From contig CAZBAJ010000004.1 in assembly GCA_964490125.1 (NCBI GenBank), positions 7,662 to 71,661 on the forward strand: a DNA stretch of 64,000 bases, read 5' to 3'. The translations under genes and the position numbers were made by a program. This document shows positions 1 through 64,000 of the stretch, in pieces. The notes beneath the pieces are model-generated. The model was not told the origin of the DNA, made no database searches, and saw only the letters and a list, made by a program, of their open reading frames with translations. Source of the DNA: an uncultured Candidatus Saccharibacteria bacterium. Lineage in GTDB: Bacteria > Patescibacteriota > WWE3 > UBA101185 > UBA10185. Numbering within the stretch: position 1 is the stretch's first letter; every line of letters starts with the position of its first letter.

Positions 1-105
1 CCGGGCGCACCATCTTTTTTGTTAGCGTTCAAAAACGGTAAAATTTTGTAATTAGAAATTCTCCCCATCGCGTCAACTTCCGTAGGTTTAACATAATATT
101 ACATA

Positions 106-134
106 TTGCATGGTTTGGTTCGTTGTGCTAACTT
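106..134 (+). promoter_or_regulatory. Putative sigma70-like promoter (TTGCAT-17 bp-TAACTT) ending 6 nt before the ATG at 141
   Basis: Read by eye: -35 TTGCAT at 106-111, 17-bp spacer, -10 TAACTT at 129-134; the leader is very short. Confidence 0.3.
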
Positions 135-140
135 GCTTTT

Positions 141-548
141 ATGAGCAGGAAAGTCGTCCATAACCACCCAGAAAATTTTGAAACCATTGTTTTGGAGAAA
201 TTAATTGAGTTTTCTAGCGACATCAAGAGGATAGATGCAAAGTTAGAAGGGCTAGATGAAAAGGTAGGTGGATTAGATGCAAAAGTAGGAGGTTTGGATG
301 AAAAGGTGGGGGGTCTGGGTTCGGAAATGAGAGCGGTTAAGGTACAAGTAGGTGGCTTGACGGAGCGTTTGGATGAAATAGATGCTAGAGGTAAAAAAAC
401 TTACGACATTATGGTGGAGCTTGTCGGCGATTCTAAAGTTGACCGAGAGGAACGCCTGTTTTTAACCCACAGGGTTAGAGATAACGAGGAAAGGCTGGAG
501 GTGGTTGAGTCCGCTCTGGCAATTAAGCCTGCAGCGAGAGCATTTTAA
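141..548 (+). CDS. Hypothetical small coiled-coil protein, paralog 1 of a tandem triplet (135 aa)
   Basis: ORF track. N-terminal VVHNHPENFE..VLEKL and C-terminal DREERLFLTHRVRDNEERLEVVESALAIKPAARAF motifs are shared with the two following ORFs. The internal repeat GLDEKVGGLDAKVGGLDEKVGGL is heptad-like. Confidence 0.6.
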   Translation: MSRKVVHNHPENFETIVLEKLIEFSSDIKRIDAKLEGLDEKVGGLDAKVGGLDEKVGGLGSEMRAVKVQVGGLTERLDEIDARGKKTYDIMVELVGDSKVDREERLFLTHRVRDNEERLEVVESALAIKPAARAF

Positions 549-550
549 GT

Positions 551-937
551 ATGTCAATAAAATACAAAGACAAAAATTTGACTGATTCACAAGCTCTTAA
601 GCTGTTGTTGGAGAGAGTAGATACCCACGATAAATGTTTTGAAGTTATTGAAAAACGATTTGAGGGCGTTAGTAAAAGACTTACAGGGATTGATGATAAT
701 TTAACCTCGCTAAACGCTAAAGCATATAAATCTGGTTTAGATTTGGACTATATCAAGGAGCAGGTGCAATCCGTCCCTAAAATTTACAACTTGATGGACA
801 AAATAAGTGGTGGATTTAGGGTTGATCGTGATGAGAGGGTTATTTTAAAAGACCGGGTTGATAATCACGAGGAGCGGTTAGTGACCGTTGAAGTAGCCCT
901 ATCTATTAGTCCGCCACAGAGGGGATTATTATTATGA
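551..937 (+). CDS. Hypothetical small coiled-coil protein, paralog 2 (128 aa)
   Basis: ORF track. The C-terminal DRDERVILKDRVDNHEERLVTVEVALSISPP matches the family motif. The ATG lies 2 nt after the stop of paralog 1. Confidence 0.55.
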   Translation: MSIKYKDKNLTDSQALKLLLERVDTHDKCFEVIEKRFEGVSKRLTGIDDNLTSLNAKAYKSGLDLDYIKEQVQSVPKIYNLMDKISGGFRVDRDERVILKDRVDNHEERLVTVEVALSISPPQRGLLL

Positions 938-1308
938 CAAATAAAGTCGTCCATAACCATCTGGAAAATTTTGAAATATTTGTTTTAGAGAAATTGGTAG
1001 AGTATGAGAAGAATTTTAGAGATATACGAAGCACACTTGCTGATCACGACAGGAATTTTAAGGATATACGGAATATACTTGCGGACCACTCCGTGAAGCT
1101 AGTTAAATTGGAGGAAAAATTAGATGTGCTTGACGATAGGACGGCATTTTTACCAAAGTTGTACGACGCAGTAGATGCGTTTATGAAGGAAATTAAAGAA
1201 AGTCGAGAGGACAGGGTTTTATTGGGTACGCGCGTTGGTGAATGTGAAGACAGGTTGGCGGTTGTGGAGGAGATTTGTGCGATTAAGCCTGCTGGGAGGG
1301 CGTTTTAG
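934..1308 (+). CDS. Hypothetical small coiled-coil protein, paralog 3 (124 aa)
   Basis: ORF track. N-terminal VVHNHLENFEIFVLEKL and C-terminal REDRVLLGTRVGECEDRLAVVEEICAIKPAGRAF match paralog 1. Its start overlaps the stop of paralog 2 (ATGA). Confidence 0.6.
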   Translation: MTNKVVHNHLENFEIFVLEKLVEYEKNFRDIRSTLADHDRNFKDIRNILADHSVKLVKLEEKLDVLDDRTAFLPKLYDAVDAFMKEIKESREDRVLLGTRVGECEDRLAVVEEICAIKPAGRAF

Positions 1309-2331
1309 TTATGACGAGTCATGACGGGCGACTTGCCAGATTTTTTCCACCACATCCTCCACGGTTTTAGCTTCCGAAAACGGGATGTTGCAACCCGCCG
1401 CTACCCTATGTCCGCCGCCACCAAACGATTTTGCTATCCTAAGAACATCGTATTCCATGTTGTGTGAGCGTAAGCTAATCCGCCAGTGCTCGGGAAATGA
1501 CAAATCGGTTTCCAGGACAAATACAAAGTCCACATCTTTAAGGTTTTTTATCGTGTCCGCTGATATTGTGCCGTGCTCCTTTATTCCTTTGGCTTCGACA
1601 TCCTCTTTAAGCAATATGGAATAAGCAAATTTCTTATTGTACTCAACCTTAATATTGGAATACAGAATGCCTTTTACCTTCAGCTCGTCTAGACTCTCAT
1701 TAGAAGTTAGAAAGCGAATAAAATCGATATATCGTCCTCCCTTTTCTACAATGTTGGCGATTATTCTTAATTCTTTAGGTGTTACATTGTCAAGCTGGAG
1801 CAAGCCGGTATCCGTTAATAACGAAGCCAGTAAAAAATCCGCCATTGTGGGATCAATTTCGATACCCCAAATATTAAACAGGTCGTACAACAAACTTCCG
1901 GTTGACGCCCTCTGCTCAACAAAATTTAGTGTTCCGTATAAATTGTTACCAAGGTGATGGTCTATATTTAAAGTTGGTTTGTCTGGTGATTTGTAATCCC
2001 CTGCCTTGGTGTGATGTTCCAAAGTCCCGCTGTCCAAAAATACAACCAAGTCGTACGGAGTGTAATCAAAAGTTTTAAGATCGACATTTTCCTGAATTCG
2101 GCTGGTGTCAAAATATTCTTTTGGCTTTGCTGGAATGTTGTAGCCGTAAATACATGAATGCGGGATTTTTAACTGTTTCAAGGCGTCACTAAAGGATAAA
2201 ACCGATCCCAAAGCGTCGTAGTCAAACCGTGAATCCATAATGATCAAGATATTTTTGGACGACTTTAGTGCTTGTAAAATCGTTTGCGGGGAGTCGTTTT
2301 GTTTTTGTTGCGTTTGTAGGCTGTCGATCAT
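1309..2331 (-). CDS. nrnA: DHH-family phosphoesterase, NrnA-like oligoribonuclease/pAp phosphatase
   Basis: The DHH motif NIDHHLGNN and the C-terminal DHHA1-type GGGGH motif are present; length is 340 aa. Confidence 0.7.
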   Translation of the reverse strand: MIDSLQTQQKQNDSPQTILQALKSSKNILIIMDSRFDYDALGSVLSFSDALKQLKIPHSCIYGYNIPAKPKEYFDTSRIQENVDLKTFDYTPYDLVVFLDSGTLEHHTKAGDYKSPDKPTLNIDHHLGNNLYGTLNFVEQRASTGSLLYDLFNIWGIEIDPTMADFLLASLLTDTGLLQLDNVTPKELRIIANIVEKGGRYIDFIRFLTSNESLDELKVKGILYSNIKVEYNKKFAYSILLKEDVEAKGIKEHGTISADTIKNLKDVDFVFVLETDLSFPEHWRISLRSHNMEYDVLRIAKSFGGGGHRVAAGCNIPFSEAKTVEDVVEKIWQVARHDSS

Positions 2332-2340
2332 TTTGATAAA

Positions 2341-5055
2341 TTACTTACCGTTTTCGCTCTCGGACTGACCGTCTTCTTTGTCGTCGTCATTTAAAAAGGC
2401 TATGGAGGATACGGCATCTTTGTCGTCCAGCTTAATAATACGCACGCCTTGAGTTGCGCGACCAAGTGTAGGAATTTTATTAGCGTCAACCCTTATAATA
2501 ATGCCGTTTTGGGTAGAAACCAACATATCATAATTAGGATTTTTCTCTATAAGGCGGACGACGGAAACCTTGCCAACTTTTTCTGTAACCTTGTAGGTAA
2601 GCACTCCGCTACCCGAACGATTTTGTACTTTGTATTCGTCCACAGAAGTTTTTTTGCCATAACCTTTTTCTGTAAGCACCAAAAGGTCGTAATTTTTTAG
2701 ACTTTTGTTTAGGACTTCCATGCCAATGACTTCATCGTTTTGTTTTGCCAGTTTGACGCCGGTGACGCCGGACGCTTGCCTGCCCATTGCTCTAACATCG
2801 GCTTCTTTAAAGCGAATAGATTGACCCTGCGAGGTTACCAGCAGGATTTCATCCGAGCCGGTGGAAAAGTTAACGCGAAGCAGGCTGTCGTCACTACCTA
2901 GATTTAGCGCCATGATACCGTTGGTTCTAATGTTAGAAAATTCCGTTACTGCAGTTTTTTTAACAATTCCTTTAGTGGTGGCAAAAACAATATAGCCGGT
3001 GCCTGCGTTTAAAGTTTCTTCGTCCACGGTTAAAAAGGCTTCTACTGTTTCATCTTGCGCCACCGACAAAAAGTTAGCCAGTGAAGTTCCCCTGGCGGTC
3101 CGTTGGACTTCTGGAATTTCCCAAACGCGCATTTTGTAAACCTTGCCCTTGCTGGTGAACAATAATGCGTAGTCGTGAGTATTACAGGTGCGGATTGTAG
3201 TTACGACATCATCTTCTTTTAACGATTGACCGGAAACTCCGCGCCCTCCCCTACCCTGCTTGCGGTAAGTATCTTTTTTCATGCGTTTAATGTAGCCACT
3301 TTGGGAAATAGTGACGATGCAAAGTTCTTCTGGCACAAGGTCTTCCTCGTTTAATTCTCCTACGTCACCTTTTACGATTTTGGTTTTTCTGGGATCTTGG
3401 TACTTTTCTGCAAGTCCCGCGAGTTCTTCTCTAACCTTGGCTAAAATCTTTTCCGGTGAGTATAAAAGTTGCTCGTAATTTTTAATTGTTTTAATAATTT
3501 CCTCAAGTTCGTCTTCTATCTTTTTGCGCTCGAGCGCCGCAAGTTTGCGGAGCTGCATGTCCAAGATTGCCTGGGCCTGAAGTTCCGAAAGTCCAAATTT
3601 TTCCATTAAGCCTGTCTTGGCTGTTTCCGCGTCTTTGCTGGCTCTAATAAGTTTAATGACTTCGTCCAAATGATCAAGGGCAATTTTTAACCCGAGTAAA
3701 ATATGTTCCCGTTCCTTAGCCTTTTTGAGTAAATAAAGTGTTCTACGCACCACAATTTTTTGTCTATGAATAATAAATTCCTCCAAAATCTGTTTTAAGG
3801 TCATAAGCTTGGGTTCGTTATCTAACAGAGCTACCATATTGGCATTAAAAGTGGACTGTAAAGCGGTGTATTTAAAAAGCTGGTTTAGGACTTTTTGGGG
3901 AATCGCGTCGCGCTTAAGTTCTATTACAATTCGCATGCCTTCGCGGTTAGATTCGTCGCGCAGGTCGTAAATGCCTACTATTTTTTTGTCGCGCACCAAG
4001 TCCGCAATTTTTTCTACCAGCGTAGCTTTGTTGATTTGATAAGGAATTTCTGTGACGATAATTTTTGTTTTGCCTGCTTTATCCTCCTCAATTTCTGTTT
4101 TTGCCCTAGTGACTACCCTACCCCGTCCTGTTGCGTACATTTGGACCATTTCTTTGTGACCGTAAATAATGCCACCGGTGGGAAAATCGGGACCTTTAAT
4201 AATTTTGACTAGGTCTTCTGTCGTGGCGCTACTAGAAAAAGCCGTGTCAGCAACTTTAGTTTCTTTATTTTCCTTGCCGATTTCGTCCGGATTGTCAACC
4301 ATGTACAAAAGTCCCGCAATTACCTCACCTATATTGTGAGGTGGAATATTTGTTGCCATACCAACCGCAATGCCAGAGGAGCCATTTAATAAAATGTTTG
4401 GTAAGAGCGACGGCAGAATGACAGGTTCGTAATTTTGAAGGTCGTTAAGGGCAAAGTCAACGGTATTTTTGTCTATATCGGTATAAAGTTGCTCCGAAAT
4501 TGCAGAAAGTTTACACTCCGTATACCTCTGCGCGGCGGGCGGATCGCCGTCAATGGAACCAAAATTTCCTTGGGGAGAAATTAGCGGGTAACGCAAAGAA
4601 AAATCCTGACCCATGCGGACTAAAGAGTCGTACACCGCAATATCTCCGTGCGGATGATACTTTTTAAGCACTTCCCCCACAACGGCGGCGCATTTATAAA
4701 ACTTGCTAGAGTGGGTAATGCCCGTGTCGTACATGGCATAAATAATGCGCCTATGCACTGGTTTTAGACCGTCGCGGACATCAGGCAGGGCGCGGGAAAC
4801 AATAACGCTCATGGCGTAGTCCAGGTACGACTTTTGCATTTCTTGCGTAATTTCTGCCTTGACTATGCCTCTGGGAAGTTCCGGTTCGGTTTGTACGACA
4901 TCGGTTTCTGTCTGATTTACGCTTGGCTGTCCTGCTGATCCGCTGACGCCCTCATCCCCGGCTTCGGCCAGTTGTTCTGCTGTTTCAACGCGTTTAGCTT
5001 TTTCTCCACTTTTCTCTTCAGTCGAACCAACTTTTTTAGTGTCTTTTGTCGCCAT
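2341..5055 (-). CDS. gyrA: DNA gyrase subunit A
   Basis: Contains [28 protein letters not shown] and the [16 protein letters not shown] / catalytic Tyr region. The C-terminal beta-pinwheel repeats are present. A ~65-aa acidic N-terminal extension precedes the conserved start. Confidence 0.9.
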
Positions 5056-5076
5056 AACCTAGCTATCTTATCAGCT

Positions 5077-7104
5077 TTACATGCTTGCGACAAGTACAGG
5101 AGCTATCAAAAGCGCCACAATTTGGACGATCTTCATCATGGGATTAAGCGCAGGACCTGCGGTGTCTTTTAACGGGTCGCCCACGGTGTCGCCAACCACG
5201 GCAGCTTTGTGAGTCTCGCTACCCTTACCTCCAAAGTTACCGTCCTCTACATATTTTTTAGCGTTATCCCAAGCTCCACCTGTGTTGCACATAAAAAATG
5301 CCATCAAAAGTCCGACAACAACAGAACCTGCCAAGAACCCACCCAATGCCTCTACGCCTAAAAATCCAACAACTACGGGTGATAACACTACAATGGCCGC
5401 CGGAATAACCAATTCTTTTTGGGCGGCCAAGGTCACGATTTCTACTGCTTTAGAGTAATCCGGCAAGGCTTTTCCTTCCATAATGCCAGGAATTTCCTTA
5501 AATTGTCGTCTGACTTCTTCTACTACCGCAAAGGCTGCCCGTCCAACTGAACCAATAAGTCGCGAGCTAAATAAAAACGGCAGCGACCCGCCTAAAAGCA
5601 CGCCAACAAAAACTATCGGTTGGGCAATATCTATGGCAGATAAACCTGTGACTTCAAAATAGGTGGCGAATAGAGAGCTGGCTGCAACAGCTGCCGAACC
5701 TACTGCAAAACCCTTGGTTAAAGCTTTGGTAGTGTTACCAACCGCATCTAAACTGCCCGTAACTTTGGCGGCTTTGTCGGAAAGTCCGCACATTTCCACA
5801 AGACCTTGGGCGTTATCGGAAATAGGTCCAAAAGTATCTAACGCCATAATAATTCCCGTGGTAGCAAGCATGCCCATGCCCGCCAGTGAAATACCGTAAA
5901 AGCCTAATAAGGCGTAGCCGGCGTAAATGGTAGCGCAGACGACCAAAACGGAATAAAAAGTTGATTCCATGCCGTAACCAAGACCGGAAATAATATTTGT
6001 ACCTGCCCCGGTTTGGGACGATTTAGAAATACCTACAACAGGTTTTTCTCCAGGTCCGGTGTAGTACTTGGTAATAAATAAAAGCGCAATCATGGCGACA
6101 ATACCGCTAACGGCGGCAAGTCCGGCTTTAGGTTCGCCAAGCAAGTAAATTCCAAGTAACATGAAAATGACTACGGCAGAAACTGCCGACACGCCAAAAC
6201 CTCTAATTAAGGGATTAAGCGGATTTTCGTCTTCACTTTTGGCCTTAACAAAGAATGTACCTAAAATAGAAGTAAGTACCGCGCCGGATCTTGCCAAGAG
6301 CGGGAAAACCACGCCTTTAAGACCAAACATCTGTCCCCCTAAAATCATGGCTGCAACAATAGTAAGCGCGTACGACTCAAAAACATCAGCAGCCATACCG
6401 GCGCAGTCGCCTACATTGTCGCCCACATTATCCGCAATGGTAGCGGGATTTCTCTTGTCGTCCTCCGGGATACCTGCCTCTACTTTACCAACTAAATCCG
6501 CGCCAACATCCGCAGCTTTGGTAAAAATTCCCCCGCCGACTCTCATAAACAGGGCTAAAAGAGCGGCCCCAAATCCGTAACCTACCAAAACGGTGGTGGC
6601 ATAGTGGGCAACTGCCTCCGGTCCCTGTGAGATATAAGTAAAGTAAGAGTACATGTAAATTACCGACACGCCCAAAAGTCCTAGTCCAACAACTAACATG
6701 CCGTTTACCGTACCTGCGCCAAAAGCGGTTTTTAGTGCTGGATTTAGACCCTTTAGCGCGTTTTCCGCTGTTCTAACATTTGCCTTTACTGCAATCCACA
6801 TACCAAAGTAACCTATAACGCCACTAAAAATGGCTCCCATTAAAAAGGTTACGGCGGTGCCCAAGCTTAAAGCAAGAGCAATAACCGTAGCAAGAATAAC
6901 CATTATGGGAATAACAATAGAGAACTGTTTTCTTAAATATGCCATTGCACCATCACTTATGGCTTTGCCCACGCTGGCAAGTTCCGCGTTTTCTACTTTT
7001 TGGGCGGTAATTTTTTTAGAAAGAAAGAATCCGTAGGCTAGGGCTATTAAAGCCGTAATTGGAGCCCCGTACAACGCTATTAATTGAATGTCTATTGTTC
7101 CCAT
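5077..7104 (-). CDS. hppA: Membrane-bound H+-translocating pyrophosphatase, K+-independent type
   Basis: Contains GDNVGDCAGMAADVFESY and GDTVGDPLKDTAGPALN motifs and many TM segments. The GNTTKA motif (Lys) is the K+-independent signature. Confidence 0.85.
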   Translation of the reverse strand: MGTIDIQLIALYGAPITALIALAYGFFLSKKITAQKVENAELASVGKAISDGAMAYLRKQFSIVIPIMVILATVIALALSLGTAVTFLMGAIFSGVIGYFGMWIAVKANVRTAENALKGLNPALKTAFGAGTVNGMLVVGLGLLGVSVIYMYSYFTYISQGPEAVAHYATTVLVGYGFGAALLALFMRVGGGIFTKAADVGADLVGKVEAGIPEDDKRNPATIADNVGDNVGDCAGMAADVFESYALTIVAAMILGGQMFGLKGVVFPLLARSGAVLTSILGTFFVKAKSEDENPLNPLIRGFGVSAVSAVVIFMLLGIYLLGEPKAGLAAVSGIVAMIALLFITKYYTGPGEKPVVGISKSSQTGAGTNIISGLGYGMESTFYSVLVVCATIYAGYALLGFYGISLAGMGMLATTGIIMALDTFGPISDNAQGLVEMCGLSDKAAKVTGSLDAVGNTTKALTKGFAVGSAAVAASSLFATYFEVTGLSAIDIAQPIVFVGVLLGGSLPFLFSSRLIGSVGRAAFAVVEEVRRQFKEIPGIMEGKALPDYSKAVEIVTLAAQKELVIPAAIVVLSPVVVGFLGVEALGGFLAGSVVVGLLMAFFMCNTGGAWDNAKKYVEDGNFGGKGSETHKAAVVGDTVGDPLKDTAGPALNPMMKIVQIVALLIAPVLVASM

Positions 7105-7168
7105 TTTCCTCCTTTGGTAAATTGGTCAAATTAGTATGTGGGTAAAATAGCAGGTTTTTGAGATTAAA

Positions 7169-7438
7169 TCAAGACTTGGCAGGTTGGGCTGATTTTTTAA
7201 GTTTTTGCATATGGGCGACCTTCTTTTTGGCAAGTTCTAACTTTTGGAATTCCCAAAGGATTCTGGCTATCTGCGCATCCACAAATTGGATTTTTCGTTC
7301 GACATTAATATAGGCGGAGTTCTCCCGTAGATCGTTGTTTTCTTGGGCATACGCCCCAAGTTCAGAAATCAGGTCGTCCCGCTTACTTCTCAAAGTCGAC
7401 AATTCGTTCCTTAGTTCCTCTTGTTGTTCTGGCGTCAT
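7169..7438 (-). CDS. GreA/GreB N-terminal coiled-coil domain-only protein (89 aa from MTPEQQ)
   Basis: MTPEQQEELRNEL...NDLRENSAYINVERK aligns with the GreA N-terminal coiled coil (GDLKENAEYHAAREQQ). There is no C-terminal FKBP-like domain: the ORF stops 65 nt before hppA. The start was chosen at the internal Met; the ORF track extends to 7510. Confidence 0.55.
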   Translation of the reverse strand: MTPEQQEELRNELSTLRSKRDDLISELGAYAQENNDLRENSAYINVERKIQFVDAQIARILWEFQKLELAKKKVAHMQKLKKSAQPAKS

Positions 7439-7571
7439 GGGGAGTTTGTACCAATAAATTTGACATTGCGTCAAGATGGGGGTACATTTGTATCGTTGGA
7501 GGTTGAGCAATCAGCCTTAGGAAATTCCCACAAATTCTTACTAAGTCGGACACCGGGTAATGTTTATCAAA

Positions 7572-7751
7572 CTAGATTTTTCTATCTTTGGAATTTTCTT
7601 TTCTTAACATTGTCATTGCCTTTGCCACATCATGATCAAGTTCTTTGGAAGGTACGCCACGGTTGTGTTTCCGAGTTTCGCTTAAAATTACAAATAGTAA
7701 CTCCTTTGACGAGTTTTTCCGTCCCTTTATATTATAGGTGATCCTTTTCAT
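7572..7751 (-). CDS. Possible small Lys/Arg-rich ORF (59 aa, just under the ORF-track cutoff)
   Basis: Hand-translated as MKRITYNIKGRKNSSKELLFVILSETRKHNRGVPSKELDHDVAKAMTMLRKENSKDRKI from the 300-nt gap between the GreA-N gene and the upstream hypothetical. No clear SD sequence. Confidence 0.15.
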   Translation of the reverse strand: MKRITYNIKGRKNSSKELLFVILSETRKHNRGVPSKELDHDVAKAMTMLRKENSKDRKI

Positions 7752-7808
7752 GCTGTCGATTGTAGTAAACGCTTTAAGTGTTCACTATAGATTAGGTCAA
7801 ACCAAATC

Positions 7809-8315
7809 TTAATTTTCCGAAGAGACATCCCATTCGTCTGGTATGGGTGGGAATATAAACTCAGAACCGTCGTGTTCCGGAATATGTCCATCCCAGGGGT
7901 CGAATTTTAGTACTGTCATTTTTATTTCTTTCGGACCGGTTTCTACTGTTAAGCACCAGTCGGGGAATTCTTGATGTTTGTCGCCTTTTCTTATTACTGA
8001 AGTTAGAGAAGTTCCATCCTCTTTTTTTATGAGGTGTGCTGAAAAATAAACACCGGACTCTTCAACAACAAATCCACTAGTTTCATCGGCGTAAGAGTGA
8101 AATTCCCAAGCTGTTTGTCCCGCCAACTCTTGCAACATGTCGGTTAGATCTCTAAGTGATGCTTCTTTTCTAGCACCTTCCACCTTATTGGTTACAGGGG
8201 ATTCACCATCAATGAGCTGTTCGAAAGTATATTCAAGTGGAATGAAGACCCCAATTCTTGCATCTACTTCCTCACCGCTCCGCGCCTCTAAATAATTAGG
8301 AAAACTTGGTGTCAT
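7809..8315 (-). CDS. Hypothetical protein (168 aa, acidic, no TM)
   Basis: ORF track. No recognisable motif. Lies between gyrB and the GreA-N gene on the same strand. Confidence 0.5.
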   Translation of the reverse strand: MTPSFPNYLEARSGEEVDARIGVFIPLEYTFEQLIDGESPVTNKVEGARKEASLRDLTDMLQELAGQTAWEFHSYADETSGFVVEESGVYFSAHLIKKEDGTSLTSVIRKGDKHQEFPDWCLTVETGPKEIKMTVLKFDPWDGHIPEHDGSEFIFPPIPDEWDVSSEN

Positions 8316-8366
8316 TTTCGGTCCTTTCTTAACTGATTACTGATAATATTTAGTATGCTTTGGAAG

Positions 8367-10358
<1,992 letters not shown>

Positions 10359-10452
10359 TTAAGAAATAACAAGCTATTCTATAACATCATCGTGGATTTA
10401 TATAGTCTCCTATTTTCTACATGCGTCATACCCATAGTGATATTATTATATC

Positions 10453-11250
10453 ATGCTTGGTTCGGTTTTAATTTTAGGGGGCGACAAAAAAGAGCGACTT
10501 AAAAAGGCGTGGGAATTGTTGGCGGAACATGGGTTCAAAGGCGACAATAAAGACACGGTCGATCCGGATTTGCTGATTATTCAACGGGAAGAAGGTAAAA
10601 AATCCGTAGGAATTACCCAAGCGCGGGAGGTTAAGGACTTTTTACGGGAGCGACCTTTGCGCAGGAAGGCCAAAGCCATCTTGGTGGAAGATGCCCAGGC
10701 TTTTACAGACGATGCCCAAGGGAGTCTCCTTAAAATTTTGGAAGAACCGCCTGTTTTTGGCTTAATTATTCTGCTTGCCGACAAAGAAGGCGCGCTTTTG
10801 CCTACAGTGGTTTCCAGGTGTCAAAGGATTGTTGTTTCACAGGGAAGGTTCGATTTGGAAAATCGGAAAAGTACCAGAAAGGGTACCAAGGGAACGGCTG
10901 AAGAAGACGGTCAAGGCGATGTTAAAAGCGACAGCGAGATTGACGACGCAGATAAAAGCGATCAAAAGGATCTGAATAAAGGACGAACGGCATCTATCAG
11001 CCCGACAAAGTCGCGCTTTAATCTGTCGTCCTACAGTTACGAAGAACTTTTTGACTTAGCTAAAGACTTATCCGCAAAAGGCAAGGAGGAGGCACTTAAC
11101 TTTTTGGAGCAGGTTTTGCGGGAGGATATTAAAAATAACGCGCCCCTACCCGTCGTCCAGAAAATGGAGAAAGCGTTAAAAGACCTAAAAGAGGCTAATG
11201 TTGCACTAAAGTATGCCTTGGAACACCTTTTTTTACTGCATTGCAAATGA
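10453..11250 (+). CDS. holB: DNA polymerase III delta-prime (HolB)-like clamp-loader subunit, degenerate
   Basis: Contains LLKILEEPP and TVVSRCQ sensor motifs. The N-terminal P-loop is degenerate (LILGGDKKERL). An acidic low-complexity insertion is present (KSDSEIDDADKSDQKD). Confidence 0.55.
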   Translation: MLGSVLILGGDKKERLKKAWELLAEHGFKGDNKDTVDPDLLIIQREEGKKSVGITQAREVKDFLRERPLRRKAKAILVEDAQAFTDDAQGSLLKILEEPPVFGLIILLADKEGALLPTVVSRCQRIVVSQGRFDLENRKSTRKGTKGTAEEDGQGDVKSDSEIDDADKSDQKDLNKGRTASISPTKSRFNLSSYSYEELFDLAKDLSAKGKEEALNFLEQVLREDIKNNAPLPVVQKMEKALKDLKEANVALKYALEHLFLLHCK

Positions 11251-11276
11251 ATTGCATTTGCAATCTAAGTGCAATA
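11238..11276. promoter_or_regulatory. Cluster of TGCAAT/ATTGCA inverted and direct repeats between holB and pilB
   Basis: In ctgcATTGCAaatgaATTGCAttTGCAATctaagTGCAATacgca the unit ATTGCA-tt-TGCAAT is a perfect palindrome, and the half-site is repeated 4 times. Confidence 0.35.
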
Positions 11277-11354
11277 CGCAAAAATTTGGTATTTGGGGAA
11301 TATGCTGGCTTTGATTGAAATCCAATTAAATGTGTTACTATTTAACTACTGCCT

Positions 11355-13133
11355 ATGTTTATAGATTCAATAAATCCAAAAACAACCTTTGAGGACTTTT
11401 TGCTGGAAAAAGGTTTAATTGACGAGGCAAAGTACACACAATTAAAGACCGACCTTACTAAATCTCCAGGTAATACTGCCGAAGTTGTGTATAAAAGCGG
11501 TTTTTTGACGGACGAGGCTTACGCCAAAGCATACTCCGACTTCTACTCCGTCCCATATATTTCTTTATTGGAAAAAAAGTTTGACGAGGAATTAATTAGT
11601 AAAATTCCGGTGCAATTAGCAAAAACATATGCGCTGGCGCCTTTTTTGTACGACGGTGAGCAAAATATTTTGCATCTAGCCATGCGGGATCCGTTGGACT
11701 TGCAGTTTATTACCTTTTTAGAAAAAAAGCTGGGTTACAAGATTATTGCCTATATTTCCCCGCCCAGCGAGTTGGCTAAGGTGGTAGATGAAACCTTTGG
11801 TAAGTCTATTAAAGAAGAGGTCACTCAAGCTTTAGAGGAAATTAATCAAACCACGCTAAAGATTGAAGAGTCAGGTCAGTCTTTAGAAAGCATAGGTTCA
11901 CTTAAAGACGCTCCTGTTGCCAGAATAGTTAATATCCTGTTGGAGTCGGCGGTAAAGGGTGGGGCTTCTGATATTCATTTGGAACCGGGTGAGGATAATA
12001 TGCGCATTAGATATAGGGTGGACGGTATTTTAAGTGAGCGACACATCTTGCCAAAAGCGGTGCAGGATAGTTTAGTTGCCCGCATTAAAATTTTGTCCAA
12101 CTTAAAAATTGACGAGAAAAGAATTCCCCAGGATGGTAGGTTTAAAGTCCAGGTGGGCGACACTTTTACGGACTTGCGGGTTTCTACTTTGCCCACAGTG
12201 AACGGTGAGAAAGTAGTGATTAGGTTATTAAAGGACGAAGCAAATATTTACACTTTTAAGGATTTAGGTTTGGGCGGGCTTTCCCTTAAGCGGTTTGAGG
12301 AAGGTCTGTTAAAGTCAAACGGAATTATTATTATTACCGGACCAACCGGTTCCGGAAAAACAGTAACCTTAGCAACGGCGCTTTCTAAACTTAACAGCGT
12401 AAAAGTAAATGTGGTGACTTTGGAAGACCCCGTGGAAATTAAAATTAAAGGCGTCAATCAAGTGCAGATTAACCCCCAAGCAGGGTTAACATTTTCTTCC
12501 GGTTTACGGTCCTTTTTGCGCCAGGATCCCAACATTATTATGGTAGGAGAAATTAGGGACGGTGAAACTGCGGAGTTGGCTATTCATGCCGCCCTTACAG
12601 GTCACTTAGTTTTGTCGACATTACACACAAACTCCTCTGCTGGGGCAATTCCCAGGCTTATTGACATGGGAGTAGAAAACTTTTTGTTGGCGTCAACCTT
12701 AAATGTAGTGTTAGCGCAAAGGCTGGTCCGCAGAGTGTGTAATGACTGTAAACTTGCATACGATCCGCCGGAAGACTTGTTAAAAGAAGTTAAAGTTGTT
12801 TTAGAAAGCATTGGCAATACCCAGCTTTTAGAGTCGCGCGACAAACAGATGTTGGAATCTATTAAAAAGGTTGGTGCGGGTTCCATAAAACTTTATAGAT
12901 CTGTAGGTTGTAACAAATGTAATGATACCGGTTACAAAGGTCGGTCCGGTATTTACGAAGTCCTCCAAGTGTCAGAAAAAATAAGAACTTTAATAATTGA
13001 CAAGGGTACAGAGTCCGATATAAACAAAGTAGCCACAAGCGAAGGTATGATAACTTTGTTGCAGGACGGTTATTTAAAGGCTTTGGAGGGAGTTACCACT
13101 CTGGAGGAAGTATTAAGGGTTGCAAAGGAGTAA
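11355..13133 (+). CDS. pilB: Type IV pilus assembly ATPase PilB (GspE family)
   Basis: Has a GspE_N domain, Walker A GPTGSGKT and a CxxC...CxxC zinc motif (CNDC...CNKC). Length is 592 aa. Confidence 0.85.
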   Translation: MFIDSINPKTTFEDFLLEKGLIDEAKYTQLKTDLTKSPGNTAEVVYKSGFLTDEAYAKAYSDFYSVPYISLLEKKFDEELISKIPVQLAKTYALAPFLYDGEQNILHLAMRDPLDLQFITFLEKKLGYKIIAYISPPSELAKVVDETFGKSIKEEVTQALEEINQTTLKIEESGQSLESIGSLKDAPVARIVNILLESAVKGGASDIHLEPGEDNMRIRYRVDGILSERHILPKAVQDSLVARIKILSNLKIDEKRIPQDGRFKVQVGDTFTDLRVSTLPTVNGEKVVIRLLKDEANIYTFKDLGLGGLSLKRFEEGLLKSNGIIIITGPTGSGKTVTLATALSKLNSVKVNVVTLEDPVEIKIKGVNQVQINPQAGLTFSSGLRSFLRQDPNIIMVGEIRDGETAELAIHAALTGHLVLSTLHTNSSAGAIPRLIDMGVENFLLASTLNVVLAQRLVRRVCNDCKLAYDPPEDLLKEVKVVLESIGNTQLLESRDKQMLESIKKVGAGSIKLYRSVGCNKCNDTGYKGRSGIYEVLQVSEKIRTLIIDKGTESDINKVATSEGMITLLQDGYLKALEGVTTLEEVLRVAKE

Positions 13134-13166
13134 AGTTTGCTATTTAATGAAGGTTATTAACTGCCT

Positions 13167-14228
13167 ATGAAAGTAAACGCCAGCATATTATTAGAGAAGT
13201 GCTTAAGTCTTAATGCGTCGTCCATGCACTTGTCCGTAGGAAACCCGCCGGTAGTTAGAATTCACACCAAAATTTCTAGAATTACAGACATGGACATTTT
13301 GACGGTTGAGGATGTTGAGCTTTTTATTTCTCAAACTTTATCTAAAGAACAAAAAGACGCTTTTGAACTTTCTAAAGAAACGGATTTTTCTATTGCTTTG
13401 GGAAACAAAGCTCGATTTAGGGTAAATGTTTATTACCAAAAGGGTTATCCAGCGGTATCGTTAAGACTTATTCCAATGATTATTCCTCATTTGGACGACT
13501 TACATCTACCGTCAATTCTTAAAAATATTGCTGATTTAAAACAGGGTCTTGTTTTAGTAGTTGGACCTACCGATCACGGTAAATCTACCACGCTTGCCAG
13601 TATGTTGCAGTACATTACAGAGACTAGATCGGAACATATTATTACCATAGAGGACCCCATTGAATTTGTCATTCCGTCCAACAAGTCTTTAGTAGAACAG
13701 CGGGAAATGTATTTGGATACACTTTCTTGGGCAAACGCTTTGCGGGCAATTTTGCGCCAGGATCCCAACATTATTATGATTGGTGAAATGCGTGACCAAG
13801 AAACCATAGAGGCGGCAATGAACATTGCAGAAACTGGTCATTTGGTTTTTTCTACCTTGCACACCAACTCCGCGTCGCAAAGTATAGAAAGAATTGTGTC
13901 TTCATTCCCCAAAGAAAAACAGTCCTACATTAGAAGCCAGTTTGCGGATGTTCTAGAAGCCATAATTTCCATGCGACTTATTCCCTCCCCTCAAATGGGT
14001 GTGTGTCCTGCCGTAGAAGTCCTACTTAATAATTACGCAGTTAAAAATCTTATTAGAGAAGGCAAAAGCTACCGCGTAGATGACATTATTTTAACCAGCG
14101 CGGAGCAAGGCATGATTTCCCTAAACTCGTCGCTTAAGATTTTGTACGACAAGCAGTTAATTTCTTCTGACGATGCTTTTAGATATAGTTTAAATCCGGA
14201 GGAATTGCGCAGGATTATTAAGGTTTAG
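13167..14228 (+). CDS. pilT: Type IV pilus retraction ATPase PilT
   Basis: Has Walker A GPTDHGKSTT and the PilT-family core (ILRQDPNIIMIGEMRD, HLVFSTLHTN). Length is 353 aa. Confidence 0.8.
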   Translation: MKVNASILLEKCLSLNASSMHLSVGNPPVVRIHTKISRITDMDILTVEDVELFISQTLSKEQKDAFELSKETDFSIALGNKARFRVNVYYQKGYPAVSLRLIPMIIPHLDDLHLPSILKNIADLKQGLVLVVGPTDHGKSTTLASMLQYITETRSEHIITIEDPIEFVIPSNKSLVEQREMYLDTLSWANALRAILRQDPNIIMIGEMRDQETIEAAMNIAETGHLVFSTLHTNSASQSIERIVSSFPKEKQSYIRSQFADVLEAIISMRLIPSPQMGVCPAVEVLLNNYAVKNLIREGKSYRVDDIILTSAEQGMISLNSSLKILYDKQLISSDDAFRYSLNPEELRRIIKV

Positions 14229-14234
14229 GGCATC

Positions 14235-15434
14235 ATGAGGTATAGATTTACAGCAAAAGATCAAAATGCCAAGTTAGTTTATGGCGACATAGAGGCTGGC
14301 TCCACAGATAAAGTAGTGGACATCTTAAAAGACCGTGGACTTTTTGCCCTGGACATAACGGAAATGAGTCCGGGTTTTAAGGCGTTTGCCATAAGGGGCG
14401 GACGGGTGACGGAATCGGAAGTTGTGTTATTCACAAGGCAGTTTGCCACCATGGTTGCCGCGGGGCTTTCTGTTTCCAGATGTTTAGAAGTTTTGTTGGA
14501 CCAAACCACCAACCCCAAATTTAAAGAGGTTATTTCCGAGATTCAGTCTCAGGTAACTTCTGGCATTGCACTTTCCGCTGCTTTTGGTAGGTATCCTAAT
14601 ATTTTTCCTACTGCGTATATTGCACTTTGTCGTGCGGGTGAGTCTTCTGGCAAATTGGATGAAATTTTACTAAAGCTGGCCGACACTATGGAGAAAGACA
14701 AAGATATCAAGTCCAAATTTAAAACGGCGTTAATTTACCCCACCATTATTCTAGTTGCCATGGTGGGTGTGTTTGTACTAATGATGGTAGTGGTGGTGCC
14801 AAAACTTGCGGAGCTATACGCGTCCATGAGCGTTGACCTGCCCTTTATAACCAAGGTTATGATAGGTATTAGTAACTTTATGGTCAATTACAAGCTGCTT
14901 TTACTCCCCATGGTGTTTGGCGCCTACTTTTTATTTAAATATTTTATGCAGACGGCAAAAGGCAGAGCGTTTTGGTCGGAGTTTACCTTTGCCATGCCTG
15001 TTATTGGTCCCGTAAATAAACTTAAAGAGTACACGCTGTTTTCTAGAACATTAAGTATGCTTTTAACCGCGGGTGTAAATATGGTGGAGGCATTAAATAT
15101 TTCTGGCGATGTAGTTACTAATTTGGACTTAATAGCCGGGGTAAAAAACAGCACCTTGTTGGTAGAGCGCGGTGTTCCCCTGTCGGAGGCTATGGGTAAA
15201 AGCGCAACCTTCCCACCCATGGTTTATAAAATGGTAGAGGTTGGGGAAGAAACCGGTAATTTGGATTCTGTACTTGCCCGTGTTTCTGTTTATTACGCTA
15301 ACGAAACTGATACAGCAGTAGCCAGACTTTCCGCCGCTTTAGAGCCGTTTATTTTAGTGTTCTTGGGTGTGGGTGTGGGAGTCTTGATTTTGTCTATTAT
15401 TACGCCTATATATAAAATTACAACTTCTATTTAA
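14235..15434 (+). CDS. pilC: Type IV pilus platform protein PilC (GspF family)
   Basis: Two GspF repeats and three TM segments; 399 aa. Confidence 0.8.
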   Translation: MRYRFTAKDQNAKLVYGDIEAGSTDKVVDILKDRGLFALDITEMSPGFKAFAIRGGRVTESEVVLFTRQFATMVAAGLSVSRCLEVLLDQTTNPKFKEVISEIQSQVTSGIALSAAFGRYPNIFPTAYIALCRAGESSGKLDEILLKLADTMEKDKDIKSKFKTALIYPTIILVAMVGVFVLMMVVVVPKLAELYASMSVDLPFITKVMIGISNFMVNYKLLLLPMVFGAYFLFKYFMQTAKGRAFWSEFTFAMPVIGPVNKLKEYTLFSRTLSMLLTAGVNMVEALNISGDVVTNLDLIAGVKNSTLLVERGVPLSEAMGKSATFPPMVYKMVEVGEETGNLDSVLARVSVYYANETDTAVARLSAALEPFILVFLGVGVGVLILSIITPIYKITTSI

Positions 15435-15460
15435 GAAGATGAAGGGAGGTGTAAAAAATT

Positions 15461-16009
15461 ATGACAAAAGGGAAATACACAAAGGGATTTACGTTGGTTG
15501 AATTGTTGGTGGTTATTGCTATTATAGCCATTTTGGCTGGTGCGTTGTTTTTGGTTATTAACCCAGCCGCCTTATTAGCAAAATCCAGAGACTCTAAGAG
15601 AATTGGAGAATTATCGAGCGTCAATAAGGCTATTGCGGCTGCACTCGCAGATAGTAAGATAATTCTTAGTACTAATGCTGTCAATTTAAATGACACAAAC
15701 ACAACTGTTTTAGGTTTGGGTTGGGTTCGCTTTACAAGGCCTGGTACACCGGCTACAGGTCCTGGCATTGGGGACTACATGCCAGTTCTTCCAAGGGATC
15801 CTTTAAGAGGTGCAGGAGTAACACCGGTTACTAGTTACTACTACAGATTTAGAAGTACCACTACTGCATGGAAACTGGCGGCCTGGGTGGAGAGTATAGA
15901 TAGCGCACAAATCGCTACCAATGATGGAGGTATATCGAATACTTGCACAACGGTACCTAATACCGCCTGTCAGTATGAAATAGGAACAGATTTAACTTTG
16001 GTAATGTGA
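15461..16009 (+). CDS. Type IV pilin (prepilin with N-terminal cleavage/methylation motif), candidate major pilin
   Basis: Leader MTKGKYTKG|FTLVELLVVIAIIAILAG. The RBS GGGAGG lies 9 nt upstream. A strong GC hairpin follows. Confidence 0.75.
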   Translation: MTKGKYTKGFTLVELLVVIAIIAILAGALFLVINPAALLAKSRDSKRIGELSSVNKAIAAALADSKIILSTNAVNLNDTNTTVLGLGWVRFTRPGTPATGPGIGDYMPVLPRDPLRGAGVTPVTSYYYRFRSTTTAWKLAAWVESIDSAQIATNDGGISNTCTTVPNTACQYEIGTDLTLVM

Positions 16010-16021
16010 GGTTGGTTTTTT

Positions 16022-16042
16022 GCGGGGTGCTATGCGCCCCGC
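16022..16042 (+). terminator. GC-rich stem-loop immediately after the pilin gene (atypical terminator/attenuator)
   Basis: GCGGGGTGC-tat-GCGCCCCGC forms a 9-bp stem with one G·U pair. The U-tract is 5' of the stem rather than 3', so termination is uncertain. Confidence 0.3.
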
Positions 16043-16172
16043 ATGGGTGGACAAGAAGATGTGTTGAATGGCGGTTGTTATGGGTTCTAGCACCTGTTTT
16101 TTATTTTGCCATGCTAGCCATTGTTGTAAGTAGGTAGCTATTATGTAGATTAGCAATAAAGAAGTCGTTTCT

Positions 16173-17048
16173 ATGGTGTTTTTAAGTAGCTTATTATCTT
16201 CGCTAATCGGTCTATTCATCGGCTCGTTTTTAAATGTAGTCGCGGATAGGCTGTGTCAGGAGAAAAACCCCTTCAAGGGCAGATCCGTTTGCGATTCGTG
16301 CGGGCAAACTTTAAAGCCCCAGCACATGGTGCCCATTTTGTCGTACATATTATTAAGGGGTAAGTGCGCGTATTGTCACCAAAAACTGTCGCTCTACTAC
16401 CCTTTTTCCGAACTCCTCACCGGCATGTTTTTTGCTTTTGCTGCCTATTTTTCCCGCTTTGCGTCCTCCCCTAGCCTGTTAACCGGCTTGCATTTTGGCT
16501 ACCTTATTGTGGTTTTTAGCGTGTTCGTGGTCATTTTTTTGTCAGACTTAAAATATCAAATTATTCCAAACGAGGTTGTTTATTTTGGTATTGCTTTTGT
16601 TTTTTTGGCGCAGGTGGCAAATTTGGGCTTTTGGGCTTATAAATACCACGCCATGTTGCAAAGCGACACTTTGGGTCAGTATCTTTTGCAGGGCGACTTT
16701 TTTAAGGACAATGTACTGCGGGAGGTTAAAAGTTTTGGTTACAATATTGCCAGCGGACTTGGGATCTGTCTGTTTTTTTATTTGCTGGTGGTGTTGACGC
16801 GTGGTCGCGGGATGGGCGGAGGCGATGTTAAGTTGGGTCTTTTGATTGGACTTTTTAACGGTTTTCCCAACGGTGTAATTGCCTTGTTTTTGGCTTTTAT
16901 TACGGGTTCGATTGTAAGTATTGGACTTATGGTGGCGTCCAAAAAAGGGTTAAAGGATGTGGTGCCGTTTGGTCCTTTTTTAATTTTAGGCAGTGTGCTA
17001 TCTTTAATGTATGGAGACTGGATTTTTACCAGGTATATTTCGCTTTAA
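16173..17048 (+). CDS. pilD: Prepilin peptidase PilD (A24 family)
   Basis: Has a CxxC...CxxC zinc motif (CDSCGQ...CAYCHQ) and the catalytic Asp motif GGGDVKL. 291 aa, polytopic. Confidence 0.8.
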   Translation: MVFLSSLLSSLIGLFIGSFLNVVADRLCQEKNPFKGRSVCDSCGQTLKPQHMVPILSYILLRGKCAYCHQKLSLYYPFSELLTGMFFAFAAYFSRFASSPSLLTGLHFGYLIVVFSVFVVIFLSDLKYQIIPNEVVYFGIAFVFLAQVANLGFWAYKYHAMLQSDTLGQYLLQGDFFKDNVLREVKSFGYNIASGLGICLFFYLLVVLTRGRGMGGGDVKLGLLIGLFNGFPNGVIALFLAFITGSIVSIGLMVASKKGLKDVVPFGPFLILGSVLSLMYGDWIFTRYISL

Positions 17049-17937
17049 CCGTTTGGGTTTATTTTCTTTTTTCATTTTTGTTATTAGTGCTTTTGGACTT
17101 GGTACGACAGGAGAAGCTTACGCGATCGAATGGTTTTCCGTTTACGGGTCGGGTGTATTATCGGGTGGCGACATAACTAACAACGGGATACCAAATATCC
17201 CTCCGACCGGTTTCAACAAAGATGTCGTCCAACACCCTGGTTCTGAAAATATTACCACTTACGGTTCGTTGATAAGTTCTGGTGGTCAAACAACTAACGG
17301 CGATGACGACGCATATGTAAAAAACCTTGTTCTCACACCCAAAGCTTTATCCATAGATAGCCTACTTCTTGGTGCTACTAATATTACAGATTGTAGTACG
17401 ATATTTAATAACAGGCTCAATCCCAACATTTTATATAAGATTTCAGGCCCATATACTGCCTCATGTTTATCCCAATCTTTCATTGCTGATACAGATAGAA
17501 CATATGGATTGGAGTCTGACGGTTTAGTAATAATCGCTGTGGATTTTACTTCCGGATTGAATTTACGAAAAACACTAAAATCTACAAGTTCTAATCAGAG
17601 GATTCTACTTTTGACAAATAGTACAACCAGTATAGTTAGCAATGTCGGAACCCCCGTCGGGGTGGCTACTTTTGATACGCAAAATCAATATGACTTGGCA
17701 ATGATTACAACTTCAACATTCACTGTTCAGGACAGTGCAACATTAACATCCATTCTTGAGGGTCCTTTGATCTCTGGGGGCGCAGTAACTTTAGGTCGCA
17801 ATTATGCCGCCGCAACCTACCCTGGTGTTTTCGTAAAATACAACCCGTTTTATGTTGCCGAGTTGTCAAAAAAGGGTACAGCAGGTCTTGCTATAAAAGG
17901 ATTACTAGAATCCAAAACTACCTGGAGGTATGACTAA
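17011..17937 (+). CDS. Hypothetical secreted protein in the pilus locus
   Basis: N-terminal signal peptide with an AYA|IEW cleavage site; Thr/Ser-rich. Its start overlaps the pilD end. Confidence 0.5.
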   Translation: METGFLPGIFRFNRLGLFSFFIFVISAFGLGTTGEAYAIEWFSVYGSGVLSGGDITNNGIPNIPPTGFNKDVVQHPGSENITTYGSLISSGGQTTNGDDDAYVKNLVLTPKALSIDSLLLGATNITDCSTIFNNRLNPNILYKISGPYTASCLSQSFIADTDRTYGLESDGLVIIAVDFTSGLNLRKTLKSTSSNQRILLLTNSTTSIVSNVGTPVGVATFDTQNQYDLAMITTSTFTVQDSATLTSILEGPLISGGAVTLGRNYAAATYPGVFVKYNPFYVAELSKKGTAGLAIKGLLESKTTWRYD

Positions 17938-18851
17938 TGACTAACTTGCGATCCGCCCAACAAGGTCAAACATTATTAATTGTGATTTTTGCCATGTCGC
18001 TGGGGTTGTTAGTAATTGTAAATACTGCCGGACGGACTTTGAGTTCGGTTGCCAGAACCACCCAAACCAATTTTTATCAAAAAGCAACTGCGGTCGCAGA
18101 GGGCGGTGCGGAAGTATTTTTAGCCAAACCGATTACCGATTATCCCGCTTTAACATCGACATGCGCAATTTCAAAACTTGCTGATCTGGCTACTGTCGAC
18201 GGTGCCAGTTGTACCATACCGTTTACAGAATCAAAGGCGTATTTGGGTGTAGAGGCTTATCCCGTTTCGTTAGCAAAGGAAAGTTTAAATATAAAAAGTC
18301 AGCCGGGAGAAACCATTCATATAAACCTGAATGACCTAAATTTTGACGCTGATTTTATTCAAGTTTGCTGGAAGGGCTTAGGGATTAAGGATTATTCCGC
18401 TTCGCACTACTTTTACTATCACGGCTTGATTGGTGATTACGAAGTCGATAAAGATTTACTCACCTGTAATACCAGTTTTACTGCTTGGTGCAAAAATTTA
18501 GGGGGAAATGTGGGAAATGTTAGTCAGGCAGTTGCTAACGGTGACTATTCTTGTTATTCCATAAATGTACAAAGTGACAGCGTCGCTCTTAGAATTTTTA
18601 CTTTTCCTGACGGTGCGGAGTATACAATAGAGGCGTATAAACTGGTTGCAGGAAACCCCGTAAAAACTACATTTCCCCAACAAGGTTATCGGATAATCTC
18701 CATCGGCGAGGTTACCGGCGCGGGAGGCACTTCTCTAATGTCCAAAAAAGCTACCAGAAAAAAGTTGACGGTGGAAAAAACCTTCCCCTACCCTGCTGGA
18801 CCGTGGTGGGATTTTGCGGTGACTTCTATAAACGGAATGGTGTCGCCCTAA
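17937..18851 (+). CDS. PilX-N-like membrane-anchored, Cys-rich pilus-associated protein
   Basis: N-terminus QQGQTLLIVIFAMSLGLLVIVNTAGRTL...AVAEGG resembles the PilX_N domain. Eight Cys in the extracellular part. The ATGA overlap with the upstream gene indicates coupling. Confidence 0.5.
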   Translation: MTNLRSAQQGQTLLIVIFAMSLGLLVIVNTAGRTLSSVARTTQTNFYQKATAVAEGGAEVFLAKPITDYPALTSTCAISKLADLATVDGASCTIPFTESKAYLGVEAYPVSLAKESLNIKSQPGETIHINLNDLNFDADFIQVCWKGLGIKDYSASHYFYYHGLIGDYEVDKDLLTCNTSFTAWCKNLGGNVGNVSQAVANGDYSCYSINVQSDSVALRIFTFPDGAEYTIEAYKLVAGNPVKTTFPQQGYRIISIGEVTGAGGTSLMSKKATRKKLTVEKTFPYPAGPWWDFAVTSINGMVSP

Positions 18852-18894
18852 AAAGCTTGACTTTAGCGGGATTTAGAAATAGTCTTAAAGTGTA

Positions 18895-19308
18895 ATGAAA
18901 GCTAACTGCTCGACTAAAAATTACGGATTTACTTTAGTTGAACTTTTGGTGGTAATTTCCATAATTTCTATCTTAGCCGGCGCAGCTTTTATGATTATTA
19001 ACCCCGTTAGATTGCAAAAAAAATCACGAGAGGCTGTGTTAAGGTCAAATACCGCTAAACTGTGTTCCGCTTTGTTTGCTTGTGCTTCTGTAAAAAATGT
19101 GCTGACTGATTGCAGTACAGGTGACTTTTCTAAGTTGAAAGTTACCGTTCCGAATGATCCTTTAGGCGCTTCCTACACCATCACCCCCTCTGATCCTGTC
19201 ACCATCACTGGTACACTTAATTCGTGCGTTTATACATGTAATTTTAATTTTTTAAATGGAGATGTATTAAATTTACCAAACACCCCTCCGGCTGGGTGTG
19301 AGCAATAA
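18895..19308 (+). CDS. Prepilin-type minor pilin/pseudopilin
   Basis: Leader MKANCSTKNYG|FTLVELLVVISIISILAG; Cys-rich C-terminal half. Confidence 0.7.
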   Translation: MKANCSTKNYGFTLVELLVVISIISILAGAAFMIINPVRLQKKSREAVLRSNTAKLCSALFACASVKNVLTDCSTGDFSKLKVTVPNDPLGASYTITPSDPVTITGTLNSCVYTCNFNFLNGDVLNLPNTPPAGCEQ

Positions 19309-19311
19309 ATA

Positions 19312-19776
19312 ATGAGTAACAGTTCCAATAAAATTAAATATGCAGGTCAAGCAGGTTTTACTTTGGTTGAGCTTTTGGTAGTAGTAAGCCTTGTGGGAAT
19401 TTTGGCGGGTGTAACAATATCTATTATAAATCCCGTTAAACAGAGGCAAGTGGCGGAGGACGGAGTTAAACAGTCTAATTTACAAAAGCTTGCTTTAGGG
19501 GTAGAAGCTTACGGCAATGCCAATTCTAAATATCCTGCCGCAGCTGGTGGTAAGCCCGACCCAGCCGATGCCGATGTCGGACAATTTATTAAGCAGTATC
19601 CTGACGGGGAACCTGCTGGATCTACTTATACCTACTATAACGATTCGACAAATGGAACATTTAGTATTGTGGTTATGAAGTCCGAGGTCGCAACGGCGTG
19701 TTTTAAATACCATTCCAGTTGGGGTAAAATCCAGTCGTGTACTAACAATTGCAACGACGGAACTACTGGATGTTAG
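19312..19776 (+). CDS. Prepilin-type minor pilin/pseudopilin
   Basis: Prepilin leader ...AGQAG|FTLVELLVVVSLVGILAG. Confidence 0.7.
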   Translation: MSNSSNKIKYAGQAGFTLVELLVVVSLVGILAGVTISIINPVKQRQVAEDGVKQSNLQKLALGVEAYGNANSKYPAAAGGKPDPADADVGQFIKQYPDGEPAGSTYTYYNDSTNGTFSIVVMKSEVATACFKYHSSWGKIQSCTNNCNDGTTGC

Positions 19777-19796
19777 ACTTGTTAACTAAAAGAAAA

Positions 19797-20303
19797 ATGT
19801 CAAAACATAAATACAACAAAGGATTTACATTGGTAGAACTTCTTATAGCTATTTCCTTGATAGCCATTTTGAGTGGGGTATTACTTTCGGTTTTAAATCC
19901 CATAGGTATCCAAAAGAAGGCTCGTGATTCACAGAGGGTATCAGATTTGTCAAAAATTAAGGTTGCTTTGGAAAATTATTTTGCCGACAATAGAAAGTAC
20001 CCAAATACTGCGCCTGTGACAGCTGATACATGGGTAAAAACTTCTGCGCTTTCAACTTTTTTAGAAAATGGTAAGTACATAAATAAACTGCCCACTGATC
20101 CAAAACCCACGGTAACTGCAAATTGCGCTGTAAATGGTTGGCGTGAATATTATTACAAAACAAATGCTAACGGGACTGTTTATATATTGTCCGCTAATTT
20201 AGAGATAGCGCCGTCAACGGCATCGACCTGTCCCTACACAAGTCCTAATTGTTCTGGATGTGTTACCACGGGTGTTAATGCTTACTATACAACTATTGAT
20301 TGA
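19797..20303 (+). CDS. Prepilin-type minor pilin/pseudopilin
   Basis: MSKHKYNKG|FTLVELLIAISLIAILSG. The start is at an internal Met of ORF 19749..20303. Confidence 0.65.
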   Translation: MSKHKYNKGFTLVELLIAISLIAILSGVLLSVLNPIGIQKKARDSQRVSDLSKIKVALENYFADNRKYPNTAPVTADTWVKTSALSTFLENGKYINKLPTDPKPTVTANCAVNGWREYYYKTNANGTVYILSANLEIAPSTASTCPYTSPNCSGCVTTGVNAYYTTID

Positions 20304-20327
20304 GGTTGATTTTTAGAAAGGAGATAT

Positions 20328-20816
20328 ATGAAAACGCAAATACTCAAAGACGCAAACAGAGGCTTTACCCTAGTGGAAGTTTTAGTAGCGGTTGGGGTTT
20401 TGGCGGTAGGGTCGCTGGCTTTTTTGCCTTCGTTTAGTGGCGCAAATAAAGAAAAAGCCCTTGCCCAGTCGGTAGAAAACGCTAAAGATGCCATAGCCAC
20501 AGCTAGAAACCGCGCGCTTACAAATGTTGGAAACCCCGGATCGGCAGGTTCGTACAATTATTCTGGGGTAAAATTTACAGCTGGGAGTTCTGATTACGAG
20601 ATATTTAGGTCGACAACTGCTGATGTGTCCACCTGTACAAGTCTTCCCGCTAGTGGAATATCAGTTTTGGATAGTCAGGGGACACTTCTTAACGGTGTGC
20701 AGTCCAGAATACCTTCAGGAGAGTCGCCAACTTGTTTCTTTTTTGAATTTGGATCCGGTGATGCCTATGTTACTAAAGGTACCGCCTCCGCACCTGCCAA
20801 TGCTTGCAATAATTAA
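20328..20816 (+). CDS. Prepilin-type minor pilin/pseudopilin
   Basis: MKTQILKDANRG|FTLVEVLVAVGVLAVGSLAF. Confidence 0.65.
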   Translation: MKTQILKDANRGFTLVEVLVAVGVLAVGSLAFLPSFSGANKEKALAQSVENAKDAIATARNRALTNVGNPGSAGSYNYSGVKFTAGSSDYEIFRSTTADVSTCTSLPASGISVLDSQGTLLNGVQSRIPSGESPTCFFFEFGSGDAYVTKGTASAPANACNN

Positions 20817-21288
20817 AAACAACAAATCAGGTTACGCGCTGTTAGAAATTTTATTGGCGTTTGCGGTTGCCACAATTATTATTACAGGTATGGTTTCACT
20901 GGGGGTTTCTACCGTTAGGGCGGTTACGGTAAACAAGGCTTATTCCGAAGCAGGAAAAATTGCGCAAAGAGAGGTTGACCGACTTAAATTACTGCGCGAC
21001 ACCTACCCTGCCACGGCTACCAGAACTTCTTGGGAAAATTTTTACGACGAAGTTATCAGCCAGTGCGGTACAAACTGTTATGTAGTCACAGGTGCTACTT
21101 TTACTAAAGCACCTGGTACATACACGGTTGGGACCGCGCCATCTACCGTAAGCTACTATTTCAAGTTCACTTCTGCAAGTGTTACAAGTCCAGCTAAATA
21201 TGAGGTAATTACAACATGGAGCGTAGGAAATCCCCCAGAAAAAACATATAAAATCGAAGGAGTCTTTACAAATTGGAAGGAGATCTAA
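20800..21288 (+). CDS. Prepilin-type minor pilin/pseudopilin (GspJ/PilW-like leader)
   Basis: MLAIIKNNKSG|YALLEILLAFAVATIIITG. The start is at an internal Met of ORF 20623..21288. Confidence 0.55.
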   Translation: MLAIIKNNKSGYALLEILLAFAVATIIITGMVSLGVSTVRAVTVNKAYSEAGKIAQREVDRLKLLRDTYPATATRTSWENFYDEVISQCGTNCYVVTGATFTKAPGTYTVGTAPSTVSYYFKFTSASVTSPAKYEVITTWSVGNPPEKTYKIEGVFTNWKEI

Positions 21289-21894
21289 ATGACGATAGCA
21301 AAAATTAATAAATCTGCTAGACCAATTGGATTAATCAGATCAAAAGAAGTCCTGCAAAATAAGGGCTTTACATTAATGGAAGTTGTTATTGCGGTTAGTT
21401 TGTTGGCAATTGTTTCCGTAGTTTCTGTAAGTATTGTGGCAAATTTGCTAAGAAGCTCGGTAAAGTCGCAATCGGCCATTGATGTTGAACAAACTTCTAA
21501 TTTTGTCCTCCTGAAACTTAAGAATGATGTGGCAAAAGCCCATAAGATAAGTGTTACAGCCAATACTTTAACCATCTATCAAGCTAATGCGTCCTCTCCC
21601 ACCGTGACTTATACGGTTGGGCAATGTAATGCCGGCTTGAGTCTAAATTGCATCCGTCGTGGTGGCGTGGATCTTACTGATTCGTCAAGCGATCCGTCCG
21701 ATACTACTAAACCCAACAAATCAGCTGTTCAAATTGATACAGCACCGACCTACTTTAGTTCTGTATCCGATGCTTCCGGTAATGTGTTAGCCGTCAATGT
21801 TGCTATAAAATTTAGTAAGCCTGGCGTTGCCACAACAGGCAATTTTTCCGGTGAGACCGTTTTAGACACAACCATTGTCTTACCCAATCAATAA
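21289..21894 (+). CDS. Prepilin-type minor pilin/pseudopilin
   Basis: Long leader ...VLQNKG|FTLMEVVIAVSLLAIVSV. Confidence 0.65.
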   Translation: MTIAKINKSARPIGLIRSKEVLQNKGFTLMEVVIAVSLLAIVSVVSVSIVANLLRSSVKSQSAIDVEQTSNFVLLKLKNDVAKAHKISVTANTLTIYQANASSPTVTYTVGQCNAGLSLNCIRRGGVDLTDSSSDPSDTTKPNKSAVQIDTAPTYFSSVSDASGNVLAVNVAIKFSKPGVATTGNFSGETVLDTTIVLPNQ

Positions 21895-21909
21895 TAGTAA
21901 ACTTACACT

Positions 21910-22944
21910 ATGCCCGCAGTAATTGGTCTAGATATTGGAAATTCTGCCTTTAGAGCCGTAGAAGTTTCCGTCAAAAGCAAAACAAATCCTCCGCAGTATA
22001 TTTTAGAACGCGCTTTGGTGTGCGACAAATGTGTGGACCCCGATTCAAAAAAGATGACGGAAAACTTAAAACACTTTGTAAAAGACGCGGGATTCAGCAC
22101 AAAAAATGTGGTTATGGCTCTGCCGGAGTCGCATGTATTTTCTACAATTTTAAACATTCCACTCCAAACGGAAAAAGAAGTTAAAAACTATTTAGAAATA
22201 GAAGGCTCAAAAATTTTTCCCCGTCCGCTTTCTGAACTGGTGTACAGCTTTGTAATTTTAGGTCCAAATGAATCCAACAAAACCGAAGTTGATGTTAATG
22301 TGGTGGCAAGCGGTAAAGAATTTGTTAGCGGACTTTTTGATACGGCAAAAAATGCCGGACTTACTGTTTTGGGAATTGAATCGGAGGCGTACGCTATTGT
22401 AAGAGCGCTCTCAAGGAGTCAAATTTTAGCCCCAAACGACGCCCTGCTTGTGGTAAATGTTGGCTCGGTAGATGTGGATATGATGGTCCTGCGCAACGGT
22501 TATGTAAGATTTTCTAGAAATGTAGGACTTGGTGGGACCACATTTAACAAGGCAATTGCCCAGGCGTTAGATGTTACCGAAGACCAAGCGGAAGAGTACA
22601 AAAAGAGCTATGGTTTGGATAATGTTGCCATGGAGGGAAAAATTGTTACAGCCATGAAGCCGGTGGCAGAAACTTTAATTAGTGAAATAAAACGGACTAT
22701 GAATTTTTATTCGTCCAGAAACAGCTACTGTGAATTTAAAAAGGTTCTGTTTAGTGGAGGCTCTGCCGTGATGCCCGGTCTTTTAGCATACAGCGCAGAG
22801 AATTTAGGTATGGAGGTGGAACTTGCCAATCCGTTTGCCAGCATAGAATTTTCTCCCCGCGTAGCAAGTAGGCGGGATGAGTTATTAAATTTAGGACCTG
22901 TGTACACAGTTGCCATGGGTCTTGCATTAAAGGAAATAGTCTAA
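21910..22944 (+). CDS. pilM: Type IV pilus assembly protein PilM (actin-like ATPase)
   Basis: Contains MPAVIGLDIGNSAFRAVEV and the actin/FtsA-fold motifs; 344 aa. Confidence 0.75.
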   Translation: MPAVIGLDIGNSAFRAVEVSVKSKTNPPQYILERALVCDKCVDPDSKKMTENLKHFVKDAGFSTKNVVMALPESHVFSTILNIPLQTEKEVKNYLEIEGSKIFPRPLSELVYSFVILGPNESNKTEVDVNVVASGKEFVSGLFDTAKNAGLTVLGIESEAYAIVRALSRSQILAPNDALLVVNVGSVDVDMMVLRNGYVRFSRNVGLGGTTFNKAIAQALDVTEDQAEEYKKSYGLDNVAMEGKIVTAMKPVAETLISEIKRTMNFYSSRNSYCEFKKVLFSGGSAVMPGLLAYSAENLGMEVELANPFASIEFSPRVASRRDELLNLGPVYTVAMGLALKEIV

Positions 22945-22956
22945 TACTATAGATGT

Positions 22957-23547
22957 ATGAAGCAAATTGATCTCACTCCCCCGCAGGAGATTAAGCGCAA
23001 AAGAACGCAGTATGTGGTTGGTGCTTCTACTAAGATTTCTGTTGTATTACTGCTTATTGCCGTAGGTGTTGCCGTTTACTATTTTACTAAAGAAACCAAC
23101 CTTCAAACCCAAATTGCTTCTCTGGACAGTCAAAAAACAGAATTAACCGCAAGGGTACAAAGTATGCAGGAGGTAGAAAATTATGCTAAAAAACTTTCTG
23201 GCAAGTACTTTTTGCTTCAAAAGTATTTAGAAAGTCGGTTAAAGTACTCTTCTGTTATGTTGGAGCTATTAGCACGCGTGCCTACGGAAATCTCGTTTGA
23301 CAATTTAAGCTTTGAGGGCGCGGGTAAAAGAACCACCATCGCGGGCTCGTCCAAGGATGTTATCTCCGTCTCTGCCTTTGTCAACCGACTTGCTAAACCC
23401 GGTAACGCTTCCAGCGAATCTGCGGTTACACTAGAAGGCAAAAATGCTTTTACGGATGTTAGGCTGGACTCATTAAGTGTTGACGAGGATAAGGGCGTGG
23501 CGTATTCGGTGTCGTTTAAAATTAACGAGGAGGCATTTTTAAAGTGA
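22957..23547 (+). CDS. pilN: Type IV pilus assembly protein PilN-like
   Basis: Single N-terminal TM after a basic leader, then a coiled-coil. Positioned immediately after pilM. Confidence 0.6.
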   Translation: MKQIDLTPPQEIKRKRTQYVVGASTKISVVLLLIAVGVAVYYFTKETNLQTQIASLDSQKTELTARVQSMQEVENYAKKLSGKYFLLQKYLESRLKYSSVMLELLARVPTEISFDNLSFEGAGKRTTIAGSSKDVISVSAFVNRLAKPGNASSESAVTLEGKNAFTDVRLDSLSVDEDKGVAYSVSFKINEEAFLK

Positions 23548-24311
23548 TTTTAACTAACAAATTACATGTAAAAACAAACAGCGAGACGGGTATGCAGATT
23601 ATTGGGGAAATTGAAGAGTTTGTAGTTAACTTTATTTTACCTATTATTTTGCTTGCGGTTGCCGTGGGAATTTTTGCGTTGTATGTATCGCCCACCCATA
23701 AAAAATTACCAGCCATGAAGACGGAAGTAGAAACCAAAACCTCCGAGGTTACCGTTTTGCAGGCAAAAGTAGACCAGCTTACTGCTTTAGAGCAAAACAA
23801 GGAGCTAGTGCTGGGCGACTTGGTTAAGATGTCTTGGGCTTTAGAAGAGCGCGACAAAGTACCAGAACTTACAGAACAGGTGCGACTTATGAGTGCCGAT
23901 TCTAAAGTAGTGTTTAAATCTTTGGATTATGCCAATGCTAATAAGGGCGACATTGTAAGCGTTGTAGCTCCGACCGATGCTCTTACCCCGGATCCAGAGC
24001 TGTATCGTGAGGAAAAAGTTAATGTGGATGTTGAAGTTAAGGATTTTACCTCCGCCATAGCCTTTTTAAAAACCGCGGAAAATTCTATTAGACTTTTTAA
24101 GGTTGAGAGTTTAAAAATTTCTACGCTAAATCAGGCAAATAAGGCGGACATTGTTATGGCGTCGCCCTACTTGAATCCCGCTTTTTCTACTTACTCACAG
24201 TCCGCCGCGCCTATTGATTTAAAAAACTCGGCTTATCGATCTTTTATGGAGAGGTTGGATACTTTTAAAAACTACGCCAAGGATATTGACGCCACTTTAC
24301 CCAAGATATAA
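23544..24311 (+). CDS. pilO: Type IV pilus assembly protein PilO-like
   Basis: N-terminal TM plus coiled-coil. Overlaps pilN by 4 nt. Confidence 0.55.
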   Translation: MILTNKLHVKTNSETGMQIIGEIEEFVVNFILPIILLAVAVGIFALYVSPTHKKLPAMKTEVETKTSEVTVLQAKVDQLTALEQNKELVLGDLVKMSWALEERDKVPELTEQVRLMSADSKVVFKSLDYANANKGDIVSVVAPTDALTPDPELYREEKVNVDVEVKDFTSAIAFLKTAENSIRLFKVESLKISTLNQANKADIVMASPYLNPAFSTYSQSAAPIDLKNSAYRSFMERLDTFKNYAKDIDATLPKI

Positions 24312-24362
24312 GTCGCATAGAGTCGCAAGCTAGCTAAAGGTATAAACTTATATTATTGATAA

Positions 24363-25235
24363 TTAGAGATGATCAGCGTCATTGCGATTCGCCGTAGGTG
24401 GAGAAGCAATTCCTTTCCACTTGTCGATTTTTGCATGATTACCAGAAATTAAAACTTCCGGCACCTTTAAGCCTTGCCACTCTTCCGGTCGACTATATTG
24501 TGGATGTTCCACTTGGTCAGGTCGACTTGGGTTAAATGATTCGTTAATAAGCGCCTCCGGATTGTCTATTGCCTCGGGAAGTAGCCGGACTACGCTTTCC
24601 ACAATCGCCATAGTGGCTACCTCGCCCCCGCTTAGTACATAGTTGCCAATGGATATTTCTTCCACGGTTATTTGTTTTAGCACACTGTCTGAATTTGTTG
24701 TTGAGTCGATTTTTTGGAATCCAGGCGCGCGACTTTTAAGACTGCATGCATTCTTAAAGTAGTCGATGACTCTCTGATCCACGCCTTCATACCGTCCACA
24801 AACAATAACTAAATGGTCCACTTGGGAAAATTCCGATGCTTTGTTTTGGTTATAAGTTTTTCCACGAGGGGTGAGAAAGACAACCCGCACACCGCCTTGT
24901 GGAGTACGGTCGTTTCGATCCGCCGTAGGCGGATAAGCAATCTGGATCTTAGTATCAACCTTGCGGTTCATGATTACTTGGGATTTATTTAGGGCAAATG
25001 TTATAGCATCATTAATCGGTTCGGGACGGAGAATCATCCCGGGACCACCACCGTAGGGTGGTGAATCCACCGTTCCCCGCTTGTCAATCGCAAAGTCGCG
25101 TAAGTTAATAAAGTCAATACGCACTAAACCCTTTTCCAGCGCACGACTAATTGGCAGATGTTGTAAATGGTTAGTAAAAATGTCTGAGAAAAGCGTAATG
25201 ACGGAAATGTGCAGTTTTGGCTTGGTATTAGGCAT
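24363..25235 (-). CDS. trmD: tRNA (guanine37-N1)-methyltransferase TrmD
   Basis: Has the SPOUT/TrmD motifs (HISVITLF, CGRYEGVDQRV, YTRPEEWQG). The start MPNTKPK was chosen 2 nt after the KH-protein stop. Confidence 0.8.
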   Translation of the reverse strand: MPNTKPKLHISVITLFSDIFTNHLQHLPISRALEKGLVRIDFINLRDFAIDKRGTVDSPPYGGGPGMILRPEPINDAITFALNKSQVIMNRKVDTKIQIAYPPTADRNDRTPQGGVRVVFLTPRGKTYNQNKASEFSQVDHLVIVCGRYEGVDQRVIDYFKNACSLKSRAPGFQKIDSTTNSDSVLKQITVEEISIGNYVLSGGEVATMAIVESVVRLLPEAIDNPEALINESFNPSRPDQVEHPQYSRPEEWQGLKVPEVLISGNHAKIDKWKGIASPPTANRNDADHL

Positions 25236-25596
25236 CGTTTGACGCGGGATCCTTGGGATCTGAATCCGATGGTTCTGATTCTGTTGGACTGTCGATTCCA
25301 TCACCTCGGTCATCTCTATTAGTTTCGAAAGTATCGTTTTTATCGCCAGCCGTCCTTGGTTGCCCGTAGTCAACCAGTTCAACATCCACCCATACATTTT
25401 CCTTTACCGCTTTAGCTTTTGCCAGTGAACGAATGGAATTAATGGTACGACCTTCTTTTCCTATAACCAAGCCCATATCGGAGGGGTCAACGGTAATTAA
25501 GTACCTAAAATTGCTCCCCTCTCCCGATTCTTCCACCGCCACATTTTGAGGATTTTTAACTAGCGAGGTCACTAAAAATTGGATAAAGTCTTTCAT
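25228..25596 (-). CDS. KH-domain RNA-binding protein (YlqC/UPF0109 family) with acidic C-terminal tail
   Basis: Contains VKNPQNVAVEE...VIGKEGRTINSIRSLAKA. Classic position between rpsP and trmD. Confidence 0.7.
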   Translation of the reverse strand: MKDFIQFLVTSLVKNPQNVAVEESGEGSNFRYLITVDPSDMGLVIGKEGRTINSIRSLAKAKAVKENVWVDVELVDYGQPRTAGDKNDTFETNRDDRGDGIDSPTESEPSDSDPKDPASNDA

Positions 25597-25970
25597 TCGG
25601 TCGACTCCTTGTCTGATTTGGTTTTCTCTGGATTATCTACCTCATCGCCCGATTTGTCCTCAACCGCATTATCCCCCTCTTTTGAAGCCTTTTCTGCCTT
25701 GGGATTGTATTTTACATATTTATAAGTTCCTGCCAGCATTTGTTTAACAGGTTCGGTAATTAGCGCGCCCTTTTTGACCCACTCGTCCAGTTTCTCCTTG
25801 TTAATAACCGCTTTACCGCCTATAGTCGATTTACCTGTTGTGGTGGGGTTAAAATCGCCCAGTAGGTCCAAAAATTTACCGTTGCGTTTACTTTTGGTTT
25901 GAGCAACCACCACTTTATACGCAGGTGCGTTCTTTTTTCCTATTTTTGCTAGTCTTATTTTTAGCGACAT
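25593..25970 (-). CDS. rpsP: 30S ribosomal protein S16
   Basis: Begins MSLKIRLAKIGKKNAPAYKVVVAQTKSKRNGKFLDLLGDFNP, with a C-terminal Lys/Glu-rich extension. Confidence 0.85.
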   Translation of the reverse strand: MSLKIRLAKIGKKNAPAYKVVVAQTKSKRNGKFLDLLGDFNPTTTGKSTIGGKAVINKEKLDEWVKKGALITEPVKQMLAGTYKYVKYNPKAEKASKEGDNAVEDKSGDEVDNPEKTKSDKESTE

Positions 25971-26843
25971 AATTTAAGTCAGTCTTTATAACAACTTGGA
26001 GATTTTACCAGCATATGAGGACAAAATCAATCCGGCGCAATAGATAGTACTGTTTGTCGGTGTAGGCTCTTTTTTTCGATAAGTCCCTAGACCTCATATT
26101 TAAACGAACAATAAACTACTTTTATTGAATCTAAGGCTTTTACTACGGCGTCAACTGTATGACAGTTGTGACATTGTTCAGTTATATTTATTTGCGAACT
26201 ATTTTTAAGCCTTTGTTAAAGCAAATACCTAGTTTTCTAAAATAATTAGTGAACTACCCTGGTTCGTAAATATCATAAGCTACGGTGGCTATAATTACGG
26301 CTACACCGGCATGCTTAACTTTCTTGGGTATTATTGTATAGTCTTGGTAATAATAAGTTGCCTCGGTGTCTGGGTGCCTAAATGTGTTTGGATATGTATT
26401 TATTTAGGTTTTTGTTGTATTTGAGGGTTTCAGTAAGTACTCGTTTGTTTATGTATTTAATTGTTTTAGTAGCAATGTATTAATTTAAGTTTTGTTTGTA
26501 CTGGGTGTTTGGGCAGGGATATTGCCATTTAGGTGTTTGAGTATGTATTTATGTGTCAGCGTTTTTAACTTGTATTGACAGCCTTAAAACTATGCTCCCA
26601 ATATAGTTCACTTATTTTTTTTTATGTTGTGGGTATTTTACTGTTATTAAAGGGTGAAAATAGTTCGCGTATTTTATCAAGTGAACTAACGGATATTTGT
26701 CATATAGTATTGGTTGTTACCACAAGATTAAATTGGCGAAATTCGACTACTAGTTCGTTTAAATACCTGCCCTTTGGGGCATACTTTGTTCTTTTGCTTA
26801 AACAAATAGTAGTTGCAAAATTTCATCTCTATTTAGATGACAT
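25971..26843. other. ~870-bp AT-rich non-coding gap with degenerate TG-rich direct repeats
   Basis: No credible ORF. Repeated units resemble tgtttggatatgtatttatttaggt, tttaggtgtttgagtatgtatttatgtg and agtgaacta. Confidence 0.5.
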
Positions 26844-27122
26844 CTAATTAATATCTAATACATCCGCACTATTTTGAGGTACAAACTCTTCTTGTAACTC
26901 CCTTATCGCGTTTGAGATTCTTGCAAATCCGGTTCTTAAACGATCGTCGTTTCGATAGATGAACCTAGCGCTAAGACCTGTGGAACTGTCGGCGTCTCTT
27001 TTTTCAAAATAAGCAGATTGTCCGCCATCAAGCCTCCAGTCGCCAACCAAACTATCACCGTATTCAGCAAGACCGTACATAGCCTCTTCGGACATTCTGG
27101 TGATTTGTCTTGATATTCGCAC
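26844..27122 (-). CDS. Hypothetical protein downstream of rnc (GTG start; frame open upstream to 27280)
   Basis: ORF track. No ATG: the in-frame upstream sequence stays open through a G9/C9 homopolymer at 27264-27272 without a canonical start. Confidence 0.35.
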   Translation of the reverse strand: MRISRQITRMSEEAMYGLAEYGDSLVGDWRLDGGQSAYFEKRDADSSTGLSARFIYRNDDRLRTGFARISNAIRELQEEFVPQNSADVLDIN

Positions 27123-27297
27123 TGCCAGTTCACGGCCTTGTGCCAGACCTTTTATTTCAATTACAGCTACTTCGTCGTCTAATCTAAGAACCTTGGCACC
27201 TTCAAGACTAATTTTCCCTGTTCCCAGAGGTAAAGATTCTAAATCGAAGTTACCACACTGTCTCCCCCCCCCGCCTTCTCAAAATCTCCTGTCGGGC

Positions 27298-28017
27298 TCA
27301 CAGTCCCCTCTCTAACTTCTCCAGCCCATTAGCTGCCGCTTCCATTTCCGCGCGCTGTTTGCTTTTACCAACGCCCTCGCCGTAAACTTTGTCGCCCACC
27401 TTAACCTGCACTTTAAAAGTTTTGTCGTGGTCCAGCCCCCAAGAGTCAACCAAAAAATATTCCGGGGTATATGCTAGCTTTTCCTGCGCCAACTCCTGAA
27501 ACTTGCTTTTGGCATCCTTGTATTTTTCATCCCGGACAATGTCGTCTATTTTGTACAAAAGTTCCCGTTCTAAAAATTGGCGACAAAATTCCAGTCCATT
27601 TAGTGTGTATAGCGCGCCTAAAACCGCCTCAAAAGTGTTGGCTAAAATGTATTCCCTGTCCCGTCCGCCAGTTGCTTCCTCACCTTTAGATAAAAGTAAA
27701 AACGCTCCGTAGCCTAGCCTTTTTGACTCGTTGGCAAGCGACGGAGTACAAACCATGGCAGAACGATAGTTTGTTAAATCGCCCTCCGGTAAGTCGGGAA
27801 ACTTTTTATATAAAAACTCGCTCGACAAAAGTTGCAAAACCGCGTCGCCCAAAAACTCCAAGCGCTCATTGGACTTAAGCCCGTTGCCGTTGTAACCGTG
27901 GTGTTCGTTTAGGTACGACCTGTGAGTAAAGGCAATTTCCAGCAAGCTTTTTGCGGTTTGGTCTGCTAACGGGGTTTGTAGAATTTTACCTAAAGCTTCA
28001 AAGTCCATAGTTTGCAT
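27298..28017 (-). CDS. rnc: Ribonuclease III
   Basis: Has the RNase III signature ERLEFLGDAVLQL and the C-terminal dsRBD (KQRAEMEAAANGLEKL). Confidence 0.85.
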   Translation of the reverse strand: MQTMDFEALGKILQTPLADQTAKSLLEIAFTHRSYLNEHHGYNGNGLKSNERLEFLGDAVLQLLSSEFLYKKFPDLPEGDLTNYRSAMVCTPSLANESKRLGYGAFLLLSKGEEATGGRDREYILANTFEAVLGALYTLNGLEFCRQFLERELLYKIDDIVRDEKYKDAKSKFQELAQEKLAYTPEYFLVDSWGLDHDKTFKVQVKVGDKVYGEGVGKSKQRAEMEAAANGLEKLERGL

Positions 28018-28035
28018 AATTAATTTTAAAATGTT

Positions 28036-28275
28036 TTAGTCCAATTTTTCTTCCAGCGTATCCAAAAGATCTTTAACGCTTTCCAGCTCGCTTTGTTCGT
28101 CAAGCAAGTCCACCTTAAACAAGTCCTCCAGTTCCTCCAAAATTTCTGTAAGTTCCAGATCGCCCAAGTTTAAATCGTCGCCAAAAAACATGTCGTCCAA
28201 AACCTCCCGCGCTTCCACACCCGCCTTCTGTGCAATTACCTGCTTTACTTTTTCTTTAAAATTTGTTGGTTTCAT
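28036..28275 (-). CDS. Acyl-carrier-protein-like small acidic protein lacking the conserved Ser
   Basis: 79 aa, acidic, four-helix pattern. Sits at the syntenic acpP position (rpmF...acpP-rnc). The DSL motif is replaced by DDLNLGDLELTEIL, with no Ser. Confidence 0.4.
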   Translation of the reverse strand: MKPTNFKEKVKQVIAQKAGVEAREVLDDMFFGDDLNLGDLELTEILEELEDLFKVDLLDEQSELESVKDLLDTLEEKLD

Positions 28276-28754
28276 ATTTTTTCCTCTTTCTTAGTCGACA
28301 AAACTTCGCCAGTTTTTACATCGTCATTTACTTCCAGTTTGTCCTTTTTGGTCGTCAATTTTTCTGCCACACTGCCCAAAACGCCATTTACAAACTTGCC
28401 GGAGGCTTCTCCGCCAAATTCTTTGGCAAGTTCCACCGCCTCGTTTATGGCTACGCTGGAGTTTACGGTGTTGTTAATAGTTTCATACACCGCAATGCGA
28501 AGAATTGCAAGATCTATTTTAGCAATCCTGTCAAGAGGCCACTCGGGGGCGCAGTCGGTAATTACTTGGTCAATCCGAGTAATGTCGGCTTTTATCCCGT
28601 CAACCAGGCTTTTTAACATGTCTAGGTCTGCCTGGACGGTTTGGGGCATTTCTATCACCAGTTCTGCCGGCAAGTCGCCTGTACCTCCAAAAAACTCTGC
28701 GTAAAGTTTTAACAGAGCTAACTTTCTGGCTTGGTGGCGGGCGTCAGTTTTCAT
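28272..28754 (-). CDS. nusB: Transcription antitermination factor NusB
   Basis: Matches ARKLALLKLYAEFF...ILRIAVYE...AINEAVELAKEFGGEASGKFVNGVLG. Confidence 0.8.
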   Translation of the reverse strand: MKTDARHQARKLALLKLYAEFFGGTGDLPAELVIEMPQTVQADLDMLKSLVDGIKADITRIDQVITDCAPEWPLDRIAKIDLAILRIAVYETINNTVNSSVAINEAVELAKEFGGEASGKFVNGVLGSVAEKLTTKKDKLEVNDDVKTGEVLSTKKEEKI

Positions 28755-28796
28755 GTTGTTGCAGTAAAACCAAAAGTCCTTAAAAGTTTTGGACGA

Positions 28797-28946
28797 CTAC
28801 TTTTTGCACTCCGGACAGGCGTGGTGCGGTAGTTTTGCGCTTCCGCACGACTTGCATTTTACGGTGTTAATTGGCGAGCGCTTGTAGTGCGAATTTCTTT
28901 TAATTCTTACTTGGCTCTTGCTAGTCTTTCTTTTTGGTACTTGCAT
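28797..28946 (-). CDS. rpmF: 50S ribosomal protein L32
   Basis: Hand-translated 49-aa ORF MQVPKRKTSKSQVRIKRNSHYKRSPINTVKCKSCGSAKLPHHACPECKK with a Cys4 motif. Below the ORF-track cutoff. Confidence 0.8.
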   Translation of the reverse strand: MQVPKRKTSKSQVRIKRNSHYKRSPINTVKCKSCGSAKLPHHACPECKK

Positions 28947-28994
28947 GGGGTTATATTAGACGGGTTGGGGGCGGATTGTCAAATAAAATTGGGC

Positions 28995-29024
28995 TTGACA
29001 ACAGTATATTACAATAATATACTG
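28995..29024 (+). promoter_or_regulatory. Promoter (TTGACA-17-TATACT) with an embedded 9-bp inverted-repeat operator for the brnTA operon
   Basis: -35 TTGACA at 28995-29000, -10 TATACT at 29018-29023. The ATG is 6 nt downstream. The palindrome CAGTATATT-acaat-AATATACTG (29002-29024) overlaps the spacer and -10. Confidence 0.5.
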
Positions 29025-29029
29025 CAGGT

Positions 29030-29338
29030 ATGAGTAACAATGTTCCTGTAGCCTTTGATTGGGACAAGGGCAACCTTTTTAAGAATAAAGACAAACACAG
29101 TGTTACTAACAAGGAAGCCGAGGAGGTCTTTTTTAATAGACCAATCAACATTTACAGGGATGTTGATCACTCTCAAAAAGAGGAAAGGTATGTAGCTTTT
29201 GGGGTTACTGACAGTGGGAGAAGGTTATATTTGGTTTTTACTATAAGAGCAGATAAAGTAAGGGTAATTTCGGTTCGTGACCAGAGCAGAAAAGAAAGGA
29301 ACATCTATGAACAAGGCAAAAATGATTCCACAATTTAA
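29030..29338 (+). CDS. brnT: BrnT-family ribonuclease toxin (DUF497)
   Basis: Contains FDWDKGNLFKNKDKHSVTNKEAEEVF...GRRLYLVFTIRADKVRVISVRDQSRKERNIYEQG. Confidence 0.7.
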   Translation: MSNNVPVAFDWDKGNLFKNKDKHSVTNKEAEEVFFNRPINIYRDVDHSQKEERYVAFGVTDSGRRLYLVFTIRADKVRVISVRDQSRKERNIYEQGKNDSTI

Positions 29339-29585
29339 AAATGAGGATGAGGAGAGGGCGTTTTGGCTGGTTAATGATTTTTCTGACTATGTCGACCAAT
29401 TTGAACCCGTCGAGATGGATTTGTCAGAGTTAAAGCCTTCAACCGAATCTATATCCCTAAGATTACCTATTGCCCTGCTTGCCAGGTTAAAGGAATTAGC
29501 AAATTCTCGGGATGTACCATACCAGTCCTTAATGAAGGTGTTTTTGACAGACAGAGTTAAAGCCGAAGTTGCAAAAAGCTACTAA
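29307..29585 (+). CDS. brnA: BrnA antitoxin (RHH/CopG-like)
   Basis: Contains IPQFKNEDEERAFW...LKPSTESISLRLPIALLARLKELANSRDVPYQSLMKVFL. Overlaps the brnT 3' end. Confidence 0.7.
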   Translation: MNKAKMIPQFKNEDEERAFWLVNDFSDYVDQFEPVEMDLSELKPSTESISLRLPIALLARLKELANSRDVPYQSLMKVFLTDRVKAEVAKSY

Positions 29586-29594
29586 TTTTGGTTT

Positions 29595-30830
29595 TTAGAC
29601 AACCTTGTAAACGGGCAAAAGCTTTTTTGGAAAGCCGTGAATTTCCCAAAACGCCCTTAAATCCTCTTCCGTAAGGTTGGCAAGTCCTTTAGCCTTAACA
29701 ACTTTGGCAATTTTGCGCGCACCCTTCTCCAAAGTCACTTTATATTCCTTCTCGTGGTCAAAAATTACCTCCAAACAAGTCGTCACCCCGTCACTTAAAT
29801 GTGGATACGGTTTTGCATACATTTGGACGACTTGGTGACGCAGTTTTGGCAAAAGTTCCTGCGGATTAAGTCCCTGCGCGTACATGGAAGAAAGTAGCCT
29901 GCGGATAAGCGTTCTAATAATCCTGCCACGGTCGGCTTTGCTGGGGACTATTTTTTCTTCCGCCAAAATAAATAAGAGCGACTTAATGTGGTCGGCAATA
30001 ATTTTTATATTCTCGTTAAGCTCACCTGTTGGCGCAATCAAATCGACTAAAGGTTTTAGGTATGATGTCAAATAAATGCTTTCCACCCCTTCCACAATCT
30101 TGGCGCACCGTTCCGCGCCAATAACTACCTCGGTGGATTTGTTTACTAAGTCGCCCAAAACCGGCTCTTTAGAATAGTCAATAAAATGCTCGATAAACAA
30201 AATGTTACTAATTTCCAAAAACCGTCCGCATTTGCAAAACGGGTTGCAATTTGGGTTTTGACAGTTTTGATTGACGCCCTGATCGTAAAAGAATTCCACC
30301 TGCGGACCGCACAGCTTGATGTTGTCCCTAAGATCCGCACCCCCGCCCTGTTCCCACAAATTGGTTTCTTTGTTGCCAAAAACCACCTGACCGTTTGCTG
30401 TTTTGGTGACAAAGTCTTTAAGTTCGGTTTCTAGATCAATTTCCCTACCCGCAACAACATCTTTGTTAAACACCGTTGCCCAAATATGTTTTGGATTGAT
30501 TTTTAGGACTTTGGTTAGAAATTCCCAAGTTAGGTTTACGGTATTGACCTTGTTATATTCAACCACTTCAAACGCTCCCGCCATTTCAAAAAAGCTTAAG
30601 TGACTCTCGTCGCCCACTTTTTCAATGTCAAAATGCCTAACGCACGGTTGAATTAAAACCTCTTTGGACGGATTTGCTGGATTTTTTGACCGTATTCTGG
30701 GGTCGAGTTGGACGAGACCTGCGGACATATTGAAGGATGTTGGAAAGACGGGGTGTACAAGCGACTCGTGGTCGATTCTTTTAAAACCCGCCTTTATGAA
30801 AGTGTCAATCCATGCAATATTAATATCCAT
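29595..30830 (-). CDS. Alanyl-tRNA synthetase catalytic/tRNA-recognition domain-only homolog (411 aa)
   Basis: Aligns to the AlaRS N-terminal ~440 aa: FNMSAGL, QPCVRHFDIEKVGDESHLSFFEMAGAF, LCGPQVEFFYDQG, IKIIADHIKSLLFILAEEKIVPSKADRGRIIRTLIRR. There is no editing or C-Ala domain. Confidence 0.65.
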   Translation of the reverse strand: MDINIAWIDTFIKAGFKRIDHESLVHPVFPTSFNMSAGLVQLDPRIRSKNPANPSKEVLIQPCVRHFDIEKVGDESHLSFFEMAGAFEVVEYNKVNTVNLTWEFLTKVLKINPKHIWATVFNKDVVAGREIDLETELKDFVTKTANGQVVFGNKETNLWEQGGGADLRDNIKLCGPQVEFFYDQGVNQNCQNPNCNPFCKCGRFLEISNILFIEHFIDYSKEPVLGDLVNKSTEVVIGAERCAKIVEGVESIYLTSYLKPLVDLIAPTGELNENIKIIADHIKSLLFILAEEKIVPSKADRGRIIRTLIRRLLSSMYAQGLNPQELLPKLRHQVVQMYAKPYPHLSDGVTTCLEVIFDHEKEYKVTLEKGARKIAKVVKAKGLANLTEEDLRAFWEIHGFPKKLLPVYKVV

Positions 30831-30849
30831 TGTGGTATTATATCAGAAT

Positions 30850-31725
30850 ATGAGTCCACTAAGCTATCTAGGAGTCGTCGCATCCTTCGCAACTGTAGTT
30901 AGCTATATTGTCCGATATTCCTTGATAAGAGGCTTGAGCGACAGCGGGATCGATAGATATAGGCTGAACGCATATTACCGATTTTTCAGTTTACCTTTCC
31001 TAATTCTAATTATTTTATTGACTGGTGGGTTCTTTATACCGGAATACAAGCTGTTCTTGCTCCCGCTGTCTGTCAGCTTGCTTCTAAACATTGCCTACGG
31101 GGCGATTCAAGTAAAAATATACCAGAAATTCGACTTTTCTTTGATCACTATGTCGAGAACCTTAGATGTGCTGTTCTCCTTTGTTTTGGGTTTTATTTTC
31201 TTAGCGGAGAAAATATATATCCACCATGTTCTTGGTTTCTTGTTATTACTCGTTTCCTACATTGTGTTAGCTTGGGATAAGCGAGTCCGCGTTGATGTAA
31301 TTAAAGTGGCTGGATTGTTGGTGGTTTACAATTTAATCGGGAGTTTTACTTCCGTTGCAAACAAGTTTTCAATAAATAATTCAAGTCCGCAAATGTTTGC
31401 ATTGTTCCTTACTGTTCTATTAGTAGTTAGTAATTATGCAATTTCTTGGGTTAAGTCCGAAGGCATCGTTGCCGGGGTTCGCGATAAAAACTTTCCGTTC
31501 AATCGATTCTTCCTGATGGGTGCTGTAGTAGCTGGAGGTTTCCTTTGTATCAATTTTGCCTTTAAGTACCTTAACATAGGGGTTGTAACTGCTATTTTAG
31601 CCACCGAACCCTTTGTCGCGCTCATTGTGTCAAAATATAAATACAAAGAGGAAAATTTATTACCCAAACTTTTTGCTTCAATAATAGCTTTTGCAGGGGT
31701 TTTGATTATGGTTTTACCCAAATAA
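30850..31725 (+). CDS. Putative DMT-superfamily (EamA-like) membrane transporter
   Basis: About 10 predicted TM helices in two repeated halves. The start was chosen at the internal Met to avoid overlap with the convergent upstream gene. Confidence 0.4.
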   Translation: MSPLSYLGVVASFATVVSYIVRYSLIRGLSDSGIDRYRLNAYYRFFSLPFLILIILLTGGFFIPEYKLFLLPLSVSLLLNIAYGAIQVKIYQKFDFSLITMSRTLDVLFSFVLGFIFLAEKIYIHHVLGFLLLLVSYIVLAWDKRVRVDVIKVAGLLVVYNLIGSFTSVANKFSINNSSPQMFALFLTVLLVVSNYAISWVKSEGIVAGVRDKNFPFNRFFLMGAVVAGGFLCINFAFKYLNIGVVTAILATEPFVALIVSKYKYKEENLLPKLFASIIAFAGVLIMVLPK

Positions 31726-32287
31726 TCGTTAGTAAAGTTTTTCCATACCTGCGGGTTTCTAGAGTCACGGGGATTGATAAATCCTTGGGAAGTTCCACTT
31801 CCGCGCTTGCCAACCTGTCGCCCTGCTGATTTTGTCTGTCAGAAGAAGTCAATAAAAAGAAAACGCCGTTAGGGTTTAAACGCTCCATGGCAAGTTTAAT
31901 TAAGTGTTTTTGATTTGCGTCGGCATAGTAAGGGTCGGCAAAAATAATGTCGTACAAAGTTTCCGCGTTTGCCAGGTATTTTAACGCGTCGTCCCAAATG
32001 GGATTTGCTTTTTCTGTCAGCTGGCAGTTGTTAAGGTTTTTTTCTATGGTTTGGATGGACGACTTGGATTCGTCTACAAAATCGCAAAAAACGGCTCCCC
32101 TGCTTAAGGCTTCTATACCAAGGTTTCCGCTACCCGCATAAAGATCTAAACAGGTGGCGGACTCTGTTTTGTCGCCCAGAATAGAAAATATCGCCAGTTT
32201 GACGATTTCTTTTACCGCCGTAACCTTTTGGTTTTTTGGTAAAAGCAGTTTTTTTTCTTTAGCTGTTCCGGATGTAACGCGAAGCAT
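31706..32287 (-). CDS. rsmD: 16S rRNA (guanine966-N2)-methyltransferase RsmD
   Basis: Has LDLYAGSGNLGIEALSRGA and the DPPY-like motif ADPYY. Confidence 0.65.
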   Translation of the reverse strand: MLRVTSGTAKEKKLLLPKNQKVTAVKEIVKLAIFSILGDKTESATCLDLYAGSGNLGIEALSRGAVFCDFVDESKSSIQTIEKNLNNCQLTEKANPIWDDALKYLANAETLYDIIFADPYYADANQKHLIKLAMERLNPNGVFFLLTSSDRQNQQGDRLASAEVELPKDLSIPVTLETRRYGKTLLTIIWVKP

Positions 32288-32290
32288 GGC

Positions 32291-33244
32291 TTAAATCAGG
32301 CTCCCAACCAGTCTAACCATTTTTTCTTTGTCTTTTGGATTACTTTCCGAAATTAATATGGTTAAGGCAGTAAGTGCTGACGGTGTTAATTTGGCGGTGT
32401 TAAGAATTTTTGCTTGTTTTAAAAACCACACAAAAGCAAATGCGGCGCTTCTTTTATTGCCGTCCATAAACGGATGATCTTTAACCATAAAATACAAAAG
32501 GTTGGCGGATTTTTCTTCTACTGTAGGGTATAAGTCTTGACCCCCAAAGGACTGCATGACATTACCCACTATGCCAGAAAGTCTGCCTTGACTCTGTTCC
32601 GTCCCAAAAAGTTTGGTAGCCGTGCCTTTAGATAGTAAATCTGATTTTAAAGTTGCTAATTCTTGCTCGAGTTTTTGCGCGGTAATTTCCACAGACTTTT
32701 TAGTAGTTTTTTTAGTCTTTAACTGATCTTTGTCGTACGCCTCAAGAGAGACCCATGTGTCGGCGTAGGCGCTAATTAGTTCCATAACATCCTTGGTGTT
32801 TATAAGTTCGTTTCCAGGCAGGAGCAGTTTTATGTCTTCAACTGTTTTTAGGAATTGTTGATAGTTTTTTGCAATTAGCTTTTTGTTTATTGCATAACCC
32901 TGGGTAATATATTCTTTTAGGGTTTGGGTAGCCCACCGTCTAAAATCAATGGCTACCCTGGAATTTGTACGATATCCAACAGCCAGAATAAGGTCTAGTG
33001 AGTAGGCAAAAACGGGTTTAAAGGGGCTAGTAAAGTGCATTTTTTGCACATTACTCCTCCTTTTTACCTCCCGATCCTTAAAGATTTTGTTGATGTGTCT
33101 AGTCACAACCGTCCTCTCGATTCCAAAAAGTTCGGCTATTTGAGTTTGACTAGCCCAGATAGTTCCGCGTCTAGCGTCTCTTCTTAACTCTATTGCTCCG
33201 GATCTCGATTGATAAATAACTAGCTGATTATTTTTATTTGTCAT
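32291..33244 (-). CDS. RhuM-family N-terminal domain fused to a Fic/Doc domain protein
   Basis: The N-terminus is RhuM-like (virulence protein RhuM family). The C-terminal HPFMDGNKRSAAF motif matches the Doc-type Fic motif HxFx(D/N)GNKR. Confidence 0.6.
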   Translation of the reverse strand: MTNKNNQLVIYQSRSGAIELRRDARRGTIWASQTQIAELFGIERTVVTRHINKIFKDREVKRRSNVQKMHFTSPFKPVFAYSLDLILAVGYRTNSRVAIDFRRWATQTLKEYITQGYAINKKLIAKNYQQFLKTVEDIKLLLPGNELINTKDVMELISAYADTWVSLEAYDKDQLKTKKTTKKSVEITAQKLEQELATLKSDLLSKGTATKLFGTEQSQGRLSGIVGNVMQSFGGQDLYPTVEEKSANLLYFMVKDHPFMDGNKRSAAFAFVWFLKQAKILNTAKLTPSALTALTILISESNPKDKEKMVRLVGSLI

Positions 33245-33375
33245 TAAAAGATTATATTACCAAGAATAATTAATAGTCAATAGTATAATTGATAAATTTG
33301 TTAATGTTTATAATCCATTGCCCAGCAAGGCAATGGATTTCAGCAAACCATCAGCTGTTGCTGATGGTTGTTGCT

Positions 33376-35421
33376 TTAATTTTGACCCACATACTTACCC
33401 GATTCTTCTATTTTATCCTTCAACATCGGAAACTCATCAAGTCGCCCAAAATATTTTTGCGCTTGCGCTTTAGCCTTCTCCAAAAGTTCCACATCAAAAA
33501 TGCTGGCGACTTTAAAGTTTTTTACCCCGCTTTGCATTGTACCAAAAATGTCGCCCTGACCTCGCATTTTTAAATCCAGCTCGGCAAGTTCCAATCCGTC
33601 GTCGCAAGTTTCCATATATTTTAGCCGTTCACGCGATTTTTGTGAGCTTCCCGTATTTACCAAAAAACAATAACCTTGCTGACCAAGTCGACCTACTCGC
33701 CCCCTAAGTTGATGTAGCGACGCCAAACCGTACCTTTCTGCGCTTTCTATTACAATAATTGATGCTTCCGGTACATCTATACCCACCTCTATAACTGGCG
33801 TGGATACAAGGTAACGGATTTTTCCGGTTCTAAACTCTTCAATAGCGATTTCTTTTTCCTTAGCTTTAATTTTGCCGTGAATCAGGCGCATTTGGTCTGC
33901 GGGTAGTATTTTTTGCAGGTCTTTAAATTCTTTTTCCGCCGCTTTTACATTTTCAAAATCCTCGTTGGTCGACTGGTTAATAAACGGACACACAATAAAA
34001 GTTTGTTGATTTTGCGCCTTAATCCATTGGTACAATTTTTCTCGGCTATTTTCCTGTGCGACTTTTGTCTGGACTTTTCTGCCCTCTTTGGTGTGTGGTT
34101 TTAGGACAGAAATATCTAAATCCCCGTAAATTGTTAGCGACAGGGTTCTGGGGATTGGCGTTGCCGTCATAGAGAGCATGTTAGGTAAAATAGTTTCTTT
34201 TGACATATTAAGAAGCATGGTGCGCTGTTCTACCCCAAACCGATGTTGTTCGTCCACAATAACAAGTCCTAGCTTTTCTACTTGTGTGGTTGAGTACAAA
34301 AGCGCATGGGTTCCAATGGCAATGTCAAAATTTTGAGTAAGTTCTGTGTTCTTGGTATTTGTCTTTTGGATAAGCTTAATACCCGAAATAAAATTTTGAG
34401 TAAGAAAGTTGGTAAATGTTTCAAAATGCTGATTGGCTAAAATTTCCGTAGGTGCCATTAAAACTGTTTTGTAACGGTTTAAATACGCCAAGTATCCAGC
34501 TATAAGGCTAACTATGGTTTTTCCGCTTCCCACATCGCCTTCTAAAAGCCGATTCATTGGTGCTTCTTCCTGCAAGTCACTTACGATGCTATCCAGTGCT
34601 TGTTGTTGGGAGGTTGTAAGTTTAAACGGCAGACTGGCTATTAAGTCGTCAACCTGGTTCTTATATGGCGCGTATAGGATTTTGCACCCGTTTTTTTCTT
34701 TTTTCCACTCTTGTTTTCTCTTTTCGACTTTTAAAAGCTCCAGAAAGACCTCTTCAAAAGCAAAGCGATTTTTGGCAATTTCCGCGTCATCCAGACTTTG
34801 GGGAAAGTGGATTTTACTAAAAGCTTCGGCAATCTCCGGAAAGTTATTTTCAGTAAGTACTTCTGGGGGTAAAAACTCTAAAATTTTCGCTCCGGAATCG
34901 TCGCCCTGGAAACCCTTTACGATGTCGTTATTTCTAGACCGTAACCATTTAGAGGAAATTCCTGCCGTTTCGGGATAAATTGCCACAAGTCGTCCTGTTG
35001 CTAAGCCCCCCTCCCCTTCTTCAAATTCGGGCGAGAAAATACACTTTTTGTTTTTGTACAAAGTAACGCGCCCGCTAACCGTGTAGGTTTTATTTTCTCG
35101 GAGAACGGTTTTTAAGTAATGTTGGTTGAACCAAATTAAATTTAGGCTACCGGTTTCGTCCACAATTGTTGCAATGGTTAATCGCTTGCCGGTAGGTGTG
35201 GCAATATTTGTAACTTTTCCCAAAAAGCCCGTAATGGAAACAACATCGTTAACCACCGCATCGCCCACTTTAACCTTTTTAGAATAGTCCTCGTATCTAA
35301 AGGGAAAGTGGTAGAGCAGATCTCCAACCGTTTTAATTTCTAGCTTTTCCAACAGTTTTTCGTATTTAGGTCCGACTTTATTGAGAAATTTTACGGGTCT
35401 TTTAAAAAAATCACGGGTCAT
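33376..35421 (-). CDS. recG: ATP-dependent DNA helicase RecG
   Basis: Has the wedge domain, helicase motifs (GDVGSGKT, DEQHRFG, QLRGRVGR) and TRG; 681 aa. Confidence 0.8.
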   Translation of the reverse strand: MTRDFFKRPVKFLNKVGPKYEKLLEKLEIKTVGDLLYHFPFRYEDYSKKVKVGDAVVNDVVSITGFLGKVTNIATPTGKRLTIATIVDETGSLNLIWFNQHYLKTVLRENKTYTVSGRVTLYKNKKCIFSPEFEEGEGGLATGRLVAIYPETAGISSKWLRSRNNDIVKGFQGDDSGAKILEFLPPEVLTENNFPEIAEAFSKIHFPQSLDDAEIAKNRFAFEEVFLELLKVEKRKQEWKKEKNGCKILYAPYKNQVDDLIASLPFKLTTSQQQALDSIVSDLQEEAPMNRLLEGDVGSGKTIVSLIAGYLAYLNRYKTVLMAPTEILANQHFETFTNFLTQNFISGIKLIQKTNTKNTELTQNFDIAIGTHALLYSTTQVEKLGLVIVDEQHRFGVEQRTMLLNMSKETILPNMLSMTATPIPRTLSLTIYGDLDISVLKPHTKEGRKVQTKVAQENSREKLYQWIKAQNQQTFIVCPFINQSTNEDFENVKAAEKEFKDLQKILPADQMRLIHGKIKAKEKEIAIEEFRTGKIRYLVSTPVIEVGIDVPEASIIVIESAERYGLASLHQLRGRVGRLGQQGYCFLVNTGSSQKSRERLKYMETCDDGLELAELDLKMRGQGDIFGTMQSGVKNFKVASIFDVELLEKAKAQAQKYFGRLDEFPMLKDKIEESGKYVGQN

Positions 35422-35441
35422 AATGACATTTTATCACCGCT

Positions 35442-36143
35442 GTGTTAAAGTACCGGCTAATGAAGATAGTTTTTTTAAATATTTGGAATTTTACCAACAG
35501 GGAATTTGCGGAGGCTTTTATTGCAGAACATGTCGATTCAACGGATATTTTTTGTTTTCAGGAAGCTTATGAAAAGGCAAAATGGTTCCTAAGGGATAGT
35601 CTAAATAATTTCAAACTATACAGCGACTACAAATTTATTAGCGACAAAGATGATTTTCCTCAGGCAATCTATATTAGAAATAGTATTGATGTAGTCTCCA
35701 ATAAAGCTTTGTTGATGGACATTCCCTTGGCTGGTTTGGCTTTATATAGCCACTTAAGGTTGAATGGAAAGGACATTCATCTTTGCAATGTTCACGGTGT
35801 GTCTAAGCCGGGAACTAAATTAGATGACGACACTAGGTTGGTACAATCCAAAAGCTTGATAGATGCTTTCAGTATTATGGAAGGAACAAGGATATTGGGC
35901 GGAGATTTTAATCTAGAGATGGATACTAAAAGTGTCAAGATGTTTGAGGAAGCTGGTTATAAGAATTTAGTTAAAGATTACGGAATTAAGACAACAAGGA
36001 ACAAATATGTGTGGGATCGTTTTCCCGAAAGCAAGCAATACTATTCCGATTACATTTTTATAGACGGCAATATAACGGTAAAGGGATTTTCTGTACCCGA
36101 CTCCGAGGCTTCCGATCATTTACCTATGATCTTGGTTATATAA
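35442..36143 (+). CDS. Endonuclease/exonuclease/phosphatase (EEP) family protein
   Basis: Has the EEP motifs KIVFLNIW...FCFQE...GGDFN...SDHLPM. Confidence 0.55.
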   Translation: MLKYRLMKIVFLNIWNFTNREFAEAFIAEHVDSTDIFCFQEAYEKAKWFLRDSLNNFKLYSDYKFISDKDDFPQAIYIRNSIDVVSNKALLMDIPLAGLALYSHLRLNGKDIHLCNVHGVSKPGTKLDDDTRLVQSKSLIDAFSIMEGTRILGGDFNLEMDTKSVKMFEEAGYKNLVKDYGIKTTRNKYVWDRFPESKQYYSDYIFIDGNITVKGFSVPDSEASDHLPMILVI

Positions 36144-36252
36144 TTCTGAAAAAAATTATCCTTTAAGGCTTTAGTAACGGGACTATACTCTACTCGTTGG
36201 TTCTAGTCGCTATGTGATTGCATTTGCTTATTGGTTGTGTTAGGATAGTAAT

Positions 36253-37695
36253 ATGATGAATAACGAGTTACAAAAATATCTGCAAAATCAGATGATTCAA
36301 GCCCCAGAACGACTCTTAGGGATGATTAAAGATGTAGATGGCGAGCTTTTGTCCAAAAGGAGCGTTTTTTATGAGTTGGAAAAGAATATCCAACATTTCC
36401 TAGCTCGGAAGGAAGGAGCTAGGATGATTGTTATGCCAGGTCTTAGGGGTACAGGTAAAACTACTTTGTTAGCTCAACTCTACCTTTCTTTAACGGATCA
36501 AAATATTAGTAAAGTGTATTTATCTGTGGACGAGGTGGTTAAAAGATTCGATGCCAACCTTTGGGATGTAATGGAAAGCTACGAAGAGTTGATTTCTAAA
36601 CACATAGAGGAACTCGATACCCCCCTATTTTTATTTTTGGACGAGATACATTACGACGAGAAGTGGGCGTTTTTTTTAAAGACGCTTTACGATAAAACAA
36701 AAAAGGTGATGGTTTTTTGCACAGGTTCCTCCGCTTTACTGTTAAGACAGCAGATTAATGCTGATGTTGCCAGAAGAGTATATTTTACGGATATTCATCC
36801 AGTTGATTTTAGTGAATATCTATTGCTTAAGTCTAGAGTAGAACCGTTACAGGGTGTAAGTAGTTCCGTCAAGGACGCGATTTTATTTAGTAATGACGCC
36901 AAGGAGGTATACTATAAACTTCAAAAACTGGATCAAGCGATCAAAAGTTACTGGTTGAATATAGGTAGGTTTGAAGTTCAAAGATATCTTAAGTTTGGTA
37001 CATTCCCCTTTACGCTAAAGTCGGAAAACGATGTTTTGTCTACAAGTTTTATCTCCCAAATAATTAATAAAGTTATTTATACCGACATTCCTCAAATTTA
37101 TAAATTCGACCTTGCAACGCTTGACAGGGTTGATAAAACTCTCTATTTGATTTCCGATACTTTGGGTGTGAGTGCTACTAAACTAAGCGAGACATTAGGT
37201 TTGAGCATCGATACTTTACGACTTATCCTAAAAACCTTAGAGGAGTCTGGGCTTGTTACTAGGGTTCCTCCCTTTGGCACACATTTTAAACAAATTAGGA
37301 AGGCTTCTAAGTATCTTTTTGCTACCCCGTCGCTAAGGTACACATACCTATCTAGTAAGGAAAGTACAGCCGTTTTTGACAATTATCGAGGTAATTTATT
37401 TGAGGATCTCGTAGGCATGTACTTAAACCGAATTATTCCAAAATTTGGTGCCTTTTCTTTAACTTACGATGTTTCCGAGGGCGGTGCTGATTTTGTAATT
37501 TCTCAAGGCTTTAAACATATTGTTATGGAAGTTGGTATGGGTAAAAAAAGTTACAGTCAGGTAATTCAGACGACGCAAAAAATGGCGCCTAAAGTTACGC
37601 CTAAGTACAGCATAGTTATTTCTGGCAGTGATTTGGAATATTCGGAGCAGTATAATGCGGTAAAGATTCCCTTACAGTATTTTTTGCTTATCTAG
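36253..37695 (+). CDS. AAA-family ATPase with DUF4143-type C-terminal domain
   Basis: Walker A GLRGTGKTT and Walker B LFLDEIH are present. The architecture is typical of the widespread ATP-binding DUF4143 proteins. Confidence 0.55.
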   Translation: MMNNELQKYLQNQMIQAPERLLGMIKDVDGELLSKRSVFYELEKNIQHFLARKEGARMIVMPGLRGTGKTTLLAQLYLSLTDQNISKVYLSVDEVVKRFDANLWDVMESYEELISKHIEELDTPLFLFLDEIHYDEKWAFFLKTLYDKTKKVMVFCTGSSALLLRQQINADVARRVYFTDIHPVDFSEYLLLKSRVEPLQGVSSSVKDAILFSNDAKEVYYKLQKLDQAIKSYWLNIGRFEVQRYLKFGTFPFTLKSENDVLSTSFISQIINKVIYTDIPQIYKFDLATLDRVDKTLYLISDTLGVSATKLSETLGLSIDTLRLILKTLEESGLVTRVPPFGTHFKQIRKASKYLFATPSLRYTYLSSKESTAVFDNYRGNLFEDLVGMYLNRIIPKFGAFSLTYDVSEGGADFVISQGFKHIVMEVGMGKKSYSQVIQTTQKMAPKVTPKYSIVISGSDLEYSEQYNAVKIPLQYFLLI

Positions 37696-37814
37696 TTGTT
37701 AAAGAATGAATGGTAGGATCGAAGTCAAGAGTAGCGCAAGCGAGGCTAAAACAATAAGCGACTTTTTATAAAAGCCCGTCTTTTTTGCAGTTTTATGTAA
37801 GTCCTTGATTTTTT

Positions 37815-38123
37815 TCATAATGCAATAGTACCAGAAACTTGAATCATGCACGAGATGTCCAAAACTTTTTCTGCCCATTTAAGCCTGGATCTTGCGTCGT
37901 ACAGGATTTTTTCCTTAGGTAGAATTAGTGCGACAAGATACGGCCGGAGTTTTTGGATTTCTCCGTCGTCACAAAGTTTTTGCATATTTTCCAACGCTTT
38001 ATGTAAAAACGTCATCCACACACCGTAAGATTCTGGATTGGTTAGGCGCCCGGCCGATTGCGCCACCCGCATCAAGTCGCTTTTTATTGCCATTTTTAGA
38101 AATTCCGGGTTGTTTCTGTCCAT
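37815..38123 (-). CDS. Hypothetical protein (about 102 aa)
   Basis: ORF track. The start was chosen at the internal Met MDRNNPEF, 1 nt after the stop of the upstream small ORF. Confidence 0.4.
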   Translation of the reverse strand: MDRNNPEFLKMAIKSDLMRVAQSAGRLTNPESYGVWMTFLHKALENMQKLCDDGEIQKLRPYLVALILPKEKILYDARSRLKWAEKVLDISCMIQVSGTIAL

Positions 38124-38124
38124 T

Positions 38125-38457
38125 TTATAGTCCAAAAAAGTATTTAACGCGTTCCTCAAAACGCGTCTTAATTTCAGGATCGGAAATTTCGTAAGTCAGC
38201 CTGCCTTGTGCAGGTTTAAAGTTTGACATGGCTTGGTACTCTATTTTGTTTGAGGTCATATCCACTCCCCCGCCCCAAAGGTCTGCTTGTTTAGAACCGT
38301 TGTTGATTAGCACCTCCTCGCAATCTATATGATATTCTCCGCCCGCGCACAGCCAGCCGTTTTCCAAATCTACCACCACTTTTATGTAGTCGGGATACTT
38401 TTCTCGCAGGGGTTTAAAATCCTCGGTTGGAATTGCTTGTTTGTAAAGTTTAATCAT
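38125..38457 (-). CDS. Hypothetical protein (110 aa)
   Basis: ORF track. Overlaps the tyrS stop by 4 nt, i.e. it is coupled to tyrS. No recognisable motif. Confidence 0.45.
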   Translation of the reverse strand: MIKLYKQAIPTEDFKPLREKYPDYIKVVVDLENGWLCAGGEYHIDCEEVLINNGSKQADLWGGGVDMTSNKIEYQAMSNFKPAQGRLTYEISDPEIKTRFEERVKYFFGL

Positions 38458-39668
38458 TTTAAAATTGGACGTAAGAATTCGCGTTTACCGAATTTAATTA
38501 CCGTATCGGGATCCTTTATGACTTTCGCATTAAAGTTGGTTTCCTTCTGTCCGTCAACTTCCACCCCGCCTTGTTCTATTGTCCTTTTTATGTCGCTGGA
38601 CGAATATCTCTCTCCTACCGCAAGTTTTAGAAATTCCAGCAAGGTGACGCCCTCCGCTGTTTTTACTTCCACAATATTTTCCTGGGCAACTTCCTTTTTT
38701 TGCACCGTCGTCTCAAAGTTCTTTTCAGCTTTTTCAGCGTCGGCAAGCCCGTAAATAACTTCCACAATTCTTTTAGCCATAAGTTTTTTATAAAGCATTG
38801 GGTTTTCTCCGTTTGATAGAGCGACCTTAATTTGGGCAATTTCCTCAAGCGGTGTTTCCGTTAAAAGTTCCAAGCCGATTAAAATATGGCTATCGTCGTA
38901 CGACATGGCCTTGCCGTACATAGCTTCCGGCGGATCGGAAAGATTTATACCATTGCCTTTAGTTTTACTCATAGTACGACAGTCCGGCGCGTCCATCATA
39001 GTATTTGCCCGCACAAACATCTCTTTGCCTAAGTAAGCTTTAACAACCTGCCTTGCTGTAAGCATGTTAAAAATCTGGTCAGTTCCGCCAATTTGCAGGT
39101 CGACTTCCATAGCCACGCTGTCGTAACCTTGCATTAACGGATAAATGAACTCTTGGAGTTGAATAGGATCTTTGGAGGCTAGACGGCGCTGAAAATTGTC
39201 GCGCTCAATCATTTGTTGGACTGTGGCATGCGACATTAGCGTTATTAACTGCGCTAACTTAAGTTTGGAAAGCCATTCGTAATTTCTTTTAAACTGCACG
39301 GGATTTTCGCCCTCAAAATCAATCAGTCGGGAGGCTTGCTCCTTCCAACCCGCCATGTTTTTTTGGATTTCTTCATCGGTTAAAATTTTACGGGCGGAGT
39401 CTTTATCGGGGTCGCCTACTTTGGCTGTATAGTCGCCCACCAGAAAAATTACCTCATGTCCCATTTCCTGCAAAAGTCGTAAAGCTCTAATACCCATTGC
39501 GTGACCAACATGTAAATAAGGTCCGGTAGGGTCAAAGCCTTGGTAGACTTTTATTCTGTCGCCACTCAGCAACTTTTTTCTTAACTCGCCCACACTCGGA
39601 AAAATATTGGCTACTCCCCTAGTTAGGAACTTTTCTATCTTTTCTTGGTCGACAATAATTTTTGACAT
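38454..39668 (-). CDS. tyrS: Tyrosine--tRNA ligase
   Basis: Class I HIGH motif HVGH, a KMSKS-like TMSKT motif and a C-terminal S4-like domain. The start was chosen at MSKIIVDQEK. Confidence 0.8.
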   Translation of the reverse strand: MSKIIVDQEKIEKFLTRGVANIFPSVGELRKKLLSGDRIKVYQGFDPTGPYLHVGHAMGIRALRLLQEMGHEVIFLVGDYTAKVGDPDKDSARKILTDEEIQKNMAGWKEQASRLIDFEGENPVQFKRNYEWLSKLKLAQLITLMSHATVQQMIERDNFQRRLASKDPIQLQEFIYPLMQGYDSVAMEVDLQIGGTDQIFNMLTARQVVKAYLGKEMFVRANTMMDAPDCRTMSKTKGNGINLSDPPEAMYGKAMSYDDSHILIGLELLTETPLEEIAQIKVALSNGENPMLYKKLMAKRIVEVIYGLADAEKAEKNFETTVQKKEVAQENIVEVKTAEGVTLLEFLKLAVGERYSSSDIKRTIEQGGVEVDGQKETNFNAKVIKDPDTVIKFGKREFLRPILK

Positions 39669-39710
39669 GTTGGGTAGAATATACCACCGCAAAGGTGTTA
39701 AAATCAAAAG

Positions 39711-42446
39711 ATGATTAGGTCTAACCCTAGAACCAGAAGGAAAATATCCGCTTTTGTTTCTAAAGTCAGAGCAAAATTTAGTAGGACGACGGGTAGAGGG
39801 GCGACTTTGGGCGATTCTGCAGGTAGAAATGTAGTATTAGTGCGACGCAGGTACGCCAGCAAAAAATTGATGTTACTTACTTATTTTGCCACGGCGCTGT
39901 TGGTAAGTATTATAGGGTTTTTTGTTTTAACAATGGTGGTTTTTGCGGTTTACTCGTATCAACTCCCTTCGCCTGACAAACTTCTTAACCGTAGTCAGGA
40001 GCTGTCAACCAAGATTTTGGACAGAAACGGAAAGCCAATTTACGAGGTATATGGTGAAAAAAACCGCGAATTAATACAAATAAACGATATTGGCGTGAAT
40101 CTTCAGTATGCAACTTTAGCAACAGAAGACTCCGATTTTTATACCCATAGCGGATTTTCTCCCAGAGGTATGATTAGAGCTTTAAGAAACACTTTTTTTG
40201 GCGGGGATTTGCAGGGCGGTTCCACGCTTACTCAACAGGTGGTAAAAAATACGCTTTTGTCGCAGGAACGCACGGTAACAAGAAAGATTAAGGAATTTGT
40301 GTTGGCGTTGCAATTGGAAAGCAAATACTCTAAAAACGAGATTTTGCAAATGTATTTAAACGAAACACCTTACGGAGGTCAAAATTACGGAGTTTTGACA
40401 GCGTCTAAGGCATATTTTAATAAAGAGCCTAAGGATTTAACCTTGGCGGAATCGGCGTATTTGGCGGGTTTGCCTCAAAGTCCGTCCACCTACTCCTATT
40501 ATAGTAGTGACCCTGCAAAGGGCTTGGCGCGCAAAGACTATGTTTTGTACTTAATGAAGGTTCGTGGTTGGATGGGAGTTGACGGGAAAAGACATTTTAT
40601 TAGTGACGAAGATTACGAGGGCGCCAAAAAAGAGGAACTTAAATTTGAGCGCGCTCACGCCTCTTTTTTGGCGCCCCACTTCGTCTTTTATGTTAAAGAA
40701 CTTTTAGCCCAAAAATACGGCGAAGACCGTGTTGAGGGTGGCGGATTAATAGTTACAACCAGCTTGGATTTAACTGTCCAAGAAATGGCAGAAAAAATCG
40801 TTAAAGAAGAAGTCGCCAAAGCTAAAAACCTAAATGTGGGTAATGGCGCAATGGTGGTGATTGATCCTAAAACCGGTCAAATTTTGGCAATGGTAGGTTC
40901 TAAAGACTACTTTGGCGACACCGAACCTGAAAACTGCGTTTCCGGTGCCACGGGGGAAGGTTCGTGCGTGTTTGATCCCAACTTAAATGTCACACTTGCT
41001 TTGCGCCAACCCGGGTCGTCCATAAAACCTATAACTTACGCTACCATGCTTTCCCAAGGCTACACCGCATCCTTCCCGTTTATGGATGTTCCAACCACTT
41101 TTGAAAATATGGCGGGTCAAATGGTCTACAAACCGGAAAATTACGACGGCACTTTCCGCGGACCCATGTCGCTCCGCAAATCTCTGGGTAACTCTTTAAA
41201 CATTCCAGCGGTAAAAGCGCTAAAGATTGCGGGAATTTCTAACATGGTCGACCAGGCAAAAAAAATGGGCATTACTACTTTTAGTCGACCGGAAGGCTAC
41301 GGGTTGGCGCTAACCTTGGGTGGCGGTGAGACTAAACTTTTGGAAATGACCGGTGCGTTTAGCGTTTTTGCTGCCAAGGGCATGTTTAGACCACCGGAGG
41401 CTTTGTTGGAGGTTAAAGACGCTGGTGGCGCCTTGCTGTATAAGTGGGTTGACACAGGTGGGACTCGGGCGTTAAGCGAAGAAGTGGCTTTTTTAATTTC
41501 TGATATTTTGGCGGACGACGGCGCGCGAAGCGAGGCTTTTGGTTTTGGCAGTTTGTTAAATATTCCCGGACATCAGGTGGCGGTAAAAACAGGAACTACC
41601 GACGACAAGCGTGATAACTATGCCATGGGTTTTACACCCTACATTGTTATGGGTGCTTGGGTGGGCAATAATAATAACGACAAAATGAATCCGTATTTGG
41701 CGTCCGGTATAACAGGAGCCACACCAATCTACAACCGGTTTATGAAGGAATATATTAAGCTGTATTATGGCGACGACTCTAAAAAGCCCATTGAAAAGTT
41801 TGAACCGCCCAAGAACATCAAAAAAATGGAGGTGGACAAACTGACTGGTATGTTGCCCACAGGAGAATATGACCGACGGCAAGAGTGGTTTGTTACCGGT
41901 ACAGAGCCTACGGCGGTGAGCGACTGGTATCAAAAGCTGGAAGTCTGCAAGGTGGATGGAAAGATTGCTAATCAGGCTTGTAAGGATGCAGGTAAATCAA
42001 AGCAAAAAACCTATATTAAAATAAAAGCCGAGCTTCCGGAATGGCAGGACTTTGTGGACAATTGGGTGGCGGAGCGGTTTAAGGACGATGATACTTATTT
42101 CCCGCCCACTTCTACCTCCCGACTTTCCTTTGACAGCGACGGCAAATCTTCTGGCGACAAGATTTCTGCCGACATTGTAGGTTTTACGGACGGTCAAACG
42201 GTGCCACTAGAGTTTAGGTTAAAGGTTGACGCTTGGAGTGAAGACGAAATCGACCAAGTAAGTATTTATTTAGACGACGAGAAGGTTACTGACGACGGCT
42301 CCTTTCCTTACGGTTACAACTTTGTCTTTAAACCGTCCGACGCCGGGGAAAAAGAATTTAGAATAAAAGCCCGTGATAAAAACGGTCGCACCGCTGAAGA
42401 TAAAATAAAGCTTATCATCTATGGTGGTGATAATACCGCAAATTAA
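39711..42446 (+). CDS. Class A penicillin-binding protein (bifunctional transglycosylase/transpeptidase, PBP1A-type)
   Basis: Has the GT51 motifs (EDSDFYTHSGFSPRG, QGGSTLTQQ) and the transpeptidase SxxK (GSSIKP) and KTGT motifs. A C-terminal ~150-aa extension is present. Confidence 0.8.
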   Translation: MIRSNPRTRRKISAFVSKVRAKFSRTTGRGATLGDSAGRNVVLVRRRYASKKLMLLTYFATALLVSIIGFFVLTMVVFAVYSYQLPSPDKLLNRSQELSTKILDRNGKPIYEVYGEKNRELIQINDIGVNLQYATLATEDSDFYTHSGFSPRGMIRALRNTFFGGDLQGGSTLTQQVVKNTLLSQERTVTRKIKEFVLALQLESKYSKNEILQMYLNETPYGGQNYGVLTASKAYFNKEPKDLTLAESAYLAGLPQSPSTYSYYSSDPAKGLARKDYVLYLMKVRGWMGVDGKRHFISDEDYEGAKKEELKFERAHASFLAPHFVFYVKELLAQKYGEDRVEGGGLIVTTSLDLTVQEMAEKIVKEEVAKAKNLNVGNGAMVVIDPKTGQILAMVGSKDYFGDTEPENCVSGATGEGSCVFDPNLNVTLALRQPGSSIKPITYATMLSQGYTASFPFMDVPTTFENMAGQMVYKPENYDGTFRGPMSLRKSLGNSLNIPAVKALKIAGISNMVDQAKKMGITTFSRPEGYGLALTLGGGETKLLEMTGAFSVFAAKGMFRPPEALLEVKDAGGALLYKWVDTGGTRALSEEVAFLISDILADDGARSEAFGFGSLLNIPGHQVAVKTGTTDDKRDNYAMGFTPYIVMGAWVGNNNNDKMNPYLASGITGATPIYNRFMKEYIKLYYGDDSKKPIEKFEPPKNIKKMEVDKLTGMLPTGEYDRRQEWFVTGTEPTAVSDWYQKLEVCKVDGKIANQACKDAGKSKQKTYIKIKAELPEWQDFVDNWVAERFKDDDTYFPPTSTSRLSFDSDGKSSGDKISADIVGFTDGQTVPLEFRLKVDAWSEDEIDQVSIYLDDEKVTDDGSFPYGYNFVFKPSDAGEKEFRIKARDKNGRTAEDKIKLIIYGGDNTAN

Positions 42447-44446
42447 CTTCTTATTCGAGCATCGAGGGTAGTTTTCAGATTGGTTAAGGTACGGTTGATG
42501 GACGCATTCGCTTGTTCCTGTGTTAAGTTTGTTTGGGGAAATATTTTAATTAGGACTGATCTCAAGTTTTTATCGAGGTGATCGTCCACATACTCCTCCA
42601 AAAACTCTACTTTAGCGATCTCATTCGATTTTGCCACGAAGTCGATTACTTTACCAACCGATAGATCTTTAGGTATCAGAAGCGATACATCAACACTCCG
42701 CCGGTCTAGAATATCTGCAACAATTCTTTGTGTTTGACGGTGAGCCGTCAATAGAACTTCTGTAAAGAGTGTAAAGCCGTTATATCTTATAGTTCCCAGA
42801 ACCTTGTCGTTATGTTTTATCTGGGCTTCTTGTGGTCTAACCTTTGTAATCGATATATCTCTCATGCCGAGTATCTTAAAAAGTCCGCCAAGAATAGAAG
42901 AGGTTTGTTTATGTAATTCTTTTGGACTTTTTTCCTTGTCAAAAACCAGGCATTCCAAAACCCGGACTTCCTTATAAGTTGCGTAATCTTTCTTGTCGCC
43001 CTGTTGCGTATAAACCTTGCCGACCTCAAAAAGTACACCACTTGGGATTTGATTCTTGATGTAGTTTGGAACGATGTTTTCTAAAGTGTCCGCGATGGAA
43101 AGTCGCAACGCATTTTTTTGAGAATTTTGCGAATTCTCTAGGACAATTTGATTTCCCGCGGATTTCTTGTCACGGGAAAGTATGCTGGAAACCAGTGGAT
43201 CTGTAATATGCTCGTGCGCGCCAAGTTGAACTAGCGCGTCGCGTAATGTTTCTTCAAATTTATAAATTTCCGAAGTAATTTCTTTAGGTGGCGCGCTTTG
43301 AATTTGTGCCGTAGGAATTTTTGTGTAGCCGTTTATGCGCAAAATGTCGGAAACTATATCGTCTTCCACTTCAATGTCGGTTCTAAAATACGGGACTATG
43401 AGTTTTTGCTCCCATTCGGAAACATCTTTCTCGCTAGAAATTTTAGTTTGTCTAATACTTTGCGAATTGTGATCGTAGACTACCTCGTAACCCAACCGGG
43501 TTAGAATATCCACAGCCATATCTTTTTCGATTTCAAAACCTGCTAGTGTTCTAAGACGGCTCGACCTTAGAACCATTTCCTTAGGTTGACTTTGTTTGGG
43601 GTTCCAGTCGACATTTTGGTAGTATTCCCCTCCCGCCAGCTCTAGAATCAAGTAAGTTGCGCGTTCTATGGCGTATTGCGTTAGGTTTGGATGTAAAAAT
43701 TTATCGTATCTTAAAACCGTCTCGTTTTGGATTTTTAATTTGCGTGACACTTTTCTAATAATGTTTTGATTGTAGTTTCCTGCGTCTAAAATTATGTCCG
43801 TTGTGTTTTTATCTACACCTGTTTCCCGTCCGCCAACAATTCCCCCGAGTACAGTTGCTACTCCATATTGAGTAAGAACAAACGCTTCTGGGTACAAAGT
43901 AACCTCGTCGCCCAGAAATGTACATAACCTCTCCTCATTGCGGGCTTTGCGGATCACAACCTCTTGCTTTCTGAACTTAGCTAAATCTTGGGCGTGCATG
44001 GGCTGACCAAGTTCCACCATGACATAATTTGTAATATCTACGATGTTATTAATCGAGGGTATTCCGTATTCCTCCAAACGATTTTTTAACCACACTGGCG
44101 ATGGTTTTACCTTGATGTTTCTGAAAACTACAGTATTAAATCGATTGACGACATCGGAACATTCTACTTTAATGTCAACAAGTTGATTGGATGTAGGTTT
44201 TTTTCCTTCCTTTGTGTATGTCTGTGGTAGTTTTAAATCCCTGCCAAGATAGGCCGATAGATCTCGAGCGCAACCAAGTATCGAGAGCCAATCGGAGCGG
44301 TCAAAGCGGTGTTCCAAATCAAACACCCTTCCGTCAAAAGGTTTGTCTAACATTAAACCAATTTGCGTAAAAGCATCGCTGATCTCTGTTGGCGACAAGC
44401 CCTCCAAGTCGACATATTCTTTTAGCCAGTCCAAAGGTATTCTCAC
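42443..44446 (-). CDS. pheT: Phenylalanine--tRNA ligase beta subunit (short form, 667 aa)
   Basis: N-terminal tRNA-binding/B3-4 domains are recognisable. Overlaps the PBP gene end by 4 nt. Confidence 0.75.
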   Translation of the reverse strand: MRIPLDWLKEYVDLEGLSPTEISDAFTQIGLMLDKPFDGRVFDLEHRFDRSDWLSILGCARDLSAYLGRDLKLPQTYTKEGKKPTSNQLVDIKVECSDVVNRFNTVVFRNIKVKPSPVWLKNRLEEYGIPSINNIVDITNYVMVELGQPMHAQDLAKFRKQEVVIRKARNEERLCTFLGDEVTLYPEAFVLTQYGVATVLGGIVGGRETGVDKNTTDIILDAGNYNQNIIRKVSRKLKIQNETVLRYDKFLHPNLTQYAIERATYLILELAGGEYYQNVDWNPKQSQPKEMVLRSSRLRTLAGFEIEKDMAVDILTRLGYEVVYDHNSQSIRQTKISSEKDVSEWEQKLIVPYFRTDIEVEDDIVSDILRINGYTKIPTAQIQSAPPKEITSEIYKFEETLRDALVQLGAHEHITDPLVSSILSRDKKSAGNQIVLENSQNSQKNALRLSIADTLENIVPNYIKNQIPSGVLFEVGKVYTQQGDKKDYATYKEVRVLECLVFDKEKSPKELHKQTSSILGGLFKILGMRDISITKVRPQEAQIKHNDKVLGTIRYNGFTLFTEVLLTAHRQTQRIVADILDRRSVDVSLLIPKDLSVGKVIDFVAKSNEIAKVEFLEEYVDDHLDKNLRSVLIKIFPQTNLTQEQANASINRTLTNLKTTLDARIRS

Positions 44447-44458
44447 AGTTTTTTGACT

Positions 44459-45508
44459 TTAAATATACGCAAGTCCTCCATATAATTTTCTAATGTCGCT
44501 GATGCCAAATTTTGCCATAACTAGGCGGTCTAACCCCATACCCCAAGCAAAACCAGTATAAACTTCCGGATCAATTCCGCTCATTTTTAAGGTGTTGTAG
44601 TGAATCATGCCACAGCCCAAAACTTCCATCCAGCCCCGTTGCTTGCAAACCGTACAACCTGCGCCATTACAAAAGCGACATTTAACATCTACCCCCATGC
44701 CGGGCGACACTTCCGGATAATATTTATATCTAAATCGTAGCTCAATGTTGTCGTCCTCAAATAAGTATTGGTGAAACCTCTCCATTAACCACTTAAGATT
44801 CTGAATAGTAATTCCTTTGTCGACCACAAAACCCTGGTATTGATGAAAAAAAGAAGAATTTGTTGGATTGGCAGTCTCGTTTCTATAGCACTTCCCCGGT
44901 ACTACAACCCTTATTGGCGGTTTGTACGACTCTAAAATTCGTGCCTCTATAGACGAAGTATGCGTTCGTAGCAGAATATCTGGCTCACTAACAAACAATG
45001 TGTCCTGCAAATCTGTGGCGGGGTGACCCTCCGGCAAGTTAAGTCGCCTAAAATTGTACTCCGCAGTTTCAATTTCCGTTCCCTCGCCTATGGAAAAGCC
45101 GTAATATCTAAAAAACTCATTCATTTGGCGGATGACTTGAGTTGTGGGGTGCAAGTAGCCTGTTTTGACTGGTGGATACGGGATGGTTAAGTCGATGTCA
45201 GCGTCGGTAATTTGGGCTTGGTGGTAATCTTGTCGACCTTTTTCTATGCTTTCTTCAATATATTTTTTAAGCTCGTTTAATTTGGGACCCAGCTCCCTTT
45301 TTTCCTCCAGAGACAATTTTCCTAAGGATTTTATCTCCTGTGTCAGTAGTCCGTGGGTTTTGGAAAGATACTTTAAGTACAAGTCGTCAAAACAGCCCGA
45401 ACAAACCGCGACTTCTAAATCTTTATCAAAACGGCTTTTTAGTTCAAGGTCAGTAAGGTTGAGACTAGCCGATGTTTTAATCTCTTCTAAACTCTTTCTA
45501 CTTGACAT
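44459..45508 (-). CDS. pheS: Phenylalanine--tRNA ligase alpha subunit
   Basis: Has the class II motifs (FRYKYYPEVSPGMGVD, GWMEVLGCGM, GFAWGMGLDRL). Confidence 0.8.
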   Translation of the reverse strand: MSSRKSLEEIKTSASLNLTDLELKSRFDKDLEVAVCSGCFDDLYLKYLSKTHGLLTQEIKSLGKLSLEEKRELGPKLNELKKYIEESIEKGRQDYHQAQITDADIDLTIPYPPVKTGYLHPTTQVIRQMNEFFRYYGFSIGEGTEIETAEYNFRRLNLPEGHPATDLQDTLFVSEPDILLRTHTSSIEARILESYKPPIRVVVPGKCYRNETANPTNSSFFHQYQGFVVDKGITIQNLKWLMERFHQYLFEDDNIELRFRYKYYPEVSPGMGVDVKCRFCNGAGCTVCKQRGWMEVLGCGMIHYNTLKMSGIDPEVYTGFAWGMGLDRLVMAKFGISDIRKLYGGLAYI

Positions 45509-45596
45509 ATACTTTTGATTATACTACAATAGCAACATCACCATGGAAGGAATACCAAAGGGTTTTGTCCCCAGGGAATACCTTCCTTTTTTGTGC

Positions 45597-46097
45597 CTAT
45601 TTCTCGACTTTATTTCTGAACATTGTTACGACTGTTATGTAATTACCGAATTCCCTCAGTAGTGAAGAGTATTTATGATTTGGAACTACAATTTTTACTA
45701 GTTTGTTGTTTTGTTCTAAATACTTCGCGAGGCAGTAAAAATCGCCATCGCCGGAAACAATTACAGCGCCGCCATAATTAGGAAATTCTGCCATAGTATG
45801 TAAAACCAGTTCCGAATCTACATTGCCTTTTATTACAATCTGTCCGCTTTGAGTTTTCTCTATGACAGGTTTAAAGATAAGTTCGTATCCGTTTTTCTCT
45901 AATTCATCGTAAAGTTTCTGACGACTTGGTATGTAGCCTATAAATAGAAAAGCTTTTGATACGCTGTAAGAGTCCTTTAGATAAATTCTAAACTTCTTAA
46001 AATCCAGTTTCCAGCCTTGCGACCGAACACCTAGATTAAGGTTTTGACTGTCGATAAAAGCGTAGATAGGTTTTTGGTTTTGTAATAATTCGGACAT
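45597..46097 (-). CDS. NYN-domain (LabA-like) protein
   Basis: Has the NYN/PIN-like acidic residues FIDSQNL...GNVDSEL...VSGDGDF. Confidence 0.6.
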   Translation of the reverse strand: MSELLQNQKPIYAFIDSQNLNLGVRSQGWKLDFKKFRIYLKDSYSVSKAFLFIGYIPSRQKLYDELEKNGYELIFKPVIEKTQSGQIVIKGNVDSELVLHTMAEFPNYGGAVIVSGDGDFYCLAKYLEQNNKLVKIVVPNHKYSSLLREFGNYITVVTMFRNKVEK

Positions 46098-46159
46098 ACT
46101 AAATAAGTCGTACCGCTAACTAATCATCTTGCTGGGCGGGAATAGTTTTAAACCAATCT

Positions 46160-46516
46160 TTAACTCGTTAGGTGGGGCTTTACAACTTCCAAAACCGCTT
46201 TGAACCCGTCCATGTCAGAGTAAGCAAGTTCCGACAAAGATTTTCGGTCCAGTTCTATTTTTGCCTTCTTAAGTCCGGCTATAAACCGGCTGTACATTCT
46301 ATTCTCACCAGCAAGCGCTCCGCTTAGCCTGGCAATCCAAAGTCGTCTCATATCCCGTCGCCTAATTTTTCTACCTGCAAAAGCATGCTCCCCTGCCCTA
46401 ACAACTGCCTCATTAGCTTTTCTAAACTGCTTGCTTCTGGCACCTCTAAAACCCCGCGCTCCCGCCAAAACTTTAACTTTTTTTTGATGACCTCTTGGTC
46501 CGCCTTTAATTCTCAT
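46160..46516 (-). CDS. rplT: 50S ribosomal protein L20
   Basis: Typical L20 sequence (KVLAGARGFRGARSK...RRDMRRLWIARL). Confidence 0.85.
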   Translation of the reverse strand: MRIKGGPRGHQKKVKVLAGARGFRGARSKQFRKANEAVVRAGEHAFAGRKIRRRDMRRLWIARLSGALAGENRMYSRFIAGLKKAKIELDRKSLSELAYSDMDGFKAVLEVVKPHLTS

Positions 46517-46522
46517 AATTTA

Positions 46523-46735
46523 TTATAGGTTTTTCCCATACTTTCCGAGCATTTTCTTAAATCTGCCCTTAATTTTTTTGTTTTTAAATACGCCTACTAC
46601 CCTTGCCCTCTGCTTGTGTCCAGTTTTTTTATTGACCTTTAGGTGTTTTAGCCCCACCTTACTTTTGCGCACCACACCGTTTTTACTAATCTTTATTCTT
46701 CTTATTAAGGTTTTTCTAGTTTTTAACTTTGGCAT
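46523..46735 (-). CDS. rpmI: 50S ribosomal protein L35
   Basis: Starts MPKLKTRKTLIRRIK at the internal Met of the ORF-track entry. Confidence 0.8.
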   Translation of the reverse strand: MPKLKTRKTLIRRIKISKNGVVRKSKVGLKHLKVNKKTGHKQRARVVGVFKNKKIKGRFKKMLGKYGKNL

Positions 46736-46799
46736 TATAATCCTTTTGGTCAACACTACTCGCTACAAATTTATCAACTTTTCAGTTTCTCTAGTCAAG

Positions 46800-47306
46800 C
46801 TACTTCTTAACAAAAGTCACCGAAATTGTATTTCCCATCCGCTTTGGTTCCGATTCCACCTTGGCAAACGGCTCCATTAACTTAATAAACTTACCTATCT
46901 TTTCTTGCGCGACTTGGGGAAACATCGCTTGGCGGCCCTTCATCATCAAACTTACCTTAACCACATTCCCCTCTTCCAAAAACTCCACCGCCCGATTCAC
47001 GCGTTGTTGCGTGTCGCCCTCACTAATTGTTGTACTTAGTCGCAATTCCTTAAGCTCGGTTTGCTTGCTTTTACCCTTAGCGTCGCTCGACTTTTTGCGT
47101 TCAGCATACAAAAACTTGTTAAAGTCCACAATCTTTGCAACCGGAGGACTCGCATTTTCCGTTACCACTACAACATCCAGATCCTTTTCCTCGGCAATTT
47201 GCAAGGCTTTATGCGTTTCCATTACCCCAAGATTCTCACCCGTCGCCAACAGCACCCGTAACTGCGGGTACTTTATTCTATGATTTATTTGGTAATTTCG
47301 CTCTAT
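46800..47306 (-). CDS. infC: Translation initiation factor IF-3 with probable non-AUG (ATA) start
   Basis: The conserved N-terminal segment QINHRIKYPQLRVLLATGENLGV lies upstream of the track's GTG start. The in-frame ATA codon at 47306-47304 is 6 nt after a GGAGG SD (47317-47313). A TAG stop lies 12 codons upstream. Confidence 0.65.
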   Translation of the reverse strand: MERNYQINHRIKYPQLRVLLATGENLGVMETHKALQIAEEKDLDVVVVTENASPPVAKIVDFNKFLYAERKKSSDAKGKSKQTELKELRLSTTISEGDTQQRVNRAVEFLEEGNVVKVSLMMKGRQAMFPQVAQEKIGKFIKLMEPFAKVESEPKRMGNTISVTFVKK

Positions 47307-47339
47307 AGCTTTCCTCCGTGCAAAAATGCAAGCCTAAAG

Positions 47340-49130
47340 TTACCACAAATCTAGGGCTTTGGTCAAATATTTCTGTACGACTTTTTGGACAAACTCCTCC
47401 GTCTTAACCATTCCCACCGTTTTTCCGTCCCGCAGTCGCACATTTACGCAGTCTTCCGACTCCTCTTTTGCTCCCAGTACCAACATGTACGGCACTTTTT
47501 GCATCTGCGCGTCGCGGATTTTTGCCTGCATCATTTCATCCTTTTCGTTAACCTCCACCCGCAAGCTCTTTTCTTTAAGCAATTTGGCGACTTTTTGGGC
47601 ATACTCATTGTTTTTTTCGGAAATAGGAATTATTGCGACTTGAACTGGCGCCAGCCAGACAGGGAATGCTCCGGCAAAATGCTCTATCAACAAAGCCATA
47701 AGTCGTTCGTACGATCCCAAAACCGCCCGATGAAGCATAACCGGCGTTGCTTCTTTACCGGTTTTGTCTATGTAGACTAGCTTAAAGCGTTTGGGTGTAG
47801 CAAAATCCAGCTGGATGGTTGGAATTTGAATTTCCTTGCCTAAGGCGTCCTTAAACATAAAATCTAGCTTTGGACCGTATAGGGCAGCCTCGCCTTCGCG
47901 TCGGACGGCATTAAGCCCCATTTCGTCGGAAATTTCCTGCAAGGTCCGTTCGGCCAAATCCCAGGACTGTTGGTCACCGATATATTTTTCTGGATGGGCG
48001 TAATCCCTAACCGACAACGAAACCCAATGGCTCTCCCAAAGTCCTAATGACAAATAAAAATCCTTAATAACATTGGCCAGGCTTCTTATTTCGTCTTTGA
48101 CTTGTTCAGGGGTGCAAAAAACATGTCCATCTTCAATCGTAATAGCATATACACGGTTTAAACCACCAACTTCTCCCGCTTTTTCCGCCCGGTACTGTTT
48201 GTCTGATTCCATGTAGCGGATTGGCAATTCGTTGTATGACCTTATTTTGGACGCGTAGATTTGGGTATGGTGTGGGCACTGGACAGGCTTCATAACCAAA
48301 TTATGATTTGCCGCAGATGTTACATGGAACAGTTCTTCGCCAAACTTGGCGGCATGGCCGGAAGTTTCAAAAAGTTCGATTTTGGCAAGCGATGGGGCGG
48401 AAACTTTTTGAAAACCGTAATTTCTGCAAACTGCCTCAATGTGTTTTTGGAGTTCTTCTTTAATGATTGTTCCTTTGGGGGTATAAAGAGGCAATCCCGG
48501 TCCAACTAAATCAGAAAAGCAAAACAAGTCCAGTTCTCTGCCCAGCTTTCTATGGTCGCGCTTTTTGGCCTCTTCAATATTGCGCAAGTATTCGTCCAGC
48601 GCCTCTTTAGAATCAAATGCCGTGCCGTAAATGCGCTGGAGCATCTTGTTTTTTTCGTCGCCCTTATAATACGCGCCGGCAATTGAAAACAGTTTAAACG
48701 CCTTAATTTCTCCGGTCGACGCCACATGCGGACCTGCGCACAAATCAACATCGTAATAAGGACTTTGGGGGTCGCCCGTTACATACACCGTTACTTTTTC
48801 CCCGCGCGACTCAATTTCTTTAATATTTTCCAGCTTGTACCAATTGTCGCCAAAAAGCTTTTTAGCCTCCTCCACACCTACTTCTTTGCGGATAATCGGC
48901 AGATTAGCGTCCACCATTTTTTGCATTTCAGCCTCGATTTTTGGCAGATCCTCGGGGGTAATTTTGGTATCCAAATCAAAGTCAAAATAGAAACCGTCTT
49001 CTATGGGCGGTCCCATGACTTTTTTAAGATTTGGATACATGCGTTGCATTACGCAGTGCAGGACATGTTCTGCGCTGTGTCGCAGAGGCATTAACGGGTC
49101 GTTTTTTAATTCATTTTGGACTTTAGACAT
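47340..49130 (-). CDS. thrS: Threonine--tRNA ligase (no N-terminal TGS domain)
   Basis: Has the class II motifs HRKLGRELDLF and the catalytic and anticodon-binding domains. At 596 aa it begins at the N2/editing-like region. Confidence 0.8.
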   Translation of the reverse strand: MSKVQNELKNDPLMPLRHSAEHVLHCVMQRMYPNLKKVMGPPIEDGFYFDFDLDTKITPEDLPKIEAEMQKMVDANLPIIRKEVGVEEAKKLFGDNWYKLENIKEIESRGEKVTVYVTGDPQSPYYDVDLCAGPHVASTGEIKAFKLFSIAGAYYKGDEKNKMLQRIYGTAFDSKEALDEYLRNIEEAKKRDHRKLGRELDLFCFSDLVGPGLPLYTPKGTIIKEELQKHIEAVCRNYGFQKVSAPSLAKIELFETSGHAAKFGEELFHVTSAANHNLVMKPVQCPHHTQIYASKIRSYNELPIRYMESDKQYRAEKAGEVGGLNRVYAITIEDGHVFCTPEQVKDEIRSLANVIKDFYLSLGLWESHWVSLSVRDYAHPEKYIGDQQSWDLAERTLQEISDEMGLNAVRREGEAALYGPKLDFMFKDALGKEIQIPTIQLDFATPKRFKLVYIDKTGKEATPVMLHRAVLGSYERLMALLIEHFAGAFPVWLAPVQVAIIPISEKNNEYAQKVAKLLKEKSLRVEVNEKDEMMQAKIRDAQMQKVPYMLVLGAKEESEDCVNVRLRDGKTVGMVKTEEFVQKVVQKYLTKALDLW

Positions 49131-49370
49131 GTTTCTCCTTCTAAATATAGCTTACGCTTTGAATTTTACTACAAATGGGAACATTAAGTTAGTGGTCTGA
49201 TTTTACCCCTTGCGGGGTGGTTTTGGTTTGGCACCATGTTCTGAACGCTACAAAGACTATCATGGGGAAATTGTTATACTATCAAGGGCGTTTGTCAAAC
49301 ATCAATATTCTGGTTCCTAAGTATTCCTTTAGTCTTGTACTAGCTAATTAATTTTGACATAATATAAATT

Positions 49371-49715
49371 ATGAGCGGAAGGGAGATTTTCTATTATATA
49401 AACCCTAGAGGAGAAAATGTTGTGAGGGATTTTATCCTCTCTTTGGAAAAACACCAGCAAGCAAAAATCCGTAGAATATTTATGACAATAGAGAAGTATG
49501 GTTTGGATGCGATAGGCAACCATATTAAAAAATTGACAGGATCACCTCTTTGGGAGATAAGGTTATTGGGGAAGGATAATATTAGGATTTTGTATGTTCT
49601 GCCAGACGGAAGCAGGCTTTTGGTCTTACACGGCTTTACAAAAAAGACCCAAAAGACGCCCGAAAGGGAGATAGACATGGCTTTGAGTCGCTATAACGAA
49701 TGGCTATCTAGCTAA
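49371..49715 (+). CDS. Type II toxin, phage Gp49-like/HigB-RelE family (addiction module killer)
   Basis: Contains IRILYVLPDGSRLLVLHGFTKKTQKTPEREIDMA, the hallmark of the Gp49-like killer family. Confidence 0.7.
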   Translation: MSGREIFYYINPRGENVVRDFILSLEKHQQAKIRRIFMTIEKYGLDAIGNHIKKLTGSPLWEIRLLGKDNIRILYVLPDGSRLLVLHGFTKKTQKTPEREIDMALSRYNEWLSS

Positions 49716-49783
49716 ACTGCGCGGGATATTCCGATGATCACGGACTACTTGACTACGACATCTTATATGATATCATTCTTGGT

Positions 49784-50065
49784 ATGAGAAAACTTTATTC
49801 CTTTAAAGAAGATCTTGAAGATAGCCTGAAGGATCCCCAATTCCGCAGAGCATGGGAAGAGTCGGAGCCCGAATATTTACTTGCCTGTAAAGTTATAGAA
49901 GAACGGCTTAGTAAAAACATGTCCCAAAGGACTCTGGCTTCAAAAATGGGTACAACCCAAGCTGTCATAAGTAGAGTGGAGAGGATGGTTGCTAATCCTA
50001 CTGCAGAATTTATTCAAAGGTTGGCTAGAGCTTTAGATACAAAATTTTCAATCTCTTTCGGGTAA
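49784..50065 (+). CDS. XRE-family HTH antitoxin (HigA-like)
   Basis: The HTH SQRTLASKMGTTQAVISRVER lies immediately downstream of the toxin. Confidence 0.65.
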   Translation: MRKLYSFKEDLEDSLKDPQFRRAWEESEPEYLLACKVIEERLSKNMSQRTLASKMGTTQAVISRVERMVANPTAEFIQRLARALDTKFSISFG

Positions 50066-50138
50066 CTGCTTAACCATGGACGCCAGATCAGGACAGAGTT
50101 GCTGTGCTTGACGGTTTTATGGTTTCTAATACAAAAGT

Positions 50139-50849
50139 ATGATTCTTAATGTATACAAACCCCGCGTGTGGACCAGCAACGATGTGGTGCAAAAAATTAA
50201 GCATAGTTGCGGATTTAAAAAGGTTGGACACGCGGGCACGCTGGATCCTTTGGCGGAGGGTGTGTTGCTGGTGCTTACGGACGCGGATACTAAAAAGCAA
50301 AGCGAATTTATGGGTTTAGATAAGCAGTATTTGGTAAGAGTTGCGTTTGGTTATACATCCGATTCGTACGATTTGGGGACACAGATGCGCGAGGAAGGTA
50401 GACAGATCGCCAGTGGGCTGACTAGCATGGATTTACAAAGCGTCTTACTTAAGTACATCGGAGCGATCGAACAACAAGTACCAGCATATTCTGCCGTGCA
50501 TGTGGATGGAAATAGACTCTACGAACTAGCTAGGACTAACACCGTATTGGAAAAAGATTTGCCCGTAAAGAAGATTCAGTTTTATGATATAAAAGTTACC
50601 TCATTTAAAAATAACGAACAAATATTTTACCCAGGGTTAAAACCTCATGGGGAAATAGTTTGTACAACTGCAGAGATATTGGTTAATTGCGGTAAAGGGA
50701 CATATATCCGCTCATTGGTTAGGGATATTGGTAACGATTTAAAATGCGGGGCGGTGGCGGTGTCTCTTGTGCGTCAAAAAATTGGAGATTATTCTATTGA
50801 GCAGAGTCTAACGATCGACGAAGTTCTTCTTAAACATCTCAAATCTTAG
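50139..50849 (+). CDS. truB: tRNA pseudouridine(55) synthase TruB
   Basis: Has the catalytic Asp motif GHAGTLDPLAEGVLLVL; 236 aa. Confidence 0.8.
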   Translation: MILNVYKPRVWTSNDVVQKIKHSCGFKKVGHAGTLDPLAEGVLLVLTDADTKKQSEFMGLDKQYLVRVAFGYTSDSYDLGTQMREEGRQIASGLTSMDLQSVLLKYIGAIEQQVPAYSAVHVDGNRLYELARTNTVLEKDLPVKKIQFYDIKVTSFKNNEQIFYPGLKPHGEIVCTTAEILVNCGKGTYIRSLVRDIGNDLKCGAVAVSLVRQKIGDYSIEQSLTIDEVLLKHLKS

Positions 50850-51209
50850 TTGCTTTTCCAATTGAATTAACTCTGTGGGATCAAGTTGAGAGGATTTTTG
50901 CTCCTTGGCGTTTTTTAGTGCCTCTTCAATTTCGTCTTTAATCAAGTCGTCCGACGCCACCCCGTCCTCTGTAAGAATTGTAAGTTCATTATTGGCAAAA
51001 CTTGCCGTTCCGCCGTTAATTAGCATTTCTTTAGTTCCGTTATCGGCAACCGCTAAAAAAACTTTACCCATGTCCAGCAAAGTAACTAAACTTGCGTGGT
51101 TGGGCAAAATGGTAATTTGACCCGTGGTTGTAGGCAAGATAATGCTACTACATTCGGAGTCGAACAGGGTTTTTGTTTGGGAAATGATCCTAACTTTTAT
51201 GTTTGACAT
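50808..51209 (-). CDS. atpC: F-type ATP synthase epsilon subunit
   Basis: Has the N-terminal beta-sandwich (VRIISQTKTLFDSECSSIILPTTTGQITILPNHASLVT) and a C-terminal helical hairpin. Confidence 0.75.
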   Translation of the reverse strand: MSNIKVRIISQTKTLFDSECSSIILPTTTGQITILPNHASLVTLLDMGKVFLAVADNGTKEMLINGGTASFANNELTILTEDGVASDDLIKDEIEEALKNAKEQKSSQLDPTELIQLEKQLRFEMFKKNFVDR

Positions 51210-51223
51210 AGATTGCGAAATTT

Positions 51224-53610
<2,387 letters not shown>

Positions 53611-54024
53611 TTATATCTCCTCTGCCTTTCCGTCCAGATGAATAAAATAAACCGTAACAAATTTTTCCGGATACAGTTCTTGCAACAGCCTTACTGCCTT
53701 TTTGCCCCATTCCCGATGTTCGTTTTTGTCGGCTTCAAGATCCAAACCTTGACGAATAGTGCCGTCCTGCGCGTAGCCCCCGCAATCCTGATGATCCAAA
53801 ATAATAATATTAGTTGGGTCGTGCAATTGGATAGAAAGATCAAGTTGACGGAGAAGCGACGCTTTGTGACTTTCTTCAATCGGTTTAACTAGATCGCGCG
53901 AACATCCCGCCAAAGATATAATGTCGCTTTCACCCAGTAGGTCGTGTGACTTTATAAAGTCCGCGTACGCTTTTTGCAACCTAAAGTCTATACAAGTAAT
54001 AATGCAATTTTTGGCTTTATGCAT
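53611..54024 (-). CDS. Hypothetical protein with beta-carbonic-anhydrase-like zinc-ligand motifs, inserted between atpA and atpG
   Basis: CIDFR (CxDxR) sits near the N-terminus and HQDCGG (HxDCG) about 68 aa later, matching the beta-CA zinc-site motifs. It is only 137 aa. The start abuts the atpG end. Confidence 0.35.
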   Translation of the reverse strand: MHKAKNCIITCIDFRLQKAYADFIKSHDLLGESDIISLAGCSRDLVKPIEESHKASLLRQLDLSIQLHDPTNIIILDHQDCGGYAQDGTIRQGLDLEADKNEHREWGKKAVRLLQELYPEKFVTVYFIHLDGKAEEI

Positions 54025-54085
54025 ATTAGATTGCTCCGTTACACCCGCAATGACGCCTGGAAAGACACCACATCAAGGTTGCGGT

Positions 54086-55528
54086 TTACCGAATAACTCC
54101 TTTCATCTCCTCGCGAATTTTGACAATTTCTTCATCGGACAGTTTTCTCTTTTCTATAACAGTCTGTTTTACCAATTCTTTTGACTCCTTTAGCGCCTCT
54201 AAAAGTCTGCCAGTAGTTTCCTTAGTCTTTGCCACATCTGCTTGATCTAAAACGCCCTCCGTAATACCAAGAATCAGAAGAATTTGATCCTCTACCTCCA
54301 GCGGTTCCCCCAGATTTTGCTTTAGGACTTCCATCAGCCTGCCCCCACGGTCTAATTTCTTTTTGGTTTCTTCATCAATGTCTGACCCAAATTGGGAAAA
54401 CGCCTTTAATTCCCGGTATTGTGCAAGCTCCAATTTTAGTTTTCCGGCGACTTGTTTCATAGCCTTAACCTGCGCGTCTCCGCCAACACGGGAAACCGAG
54501 GCGCCAATATCAACTGCGGGGCGTTGACCGGTGTTAAAAGTGTCCTTGTCCAAAAATATTTGTCCATCCGTAATGGAGATAATGTTTGTAGGAATATATG
54601 CCGACAAATCCCCCGCTTGGGTTTCTACAATTGGCAATGCGGTAAGTGAGCCACCGCCTAAGTCTTTATTGTACTGAAGTGCGCGTTCTAACAACTTGGA
54701 GTGGATGTAAAAAATGTCGCCTGGATAGGCTTCCCGTCCTGGAGGTCTACGGAGTAATAAAGAAAGCTCACGATACGCCCAGGCATGCTTGGTTAAATCG
54801 TCGTAAATTACTAAAGCATGCTTGCCTTGCTTGGCAAAATATTCACCGATAGCACAACCCGTATAAGGCGCAATATACTGCATGGATGCGGGATCGGAGG
54901 CGTTGGCGCATACAACTACGGTATAGCCCATAGCCCCGGCTTTTTGTAATTGGTTGACGGTTTGTGCAAGTTTGGCATTTTTTTGACCGACCGAAACATA
55001 CACGCAGTAAACCCCCTTACCTTTTTGATTAATAATAGTGTCGACGCAAATAGTGGATTTACCGGTCTGCCTGTCGCCAATAATTAGTTCCCGTTGACCT
55101 CTACCAATAGGAATTGTTGCGTCAATTGCCAAAATTCCCGTTTGCAAAGGTGTTTTAACATTTTCTCTAGCCAAAACCCCTGGAGCAACTTTTTCCAACG
55201 GCATTTTTTCTCCGTTAGGACAAGCTTTTCTATCGGAATCGTACAGGTTTCCTAACGCGTCCACCGTCTTGCCTAAAATTCCCTCACTTACCAAAACAGA
55301 AAGTAAATTTTCCTGGGTTTCTACCAAGTCGCCCTCTTTTACTTTTAAAAAGTCGCCCAAAACCGCAATACCTACCAAGTCTTCGTCCAAATTTAACGCC
55401 AAACCGCTAACATTTCCTTCACCGGTTTTAATAACTACGGTTTCGTTATAACCCACATTAGAAAGACCTTCCGCAAAAACCACGCCGTCCTTAACCTGTT
55501 TAATTGTACCGGTATTTTTAAAGTCCAT
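54086..55528 (-). CDS. atpA: F-type ATP synthase alpha subunit
   Basis: Walker A GDRQTGKST and typical alpha-subunit domains are present. Confidence 0.85.
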   Translation of the reverse strand: MDFKNTGTIKQVKDGVVFAEGLSNVGYNETVVIKTGEGNVSGLALNLDEDLVGIAVLGDFLKVKEGDLVETQENLLSVLVSEGILGKTVDALGNLYDSDRKACPNGEKMPLEKVAPGVLARENVKTPLQTGILAIDATIPIGRGQRELIIGDRQTGKSTICVDTIINQKGKGVYCVYVSVGQKNAKLAQTVNQLQKAGAMGYTVVVCANASDPASMQYIAPYTGCAIGEYFAKQGKHALVIYDDLTKHAWAYRELSLLLRRPPGREAYPGDIFYIHSKLLERALQYNKDLGGGSLTALPIVETQAGDLSAYIPTNIISITDGQIFLDKDTFNTGQRPAVDIGASVSRVGGDAQVKAMKQVAGKLKLELAQYRELKAFSQFGSDIDEETKKKLDRGGRLMEVLKQNLGEPLEVEDQILLILGITEGVLDQADVAKTKETTGRLLEALKESKELVKQTVIEKRKLSDEEIVKIREEMKGVIR

Positions 55529-55530
55529 AG

Positions 55531-55905
55531 TTATAATGTTAAATCCCTAATTTTTGCCATAACGGATTCGTCAAACACATTATCCCCCACTCTAACTTTA
55601 AGTCCGCCAATAAGTTTTGAGTCGACCTCGTACAGAAAGCAAATTTTGTCACCCAAAGCTTTGGTAATTAGTTCTTCTACTTTTTCTTTTTGACTTTGAG
55701 AGAGCGACTTGGCAGTAGTAATTTCTGCCAATATTAGCCATTTATTCTTAATTTGACGGTAAATTTCTAGGGTTTCTGTCAGTGGGGCATCTGACGCAAA
55801 CTTTAAGATCGCAAAAACTTTTTCTACCGGGTCGTTTGCGGTATCAGCAGCTACCTTATAAAGTCGCCCCGCCGATTCCATTGCTTTGGCGTTTTTGCTA
55901 CTCAT
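55531..55905 (-). CDS. atpH: F-type ATP synthase delta subunit (short)
   Basis: The C-terminal IGGLKVRVGDNVFDESVMAKIRDL matches the OSCP/delta signature. Confidence 0.65.
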   Translation of the reverse strand: MSSKNAKAMESAGRLYKVAADTANDPVEKVFAILKFASDAPLTETLEIYRQIKNKWLILAEITTAKSLSQSQKEKVEELITKALGDKICFLYEVDSKLIGGLKVRVGDNVFDESVMAKIRDLTL

Positions 55906-56387
55906 GACTTTACGGCTACCTCCTCCAGCACTTTAGCGTCAAAGTCAATTTTATCCGCCTGGGAGGATAGTATTGCCGTTACCGACTCTTTTACCGCTTT
56001 TTCCAAGCTGGCTCTAAAGTCCACCAGCATTTTTTCTTTTTCTATCGCCAAAACCCCCTGCGCTTTTAGAATAATTTCTCCCGCGTCAATTTGGGCTTTT
56101 TCCAGGATTTTTTTGGTTTGGTCGTTTGCTTGACTTTTGGAATCCGTAACAATCTGCTCCGCCTGCTCTTTAGCCTGCGCGATAACTTTGTCAAACTCCA
56201 CCTTTGCTTTATCCAGTGCGTGTTTAGCCTCCTCCGCGCGCTTGTCCGCTTCCAACATTTTTGCCTCGCGCTCCGCTATTACCCCGCCGATTTTTTTTAG
56301 CACCAAAAAGTGCATTAACACAAAAAACGCCAAAAATACCAAGGTGTTAATAACAAAACTCTGTAAATTTAAGCCCAAATTTTCCAT
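55902..56387 (-). CDS. atpF: F-type ATP synthase subunit b
   Basis: Single N-terminal TM followed by a long charged helix (EREAKMLEADKRAEEAKHALDKAK). Confidence 0.7.
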   Translation of the reverse strand: MENLGLNLQSFVINTLVFLAFFVLMHFLVLKKIGGVIAEREAKMLEADKRAEEAKHALDKAKVEFDKVIAQAKEQAEQIVTDSKSQANDQTKKILEKAQIDAGEIILKAQGVLAIEKEKMLVDFRASLEKAVKESVTAILSSQADKIDFDAKVLEEVAVKS

Positions 56388-56436
56388 TTTTTGTGCGACT
56401 CTGTAAGGATTTTACTTCAGTCGCTTCTCCCAGTCG

Positions 56437-57424
<988 letters not shown>

Positions 57425-57475
57425 TTTGTTACTTTAGTATAAGTTGGGCGACAAATCAATCGGCTAAGCTGCTCA

Positions 57476-58213
57476 TCAGGTGTTTAGGATTTGATAATGC
57501 GTACGAAGTTCGTCTCTCGATAACCTGCTTCTCTCGAGAAATTCCTGCAAAAAGAAAGAAACCTTACTATTTTCGTCTTTGTTTAGAAAAGTTTTATCGG
57601 TTGAGAGTTCTAGAGATAGTTTTAGCAATATTGAAAATATAGTTATCCATGCCACATCATTGTCGGTATGGTTTTTATCCTTTAGCGTATTCCTAACAGC
57701 GCTGAAAAATTTCGCACCGAATATATAGATTCTTTCCTGCATATCTTCTGGTTTAGCAAACACGCAAGGATTTTCGATTAGTACAGTAAATGGGGTATTG
57801 GTTTTCACCAAGTCTCTTCGGTCGTCACCCAGGCTACCTGCAATGCCCTCGTATATGCAGGTGGCATCAGTTGTTTTAAGTAGCTTTTGGGTGATTTCAT
57901 CGACTGGACCGTGTGCGCCCTCGTGCTGTGCCGTCAAAAGTAGACTTTCCTCAATCGTTTTTGTTTTTCCTTCAGTGACTAGTCTGGCAGCGTATGAGAA
58001 ATAGTCATGCCCTTCTGGTTTGTCATCTCTATGTATTCTTGACGCATAGAGTATTCCGCACTCGTTTATTTTGGCGTATGGCGCAATTTTTTGGAGTTGC
58101 CCTGAAGTTAATCCTGTGGAAGTCCAAATCTCCATATTATCTGTAAACCATGGGATAGCTACTATCGAGTGAAGTTGCAAGTCAACTCTGTTTACTTGTC
58201 CGCTATTTACCAT
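57476..58213 (-). CDS. Hypothetical protein (245 aa) upstream of atpB
   Basis: ORF track. No confident motif; several His/Asp clusters (RIHRDDKPEGHDYF, AQHEGAHGPVDE). Confidence 0.45.
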   Translation of the reverse strand: MVNSGQVNRVDLQLHSIVAIPWFTDNMEIWTSTGLTSGQLQKIAPYAKINECGILYASRIHRDDKPEGHDYFSYAARLVTEGKTKTIEESLLLTAQHEGAHGPVDEITQKLLKTTDATCIYEGIAGSLGDDRRDLVKTNTPFTVLIENPCVFAKPEDMQERIYIFGAKFFSAVRNTLKDKNHTDNDVAWITIFSILLKLSLELSTDKTFLNKDENSKVSFFLQEFLERSRLSRDELRTHYQILNT

Positions 58214-58270
58214 TTTTCTAATTGTTTCTTGCGACTTTGTGTCGATGCGATTAACTGCGTTGTTGAATAA

Positions 58271-58636
58271 TTAGATGTGTTTTTTTCTGAAAGTTTCCTT
58301 GACTTGCAGGTATCTGGTCATAGCGTTTATAGCTTGTTTGCCTGTCCACTGGATTTCTTTAGTCACACCTTTTTCTAAGAGACTAAACTCATCTTGGATT
58401 TTTAAAAAATCTCTATGGAATGCGAGCAACACTTTTCCTTCATTTTTTAATAACCAACTTCTATCATCGAGTAATCCACAGCACGCCAGTGTTGAGTAGT
58501 AGCCGTGCATTATCTCTAAGGGCGGGTTAGATCCCTTATCGCCGTGTTCCATTTTGTCGACAGCATTAATTACCTGTGTATAGAAAGGTTCAACTTTAGG
58601 TAGTTTTTCGATAATCTGGGTCTTTAATTTCGTCAT
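58271..58636 (-). CDS. Hypothetical protein (121 aa)
   Basis: ORF track. 4-nt overlap with the upstream membrane-protein gene. Confidence 0.45.
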   Translation of the reverse strand: MTKLKTQIIEKLPKVEPFYTQVINAVDKMEHGDKGSNPPLEIMHGYYSTLACCGLLDDRSWLLKNEGKVLLAFHRDFLKIQDEFSLLEKGVTKEIQWTGKQAINAMTRYLQVKETFRKKHI

Positions 58637-59694
58637 ATCTTTAGCGTTTTCTCCAAAATTACCGAAATTAGGTCGCGGTTGCGGGTGCGGACAGAAAGTC
58701 GCACGGGAAAAACCAAGTCAAACACTAGTAGGGTTAAACTAGCAACCGCCATGGACATAAGTTTAAGTCGTGGGAAAGTTATAAACACAATTATCAGAAC
58801 CGTGGTAAAGGAAACAAACCTCACCAAGTCGTCCTTAAAGTCTGCAAAAGTAAGCCTAATAGCCCGCTTAATGTTTTGATACTTTTGCCTGTCGGTTACA
58901 TTATTTTGAGGTTCCGATTCCAACCAGCTGACATAATATTTGCGCGACGAGTAGGCAATTTTTAAAATATTACGGATTACCTCCACCACAATAGCCACGG
59001 CAATAAGAATAAGCGTAGTTTTAGCGTCCACAAGTTTAAAACCCCTCTCCATTAAGTCGTACCCCAAAATTTTAGCGTGCAAAGGGACATTAAGATCCGG
59101 CGGGACATAAAAAAGGCGCGTTGAATCCATTGTCAAAAAGAACACAAACAGGACGACTTCAAAAGAGTCGATAAAAGCTTTACTGACGCGCTTGCCAAAC
59201 TCATACCGCCAGCCGGTTTTAATAAGATTATTGCGTCCCGGCAGGTTAATATAGGCTAAAAGTGCCACGCCTGCCATGGAAATCACAACAGTCATAGCGG
59301 TAACATCAAAACTTTTGCCCACCAGTTTGTAAAGATACAGCGTGCCAAGGTACAGGGAAATGGCTAGAATATAAGAAATAAGCGGTGCCAGGTTAAGAAG
59401 CGCCTCTTTGACCTTTTCTATAAAGAGCTTTACGACCTGTTTGATAAAGTCGATGAGGTCCATGACAGAAAAAGAGCCTTCCATAAATATTTCCATGAGC
59501 TTGCCGACCTCTTTTTTCATGCCCAGAATTGCCATAATACCCATGGCTATAAAAATAATTGCTACGCTTAACGCGGTGAACCACATAACATTTAGGACTA
59601 TTTTGGTGGCGGAAGGGTAAACCATGTTACCTATGGTTAATATAAGGACAAAGGCTATAAAAGTTATTAAAATGAGCCGGCTTTTTCTAATCAT
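58633..59694 (-). CDS. Hypothetical polytopic membrane protein (353 aa)
   Basis: Six to eight predicted TM helices. First gene of a same-strand run leading into the atp operon. Confidence 0.5.
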   Translation of the reverse strand: MIRKSRLILITFIAFVLILTIGNMVYPSATKIVLNVMWFTALSVAIIFIAMGIMAILGMKKEVGKLMEIFMEGSFSVMDLIDFIKQVVKLFIEKVKEALLNLAPLISYILAISLYLGTLYLYKLVGKSFDVTAMTVVISMAGVALLAYINLPGRNNLIKTGWRYEFGKRVSKAFIDSFEVVLFVFFLTMDSTRLFYVPPDLNVPLHAKILGYDLMERGFKLVDAKTTLILIAVAIVVEVIRNILKIAYSSRKYYVSWLESEPQNNVTDRQKYQNIKRAIRLTFADFKDDLVRFVSFTTVLIIVFITFPRLKLMSMAVASLTLLVFDLVFPVRLSVRTRNRDLISVILEKTLKI

Positions 59695-59766
59695 TGGTTA
59701 TACCTAGCTATATTACAACTAATAATTGGTATTGACAATTTTTTAAAATCTTGTTATACACAGTTT

Positions 59767-60312
59767 GTGGCTAAAGAAAAAAGGAATCAAAATCCTCATA
59801 ATATGACGGACAGGCAGTACGCCAGGTTACTATATGGAGAAACTAGAAAAACTTTGGAAGATGTGGGTAGAAAGATGGATAAGGTTGCCGAGCAGGTTGG
59901 AGGCATGTCCAATAATATTGGCGATGTCGCCGAGGAATTTTTTTACAGAGGCCTTGAATTAAGAAAAAAGCTTGGTGGAGTAAAGTTTGACGACATCGAC
60001 CACAAAGTAAAAGACCTTAAGAAAAATGAGTACGACATTGTGTTGACTAACGGTAAATCGGTAGCTGTAATCGAAGTCAAGCACAAATTGCACCCCAACG
60101 ATGTTAAAAAGTTTGTGGACAAAACCATTCCGGCCTTTACTAAAGCCTTTAATCCGTTTGGGCAGTATGAGGTGTTGGCTGGTGTAGCCGGACTTTGCGT
60201 ACCCGACGACTCCCTAAAGATGGCTACGGATAACGGGCTTTTTGTCTTAAGCCAAAGTGGTAGGGATATGAAGTTTTTAAACCCGAAGACCTTTTCCCCT
60301 AAAGTTTTTTAA
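59767..60312 (+). CDS. Hypothetical protein with possible PD-(D/E)xK nuclease-like core
   Basis: The EYDIVLTNGKSVAVIEVKHKL segment fits the D...ExK pattern. The assignment is weak. Confidence 0.3.
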   Translation: MAKEKRNQNPHNMTDRQYARLLYGETRKTLEDVGRKMDKVAEQVGGMSNNIGDVAEEFFYRGLELRKKLGGVKFDDIDHKVKDLKKNEYDIVLTNGKSVAVIEVKHKLHPNDVKKFVDKTIPAFTKAFNPFGQYEVLAGVAGLCVPDDSLKMATDNGLFVLSQSGRDMKFLNPKTFSPKVF

Positions 60313-60353
60313 TAAAAGTCAACGGTGTTGACTAATAAAGGGCATTATTAGTC
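60311..60353. terminator. Two adjacent hairpins between convergent transcription units (putative bidirectional terminator)
   Basis: GTCAAC-ggt-GTTGAC (60318-60332) is flanked by AATAAAA (a U-tract for the minus-strand transcript after the tRNA). A second hairpin is GACTAATAA-agggca-TTATTAGTC (60330-60353). Confidence 0.45.
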
Positions 60354-60417
60354 AGTGTCATTGACTACCCTGGTATACATTGCAACTGCGGTTTTAATGG
60401 TAATTTCGTATAATCTA

Positions 60418-60494
60418 TGGTGGGCCCCACAGGATTCGAACCTGTGACCTCTACAATGTCAATGTAGCGCTCTAACCAGCTGAGCTAGGAGCCC
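60418..60494 (-). tRNA. tRNA-Val (anticodon GAC) with genomically encoded CCA
   Basis: Manual cloverleaf: acceptor GGGCTCC/GGGGCCC (one G·U pair), D-stem GCTC/GAGC, anticodon stem CTACA/TGTAG with loop TTGACAT, T-arm ACAGG-TTCGAAT-CCTGT, discriminator A, then CCA. Confidence 0.8.
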
Positions 60495-61120
60495 TTTTTA
60501 GCGCCCTTCTGCGGCTCGTAGATTTTATCAATTAGCCCATATTCCAGGGTTTGCTTGGCGTCCATCCAGTTGTCGCGCTCAATGTCCGCCATAACTTTGT
60601 CGTACGGTTGACCAGACTCGTCAGAAATAATCCGCGCGTATTGCTCCCTAAGCTTCAGCATGTGCTGGGCGGTAATTCTAACATCGGTTTCCTGACCTTC
60701 TATCCCGCCGGAAGTCTGATGAATCATGCTGTACGACCCGGGAAGTGCAAACCTTTTGCCCTTTGTGCCACCAACCAAAATCATAGCCCCCGCCGATGCC
60801 GCCAGTCCAACATTTATAGTAGTAATCTCGTTTTTGACGTACTTCATGGTGTCGTACATGGCACGACCAGCGTAAGCTTCTCCACCCGGCGAGTTTATGT
60901 AGACATTAATATCGCGTGTCTCGTCCTGACTCTCTAAAAACAGCAGTTGAGCAATAAAAGTATTAGCGACAGCAAGGTCAATTGGACCAGTCACGAAGAC
61001 GATAAAATCCTTTAACAAGCGGGAATAAATATCGTATGCCCGTTCAAACCCGTTGGGATCTTTTTCTACAACGGTTGGGATTAAAACACTGTTCTGCATT
61101 TTATGTTGTGTTCGCATCAT
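60485..61120 (-). CDS. clpP: ATP-dependent Clp protease proteolytic subunit
   Basis: Catalytic Ser region GLAASAGAMIL and FDIYSRLLKD are present. The start MMRTQ is supported by the SD AGGAG 7 nt upstream. The last 10 nt overlap the tRNA-Val 5' end. Confidence 0.8.
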   Translation of the reverse strand: MMRTQHKMQNSVLIPTVVEKDPNGFERAYDIYSRLLKDFIVFVTGPIDLAVANTFIAQLLFLESQDETRDINVYINSPGGEAYAGRAMYDTMKYVKNEITTINVGLAASAGAMILVGGTKGKRFALPGSYSMIHQTSGGIEGQETDVRITAQHMLKLREQYARIISDESGQPYDKVMADIERDNWMDAKQTLEYGLIDKIYEPQKGAKKGS

Positions 61121-61124
61121 CGTT

Positions 61125-62225
61125 TTACTCCTCTTTTCCTCCATCTTCTACATCTTGCTTGCTTTTATCCGGTCCTTTGTCAACAGCCTTAACCTTGTCA
61201 CCACCCACATGTTCTCCCTCGCCCTCAACCACGGAAATTAGCTTCCATATCAACTTGTTCTTGGCAATTATAGCCTTTATATAAGCTTTTTCCAAGGGGT
61301 TTTGCATGTACCGCTCTTTGAGTTTGGCGTCGCCCATCGCGTCAGCCGTAGCCTCCACCTCTTTGTCGTCCACCTCTACCTTTTCTTTAGCCACAACGTC
61401 CACCAAAGCCATCTCGCTTGCTACATTTTTTTGTGCAACCTGAGCGTATTCTGCTCGCAACTGGTCGCCCGTTTTATTTATTGATTTTAAATATGCGTCC
61501 ATGCCCAAATTTAGAGGTTGCAATTGTTGGACGAGCCTAGAAAGCATTCGGTTGACCTCTTCTTCCAGCACCATGTCCGGGATTTCTACCTGTGTGACGG
61601 TTAAAATTGCGTCTACAATGTCCGTTGGTGACATGTGGACATGCGTCTCTCTATTGTCTGTTGGGTTTTTTTCTACTTTATTCTGATTATCGTCTGATTG
61701 GCCTTCTTGGTTTCCATCCTTGCTAGAAGTCGTTTGTGTATCCTTAGCTTTATCCGATTGATCTTTGGGCTGTTCGACACCATCGCTTTGTCTAGATTTG
61801 TCGATACGAGTTTGCAAAGCTGTGTCTACTTTTTTATCGTACGACTTTTTAATTGCCTGCCGGTAATCCCCTACCTTAATAGGCGGTCGAACTGCCGTTT
61901 CTGCTGTAAAAGTAAAATCTTTCTCTGCGTCGTAAGCTTCTATTTCTATTTTTGGACTAATTATGGGCAAAAGTTTTTGCTCTTCCACCGCCTGTGGATA
62001 GTAGGTTTTTACCAAATGGCTCATAACTTCCCCATCAAACTTTTGGGGGTCAATTTTTTGTTTGACAAGCTCCGTTGGCGCTTTGCCTTTTCTAAAGCCG
62101 TCCAGCTCCGCGTCCTTAACAATGTCGGCAAGCACTTTTTCCTGCCCTGCTTTTACCTGGTCAACAGGTACCGTAATAGTAAGTTTTATAGCCGATTTTG
62201 GTAGTTTTTGCACCGATACTTGCAT
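61125..62225 (-). CDS. tig: Trigger factor
   Basis: MQVSVQKLPKSAIKLTITVP...DGFRKGKAP matches the trigger factor N-terminus. A Ser/Asp/Gln-rich low-complexity insertion sits mid-protein. Classic tig-clpP order. Confidence 0.75.
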   Translation of the reverse strand: MQVSVQKLPKSAIKLTITVPVDQVKAGQEKVLADIVKDAELDGFRKGKAPTELVKQKIDPQKFDGEVMSHLVKTYYPQAVEEQKLLPIISPKIEIEAYDAEKDFTFTAETAVRPPIKVGDYRQAIKKSYDKKVDTALQTRIDKSRQSDGVEQPKDQSDKAKDTQTTSSKDGNQEGQSDDNQNKVEKNPTDNRETHVHMSPTDIVDAILTVTQVEIPDMVLEEEVNRMLSRLVQQLQPLNLGMDAYLKSINKTGDQLRAEYAQVAQKNVASEMALVDVVAKEKVEVDDKEVEATADAMGDAKLKERYMQNPLEKAYIKAIIAKNKLIWKLISVVEGEGEHVGGDKVKAVDKGPDKSKQDVEDGGKEE

Positions 62226-62304
62226 AGGAAAGTATTTTACCACACTCCGTCCCAGTCGGTTTAAATTTGACTTTCGATAAAGATCGAAATACACTCTATT
62301 TACC

Positions 62305-62913
62305 TTGCTAAAAATCGAAACAATCTGGCACTACCTATTATATGAGGTTCTAGAAAAGGGTCGGACCAATTTTACCCAGCAAGATTTGGCCAAGGAATTT
62401 GGCTTTTCTACCAGTACCGTCCATCACGCCTTGGATGTTCCAACACAGCTTGGCGCGGTGAGAAAAACCGGCAAGGGTTTTGCTTTGGATAATTATCAAA
62501 AACTCCTTTATTATTGGGCAAGCGTCCGAAGACTAGAAAGAGACATCATTTTTTCTTGTTATGTGGACAAAGATGTTCGCCAAATTGAGTCGACCGTTCC
62601 CCCGGAGTCGATTTTTGCCGGTTACAGCGCTTACAGAATGAGATACCAAGAACCTGCGGGTGATTATTCCAAAGTCCATATTTATTTGGAAAAAGCCGTG
62701 AAACAGGAGATTTTTGGGCGGATGGATATAAAACAGTCCGACAAAGACAGGGAACCCAATTTTTTTGTTCTTAAAAAGTCGCCCGACATGGAAAAATACG
62801 GTAAAATAACCACGATTCCTCAAACCTTTGTTGACATTTGGAACCTGTCGGACTGGTATTCTGGGGAATTTGTGACGCAGTTAAAGGAAAAGATGCATGG
62901 ATTATTATCATGA
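62305..62913 (+). CDS. Putative AbiEi-like wHTH antitoxin/regulator
   Basis: Has an N-terminal winged-HTH-like region and overlaps the downstream NTase gene by 17 nt. Confidence 0.35.
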   Translation: MLKIETIWHYLLYEVLEKGRTNFTQQDLAKEFGFSTSTVHHALDVPTQLGAVRKTGKGFALDNYQKLLYYWASVRRLERDIIFSCYVDKDVRQIESTVPPESIFAGYSAYRMRYQEPAGDYSKVHIYLEKAVKQEIFGRMDIKQSDKDREPNFFVLKKSPDMEKYGKITTIPQTFVDIWNLSDWYSGEFVTQLKEKMHGLLS

Positions 62914-63499
62914 TATTCTTACAACCAAAAGCTGGGAGGAGCTTAAGCGCATTAAGGGTCAGTTGGACTTTGTGCTTATTGGCGGTTGGGCGGTTTATCT
63001 TTATACCAAGGCTTTAAAGTCAAAAGACATTGACATCTTAATAAATTACGACGGTTTAGATAAGTTGCGCCAGCTATACCCCAATGTTTACAAGAATGAA
63101 CGCTTGGCTAAGTACGAGGCGGTGCTGGGAGATATACAAGTGGATGTATACTTACCCCACTTTTCAAAAATCGGTTTACCGGTGGAAGAACTTATCGAAG
63201 AAAAAAAAGTGGTTGACGGGTTTACTGTACTGGATCCAGACTACTTGATGGTTTTAAAGATAATTACTCATGCGGAGAGAAAAGGAACATCTAAAGGTCG
63301 TAAGGATTTTTTGGACTTGGTGTCTTTGGTAAAAAGCGGGGCGCCAAAGTTTTCTGAAGTTGCCTACCTCGCACAAATAAATGAGTTTGATCAGCAATTC
63401 AGCGCATTTTTATCTGATTTTATGGAGACTTCCGAAGTCAAGGAATTAGGATTGAACCCATACAGTTTTTCTAGGTTAAAAAGAACTCTGAAACACTAG
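62897..63499 (+). CDS. Nucleotidyltransferase, AbiEii/AbiGii-like toxin family
   Basis: NTase-fold motif LIGGWAVYLY...SKDIDILI (GG...S.DhD). Confidence 0.45.
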   Translation: MDYYHDILTTKSWEELKRIKGQLDFVLIGGWAVYLYTKALKSKDIDILINYDGLDKLRQLYPNVYKNERLAKYEAVLGDIQVDVYLPHFSKIGLPVEELIEEKKVVDGFTVLDPDYLMVLKIITHAERKGTSKGRKDFLDLVSLVKSGAPKFSEVAYLAQINEFDQQFSAFLSDFMETSEVKELGLNPYSFSRLKRTLKH

Positions 63500-63559
63500 A
63501 TATTTAAAATATTTGCAGTTCGTCTTTGTCAATATAACTGGCTGTGAGTACCCAAAGTT

Positions 63560-63763
63560 TCAAAAACTGCAATTTGCCCGCCAGTCTCCCGTAATATTTA
63601 TGCTTCTGAAACCTGCCAGTTCTCCTTTTAACGCGTGATTTTTTAGAACAGGGTTAATGTGGTTGGTTACAAAAAATCCAAGACGCTGGTCGACTTTGTT
63701 TTTTACAAACTGATCGCATTTATTATATTTTTTAAGGAAGTTAGCCGACAACTCGAATACCAT
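63560..63763 (-). pseudogene. YafQ/RelE-family mRNA interferase toxin with an apparent frameshift near the 3' end
   Basis: The ORF ends ...INITGDWRANCSF. Shifting +1 after GDWRA gives IAVFETLGTHSQLY, the conserved family C-terminus (compare YafQ ...RTGTHAALFG). The repaired stop is at ~63529. Confidence 0.5.
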
Positions 63764-64000
63764 TTTGATACTTCTTACTGGGGCTGTGTAACCAATCCAA
63801 CATTTTATCTACGCTATCAAATGTAGGAGAAACAAAACCGTCGTCCACATTACTTTTATTTTCCTCTAGCTCTCTAAGCGTATTCTTGTTAGGAATTTCC
63901 CTGGGTCGATACCACAAAACCTCTTTTAAATATTCGTAGGAAGCTATAATCCCGTTTTTACTTGCAGTATAAATGTTGAACAAGATGTCGACAAAAGAAA
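63741..64000 (-). CDS. DinJ/RelB-type antitoxin, 5' end truncated by the window edge
   Basis: The C-terminus REIPNKNTLRELEENKSNVDDGF...DSVDKMLDWL resembles the DinJ C-terminal region. The frame stays open to the window end. Overlaps the toxin start. Confidence 0.45.
   Translation of the reverse strand, partial: SFVDILFNIYTASKNGIIASYEYLKEVLWYRPREIPNKNTLRELEENKSNVDDGFVSPTFDSVDKMLDWLHSPSKKYQNGIRVVG

Follow-up and report, generated by a model that had tools for sequence, protein, structure and literature searches.

An operon of three old paralogs from a coiled-coil protein family of Patescibacteria

What kind of protein is encoded when three small genes stand in a row, their products alike at both ends and divergent in the middle: a hypervariable cassette, or something whose middle is free to change for other reasons? 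The question is raised by positions 141 to 1308 of a 64,000-nt stretch of DNA from an uncultured Candidatus Saccharibacteria bacterium, which we analysed as a whole and refer to as the window. Copy 1 (P0003, 135 aa) occupies 141-548, copy 2 (P0002, 128 aa) 551-937, and copy 3 (P0001, 124 aa) 934-1308, all on the + strand, in agreement with the coordinates and lengths given in a first-pass annotation made from the sequence alone. That annotation also considered the genes to be translationally coupled, and both boundaries are indeed tight: the stop codon of copy 1 (546-548) is separated by 2 nt from the start of copy 2 at 551, and the ATG of copy 3 (934-936) lies within an ATGA overlap with the TGA stop of copy 2 (935-937). 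The proposal that the three products form one family is borne out by pairwise BLASTP, with E-values of 2e-22 for copies 1 and 3, 6e-16 for copies 1 and 2, and 2e-10 for copies 2 and 3, and by a family HMM that detects each copy at E<=1e-32, although the alignment behind this HMM itself includes the three copies. No further copy was found in the 64 kb window by tblastn. The possibility that these are spurious open reading frames was ruled out by their conservation and by dN/dS.

The upstream boundary of the locus is the 3' end of a tRNA-Arg(GCG) gene at positions 1-12 (+ strand), which ARAGORN places at 626-701 of L012, where window position 1 corresponds to position 690. On the other side, a convergent gene for a DHH/DHHA1 phosphoesterase (1309-2331, - strand) abuts copy 3 and is followed by gyrA (2341-5055) and then by the H+-PPase gene (5077-7104), all three being conserved syntenic anchors outside the operon. 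The order of tRNA-Arg(GCG), family gene or genes, convergent DHH gene, gyrA, and H+-PPase gene recurs in close relatives, whose GyrA proteins are 85-94% identical, and in L025, L007, and L004 the family gene is likewise preceded by this tRNA gene. Outside this close clade, there is no conserved neighbor that would point to a pathway. A search of positions 1-1500 against Rfam gave no match.

The contrast between ends and middle, as described by the first-pass annotation, holds in outline and needs correction in its details. The N-terminal VVHNH(P/L)ENFE..VLEKL and the terminal AIKPAxRAF, both reported for copies 1 and 3, are found in these two proteins; copy 2 has no VVHN..ENFE motif and terminates in GLLL, not RAF. 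The C-terminal motif attributed to all three is present in each of them in the form R.ER...RV...E.RL..VE...I.P, but its stricter version, DRxER with EERL, does not extend to copy 3, which reads SREDR and EDRL. Across the family, we find a conserved C-terminal module of ~55 residues, ..(P)K.Y.. R.ER .. R[VL]..[HNC]E.R[LI]..[VL]E, with a core consensus of roughly ..IDERTxxxPKLYDxVDKxxGEIxExRQERxFxxxRLxxHExRxxxLE, and proteins of the close clade also bear the N-terminal VVHN.PENFE motif and an ..IKP..RAF tail. In all comparisons, whether of paralogs or of orthologs, the middle evolves faster than the ends. Yet the central ~60 aa, which had been called unrelated between copies, can be aligned as a heptad coiled coil at 25-28% identity and contain two residues that are invariant family-wide, K86 and Y88.

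Repeats at the DNA level accompany this pattern. The tandem repeat noticed earlier in copy 1 is real, a 21-nt unit present 3.9 times at 228-307 (+ strand), detected by TRF and by a repeat-family search and encoding (V)GGLD(E/A)K heptads. The repeat-family search also identified a 42-nt direct repeat in copy 3, with two units at 1006-1089 (+ strand) that read NFRDIRSTLADHDR and NFKDIRNILADHSV and represent a double heptad. A longer direct repeat of 72 nt, 81% identical between its two units, covers the 5' ends of copies 1 and 3 (139-210 and 932-1003, + strand). That copies 1 and 3 might owe their similar ends to gene conversion was considered and rejected, pS over the shared N-terminal 25 codons being 0.52 and thus barely below the 0.67-0.91 found elsewhere; we prefer protein-level constraint because the same N-terminal motif is conserved in orthologs from other genomes.

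Constant ends around a variable core in a tandem array had been taken by the first-pass annotation to suggest diversifying selection, as in surface antigens, the tips of phage tail fibers, or immunity proteins, and the faster evolution of the middle, the DNA tandem repeats within it, and a copy number that differs among relatives all agree with such an array. The substitution pattern does not. Between copy 3 and its ortholog P0004, both parts of the protein show purifying selection, with dN/dS values of 0.20 for the middle and 0.14 for the C-terminal part; these values describe a single ortholog pair of 104 codons, every other pair being saturated at synonymous sites. All three copies have orthologs in which the middle is recognizably conserved; for copy 3 and P0004 the identity there is 81%, and against P0005 it is 53% in the middle and 70-72% at the ends, with one indel of 7 residues. 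The core also shows no variation at the level of strains. A second strain, L010, has zero differences over window positions 1-3636, whereas the divergence is ~1.4-2.5% in gyrA, the H+-PPase gene, and gyrB; the identical block could be a recent recombination tract and not a sign of constraint. The strain variants P0158/P0157 differ by V5I, H9Y, and I22M in copy 1 and by T112I in copy 2, all within the supposedly conserved ends. The divergence between the three copies is old, and, as described below, lengths change by whole heptads. Nor do the proteins carry the marks of surface, tail-fiber, or immunity modules: among 53 family members, none has a signal peptide or a transmembrane-like segment; no PADLOC-DB family is reached at E<=0.01 by any of the three copies; a search of IMG/VR gave no viral relative; and no phage or defense genes occur among the neighbors examined. 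Judged from these comparisons, the constraint on the middle is relaxed yet purifying, not diversifying, and we consider a diversifying array highly improbable.

What does appear to be constrained in the middle is the step by which its length changes. In homologs that possess both anchors, the spacing from ENFE to K.Y is 43, 57, 57, 64, 64, 64, 85, 85, and 85 residues (L015a and P0006, both in this set, are near-identical), and all differences among these homologs are multiples of 7. Copy 1 is exceptional, with a spacing of 75, that is 64+11, which places it one hendecad above its ortholog P0010. Such steps of whole repeats are the mark of a continuous coiled coil whose two ends have to be kept in phase.

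Structure prediction supports the earlier suggestion that these are coiled-coil proteins. AlphaFold2 models copy 1 as a single helix over residues 13-125 (pLDDT 94.4), and copy 3, using the 53-sequence alignment, as two helices over 10-70 and 73-114 (pLDDT 92.7) with a break at the conserved LPK. The predicted helical length of copies 1 and 3 is ~105-113 residues, or roughly 16-17 nm; these are monomer models, and a long helix in a monomer is uninformative on assembly. Hydrophobic residues recur with the 3.5-residue period of heptads well above shuffled sequences, at z = 9.0 in copy 1 and 4.6 and 4.4 in the other two, and ~63-70% of the a and d positions are strongly hydrophobic vs 18-25% of the other positions. 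With a long uninterrupted helix and this periodicity, the proteins belong to the class of coiled-coil rods in a structural, not a homologous, sense. They appear to be soluble and mildly acidic to neutral, with pI values of 5.3-6.7 in the three copies and Kyte-Doolittle maxima over 19-residue windows of 0.44-1.08, and none of the 53 members rises above 1.6. Heptad assignment from the alignments suggests that the conserved core contains three polar core positions, namely N/S, a near-invariant R, and H.

The interpretation that we favor, with a probability of roughly 0.6, is that the locus is an operon of three old paralogs from a Patescibacteria family of coiled-coil rods, in which a length-variable spacer precedes a conserved C-terminal module for assembly or partner binding, and whose likely, though indirectly deduced, role is that of a cytoplasmic scaffold or spacer. 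In this view, the three anciently diverged proteins are encoded by one operon, whose mRNA is probably leaderless, and each is a small soluble helical rod composed of a variable-length N-terminal heptad region and the conserved C-terminal module. The middle would serve as a spacer coiled coil and would drift faster in sequence because only its heptad pattern and phase are constrained, and its length may change by whole repeat units through replication slippage on the 21- and 42-nt DNA repeats. The rods would oligomerize via the C-terminal module and could hold their conserved ends at a fixed spacing for partners to bind. In relatives with a single copy, the assemblies would be homo-oligomers, and the coupled 1:1:1 expression expected in this genome could allow mixed assemblies. 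What the analysis demonstrates is the genes and their paralogy, the limits of the family, the prediction of helical rods, the purifying selection, the lengths quantized in heptads, the conserved promoter element, and the syntenic locus, whereas the oligomeric state, the cellular location, the partners, the transcription start site, and the slippage mechanism are inferred.

The age of the paralogs follows from their relatives, which differ for each copy. Copy 1, of what we call the c1 lineage, has the orthologs P0010 and P0025; copy 2, of the c2 lineage, has P0022 and the second ORF of L007; and copy 3, of the c3 lineage, is closest to P0004 at 85% and P0005 at 61%. Of these, the second ORF of L007 has diverged further and is read as c2-type because of its position in the array; P0022, like P0031, lies on a short contig with an uninformative context. 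Since each copy has its own ortholog elsewhere, the three represent old paralog lineages and not a recent local triplication. The number of genes at the locus varies among the close relatives, in most of which the c3 type is the sole copy: single c3-type genes are found in L003, L004-L006, L008, L015, and L025, a c1-type and c2-type pair with a 4-nt overlap in L007, and three genes in the window and in the same strain from four other samples. L001 has two c3-type genes that stand apart, both with their own promoters. Given these one-, two-, and three-copy states, it is possible that the 72-nt repeat drives changes in copy number by unequal recombination.

The arrangement of three coupled genes also admits a stricter alternative, where the products form an obligate heteromer such as a heterotrimer, the operon delivers equal numbers of chains, and the R-[VL]-x-x-[N/H/C]-E layer is a polar and possibly an ion- or metal-binding site. 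Tight translational coupling is in keeping with this, as is the retention of the overlapping c1- and c2-type pair in L007, and at the last polar core position of the conserved layer, a predicted d position, the three copies differ, with N, H, and C in copies 1, 2, and 3, respectively. The R-h-x-x-h-E of this layer is similar to a trimerization motif published for short coiled coils. On the other hand, most close relatives carry a single gene, and homo-oligomers must therefore be functional; c2- and c3-type genes elsewhere have promoters of their own; and copy 1 exceeds copy 3 by 11 residues between the anchors, so that a parallel heteromer could not keep its two ends in register at once. We regard an obligate heteromer as unlikely.

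Does this family have a name? The first-pass annotation did not recognize it, and neither did the databases. For the three copies as well as for the 53 members, no model of Pfam, NCBIfam, PHROGs, or PADLOC was matched at its cutoff, the only sub-threshold matches being to generic coiled coils; searches of the PDB by sequence, with full-length and core-only profiles, returned just generic coiled coils (tropomyosin, MCP, and designed proteins); and we found no paper on the family in the literature. A profile of the three copies recovered just 12 close homolog clusters among 5.8e9 clusters, the three of the window included, and a thirteenth match, P0013, is similar solely through the GLDEKVGG repeat. 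At this stage the only source names available were those of Patescibacteria, and one homolog cluster carries the NCBI name WWE3. Exhaustive HMMER searching with a profile of the 12 sequences gave 847 matches at E<=1e-3, many of the long ones aligning via repeats alone; the C-terminal core is present in ~95 of the 161 proteins that were fetched (E<1e-3, scaled to the full library). Core-bearing proteins range from 57 to 288 aa with a median of 117, the longer ones containing extra heptad or hendecad repeats before the same core and no added domain. A search with the core only, in the 5.8-billion-protein set, yielded 154 word-index candidates and almost nothing new. In a set of species-representative genomes, all nine confirmed loci belong to Patescibacteria, including the complete WWE3 genome CP006914. 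The family is thus without a name and was encountered only in Patescibacteria within the searches made here, a restriction drawn from one narrow peptide pattern used in the genome scan and from a few source names.

Among characterized proteins, one of the closest comparisons is with XhlA, the PBSX-type phage 'hemolysin' or lysis accessory protein, which had been named beforehand as a match that would lessen the novelty of the locus. XhlA is likewise small with an N-terminal coiled coil, and 12 of the 53 members show weak similarity to its profile PF10779 (best E-value 9e-8), accompanied by weak matches to phrog 'hemolysin' families; with a tRNA gene immediately upstream, the genes could be pictured as XhlA-like, or as other phage lysis or hemolysin accessory genes, on a prophage remnant. 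All scores seen (20-27 bits; 20.2 and 27.0 in two inspected members) are nonetheless below the cutoff of 34.7 bits, copy 2 reaches 12.9 bits, and neither copy 1 nor copy 3 is matched. The similarity is confined to the repeat region in P0036 and P0043 and to a 16-residue stretch of the core in copy 2. Moreover, XhlA has a C-terminal transmembrane helix, which is missing in 53/53 members, and it resides in phage lysis cassettes, whereas the present locus lies between tRNA-Arg and the genes for the DHH phosphoesterase, gyrase, and H+-PPase, in synteny with housekeeping genes across genomes and with no integrase, holin, endolysin, or other phage gene in any relative. Together with the lack of relatives in IMG/VR, this leaves a phage origin of this kind scarcely credible.

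Other resemblances are of a more general nature. The most frequent weak matches are to DUF7310 (PF23991, in 22/53 members) and DUF1664 (PF07889, in 10/53), both generic small coiled-coil regions of unknown function, the best scores being 30.5 bits for DUF7310 (cutoff 40) and 25.6 bits for DUF1664 (cutoff 34.6). The three copies score 20.5, 16.6, and 17.0 bits with DUF7310, and the DUF1664 maximum belongs to copy 1, where it covers the GLDEKVG repeat region only; those matches to the two models that were inspected individually fall mainly in the repeat region, and the DUF7310 match of copy 2 falls in the core. Another analogy is that of Mycoplasma DUF16 (PF01519), to which 12/53 members have weak matches. 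In DUF16, too, small coiled-coil proteins occur as multi-copy families of reduced genomes, and their C-terminal coiled-coil module is conserved while the N-terminal part varies. The scores of the members are far under the 40-bit cutoff, DUF16 comes from another phylum, and there is no common diagnostic motif. In terms of function, short and mostly single-helix oligomeric rods such as ZapB, DivIVA/GpsB, and Lpp offer a further analogy. In Lpp (Braun's lipoprotein), a distance is set by the number of heptads. None of these proteins is related in sequence, ZapB and LPP being matched in one long member only and below cutoff, and the present family has no lipobox or signal peptide. Its C-terminal module and its promoter element are found in no other family.

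A small coiled-coil family of unknown function is a kind of finding already known, and what is notable in this one is its restriction to the CPR, its heptad-quantized spacing, and its family-specific promoter element. The genomes of the CPR, or Patescibacteria, are tiny, with no known function for a large share of their genes, and a conserved small family that is under purifying selection and has a promoter element of its own, conserved in nucleotide sequence, is a defined candidate for a part in lineage-specific cell biology, be it as a scaffold, a spacer, or a stress protein. Heptad-quantized spacing between conserved ends also provides a clean natural case of length evolution constrained by register. 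The result removes the tempting 'hypervariable cassette' interpretation; alone, it opens no long-standing question.

The region upstream of copy 1 bears on how, and perhaps when, the operon is expressed. A sigma-70-type promoter lies at 106-134 (+ strand), with a -35 hexamer TTGCAT at 106-111, a 17-nt spacer, and an extended -10, TGcTAACTT, at 126-134; a generic promoter scanner missed it because the -10 matches just 3/6 consensus positions. Overlapping the -35 is a conserved element at 82-110 (+ strand; GTA..T..CATAnTnTTrCATrTTGCA) with two CATA boxes 10 nt apart. In an alignment of the upstream regions of eight genes, which includes both L001 genes, GTA....T..CATAnTnTTrCATrTTGCA and TGnTAnnnT are conserved with exactly 6 nt to the start codon; the TTG.A and TG.TA...T columns are maintained and the 6-nt spacing is invariant. 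The promoter with a 6-nt leader proposed by the first-pass annotation is therefore present and conserved, but the 6 nt are the gap between the -10 and the ATG and not a leader. At 7 nt past the -10, A141 occupies the canonical +1 position. Since the -10 ends 6 nt before the ATG, the start site would coincide with or adjoin the A of that codon, and transcription probably begins at or near A141 and yields a leaderless mRNA.

The 19-nt core of the upstream element occurs once in the 64-kb window (92-110), where 0.1 occurrences are expected by chance when up to 2 mismatches are allowed, and in 17 loci it is found a single time for each family transcription unit, at a constant 49 nt ahead of the start codon. 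In the window it is absent before copies 2 and 3, whereas c2- and c3-type genes of other genomes possess one, and its position before copy 1 alone fits a single operon. The element is conserved in nucleotide sequence across paralogs whose proteins are only ~50% identical, and a related element, CATA...CATATTGCAA, occurs in the distant members L016, L018, L020, L021, and L022. Direct repeats spaced by a single turn of the helix beside a -35 are typical of response-regulator sites. Such a rigidly spaced element, not found at the other promoters of the window, could indicate that the proteins are conditionally induced protective or storage proteins, comparable to LEA/CAHS or to phasins, with a dedicated transcription factor acting at CATA-N6-CATA. 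Yet no regulator gene is linked to the locus, and no other genes were found to be preceded by the motif, a scan of metagenomes returning two already-known family loci and unrelated chance matches, which leaves no regulon to interpret. The element may just be a strong UP-like part of the promoter inherited with the gene, and we consider induced protection or storage very unlikely. A bolder version of the scaffold model, in which heptad-tuned oligomeric rods are a Patescibacteria-specific cytoskeletal or 'ruler' element, their polar layers (N/S, invariant R, and H/N/C) bind a ligand or metal or dock a partner, a dedicated regulator acts at CATA-N6-CATA, and the three paralogs build a defined hetero-oligomer, is speculative and seems to us rather improbable.

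Leaderless expression itself may not be peculiar to this operon. The same promoter geometry is found at 36218-36246, before an ORF that begins at 36253, and TAnnnT stands 5-7 nt ahead of the ATG in many genes of the window that have no Shine-Dalgarno sequence. Given how widespread this TAnnnT-ATG geometry is, leaderless transcription looks generic in the organism, and CATA-N6-CATA alone is family-specific.

The three tandem copies of the family lie close to a tRNA gene on one side and abut a convergent gene on the other. The window opens inside a tRNA-Arg(GCG) gene, of which the 3' end occupies positions 1-12, and in several relatives the family locus is likewise found directly downstream of tRNA-Arg(GCG) (L012, 626-701; L025, 267-342; L007, 574-649; L004, 1184-1259). 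At the distal end, copy 3 (+) runs straight into the DHH phosphoesterase gene (-) with zero intergenic gap (window 1305-1330), the two stop codons standing side by side at 1306-1308 and 1309-1311, respectively. No intrinsic terminator was detectable at this junction (1305-1330), which holds a short repeat, two units of 10 nt, with a palindrome, GTCATGAC.

The conserved promoter motif upstream of the family has a sole other near match in the window, at 11270-11288 (-) with two mismatches. It sits in an intergenic stretch flanked by ORFs at 10453..11250 and 11355..13133, and is probably a chance occurrence. Window-wide, many genes carry an extended -10-like box, TGnTAnnnT, ending 5-7 nt 5' of the ATG and without a Shine-Dalgarno sequence; examples are found at 36218-36252, 29595..30830(-), 32291..33244(-), 33376..35421(-), and 39711..42446(+). 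This short spacing, together with the absent Shine-Dalgarno, suggests that this organism commonly makes leaderless mRNAs.

Among relatives, the single gene of the copy 3 type in L025 contains two in-frame TAA codons within its conserved N-terminal motif (454-513; translated, MTKKVVHN*PKNF*IFVLG..), and the copy 3 ortholog P0004, as called, restarts at a TTG downstream of both. These stops could reflect N-terminal decay or an error in sequencing, or the truncation could be functional.

Some family members from other metagenomes (P0049, P0015, and P0035) contain long L-x-x-H-[ST]-x-x heptad runs, for example HTNILLAHSTILNNHTAILVKHT..., which place a histidine at a predicted core position through many successive heptads, an unusual pattern resembling a “histidine zipper”. 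A PDB sequence search returned a weak match (E 4e-4) to 7o97. This entry is the solved structure of a hypothetical coiled-coil protein whose source belongs to a different CPR lineage, Candidatus Giovannonibacteria. The match is confined to the repeat region, and 7o97 is not a relative via the conserved C-terminal core. In L027, an unrelated contig from a metagenome, a near-perfect palindrome, CATATTATTACATATTGCAATATGTAATATTAT, stands at 6017-6055, just 5' of a 178-aa ORF; its fit to the motif pattern is the sole reason it came up, and it has the look of an operator belonging to another system.

Follow-up and report, generated by a model that had tools for sequence, protein, structure and literature searches.

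The locus and its genes

The window, i.e. the whole 64,000-nucleotide stretch of DNA that was analysed, carries a type IV pilus locus in which two genes, here called ORF1 and ORF2, are situated between the prepilin peptidase gene pilD and six prepilin genes, with pilMNO after these. A sequence-only reading had proposed both open reading frames with this placement, and the coordinates and the gene order were confirmed. The features of the locus are as follows.

11355-13133, + strand: pilB, pilus motor ATPase (from the ORF call and Pfam matches of the orthologues)
13167-14228, + strand: pilT, pilus motor ATPase
14235-15434, + strand: pilC, platform protein
15461-16009, + strand: candidate major pilin, 182 residues, KG↓FTLVE with Glu at +5 (N_methyl, 2.5e-9)
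16173-17048, + strand: pilD, prepilin peptidase (A24_N_bact, 6e-28; Peptidase_A24, 3e-10)
17011-17937, + strand: ORF1, 308 residues, secreted non-pilin, proposed to accompany ORF2 at the tip
17011-17124, + strand: predicted Sec signal peptide of ORF1, residues 1-38 (from the sequence, the invariant A38 and W41, and homologues)
17371-17934, + strand: conserved core of ORF1, approximately residues 121-308
17937-18851, + strand: ORF2, 304 residues, probable PilX/GspK-class minor pilin without Glu5, proposed pilus cap
17937-18122, + strand: ORF2 leader (residues 1-10, ending in Gly10) and hydrophobic alpha-1 helix
18213-18782, + strand: predicted beta-sandwich (jelly-roll-like) head of ORF2, residues 93-282
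18895-21894, + strand: six prepilin genes, all with Glu5 (18895-19308, 19312-19776, ~19797-20303, 20328-20816, ~20800-21288 and 21289-21894)
21910-22944, + strand: pilM
22957-23547, + strand: pilN-like gene
23544-24311, + strand: pilO-like gene

Counterparts of pilB, pilT and pilC in related loci were recovered by phmmer with the window proteins, and those in three loci (L003-L005) matched the Pfam families T2SSE and T2SSF; Pfam PilM_2 and PilN matches were likewise found on orthologous genes of related loci. The prepilin starts at 19797 and 20800 were placed according to where the prepilin motif lies. The six prepilins have weak best matches to GspG/H, PilV/GspI/ComGE and ComGF/GspJ, and ORF2 shares its locus with minor pilins of GspH/I/J type and with the pilus machinery. 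Neither a secretin nor an equivalent of PilP was found there.

The first 38 nucleotides of ORF1 lie within the 3' end of pilD, an arrangement that recurs in close relatives. The translational coupling of ORF1 to ORF2 had been described as a four-nucleotide ATGA overlap, but the junction is TAATG, in which the TAA of ORF1 and the ATG of ORF2 have one nucleotide in common, and a GGAGG lies 10 nucleotides upstream. Both products had also been described as Cys-rich. ORF1 contains two cysteine residues (0.65%, compared with a mean of 0.75% for the long ORFs of the window), and ORF2 contains six rather than the eight reported; its 2.0% is approximately 2.6 times the same mean, but not above the content of pilD or the neighbouring pilins. 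Cys-richness was accordingly rejected as a defining trait of the pair. The Thr/Ser-rich character of ORF1 was borne out (Thr 11.7%, Gly 10.4%, Ser 9.7%). GAST, a measure applied to surface-exposed pilus proteins in the TM7x study (PMC11623550), is 38.0% for ORF1, 35.2% for ORF2 and 37.9% for the candidate major pilin, as against 24-29% in PilB, PilT, PilC, PilD and PilM.

The ORF2 family and the PilX/GspK class

ORF2 begins with MTNLRSAQQG↓QTLLIVIFAMSLGLLV and has a class III (prepilin) leader, MTNLRSAQQG↓QTLLIVIFAMSLGLLVIV, with Gly at position -1 followed by a hydrophobic helix. The residue at mature position +5 is Ile, whereas each of the other seven pilins encoded here has Glu5. A profile search (E ≤ 1e-3) delineated a family of 391 cluster representatives, nearly all of them full-length proteins of 270-320 residues. 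Gly10 and Gln11, the presumed -1 and +1 residues, are kept in 123 of 124 aligned members, and position +5 is occupied by Phe, Ile or Leu and in no case by Glu (0/124). Two further motifs characterize the family, AAAEGG.E within the alpha-1 helix (E55 and E59, the latter invariant) and PYLP..FDF at the C terminus. An AF2 model of ORF2 (pLDDT 72.9) predicts a helix of 57 residues (6-62) and then a beta-sandwich. Cysteine residues 76, 92, 144 and 206 are conserved family-wide, and Cys-177 and Cys-185 are subfamily-specific and lie beside a low-confidence loop; these positions suggest two family-wide disulfides and one specific to the subfamily of ORF2. Judged by spacing alone, C76 would be bonded to C92, C144 to C206 and C177 to C185.

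A missing Glu5 is characteristic of the subunit at the head of the minor-pilin priming complex, its cap, known as PilX, GspK or ComGG, and ORF2 shares with this subunit the Gly at -1, the hydrophobic helix and the lack of Glu5. The likeness to PilX_N put forward from the sequence alone was found at the level of the family only. At E ≤ 0.01, 11 of the 124 relatives matched NCBIfam GspK (best 9.4e-6) and two matched Pfam PilX_N (5.8e-5), and the N terminus of tapirins was matched by ten family members. ORF2 of the window, on the other hand, scores 11.5 bits against GspK (NF037980), for which the cut-off is 130, and has no PilX_N (PF14341) match at E ≤ 1; at this threshold no Pfam family matched either window protein. 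ORF2 further departs from the PilX/GspK class in lying under every curated cut-off, in its nearly invariant Gln at +1 and in its own two motifs, and from GspK in a predicted beta-sandwich head that has no alpha-helical insertion of the GspK type. Prepilin peptidase substrates do not usually carry Gln at +1. In an hhalign comparison with a minor pilin of the window, the G↓Q of the ORF2 family fell in register with G↓F, in an alignment that was non-significant (probability 1.3%). From these sequence features we read ORF2 as a PilX/GspK-class capping minor pilin that would be cleaved by PilD.

A comparable protein has been described in Saccharibacteria. PilX1 of the T4P-1 system of Nanosynbacter lyticus TM7x is described as a large pilin that contains a jelly-roll domain and lacks a predicted PilD signal, the authors' SignalP run having predicted no PilD cleavage; a secreted partner gene is not mentioned (PMC11623550). 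The likeness of ORF2 to PilX1 is drawn from this published description. The view that ORF2 is unlike any characterised tip protein therefore has to be revised, given its GspK/PilX-class features and its fit to the PilX1 description.

ORF1 and its pairing with ORF2

The signal peptide AYA↓IEW proposed for ORF1 agrees with two positive charges, R11 and R14, with a hydrophobic core that spans residues 15-33 and with the invariance of A38 and W41 among ten homologues. The cleavage site was deduced from the sequence; the signal peptide of one distant homologue, ending in PAKAFA↓A, is of textbook form, and those of longer homologues are clear. The conserved core is marked by C128, C152, EGP, YPG..V.YNP.Y and a C-terminal GL..SK..W.Y[DE]. 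The possibility that ORF1 is a non-canonical prepilin was rejected, as the stretch after Gly4, FLPGIFRFNR, does not form a hydrophobic helix and is dual-coded with the C terminus of pilD. ORF1 and ORF2 were also rejected as paralogues (hhalign probability 0.2%).

A word-indexed homologue search yielded just 4-6 relatives of ORF1 even with a profile. A scan of genome contigs retrieved no relative with alignment A1 but succeeded with alignment A6, and a metagenome scan gave only seven close loci. The ORF1 family was recovered via the genes upstream of ORF2 homologues, the upstream proteins matching the ORF1 profile in hhalign with probabilities of 100, 99.7, 98 and 81%. The gene adjacent to ORF2 on its upstream side encodes the ORF1-family domain in 28 of 28 related loci (hmmsearch, 1e-12 to 1e-115), counting the loci that hold an ORF2-family gene together with its upstream sequence and leaving the window itself aside. 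The two reading frames mostly overlap or are separated by a few bases, with exceptions in L018 (gap of ~53 nucleotides) and L021 (~213 nucleotides). They are separate ORFs in every related locus examined and never one polypeptide, and the pairing persists down to 23-28% ORF2 identity. Such conservation of ORF1 together with ORF2 shows that neither is a chance reading frame.

In most loci the pair is flanked by pilD and five or six Glu5 pilins. Homologues away from type IV pilus genes had been named beforehand as a finding that would speak against a tip role, and these exist in part: in four of 14 reference-genome loci, of WWE3 type, the pair adjoins rpsB-tsf-frr, and genes for pilins or the pilus machinery are absent within 4 kb, but the two genes are still adjacent. 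Such loci would suit a cell-surface adhesin complex off the pilus fibre, in which an uncleaved, membrane-anchored ORF2 holds the secreted ORF1-family protein; the atypical Gln at +1 and the scores of the window ORF2 below all pilin family cut-offs point the same way. We consider this arrangement unlikely, since the -1 Gly is all but universal in the family, the register of the helix is that of true prepilins, family members match GspK and PilX_N, and the pair mostly lies among pilus genes. Orphan pilin or adhesin modules that are nevertheless pilus-dependent are common elsewhere, e.g. loci 3 and 4 of TM7x (PMC11623550).

The ORF1-family domain is always found at the extreme C terminus of proteins with Sec signal peptides. 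The part N-terminal to it varies in length from 0 to ~1000 residues, and whole proteins reach 1320 residues. In WWE3 and related genomes the gene encodes a secreted protein of 735-1320 residues with Cys-rich stretches and sugar-binding-like modules in the N-terminal extension. CBM60-like matches were obtained at three loci, all slightly under the Pfam cut-off, and one GBS_Bsp-like repeat scored 42 bits, above its cut-off. The ORF1 of the window is the smallest family member seen, comprising little beyond the conserved C-terminal domain, with no adhesin-type module at its N terminus.

This reduction to the conserved domain, with no evident binding module, would also be compatible with ORF1 acting as a pilus assembly accessory in a single-membrane envelope, either as a collar spanning the wall or S-layer or as a chaperone of the cap pilin, and not as a tip protein. 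The start of ORF1 within pilD, its translational coupling to ORF2 and the lack of a secretin or PilP equivalent in the locus are in keeping with such a function. An accessory would, however, be expected to be of constant size, which the family is not, and the CBM-like, Bsp-like and Cys-rich modules are typical of surface-exposed binding proteins. With a GAST composition like that of exposed pilus proteins and a pair that is also found apart from machinery genes, an accessory function appears improbable.

A putative two-protein pilus tip

Taken together, the computational evidence leads us to infer, with a rough probability of 0.55, that ORF1 and ORF2 together form a module of two proteins at the tip of the type IV pilus. 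The PilX/PilY1-like position and the candidate tip or adhesin role suggested by the sequence-only reading gain support from the pairing in all 28 related loci, from the GspK/PilX-type N terminus of ORF2 and from the PilY1-like layout of the ORF1 family. In this tip module, ORF2, with its short basic leader ending in Gly, would pack its long hydrophobic helix into the fibre core and, having no Glu5, would cap the minor-pilin priming complex. ORF1 would be exported via Sec and its conserved domain is proposed to dock on the ORF2 head, where, like PilY1 of Proteobacteria, it would act as a plug or primer of the tip. The variable N-terminal Cys-rich and carbohydrate-binding-type modules of relatives would face the host cell surface for binding. 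As the ORF1 of the window is without such adhesin-type modules, the case for an adhesive role is weaker here than in relatives.

The ORF1 family resembles PilY1/PilC in being a Sec-exported non-pilin encoded beside a pilX-like gene in a minor-pilin operon, and in combining a conserved C-terminal domain with variable adhesin-like N-terminal modules, a likeness of layout and not homology. In contrast to PilY1/PilC of Proteobacteria and Myxococcus, ORF1 has a different predicted fold, searches with it returned neither a beta-propeller nor the PilY1 Pfam family, and the window protein has just 308 residues without an N-terminal module. In the literature searched, no PilY1 equivalent is described for Patescibacteria.

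Patescibacteria need to attach to host cells, a process in which a part is ascribed to their type IV pili; to our knowledge, the composition of the pilus tip in this group is barely described. The ORF1/ORF2 pair is a plausible handle on how these ultra-small episymbionts grip their hosts, and the ORF1 family, always paired with a putative cap pilin and carrying lineage-variable N-terminal modules, is a concrete candidate for a determinant of host specificity. Both families are at present annotated as hypothetical, and neither Pfam nor NCBIfam has a model for them.

For the fold of ORF1, the core was modelled as a beta-solenoid with a flanking helix, in a poor model based on a six-sequence alignment (mean pLDDT 49.6). 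The Foldseek comparison with the PDB that had been recommended gave nothing significant (best E 0.26, TM below 0.3), and the Pfam and NCBIfam libraries gave no usable match. Neither ten ORF1 members nor ten long relatives matched Pfam Ice_binding/DUF3494 (PF11999); profile searches of PDB sequences were empty, at chance level or unrelated, with no ice-binding protein match for ORF1, and a literature search combining DUF3494 with pilus came up empty. That ORF1 is instead an enzyme with a beta-helix fold that degrades glycans, such as a lyase or depolymerase clearing polysaccharide of the host or of the cell itself for the pilus, we regard as very unlikely.

Returning to the tip module, the low-confidence model may resemble the beta-solenoid found in ComZ, a tip pilin of Thermus thermophilus, in which case ORF1 too would be akin to a characterised tip protein, against the earlier view. 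The GspK-like tip pilins ComZ and cyanobacterial PilX each bear an ice-binding-protein-like solenoid, which has been proposed as a replacement of PilY1 (PMC6561018; bioRxiv 10.64898/2026.02.12.705559). Here the solenoid-like ORF1 and the pilin ORF2 are separate polypeptides, ORF1 having a Sec signal peptide in place of a pilin helix, and ORF2 its own predicted beta-sandwich; the likeness of ORF1 to the ComZ solenoid comes from the low-confidence model, without sequence similarity. It is conceivable, as a tentative proposal, that the locus encodes a "split ComZ", in which a separately Sec-exported beta-solenoid of ice-binding-protein type joins a GspK-like cap pilin non-covalently. If the pair does act at the tip, the placing of a plug on a GspK-like cap would have been solved in a third way, by a separately exported protein that is maybe a solenoid. 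A split ComZ would in addition form an evolutionary bridge between PilY1-type non-pilin tips and the solenoid tip pilins (ComZ, cyanobacterial PilX and tapirins), and would imply that episymbionts of the WWE3 and Saccharibacteria groups recognise their hosts through the variable N-terminal modules of the ORF1 family.

Tapirins of Caldicellulosiruptor are beta-helix cellulose-binding proteins encoded at the type IV pilus locus. Their likeness is here divided between ORF1 and ORF2, the latter scoring 11.2 bits against the tapirin model (NF051896; cut-off 600 bits) over residues 4-62 only.

The pilus operon and its surroundings

A complete type IV pilus operon, from pilB through a pilO-like gene, is present on the plus strand of the window. 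The boundaries of ORF1 and ORF2 agree exactly with those proposed by an initial sequence-only reading.

Pilus operon of the window (coordinates, strand, gene)
11355-13133, +, pilB
13167-14228, +, pilT
14235-15434, +, pilC
15461-16009, +, candidate major pilin
16173-17048, +, pilD
17011-17937, +, ORF1
17937-18851, +, ORF2
18895-21894, +, six prepilin genes
21910-22944, +, pilM
after pilM, up to 24311, +, pilN-like and pilO-like genes

The start of ORF1 overlaps the end of pilD by 38 nt. At the ORF1/ORF2 junction, TAATG, the TAA stop of ORF1 and the ATG of ORF2 have one base in common, with a GGAGG 10 nt upstream. Because of these two features the genes are considered tightly coupled, as the sequence-only reading had claimed, but not through the ATGA overlap that it named. 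Its description of both proteins as Cys-rich was wrong in detail: ORF1 contains 2 Cys (0.65%, versus 0.75% for the long ORFs of the window), and the 6 Cys of ORF2 (2.0%) are matched or exceeded in richness by pilD and several small pilins. Cys 76, 92, 144, and 206 of ORF2 are kept family-wide, and Cys 177 and 185 only in the subfamily of the window. The GAST content of ORF1 (38.0%) and ORF2 (35.2%), compared with 24-29% for the machinery, resembles that of exposed pilus proteins.

Among the prepilin genes, the mechanical ORFs at 19749-20303 and 20623-21288 probably start too far upstream, since the prepilin motifs KG↓FTLVE at residue 25 and SG↓YALLE at residue 70 place the real starts near 19797 and 20800; a pilin gene starting near 20800 would overlap the end of the one before it. 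The trmD gene (24363-25397, minus strand) encodes 344 aa versus 218-261 aa in syntenic relatives and matches Pfam in three separate stretches, hence it contains an N-terminal extension or insertions. For a 411-aa ORF (29595-30830, minus strand), the match to alanyl-tRNA synthetase is confined to the catalytic part (profile 3-400 of 552), and judged by this match the synthetase may be split or truncated. An AAA_14/DUF4143 ATPase gene (36253-37695, plus strand) may be mobile, because a gene with the same two domains interrupts the pilus operon in a related locus (L017, 4266-5678), where it sits between a pilin gene and pilD.

ORF2 and its pilin class

No Pfam family was matched by ORF2 of the window, and the NCBIfam tapirin and GspK models gave only sub-threshold, N-terminal matches. 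A word-indexed search returned 19 relatives with 49-63% identity, all unnamed Patescibacteria proteins, and an HMM scan based on their alignment retrieved, at E<=1e-3, 391 cluster representatives, of which 155 also passed E<=1e-10; almost all have 270-320 aa and match over their full length. The N-terminal signature, drawn from an alignment of 124 of these representatives, is [basic leader]-G-Q-(A/T/V)-L-L-F-V-V-V-A-M-T-I-A-L-A-V-G, with the Gly and the Gln each present in 123/124. At position +5, counted from the Gly, members have F, I, or L and never Glu (0/124); the other pilins of the locus (7/7) carry G↓F/Y-T/A-L-x-E, i.e. Glu5. GspK was matched by 11 of the 124 members (best 9.4e-6), the tapirin N terminus by 10, and PilX_N by two (5.8e-5). 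The PilX_N-like N terminus first ascribed to ORF2 thus holds at the family level, but not for the window protein itself.

Capping minor pilins of the PilX/GspK/ComGG class are defined by a leader with Gly as its last residue, a helix of the pilin type, and a missing Glu5. Because ORF2 shows the same three features, it is read as a new member of this known class. A cyanobacterial preprint summarises the same class features (bioRxiv 10.64898/2026.02.12.705559). By published description alone, ORF2 is also a close fit to TM7x PilX1, the largest pilin of its machinery locus, with a jelly-roll-like domain and no predicted PilD signal (PMC11623550). For the close subfamily of ORF2 (at least 49% identity; window 17011-18851), a scan of 185,579 species-representative genomes found no member, and the only sources were a small number of MAGs and some short metagenome contigs; the lineage seems rare or poorly sampled.

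ORF1 family and predicted fold

In the N terminus of ORF1, R11 and R14 are followed by a hydrophobic core and then by AYA↓IEW, in which A38 and W41 are invariant. Judged from these residues, the leader is a Sec-type signal peptide and not a prepilin leader, which upholds the classical signal peptide recognised initially. ORF1 and its relatives gave no match to Pfam, NCBIfam, or PDB sequences. Direct homologue searches were almost empty, and therefore the genes upstream of ORF2 homologues were collected. In four more distant loci these encode 332, 522, at least 557, and at least 615 aa, with C-terminal parts homologous to ORF1 (hhalign probabilities 100, 99.7, 81, and 98%). The domain was likewise found upstream of the ORF2 homologue in 14/14 loci of reference genomes labelled candidate division WWE3, Saccharibacteria, or Patescibacteria, in proteins of mostly 735-1320 aa and always at the extreme C terminus.

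In the long proteins a clear Sec signal peptide comes first, and Cys-rich stretches follow it; a GBS_Bsp-like repeat scored above the cut-off, FN3-like matches were also obtained, and CBM60-like matches in three loci fell just below the Pfam cut-off. In one related locus (L016) a 200-aa Cys-rich module separates the signal peptide from the motif that directly follows it in the window ORF1. Since longer relatives carry such additional N-terminal modules, the window ORF1 is taken as the minimal family form, a signal peptide plus the conserved domain. The family is not found in any library or literature searched. N-terminal parts varying from 0 to about 1000 aa fit poorly with a pilus assembly factor, an unlikely role for ORF1.

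A structure model of ORF1 built from six sequences was poor, with a mean pLDDT of 49.6; residues 113-214 reached about 75, and residues 1-112 and 278-308 stayed below 50. The best 16 Foldseek matches were all ice-binding proteins, none significant (E at least 0.26). An ice-binding-protein-type solenoid is, on this model, a fairly probable lead, made relevant by two precedents. In the Thermus tip pilin ComZ the solenoid is itself most like an ice-binding protein, and the pilin domain most like GspK (PMC6561018); cyanobacterial PilX proteins contain the same kind of solenoid, proposed by the authors to replace the PilY1 'plug' (bioRxiv 10.64898/2026.02.12.705559). That ORF1 is an enzymatic beta-helix is highly improbable, given no family match and no conserved catalytic residues.

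Gene pairing and the proposed tip complex

Six close relatives have the identical synteny pilD-ORF1-ORF2-pilins-pilMNO, and the pair occurs in 28/28 related loci (window not counted) that include an ORF2-family gene together with the sequence upstream of it. In four WWE3-type reference loci, however, genes for pilins or the pilus machinery are absent within 4 kb, and rpsB, tsf, frr, and an rseP-like gene come immediately after the pair.

Orphan ORF1/ORF2-family pairs (locus, coordinates)
L026, 1209-4873
L027, 1174-4888
L029, 1252-4858
L031, about 1267-4882

The expected association of homologues with type IV pilus loci is, in its strict form, weakened by these loci, in which the two genes nevertheless stay together apart from the operon. 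Their position beside rpsB-tsf-frr would suit a pilus-independent surface complex anchored by uncleaved ORF2, a reading considered rather unlikely.

A tip complex of ORF1 and ORF2 is proposed on the basis of gene anatomy, family signatures, strict pairing, the C-terminal site of the conserved domain, and GAST composition, and the verdict on both proteins is computational throughout. ORF2 would be cleaved after Gly10 by PilD and would cap a priming complex of the downstream Glu5 minor pilins. Sec-exported ORF1 would dock on the ORF2 head via its conserved domain, and the resulting complex would prime or plug the tip and, in relatives, display variable binding modules. Both proteins have segments of strong conservation left unplaced by the monomer models (ORF2 271-297; ORF1 39-112 and 278-308), and these may be contact segments. 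ORF1 would thereby work with ORF2 as PilY1 does with PilX, although it is no PilY1 homologue and has neither a propeller nor a Pfam match. The ORF1 family follows a PilY1-like logic, possibly joined to a ComZ-like fold that is produced as a protein of its own.

Many loci labelled WWE3 or Saccharibacteria have a second, PilX-like ORF2-family paralogue, which the window does not have.

Second ORF2-family paralogues (locus, coordinates)
L018, 5942-6787
L020, 8506-8901
L021, 8428-8847
L024, 8086-8841
L019, 1-474
L023, 3-497

In the best-resolved case (L018) it closes the minor-pilin cluster, immediately ahead of pilM. Some loci (L030, 5745-8105; L022, 1879-5058) contain another large ORF1-family gene, located downstream of the ORF2-family gene, and this arrangement suggests that tip proteins are exchangeable. 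The ORF1-family gene of L031 (1267-3978) is fragmented, with several short ORFs spread over different frames; either a pseudogene or an assembly error may account for this. In a close relative (L001, 2469-4429) the ORF2 homologue is separated from the minor pilins by a CarS-like gene (PF01864) and a family-less 461-aa gene.

What the first reader, a model, noticed from the sequence alone, without database searches (positions are those of the whole stretch)
28036..28275. ACP-like protein at the syntenic acpP position but lacking the phosphopantetheine-attachment Ser
A 79-aa acidic four-helix-like protein lies between nusB/rpmF and rnc, the classical acpP neighbourhood. Where the DSL motif should be it has GDDLNLGDLELTEIL, with no Ser in the region, so it could not be a canonical carrier. 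It may be a vestigial ACP repurposed, consistent with an organism lacking fatty-acid synthesis.
Basis: partly seen in the sequence, partly recalled or inferred. Interest (0 to 1): 0.5.

Follow-up and report, generated by a model that had tools for sequence, protein, structure and literature searches.

The report
Serine-less acyl carrier protein in Patescibacteria
A tiny-genome bacterium of the candidate phyla radiation (WWE3) keeps, at the ancestral acyl-carrier-protein locus, a well-conserved ACP look-alike that has lost the serine and the rest of the motif needed to carry fatty acids, so it probably serves some other, still unknown purpose.

Summary
Window 28036-28275 (-) encodes a 79-aa, pI 4.1 protein that is a true ACP homologue (hhalign 99.6%; AF2 pLDDT 89; Foldseek TM ~0.8 to type II ACPs). 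Asp39 sits where the phosphopantetheine-carrying Ser should be, at the N-cap of helix II.

It is not a one-off. At least 176 sequences from Patescibacteria (WWE3, Curtissbacteria and others) share the motif DLN-x-x-[E/D]-x-E. The attachment position is Glu or Asp in 87% and Ser in about 1%. The AcpS-recognition Asp35 and Met44 are also lost, while helix II acidic residues are retained.

The gene always lies in recG-rsmD-(rpmF)-nusB-ACPlike-rnc-rpsP-khpA-trmD. This matches the B. subtilis recG…acpA-rnc…rpsP order without the fab and pls genes. It overlaps the nusB stop codon. dN/dS is about 0.1, and it is as conserved as its housekeeping neighbours, so it is not vestigial.

Best reading: a positional orthologue of acpP turned into a non-carrier, acidic protein-binding subunit. 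This parallels the Ser-less mitochondrial ACP of Plasmodium. The partner is unknown; RNase III or NusB is only a guess. I found no prior description. New variant of a known kind; interest about 0.6.

The parts
28036..28275 (-). ACP-like ORF, 79 aa, Ser-less (the finding)
   Evidence: ORF. ACP homology. ACP fold. 39 close homologues, all 79 aa.
28159..28161 (-). Codon GAT = Asp39, at the position of the phosphopantetheine-attachment Ser (Ser36 of mature E. coli ACP)
   Evidence: Gapless phmmer alignments, MAFFT alignment with E. coli and B. subtilis ACP and hhalign. DSSP on the AF2 model starts helix II at residue 39.
28117..28161 (-). Helix II (residues 39-53, DLELTEILEELEDLF), the ACP 'recognition helix'. 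It is the best-conserved segment of the family.
   Evidence: AF2 helix H39-53. E44, I45, L46, E47, E48, L49 and E50 are invariant among WWE3 members. E41 and E50 are nearly invariant across the wider family.
28282..28287 (-). Shine-Dalgarno-like AGAGGA, 6 nt upstream of the ATG, inside the 3' end of nusB
   Evidence: Read directly from the sequence.
28272..28754 (-). nusB. Its TGA stop overlaps the ACP-like ATG (ATGA), which suggests translational coupling.
   Evidence: Pfam NusB E=8e-28. An overlap of 4-20 nt is present in nine of the ten related loci with called genes (L017 has a 2-nt gap; no nusB was called in L018).
27298..28017 (-). rnc (RNase III), starting 18 nt after the ACP-like stop codon, in the same frame
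   Evidence: Pfam Ribonucleas_3_3 plus dsrm. It is adjacent to the ACP-like gene in every related locus examined.
28797..28946 (-). rpmF (L32), probably the first gene of the rpmF-nusB-ACPlike-rnc unit
   Evidence: Pfam Ribosomal_L32p.
28953..28982 (-). Sigma-70-like promoter match (TTGACA-18-TAATAT) just upstream of rpmF
   Evidence: Consensus scan only; the number of such hits in the region is not above the shuffle expectation.
24363..25970 (-). rpsP, KH (KhpA-like) and trmD, the downstream part of the conserved block
   Evidence: Pfam. The same order is found in all related loci.
31706..35421 (-). recG (33376-35421) and rsmD-like methyltransferase (31706-32287), the upstream part of the conserved block. 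A Fic/RhuM gene is inserted between them.
   Evidence: Pfam. recG-rsmD precedes nusB in L001, L004-L007, L016, L017 and L019; L015 shows rsmD upstream without a called recG, and L018 a truncated recG.

Best explanation
The gene is the positional orthologue of the housekeeping acyl carrier protein gene (acpP/acpA) in a WWE3 (Patescibacteria) genome.

In this lineage, and in a large related family, the protein has lost what a 4'-phosphopantetheinyl transferase needs. Ser36 became Asp or Glu, Asp35 became Gly, Ser or Thr, Asp38 became Glu, and Met44 became Glu, Ser or Ala. It therefore cannot be converted to holo-ACP and cannot carry acyl chains.

It keeps the four-helix fold, the strong negative charge and, above all, the acidic face of helix II that ACPs use to dock onto partner proteins.

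I infer that it works as a small acidic protein-binding subunit or regulator. Its job would be a fatty-acid-independent 'moonlighting' interaction of ACP that outlived the loss of fatty-acid synthesis. The usual Asp or Glu at the old attachment site would keep the negative charge that the phosphodiester of the prosthetic group used to supply.

It is made in fixed proportion with NusB and RNase III, through overlapping or abutting reading frames in one operon. The most likely partners are therefore basic proteins of the rRNA-processing and ribosome-biogenesis set encoded around it, with RNase III or NusB first.

Shown here: homology, fold, loss of the attachment motif, family-wide conservation, synteny and purifying selection.

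Inferred: that it has a non-carrier role mediated by protein binding (about 0.8). Speculative: that the acidic residue mimics the phosphate, and that the partner is RNase III or NusB (about 0.2-0.25).
For: Homology and fold:
- NCBIfam ACP models E=1e-10; PDB ACPs E~4e-8; hhalign of the family against canonical ACPs 99.6%, E=9e-24.
- AF2 pLDDT 89.4 with four helices; all 50 listed Foldseek PDB hits (ranked by E-value) are ACP chains, nearly all type II FAS ACPs, with TM ~0.8.

Loss of the carrier site:
- Asp39 aligns to the Ser.
- Among 176 family-like sequences the position is E in 112, D in 42 and S in only 2. Canonical-like sequences have S in 36 of 38.
- The most discriminating columns are Ec M44, S36, D35, S27 and D38.
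- D35N alone stops AcpS from modifying E. coli ACP (10.1101/2025.01.28.635281).

Retained docking surface:
- Helix II is invariant in WWE3 members.
- The counterparts of Ec E41 and E47 are kept across the family.

Real, constrained gene:
- pS is 0.66-0.92 (saturated) against pN 0.14-0.27, giving dN/dS 0.06-0.13.
- Identity is 67-75%, the same range as nusB, rpsP, KH and trmD in the same genome pairs.
- The family has 486 proteins at E<=1e-6.

Positional orthology:
- recG-rsmD-(rpmF)-nusB-ACPlike-rnc-rpsP-KH-trmD recurs in 12 loci, down to 30% identity.
- B. subtilis has an acpA-rnc-smc-ftsY operon (PMC4838370).
- E. coli has rpmF-plsX-fabHDG-acpP.

Coupling: the nusB/ACP-like overlap is 4-20 nt in nine of the ten related loci with called genes and in the window (2-nt gap in L017; no nusB called in L018), and the ACP-like/rnc spacing is -4 to +20 nt.

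Precedent and context:
- Ser-less Plasmodium mACP is essential as a binding subunit of Isd11-Nfs1. Partner residues there contact the Ppant phosphate (10.1101/2021.04.13.439690).
- No FAS or PPTase gene lies in the 64-kb window.
- Patescibacteria generally lack fatty-acid synthesis (10.1101/465690; PMC10633639).
Against: - No partner is identified. No natural fusion of the family to NusB, RNase III or anything else was found among the multidomain hits; all were tandem canonical ACPs.
- Gene adjacency to rnc is ancestral, as in Bacillus, so it does not by itself argue for a physical interaction.
- The 'phosphate mimic' idea is weakened because about 12% of family members have K, R, H, Q, A, N, P or S at the site.
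- Absence of AcpS or Sfp, fab genes and CoA synthesis was not verified genome-wide.
- A cultured Saccharibacterium has a NUDIX gene in the nusB-rnc slot and no annotated ACP, so the function is not universal in the radiation.
- No expression or proteomic evidence was available.
Confidence: 0.65

Rival explanations
1. Decaying remnant: a functionless relic of acpP that persists only because little time has passed since fatty-acid synthesis was lost.
For: The Ser and the DSL motif are gone, and the scores fall below curated ACP cut-offs. The attachment position tolerates several residues.
Against: The reading frame is intact and the length is constant (mostly 76-83 aa) in hundreds of sequences that have diverged to about 30% identity. 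Synonymous sites are saturated while dN/dS is about 0.1. Conservation equals that of nusB, rpsP and trmD. Helix II is invariant.
Confidence: 0.03
2. Still a carrier: the protein is modified at another residue (for example Ser38 in some sub-lineages, or Ser/Thr66) or by an unconventional transferase, and still shuttles scavenged acyl chains to PlsX- or PlsC-type enzymes.
For: About a third of the wider family has Ser one position before the canonical site (position 38 is G26, S17, D6). Two members have Ser at the canonical site, for example P0123 at the same syntenic slot. Patescibacteria must still build membranes from scavenged lipids (10.1101/465690).
Against: The window protein and all WWE3 relatives have Gly38 and Asp or Glu39, with no Ser or Thr near the helix II N-terminus. 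Ser38 is not conserved. Ser/Thr66 corresponds to the conserved structural Thr64 of ordinary ACPs. Asp35, Asp38 and Met44 are all changed, and D35N alone blocks AcpS. P0123 also lacks Asp35 and Met44. No PPTase, fab or pls gene lies in the window or in any of the fetched flanks.
Confidence: 0.05
3. Non-covalent lipid chaperone: the ACP hydrophobic pocket is reused to bind free fatty acids or lysolipids taken from the host, without a prosthetic group.
For: The core hydrophobic positions are retained. The organisms depend on scavenged lipids, and lysolipids are enriched in CPR cells (10.1101/465690).
Against: Pocket-lining small residues of canonical ACP are replaced by bulkier ones: Ec A34 becomes I, L or V, A68 becomes L in 151 of 176, and S27 becomes F or Y. 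This suggests a filled pocket rather than an open one. That reading is an inference from sequence, and the pocket roles of these residues come from my recollection of acyl-ACP structures. The operon context is entirely RNA and ribosome related.
Confidence: 0.07
4. Mainly a cis-acting expression device: the short ORF is kept to couple translation or mRNA stability of rnc to nusB, as in the autoregulated acpA-rnc mRNA of Bacillus. The peptide itself would matter little.
For: The junctions with nusB and rnc overlap or abut. B. subtilis RNase III autoregulates the acpA-rnc mRNA (PMC4838370).
Against: Selection acts on the amino-acid sequence (dN/dS ~0.1 with saturated synonymous sites). The ACP fold and helix II are preserved across the family. 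A coupling device would not need this.
Confidence: 0.05

Closest known systems
Type II FAS acyl carrier protein AcpP/AcpA (Pfam PF00550 PP-binding; TIGR00517)
   Same: It shares the four-helix fold (TM ~0.8, rmsd 1.3-1.6 A), the length (79 aa) and the charge (net -15, pI ~4.1). It shares the conserved D31-L32 and the helix II glutamates (Ec E41, E47). It also shares the genomic slot, downstream of rpmF and immediately upstream of rnc, as in the B. subtilis acpA-rnc operon.
   Different: There is no attachment Ser (Asp or Glu instead). Asp35, Asp38 and Met44 of the PPTase and FAS-enzyme recognition set are changed. Scores fall below the curated family cut-offs. No fab or pls genes are nearby.
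Ser-less mitochondrial ACP of Plasmodium and other Apicomplexa (mACP, PF3D7_1208300; Falekun et al., 10.1101/2021.04.13.439690)
   Same: It is an ACP homologue retained, and essential, after loss of FASII and of the PPTase in its compartment. The attachment Ser is replaced. It acts purely as a binding and stabilising subunit.
   Different: mACP is eukaryotic and organellar. Its Ser became a hydrophobic Phe that inserts into the LYR protein Isd11. LYR proteins are eukaryote-specific (my own knowledge). Here the replacement is acidic (Glu or Asp), the organism is a bacterium and the partner is unknown. That paper reported no Ser-less ACP outside Apicomplexa and Vitrella.
Moonlighting interactions of holo-ACP: E. 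coli AcpP-MukB (PMC8602292), mitochondrial ACP-LYRM modules, Plasmodium apicoplast ACP-pyruvate kinase II (PMC13574338)
   Same: These show that ACP can be an obligate structural or regulatory subunit of machines unrelated to lipid synthesis, docking through its acidic surface.
   Different: From memory, apart from the apicoplast case, which documents, these interactions use or tolerate the 4'-phosphopantetheine arm. The apicoplast ACP-PKII association requires it (PMC13574338). The present protein cannot have that arm. MukB and LYRM proteins are not expected in Patescibacteria (my own knowledge, not tested).

Membership tests
Acyl carrier protein, type II FAS (PF00550 / TIGR00517 / NF002148) | Four-helix ACP fold with helix II starting at the attachment residue | tested here: met
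   AF2 pLDDT 89.4, helices 6-18, 39-53, 58-63 and 67-78. All 50 listed Foldseek hits are ACP chains (mostly type II FAS ACPs), TM 0.73-0.86.
Acyl carrier protein, type II FAS (PF00550 / TIGR00517 / NF002148) | Score above the curated family thresholds | tested here: not met
   Pfam 17.8 bits against a gathering score of 20.8. NF002148 41.3 against 71, and TIGR00517 33 against 70.45. Homology is nevertheless significant (E=1e-10; hhalign 99.6%).
Acyl carrier protein, type II FAS (PF00550 / TIGR00517 / NF002148) | Conserved Ser of the D-S-L motif that receives 4'-phosphopantetheine | tested here: not met
   Asp39 aligns to the Ser. Across the family the position is E in 112, D in 42 and S in 2 of 176. 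Asp35 is also replaced by Gly.
Acyl carrier protein, type II FAS (PF00550 / TIGR00517 / NF002148) | Cognate phosphopantetheinyl transferase (AcpS or Sfp) and acyl-ACP-using enzymes in the genome | not testable with these tools
   Only 64 kb plus flanks of up to 10 kb could be read, and none was found there. Whole genomes could not be fetched.
Acyl carrier protein, type II FAS (PF00550 / TIGR00517 / NF002148) | Genomic position of acpP/acpA (after rpmF…fab genes, before rnc) | tested here: met
   The window order is rpmF-nusB-ACPlike-rnc. Compare E. coli rpmF-plsX-fabHDG-acpP and B. subtilis acpA-rnc-smc-ftsY. The fab and pls genes themselves are absent.
Non-carrier (Ser-less) ACPs of the Plasmodium mACP type | ACP homologue lacking the attachment Ser, retained under selection | tested here: met
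Non-carrier (Ser-less) ACPs of the Plasmodium mACP type | Host compartment or organism has lost FASII and the PPTase | not testable with these tools
   Consistent with the literature on Patescibacteria and with the window scan, but not verified genome-wide.
Non-carrier (Ser-less) ACPs of the Plasmodium mACP type | Hydrophobic replacement (Phe) that docks into the LYR protein Isd11 of the Nfs1 complex | tested here: not met
   The replacement here is Asp or Glu. Common descent with mACP is not implied; the resemblance is convergent in logic only.

The most novel reading that the evidence does not exclude
A large part of the Patescibacteria radiation retains ACP solely for an essential function that does not involve fatty acids. 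In that reading it is a stoichiometric acidic subunit of the NusB/RNase III rRNA-transcription and processing machinery encoded around it. This would be a bacterial counterpart of the structural roles of mitochondrial ACP in ribosome assembly. It would mean that the widespread acpA-rnc and rpmF-acpP linkages in ordinary bacteria reflect an old functional tie between ACP and ribosome biogenesis.
Probability: 0.15. Interest if true: 0.8.

Novelty: new variant of a known kind. Interest (0 to 1): 0.6.

Why it matters
ACP is among the most conserved bacterial proteins, and its Ser is treated as invariant. In model bacteria ACP binds dozens of proteins. Its non-lipid roles are hard to separate from its essential carrier role.

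A whole bacterial lineage that keeps ACP under strong selection after deleting the carrier site is a natural separation-of-function allele. Whatever it binds is a candidate for the ancestral moonlighting function of ACP.

It also corrects annotation. Public sources call these proteins either 'acyl carrier protein' or 'phosphopantetheine-binding protein', which is misleading for metabolic reconstruction of CPR lipid metabolism, or 'hypothetical protein'.

The only documented precedent, apicomplexan mitochondrial ACP, was reported as unique to that group (10.1101/2021.04.13.439690).

Tried and rejected
1. Natural domain fusions that might reveal a partner. All multidomain hits from the profile search were tandem canonical, Ser-bearing ACPs or unrelated. 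None was fused to NusB or RNase III.
2. The genome-contig scan with the family alignment. It still showed non-WWE3 members with Asp or Glu at the site.
3. Foldseek against afdb50, to get UniProt organism names. The library was not available.
4. Tn-seq essentiality data from the only genetically tractable Patescibacterium. Southlakia epibionticum has nusB-NUDIX-rnc and no annotated ACP, so it gives no information on this family.
5. Literature searches for a prior description (ACP with Patescibacteria, CPR, Microgenomates, Saccharibacteria or WWE3; 'lacks the conserved serine'). Nothing relevant turned up. The library is partial, so this is not proof of novelty.
6. Ser-retaining member P0123 as evidence of a functional carrier. 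I rejected this because it also lacks Asp35 and Met44 and scores as a family member.
7. Modelling an ACP-like/RNase III complex.
8. Rfam on the window and on the odd 1.3-kb gap beside rnc. Only tRNA-Val was found.

Full report
**Observation**

An AGAGGA Shine-Dalgarno sits 6 nt upstream, and the start codon overlaps the nusB stop as ATGA. Pfam confirms the neighbours: rpmF (28797-28946), nusB (28272-28754) and rnc (27298-28017), followed by rpsP, a KhpA-type KH protein and trmD. The protein has 24 Asp+Glu against 9 Lys+Arg, giving net -15 and pI 4.1. That is indistinguishable from E. coli ACP.

**Is it an ACP, and what sits at the Ser position?**

- Pfam PP-binding matches residues 8-73 end to end, but at 17.8 bits it is under the 20.8 gathering score.
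- NCBIfam ACP models give E=1e-10 to 1e-6, far under their cut-offs of about 70 bits.
- phmmer against PDB sequences finds only ACPs (best E=4e-8). The alignment through the motif is gapless: ffgDDLnlgDLELtEIL against sfkDDLgadSLDiaELV. Asp39 therefore lies on the attachment Ser.
- An AF2 model built on 25 family members has pLDDT 89.4 and four helices, with helix II beginning at residue 39.
- All 50 listed Foldseek PDB hits are ACP chains, nearly all type II FAS ACPs, at TM ~0.8 and rmsd 1.3-1.6 A.
- A profile-profile comparison of 53 diverse family members against 25 canonical ACPs gives 99.6% probability and E=9e-24. It aligns the family consensus DLNi~ElE to DLgADSLD.

**A family, not an accident**

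The word-indexed search found 39 close relatives (58-100% identity). All but three full-length hits are 79 aa (one is 82 aa, two are 86 aa), plus one 54-aa fragment, and the named ones come from WWE3 or 'Patescibacteria group' bins. Position 39 is Asp or Glu in the 28 relatives aligned, and ELTEILEELE is essentially invariant.

A profile search of 1.84 billion cluster representatives gave 2099 hits. The top short hits split cleanly into two motif classes:
- DDLN[ILV][GSD][ED][LMI]E, the Ser-less class;
- DLGADSLD, the canonical class.

A second indexed search with the diverse alignment returned 486 proteins at E<=1e-6. I scored every short protein in hand against family and canonical HMMs:

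| Class | n | Residue at the attachment position |
|---|---|---|
| Family-like | 176 | E 112, D 42, A 4, Q 4, K 4, P 3, N 2, R 2, H 1, S 2 |
| Canonical-like | 38 | S 36 |

The columns that best separate the two classes, in mature E. coli numbering, are:
- M44 becomes E, S or A;
- S36 becomes E or D;
- D35 becomes G, S or T;
- S27 becomes F or Y;
- D38 becomes E;
- D56 becomes L, V or I;
- A34 becomes I, L or V;
- A68 becomes L;
- G33 becomes N.

So the whole D-S-L-D recognition motif is rewritten, not only the Ser. D35N alone is enough to stop AcpS from modifying E. coli ACP (10.1101/2025.01.28.635281). By contrast, the counterparts of Ec D31, L32, E41 and E47 are invariant or nearly so.

Source names place members in WWE3, Curtissbacteria (Microgenomates), 'Parcubacteria' and unclassified Patescibacteria. 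They are annotated inconsistently as 'acyl carrier protein', 'phosphopantetheine-binding protein' or 'hypothetical protein'.

**Genomic context**

I examined twelve related loci, down to about 30% identity and including contigs of 0.77-1.1 Mb. The gene always sits in recG-rsmD-(rpmF)-nusB-ACPlike-rnc-rpsP-KH-trmD, followed by a type IV pilus cluster. nusB overlaps the ACP-like start by 4-20 nt in the window and in nine of the ten related loci with called genes; L017 has a 2-nt gap and no nusB was called in L018. rnc begins from -4 to +20 nt after its stop.

This is the gene order around acpA in B. subtilis with the lipid genes and smc-ftsY-ffh removed. Only the acpA-rnc-smc-ftsY operon, including a bicistronic acpA-rnc mRNA, is documented here (PMC4838370); the rest of the Bacillus order (recG upstream, rpsP downstream) is from my own recollection. 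E. coli shows the other half of the linkage, yceD-rpmF-plsX-fabHDG-acpP-fabF. The protein is therefore best described as the positional orthologue of acpP/acpA.

One member, P0123 (MCX6783552.1), keeps a Ser at the site in the same slot. It too lacks Asp35 and Met44 and scores as a family member. I read it as tolerated variation rather than a working carrier.

**Selection**

Between the window gene and five orthologues, synonymous differences are saturated (pS 0.66-0.92) while pN is 0.14-0.27. Where dS can be computed, dN/dS is 0.06-0.13. Protein identity (67-75%) falls in the same range as nusB (60-74%), rpsP (55-71%), KH (63-74%), trmD (56-67%) and recG (58-78%) in the same genome pairs. The gene is not vestigial.

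**Lipid-synthesis context**

I scanned nearly all non-overlapping ORFs of 90 aa or more in the 64-kb window against Pfam. The window encodes gyrase, an H+-pyrophosphatase, type IV pilus genes, several aminoacyl-tRNA synthetases, PBP1, an F-type ATP synthase, ClpP and trigger factor. It has no Fab, Pls, AcpS/Sfp or CoA-pathway gene. The flanks of the related loci have none either.

This is consistent with published statements that CPR bacteria, or Patescibacteria, lack known fatty-acid and lipid synthesis and ACP-processing enzymes (10.1101/465690; PMC10633639). It is not a genome-wide test.

**Mechanism**

What is shown:
- an ACP-fold protein that cannot be phosphopantetheinylated by known chemistry;
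- retention at the ancestral locus;
- expression coupled to nusB and rnc;
- strong constraint, especially on the helix II docking face.

What I infer is that it survives as a protein-binding subunit or regulator, preserving a non-lipid interaction of ACP. The preference for Glu or Asp at the old attachment site (87%) fits conservation of the negative charge that the phosphodiester provided. In the human Isd11-ACP complex an Arg contacts exactly those phosphate oxygens (10.1101/2021.04.13.439690). The minority of K, R, H, Q, A, N and P variants shows the charge is not obligatory. Bulkier residues at Ec A34, A68 and S27 suggest a filled acyl pocket, which argues against a lipid-binding role. That last point is sequence-level inference.

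The partner is unknown. RNase III and NusB are the first candidates only because of operon coupling, and the acp-rnc adjacency is ancestral. I give that specific proposal about 0.2-0.25.

**Comparison with known systems**

The protein belongs to the ACP superfamily by homology and fold. It fails the defining functional feature of the ACP family (the Ser of DSL) and the curated score thresholds, so it should not be filed as a working ACP.

The closest functional analogue is the Ser-to-Phe mitochondrial ACP of Plasmodium and other Apicomplexa. That protein is essential after loss of FASII as a stabilising subunit of Isd11-Nfs1. Its authors found no Ser-less ACP outside Apicomplexa and Vitrella. 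The present case differs in three ways: it is bacterial, the replacement is acidic rather than hydrophobic, and LYR-type partners are not expected (my own knowledge). The resemblance is one of logic, not descent.

Cultured Saccharibacteria appear to lack the gene. Southlakia has a NUDIX gene between nusB and rnc. The family is therefore widespread in the radiation but not universal.

**Verdict**

This is a new variant of a known kind: a conserved, lineage-wide, non-carrier bacterial ACP. I did not find it described in the searchable literature. Interest is about 0.6. It would be higher if a defined partner in rRNA processing or ribosome biogenesis were demonstrated.

Noticed in passing
window 25971-27297: About 1.3 kb between rpsP and rnc has no convincing ORF. 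The best is a 92-aa ORF at 26844-27122 (-) with no Pfam hit. There is no Rfam hit even at E<=1. Most syntenic loci have under 150 nt here (up to 250 nt where a small unannotated ORF intervenes, as in L018); L007 has about 1.1 kb with two small opposite-strand ORFs. It may be a degraded insertion or an undescribed RNA.
   Followed up: partly
window 29595-30830 (-): A 411-aa ORF matches only the catalytic core of alanyl-tRNA synthetase (PF01411 positions 3-400 of 552). It lacks the usual C-terminal tRNA-binding and editing regions. It could be a split or truncated AlaRS, and it is absent from this position in the syntenic loci.
   Followed up: no
window 29030-29585 (+) and 32291-33244 (-): A BrnT/BrnA-type toxin-antitoxin pair and a Fic/RhuM-family gene are inserted into the otherwise conserved recG-rsmD-rpmF-nusB backbone, relative to L001 and L004-L007.
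   Followed up: no
window 24363-25397 (-): The trmD ORF is 344 aa, against 201-261 aa in relatives. Its Pfam match is broken into three stretches, and the ORF overlaps the upstream KH gene by 170 nt. This suggests an internal insertion and probably a later true start.
   Followed up: no
window 53611-54024 (-): A small putative carbonic-anhydrase-like gene (PF20393 Pro_CA_2) sits inside the F-type ATP synthase operon, between the alpha and gamma subunit genes.
   Followed up: no
L019 6001-6240 (P0123, MCX6783552.1, GCA_026396615.1): A family member at the same nusB-rnc slot retains Ser at the attachment position (DLNIHSLEIVEIL) but lacks Asp35 and Met44. In this locus recG and rsmD are called as one fused 853-aa gene.
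   Followed up: partly
protein P0126 (133 aa): A Ser-less family member carries an insertion of about 55 aa that is extremely Asp/Glu-rich, between the helix II/III region and helix IV.
   Followed up: no
Southlakia epibionticum SEML1_0591-0595 (PMC10633639 supplement): In this cultured Saccharibacterium the slot between nusB and rnc holds a NUDIX-domain gene instead of the ACP-like gene. The NUDIX gene was scored essential or growth-defective by Tn-seq, and no 'acyl carrier' annotation appears in the tables.
   Followed up: partly

Follow-up and report, generated by a model that had tools for sequence, protein, structure and literature searches.

The gene and its genomic surroundings

The window referred to throughout this work is the whole stretch of DNA that was analyzed, 64,000 nucleotides (64 kb) in length. 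Its reverse strand carries one complete gene for an AlaRS-like protein of 411 aa, and the features that define this gene and its upstream end are listed here.

29595-30830, reverse strand: complete AlaRS-like gene, 411 aa (ORF from ATG to stop; PF01411 at 6.5e-59)
29595-29597, reverse strand: stop codon of the AlaRS-like gene
30837-30842, reverse strand: TATAAT hexamer, 6 nt 5' of the ATG, with no Shine-Dalgarno sequence (read from the sequence)

An identical protein (P0001) was found on independent contigs too. The genes on both sides are unrelated and lie on the opposite strand, with BrnA/BrnT downstream, where unrelated genes had already been noted, and EamA upstream, so the gene appears to be monocistronic. 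The neighborhood in the window is made up of housekeeping genes and a toxin-antitoxin pair. The TATAAT hexamer falls inside the 19-nt gap that separates the AlaRS-like gene from the divergent EamA gene and is possibly a candidate promoter giving a leaderless or near-leaderless mRNA; this reading is weak because a consensus scan for sigma-70 promoters gave no full match. The terminator scan was uninformative, and the sole match of an Rfam scan was a tRNA-Val.

Fold and domain architecture

The sole domain identified in the protein is PF01411 (tRNA-synt_2c), which covers residues 4-404 and profile positions 3-400 of 552 (Pfam, E = 6.5e-59). In a phmmer search against the PDB, residues 2-404 aligned with AlaRS catalytic fragments (9jc7 at 2e-37), and residues 7-407 of the E. 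coli structure 3hxu matched at 2e-29. The AlphaFold2 model of the protein (pLDDT 93.5, pTM 0.91) compares with AlaRS fragments at a TM score of ~0.8, the next-nearest fold being that of bacterial GlyRS-alpha. The model shows a predicted AlaRS aminoacylation and tRNA-recognition fold, whose parts are encoded as follows.

30096-30830, reverse strand: class II catalytic core with an antiparallel beta-sheet, residues 1-245 (MSA and secondary structure of the model)
29598-30095, reverse strand: helical bundle equivalent to the AlaRS tRNA-recognition domain, residues 246-411 (alignment; helices 273-398)
30228-30263, reverse strand: Cys cluster C190-x4-C195-x3-C199-x-C201 (read from the sequence)

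Within residues 246-411 there is a conserved basic helix, D-R-G-R-I-I-R-T-L-I-R-R. The insertion that carries the Cys cluster is common to short-type (CPR or PRK01584-like) AlaRS, similar Cys/His clusters occur in canonical CPR AlaRS (P0044-P0066), and the cluster is possibly a metal site.

The first-pass annotation had described the gene as a stand-alone homolog of the AlaRS aminoacylation domain without editing or C-Ala domains. The 411-aa ORF, the PF01411 match, the PDB alignment and the AlphaFold2 model bear out the first part of this description, and the second agrees with PF01411 being the only domain of a protein that ends at residue 411. An editing domain (tRNA_SAD) is absent in cis; canonical CPR AlaRS have PF07973. 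The alignment with AlaRS along the length of the protein was likewise recovered, although it reaches E. coli residue ~407-414 and not ~440, as had been stated.

The protein ends 10 residues after G399-F-P, just past the GFP region as annotated, and because of this early end the last helix of canonical AlaRS fragments is missing. The tail that follows GFP measures 6-21 residues in CPR members of the family described below and has a median of 33 residues in non-CPR members, and the active AlaRS fragments AlaRS429, AlaRS441 and N461 extend 35-57 residues beyond it (PMC12143591; PMC10036535). The earlier statement that N-terminal fragments about this long retain catalytic activity therefore holds only loosely, since the active fragments that can be cited have 35-57 residues past GFP and the window protein has 10.

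Active-site residues

We define here an E/V-type AlaRS-like family, named after the Glu that replaces E. coli Asp235 and the Val that replaces Gly237, and we compared the active site of its members with that of canonical AlaRS by using an MSA mapped onto E. coli numbering. The residues around the adenine nucleotide are retained in the window protein: R65 (E. coli R69), F81 (F90), E82 (E91), W159 (W170), E206 (E209), N209 (N212), G238, E240 and R241 (R242). In AlaRS, the adenine stacks between F90 and R242 and the alpha-phosphate sits on R69 (PMC12143591). The corresponding R65, F81 and R241, which are the motif 2 Arg, the adenine-stacking Phe and the motif 3 Arg, are invariant across the family. 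The alanine-holding residues are replaced in every family member (D235E, G237V, V214L/I, N95A and M43L). The positions of the window protein that bear most directly on substrate recognition are these.

30108-30131, reverse strand: start of motif 3, E234-V235-V236-I237-G238-A239-E240-R241 (ungapped alignment anchored on G-x-E-R)
30198-30200, reverse strand: L211, equivalent of E. coli Val214 and Methylomonas Val204 (MSA)
29937-29939, reverse strand: K298, at the position of the G3:U70-reading Asn (pairwise HMMER alignments, PSN/PSK)

Motif 3 of canonical AlaRS starts with D-T-G-M-G-L-E-R. Among 61 canonical AlaRS, Asp, Gly and Val at positions 235, 237 and 214 are conserved at 98-100% (98% for Asp and Gly), and the Glu and Val found at 235 and 237 in the family are present in 100% of both its CPR and its non-CPR clade. 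In the window protein, the three positions of the alanine pocket are occupied by E234, V236 and L211. Among the residues that the first-pass annotation had rightly singled out for inspection, Arg69 is conserved, and Asp235 and Gly237 have become Glu and Val. Val204 of the Methylomonas enzyme contacts the methyl group of Ala, and V204L combined with L219M abolishes activity with Ala, Ser and Gly (PMC12143591). The replacements D235E, G237V, Y307R and L37F are fixed in both clades. Invariance of at least 93% among the 61 canonical AlaRS defines 59 positions, 31 of which are conserved in the CPR clade and 32 in the non-CPR clade.

K298 corresponds to E. coli Asn303 in Met-inclusive numbering (index 302 in 3hxu), and the family consensus at this site is P-G-K/R. 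The G3:U70-reading role of the Asn is documented (PMC10036535). Both G3:U70 readers, Asn303 and Asp400, are replaced (by Lys298 and Glu, respectively); deviations at one or both of these positions are seen in canonical CPR AlaRS as well. The loss of Asn303 was considered as proof of lost tRNA-Ala recognition and then dropped; it is not diagnostic, because the Tupanvirus mini-AlaRS lacks this Asn and still charges tRNA-Ala specifically (PMC10036535). A 4-residue deletion in motif 2 (AGGK, including Lys73) was also considered as a functional loss, and this reading was rejected because bona fide CPR AlaRS share the deletion.

Family membership, phylogeny and distribution

The signature of the E/V-type AlaRS-like family consists of S40, L43, A95, Q172, L/I214, E235 and V237 together with the kept residues R69, W170, N212 and R242, and the window protein has all of them. 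With the alaS equivalog models it scores below threshold, at 194.8 bits for TIGR00344 (cutoff 457) and 181.3 bits for NF002436 (cutoff 529). An NJ tree with 100 bootstraps recovered canonical AlaRS, including the ~600-aa CPR type, as monophyletic at 100%, with the short proteins outside. The CPR clade (98%) is sister to the non-CPR clade (93%), and a family that excludes the Planctomycete-type short proteins has only 65% support. The family probably arose from short-type AlaRS, as suggested by the motif-2 deletion and the Cys-rich insertion that it shares with them.

The distribution of the family is sporadic. It is rare, with ~43 clusters at 90% identity and ~60-70 clusters at 50% identity, and it is carried by 73 GTDB loci, among them ~9 CPR species; beyond CPR it was found in Chloroflexota, filamentous cyanobacteria, the Thiothrix group and Saprospiraceae. 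Carriers within CPR include GCA_001789695.1, GCA_040961665.1, JBDRQW01, JBGSIU01 and CAZRRH01. The CPR members measure 392-425 aa, and their active-site residues are invariant down to ~38% identity.

Genomic context of the family

In all non-CPR lineages sampled, the AlaRS-like domain is encoded either by the gene that opens the operon of a multi-GAF histidine kinase or as an N-terminal fusion to such a kinase; operons of this kind occur, for example, in Thiofilum flexile DSM 14609 and Phormidium. The genes downstream of it at non-CPR loci encode GAF in 42 of 45 cases and HATPase_c in 32 of 45, the genes after that encode REC in 61 of 87, and beside the REC genes there are effectors with CHAT, caspase, TIR, Schlafen, trypsin, TCAD9 or EAD domains. 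The fused forms (L028/P0233, P0230, P0215 and P0216) join the AlaRS-like domain, a GAF array and a histidine kinase in one protein. The defence-system models of PADLOC contain no AlaRS-like protein, and a literature search for a system combining AlaRS-like, GAF and caspase proteins found no description of it, the only trace being a table entry in a review of cyanobacterial orthocaspases; the operon or fusion link to GAF histidine kinases, receivers and death or defence effectors thus appears to be unreported.

The CPR copies, including the window gene, are solitary and have variable neighborhoods. No kinase, receiver or effector gene lies beside any CPR locus and no homologous one is present in the window, and no tRNA genes linked to CPR copies were found. 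Two recurrent proteins without Pfam matches occur near subsets of the CPR copies and are absent from the window. The AlaRS-like gene is under strong purifying selection, with a dN/dS of ~0.05 between the window gene and its 78%-identical ortholog L003, taken on the intact ORF of the latter, which is frameshifted. L003 is one of two disrupted CPR copies, the other being L058, which is split into three ORFs, and both disruptions may be MAG assembly errors.

A second alaS was not found in the window, nor was an AlaX or beta-subunit-like gene, and the ~80 family loci were equally free of a beta-subunit gene. When the halves of the editing domain were compared by tblastn with the window and all loci, the N-terminus of ThrRS was the only match. 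Two protein searches with canonical CPR AlaRS (profile A2 and P0268) were evaluated through the best 120 of more than 8000 matches; the matches listed include ordinary ~600-aa AlaRS with an editing domain from Microgenomates (Shapirobacteria), which places such an enzyme at the level of the group, and none from assemblies in which the paralog is found (GCA_001789695.1, GCA_040961665.1 and others).

Comparison with known systems

No other synthetase has an architecture as conserved as that of AlaRS, and to our knowledge AcmF is the only truncated AlaRS paralog that has been characterized. The family defined here is a second truncated AlaRS-derived family, one that is phylogenetically broad and has a distinct invariant active-site signature. 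With canonical alaS, and specifically with the short ~600-aa type of CPR and PRK01584, the window protein shares the fold (TM ~0.8) and the adenine-nucleotide residues, and the 4-residue motif-2 deletion and the Cys-rich insertion are also present in that short type. It differs from canonical alaS in having neither the editing domain nor the last helix of the recognition domain, in the replacement of Asp235, Gly237, Val214, Asn95, Tyr307 and the Asn303 reader, and in belonging to a rare family that scores below the cutoffs and forms a separate clade.

The closest characterized analogue is AcmF, compared here by its described features. AcmF is an AlaRS-like aminoacyl transferase of ascamycin biosynthesis in Streptomyces that takes the aminoacyl group from Ala-tRNA; it is truncated, carries D232E with an essential Glu232, and falls in a clade apart from AlaRS (PMC12945691). 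Both proteins consist of the aminoacylation and tRNA-recognition domains only, have an Asp-to-Glu replacement at the position that binds the alpha-amino group, and do not have the Asn/Asp readers of G3:U70. In AcmF, however, Asn212 is Gln and most ATP-binding residues are reported lost, whereas the window protein keeps N209 and the nucleotide-site residues; furthermore, AcmF is encoded within a nucleoside-sulfamate cluster, where its neighbors include a dedicated AlaRS (AcmD) and a hydrolase (AcmE), a setting that the window gene lacks.

The Tupanvirus mini-AlaRS (461 aa) resembles the window protein in having only the aminoacylation domain, without the conserved Asn/Asp readers, yet it keeps motifs 1-3, the full recognition domain and a long C-terminal helix, and it charges tRNA-Ala, rescues a yeast ALA1 knockout and clusters with host AlaRS (PMC10036535). 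The window protein differs from it in its rebuilt alanine pocket, its shorter C-terminus and its separate clade. In the split AlaRS of Nanoarchaeum equitans, as summarized in PMC10036535, the catalytic domain and a portion of the recognition domain make up a separate alpha subunit. The catalytic residues of the window protein are different from those of this subunit, and no partner subunit gene lies beside the family members.

The HisRS-like regulatory domain of the GCN2 kinase is a synthetase-derived input that is catalytically degenerate. The likeness to the AlaRS-like family is one of analogy only, in that a synthetase-derived domain provides the input of a protein kinase; the synthetase, the kinase class and the domain of life are all different, the AlaRS-like family keeps the nucleotide-site residues, and the CPR copy is linked to no kinase.

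Interpretation

Our analysis indicates that the 411-aa protein is very probably a non-housekeeping paralog of the E/V-type AlaRS-like family and not the alanine-tRNA ligase of the organism, because its alanine pocket, as judged from the alignment, is rebuilt and because the family to which it belongs, a sister to AlaRS, is in other bacteria wired to sensor kinases and cell-death proteases. The first-pass annotation had offered two possibilities. One, a paralog with a new role, is favored by the sub-threshold alaS scores, the replaced D235, G237 and V214, the separate clade, the sporadic spread and the kinase linkage elsewhere. The other, a naturally split or minimal housekeeping AlaRS lacking editing, has the scores, the pocket, the tree and the rarity of the family against it.

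Our best explanation as a whole is that the gene encodes a solitary, non-housekeeping family member with a ligand-binding or ligand-converting role, and we give it a probability of roughly 0.55. The protein would bind an adenine nucleotide and, alongside it, an acyl or aminoacyl group other than free alanine, with the binding site probably at or near an RNA acceptor end; by analogy, such binding would resemble that of AcmF, which draws its aminoacyl group from aa-tRNA. In general terms, the protein would serve to bind or convert a ligand related to aminoacylation. Outside CPR, the ligand event may serve as the input to a two-component cascade, with a logic like that of the HisRS-like domain of GCN2, and in the CPR clade the module would have lost the last helix and the linked kinase and would act alone or with an unlinked partner. 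We advance the sensor or ligand-transfer mechanism tentatively, at somewhat less than even odds. A sensor role for the window gene would be an extrapolation from the sister clade, since the CPR copies have no kinase, receiver or effector neighbors and the window holds no homologs of these, and the strictly conserved catalytic-type residues are no less compatible with an enzyme than with a sensor.

A broader and rather doubtful proposal is that a widespread, unrecognized two-component conflict or cell-death system of filamentous bacteria uses the AlaRS-derived domain, with its rebuilt amino-acid pocket, as its dedicated sensor. The domain would inform the GAF histidine kinase, and through it caspase, CHAT, TIR or Schlafen effectors, of an aminoacylation-related ligand, which could be a tRNA end in its charged or uncharged state or a molecule resembling an aminoacyl-adenylate, for example a toxin mimic. 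Such a system would be a bacterial counterpart of GCN2, and CPR would keep a shortened, solitary module with a partner-independent role. If the domain does sense tRNA charging or aminoacyl-adenylate-like molecules, the translation machinery would be tied to two-component and programmed-death signalling.

Alternative explanations

An AcmF-like aminoacyl transferase would move an aminoacyl group from aa-tRNA to a nucleotide-like or small acceptor in the adenine site, or catalyze the reverse step, and would yield a metabolite and not a signal. The truncation, the Asp-to-Glu replacement and the loss of the G3:U70 readers are the same (PMC12945691), the adenine-site residues are invariant, and a stand-alone enzyme, which needs no partner, fits the solitary CPR context. 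We still regard this as unlikely, given that neither a biosynthetic cluster nor acceptor-making genes lie nearby and that CPR neighborhoods vary, that N212 is kept here and is Gln in AcmF, that an alanyl group would have little room beside the Val at 237 and the Leu at 214, and that the domain of the sister clade is an N-terminal kinase input and no part of a biosynthetic cluster.

Quite unlikely, in our judgment, is an active class II enzyme that uses ATP to activate some substrate other than alanine, perhaps a smaller one (for instance glycine, a non-proteinogenic acid or a hydroxy acid), and loads it onto tRNA or another acceptor. The V-to-L replacement at the 214 equivalent blocked even glycine in one experimental background (PMC12143591), the gene is linked neither to a dedicated tRNA gene nor to any downstream user of a novel aa-tRNA, an editing partner is absent, and a translation-type role is difficult to square with the kinase fusions seen in the sister clade. 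These points have to be set against the invariance of the motif 2 and 3 arginines, E209, N212 and W170, the retention of about half of the canonical invariant positions, an acidic residue at 235 that could still hold an amino group, the conserved basic helix of the type that binds the acceptor helix, and bacterial GlyRS-alpha as the next-nearest fold.

That the protein is a minimal housekeeping AlaRS, the sole ligase of a reduced CPR genome working without cis-editing in the manner of the Tupanvirus enzyme or the Nanoarchaeum alpha subunit, is improbable. Some observations are compatible with it: a natural mini-AlaRS that has neither the Asn nor the Asp reader is functional (PMC10036535), the canonical AlaRS of the reduced CPR genomes already lack C-Ala, the window contains no second alaS, and the motif 2 and motif 3 arginines are intact. 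On the other hand, D235E, G237V and V214L are invariant and all line the alanine site, and V-to-L at the 214 equivalent cuts or abolishes activity experimentally (PMC12143591). The scores are under half of the alaS cutoffs, the protein falls outside the canonical clade even with CPR AlaRS included, and it is shorter than any active fragment that can be cited. In addition, the GTDB scan found the gene in only ~9 CPR species, with two copies disrupted, the family also occurs in multi-Mb genomes and there fused to kinases, Microgenomates have a normal ~600-aa AlaRS, and no beta-subunit or AlaX gene is nearby.

A decaying relic, left from a sensor-system gene that was gained by horizontal transfer and whose kinase partner was lost in CPR, would account for the copies without partner genes, the lost C-terminal helix and the disrupted L003 and L058, but it is very improbable in view of the dN/dS of ~0.05 against the 78%-identical ortholog, the constant length of 392-425 aa and invariant active-site residues across a deep CPR clade, the confident and complete AlphaFold2 model, and the possible origin of the two disruptions in MAG assembly.

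The distinction from a housekeeping enzyme has a practical side. UniRef and IMG name this protein 'alanine--tRNA ligase', and since pipelines and some databases apply that name to the paralog, it would mislead metabolic reconstructions and completeness estimates of CPR genomes.

The window gene and its surroundings

The AlaRS-like gene at 29595-30830 (minus strand) is an open reading frame that runs from ATG to stop and encodes 411 aa. Pfam aligned positions 3-400 of the 552 in the PF01411 (tRNA-synt_2c) profile with residues 4-404 of the protein (E = 6.5e-59), and phmmer searches of PDB sequences aligned residues 2-404 with the Methylomonas AlaRS fragment 9jc7 (2e-37) and also matched residues 7-407 of E. 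coli 3hxu (2e-29). An AlphaFold2 model with 31 homologs as input had a pLDDT of 93.5 and a pTM of 0.91; Foldseek matched it to AlaRS catalytic fragments at a TM of ~0.8, the next fold being bacterial GlyRS-alpha. By these three lines of evidence the protein is a homolog of the AlaRS catalytic fragment, lacking both the editing and the C-Ala domain, and the first-pass annotation had described it correctly as a stand-alone fragment. Its alignment to the N-terminal part of AlaRS also holds, with the extent corrected from E. coli residue ~440 to ~407-414, and the protein stops 10 residues past the GFP motif.

Genes of interest in the window are as follows:

29030-29338, plus strand, BrnT ribonuclease toxin
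29277-29585, plus strand, BrnA/CopG antitoxin, its ORF overlapping that of BrnT
32291-33244, minus strand, Fic/DOC and RhuM protein, among housekeeping genes
36253-37695, plus strand, AAA_14/DUF4143 ATPase, among housekeeping genes
38454-39707, class Ib aaRS, one of these housekeeping genes, which include RsmD and RecG
42443-44446, PheRS-beta, in a synthetase gene cluster at 42443-49130
44459-45508, 349-aa ORF, which may encode PheRS-alpha
47340-49130, ThrRS with an N-terminal tRNA_SAD editing domain

The BrnT/BrnA pair lies 9 nt downstream of the window gene, convergent on the opposite strand, and an EamA transporter gene lies upstream, divergent on the opposite strand, across a gap of 19 nt. 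A TATAAT hexamer (30837-30842, minus strand) sits in this gap, 6 nt ahead of the ATG. No Shine-Dalgarno sequence precedes the ATG, the consensus promoter scan found no full promoter at the gene, and the mRNA may be leaderless. The window otherwise carries ordinary CPR housekeeping genes (gyrAB, H+-pyrophosphatase, type IV pilus ATPase, PBP1, PheRS-beta, ThrRS, ATP synthase, RecG, RsmD, NusB and RNase III), to which BrnTA, Fic/DOC-RhuM and AAA_14/DUF4143 lend a mild accessory or conflict-gene flavour.

Comparison with canonical AlaRS

The protein matched both curated alaS models at less than half of the cutoff (TIGR00344, 195 bits vs 457; NF002436, 181 bits vs 529). Residues were mapped in E. 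coli numbering (the chain index of 3hxu, which places R69 and K73 at their published positions) on alignments that combined 30-60 members of the family with as many as 61 canonical AlaRS. In the 9jc7 structure the adenine is stacked by Phe89 and Arg232 and the alpha-phosphate rests on Arg68 (PMC12143591). The E. coli equivalents, F90, R242 and R69, are all kept and invariant in the E/V family, the group named for its Glu and Val at positions 235 and 237, and E209, N212, W170, G239 and E241 are likewise kept. The residues that hold alanine are changed in every member.

Alanine-pocket residues of E. coli AlaRS and their replacements in the E/V family
Asp235, binds the alpha-amino group (PMC12143591): Glu
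Gly237, lines the pocket: Val
Val214, contacts the alanine methyl group (PMC12143591): Leu or Ile
Asn95, part of the GNFSFGDY motif: Ala
Met43, pocket residue: Leu

Of the residues that the first-pass annotation had singled out for inspection, Arg69 is the one retained. The Val214 change has experimental precedent: in Methylomonas AlaRS each of the single mutations V204L and V204A lowers the kcat/Km for alanine, and the V204L/L219M double mutant is inactive on alanine, serine and even glycine (PMC12143591). In a set of 61 canonical AlaRS, 59 positions show at least 93% invariance; the CPR clade keeps 31 of these and the non-CPR clade 32. At positions 37, 235, 237 and 307 the two clades have fixed identical new residues. 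Two further features were dropped as defects: the 4-residue motif-2 deletion, which genuine CPR AlaRS share, and Lys298 in place of the G3:U70-reading Asn, a residue that the Tupanvirus mini-AlaRS also lacks while still charging tRNA-Ala specifically (PMC10036535). We estimate at roughly 85% the probability that the window gene is a non-housekeeping paralog, whatever its mechanism, and neither annotations nor gene counts should list it as alaS.

Distribution and phylogeny

A search of 5.8 billion proteins found only ~43 clusters of stand-alone 390-490-aa relatives, one of them an NCBI 'alanine--tRNA ligase-related protein' from a Beckwithbacteria MAG and another from Roizmanbacteria. When 1.84 billion representatives were searched exhaustively with a profile, ~60-70 clusters ranked ahead of ordinary 870-aa AlaRS, the first of which appear at ~275 bits. 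Scanning one genome per GTDB species yielded 73 loci with an identical active-site signature, about 9 of them from CPR (Beckwith-, Roizman- and Gottesmanbacteria and MAGs labelled Saccharibacteria). The others come from Anaerolineae and other Chloroflexota, Saprospiraceae, Methylococcaceae, filamentous cyanobacteria (Phormidium, Spirulina, Leptolyngbyaceae), the Thiothrix/Thiofilum/Thiolinea group and others, and include complete multi-Mb chromosomes. Filamentous or multicellular bacteria make up the overwhelming majority of the non-CPR hosts of loci L009-L065 (Anaerolineae, Caldilineaceae, Promineifilaceae, Phormidium/Spirulina/Leptolyngbyaceae, the Thiothrix group and Saprospiraceae).

In a neighbour-joining tree (100 bootstraps), the short proteins fall outside a monophyletic group (100%) made up of the canonical AlaRS, the ~600-aa CPR type among them. 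Those from CPR group together (98%), and their sister is the non-CPR clade (93%), so the window gene did not arise by recent truncation of a CPR alaS. A Cys-rich insertion and the motif-2 deletion, both shared with short-type AlaRS, suggest that the family branched from that lineage. A second, separate lineage of short AlaRS-like proteins (368-388 aa; P0055, P0062 from Planctomycetes, and P0067) retains Gly237 and has Thr at 212 and either Glu or His at 235; the tree places it close to the E/V family but not reliably within it.

Genomic context outside CPR and possible function

The non-CPR context of the family is strikingly uniform. Of the 45 loci that had enough sequence, 42 are followed on the same strand by a gene for a GAF-domain protein (as many as 11 GAF domains). 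A histidine-kinase ATPase domain is encoded there as well at 32 of these 45 loci, the remaining ones being cut by contig ends. A receiver domain is present in 61 of the 87 genes that follow within one to three positions; the other domains there form a changing effector set (CHAT, caspase, TIR, Schlafen/AlbA_2, trypsin-like, TCAD9, EAD8 and EAD11). The same domain vocabulary is that of the conflict systems of multicellular prokaryotes described in PMC7159879, which does not mention an AlaRS-like component; PADLOC likewise has no model for the protein. Fusions confirm the link to the kinase: AlaRS-like domains are joined to a GAF array, in some cases with a kinase, in L028/P0233 and P0230 (1718 aa; one AlaRS-like domain, a long GAF array and a kinase), and two tandem AlaRS-like domains precede GAFs and a histidine kinase in P0215 and P0216 (1448-1488 aa). 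P0214 (910 aa) is a tandem pair alone, and all copies in P0214, P0215, P0216 and P0230 carry the E/V signature. The N-terminal position is where the input domains of sensor kinases sit. A variant operon of the Thiothrix group (L053, L055, L057, L060; e.g. L055:11230-15828) encodes a 1009-1065-aa GAF protein, in which the kinase ATPase domain was not detected, followed by a conserved 431-498-aa protein without a Pfam match.

The sister clade is hard-wired to two-component cascades. The tRNA-recognition part keeps the conserved basic helix that binds the acceptor helix; the ligand would be an adenine nucleotide plus, in place of free alanine, some other acyl or aminoacyl group, probably bound at an RNA acceptor end. 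We tentatively favour a sensor or ligand-transfer mechanism, in which the module would detect or convert an aminoacylation-related ligand, the event would serve outside CPR as input to the GAF kinase, and the solitary, shortened CPR version would perform the same chemistry alone or with an unlinked partner. The GCN2 kinase has a HisRS-like domain, which resembles the logic proposed here for the non-CPR proteins.

The closest enzymatic parallel is AcmF, a truncated AlaRS-like enzyme with an Asp-to-Glu change (Glu232, essential) and without the G3:U70 readers, which moves the alanyl group from Ala-tRNA onto a nucleoside sulfamate held in the adenylate site (PMC12945691). The E/V family shares the truncation, the Asp-to-Glu change and the missing readers; however, AcmF has Asn212 replaced by Gln and has lost ATP-binding residues, whereas the family keeps N212 and the nucleotide-site residues, and we consider an AcmF-like, metabolite-making transferase unlikely. 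A synthetase with a new substrate, which would suit the intact nucleotide site, is quite unlikely, the kinase linkage outside CPR weighing on the other side. Synthetase paralogs with non-translational roles and the truncated enzyme AcmF are already known; what is new is a sparsely but broadly distributed family with an invariant signature of its own, whose association with GAF kinases, receiver domains and variable effectors seems not to have been described. The family is of interest because it ties the scaffold of a translation enzyme to bacterial signalling, and because CPR bacteria carry it in a solitary form.

Canonical alaS and the CPR form

Neither a canonical alaS nor AlaX was found in the window or any fetched flank, where nothing but the ThrRS N-terminus resembles an editing domain. 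Among the matches listed, searches with canonical CPR AlaRS showed a ~600-aa enzyme that combines a catalytic and an editing domain to be the usual form in Patescibacteria; Microgenomates (Shapirobacteria) carry it too, at the level of the group rather than the same genome. Together with the altered alanine pocket, this makes a housekeeping minimal AlaRS very unlikely. Non-CPR hosts presumably have a standard alaS, given that the enzyme is essential. Two other proteins were noted: P0460 (963 aa), a canonical-type AlaRS whose catalytic and editing domains are fused to PF03706 (LPG_synthase_TM membrane domain), and P0447 (720 aa), named 'alanine--tRNA ligase-related protein', from a Patescibacteria genome.

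No GAF, kinase, receiver or effector homologs lie near the gene in the window or other CPR loci, and the CPR neighbourhoods vary. CPR proteins have 6-21 residues after the GFP motif, non-CPR members a median of 33 and experimentally active AlaRS fragments 35-57; with so short a tail the last recognition-domain helix is missing. A decaying relic is the least probable explanation. Two of nine CPR genome copies are disrupted, by a frameshift near codon 60 (L003:2587-3823) or a split into three consecutive ORFs (L058:8267-9528, a Gottesmanbacteria MAG), which may be assembly errors or real decay. Comparison with an ortholog of 78% identity gave a dN/dS of ~0.05 (dS being saturated), which points to strong purifying selection on the window gene. 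Two CPR-only proteins without a Pfam match, both absent from the window, lie directly downstream in some loci: one of ~270 aa (L004:3361-4179, L005:3118-3933, L080:9469-10281), with 55-60% identity and varying orientation, and one of 769 or 1057 aa (L078:9251-11560, L076:9295-12468).
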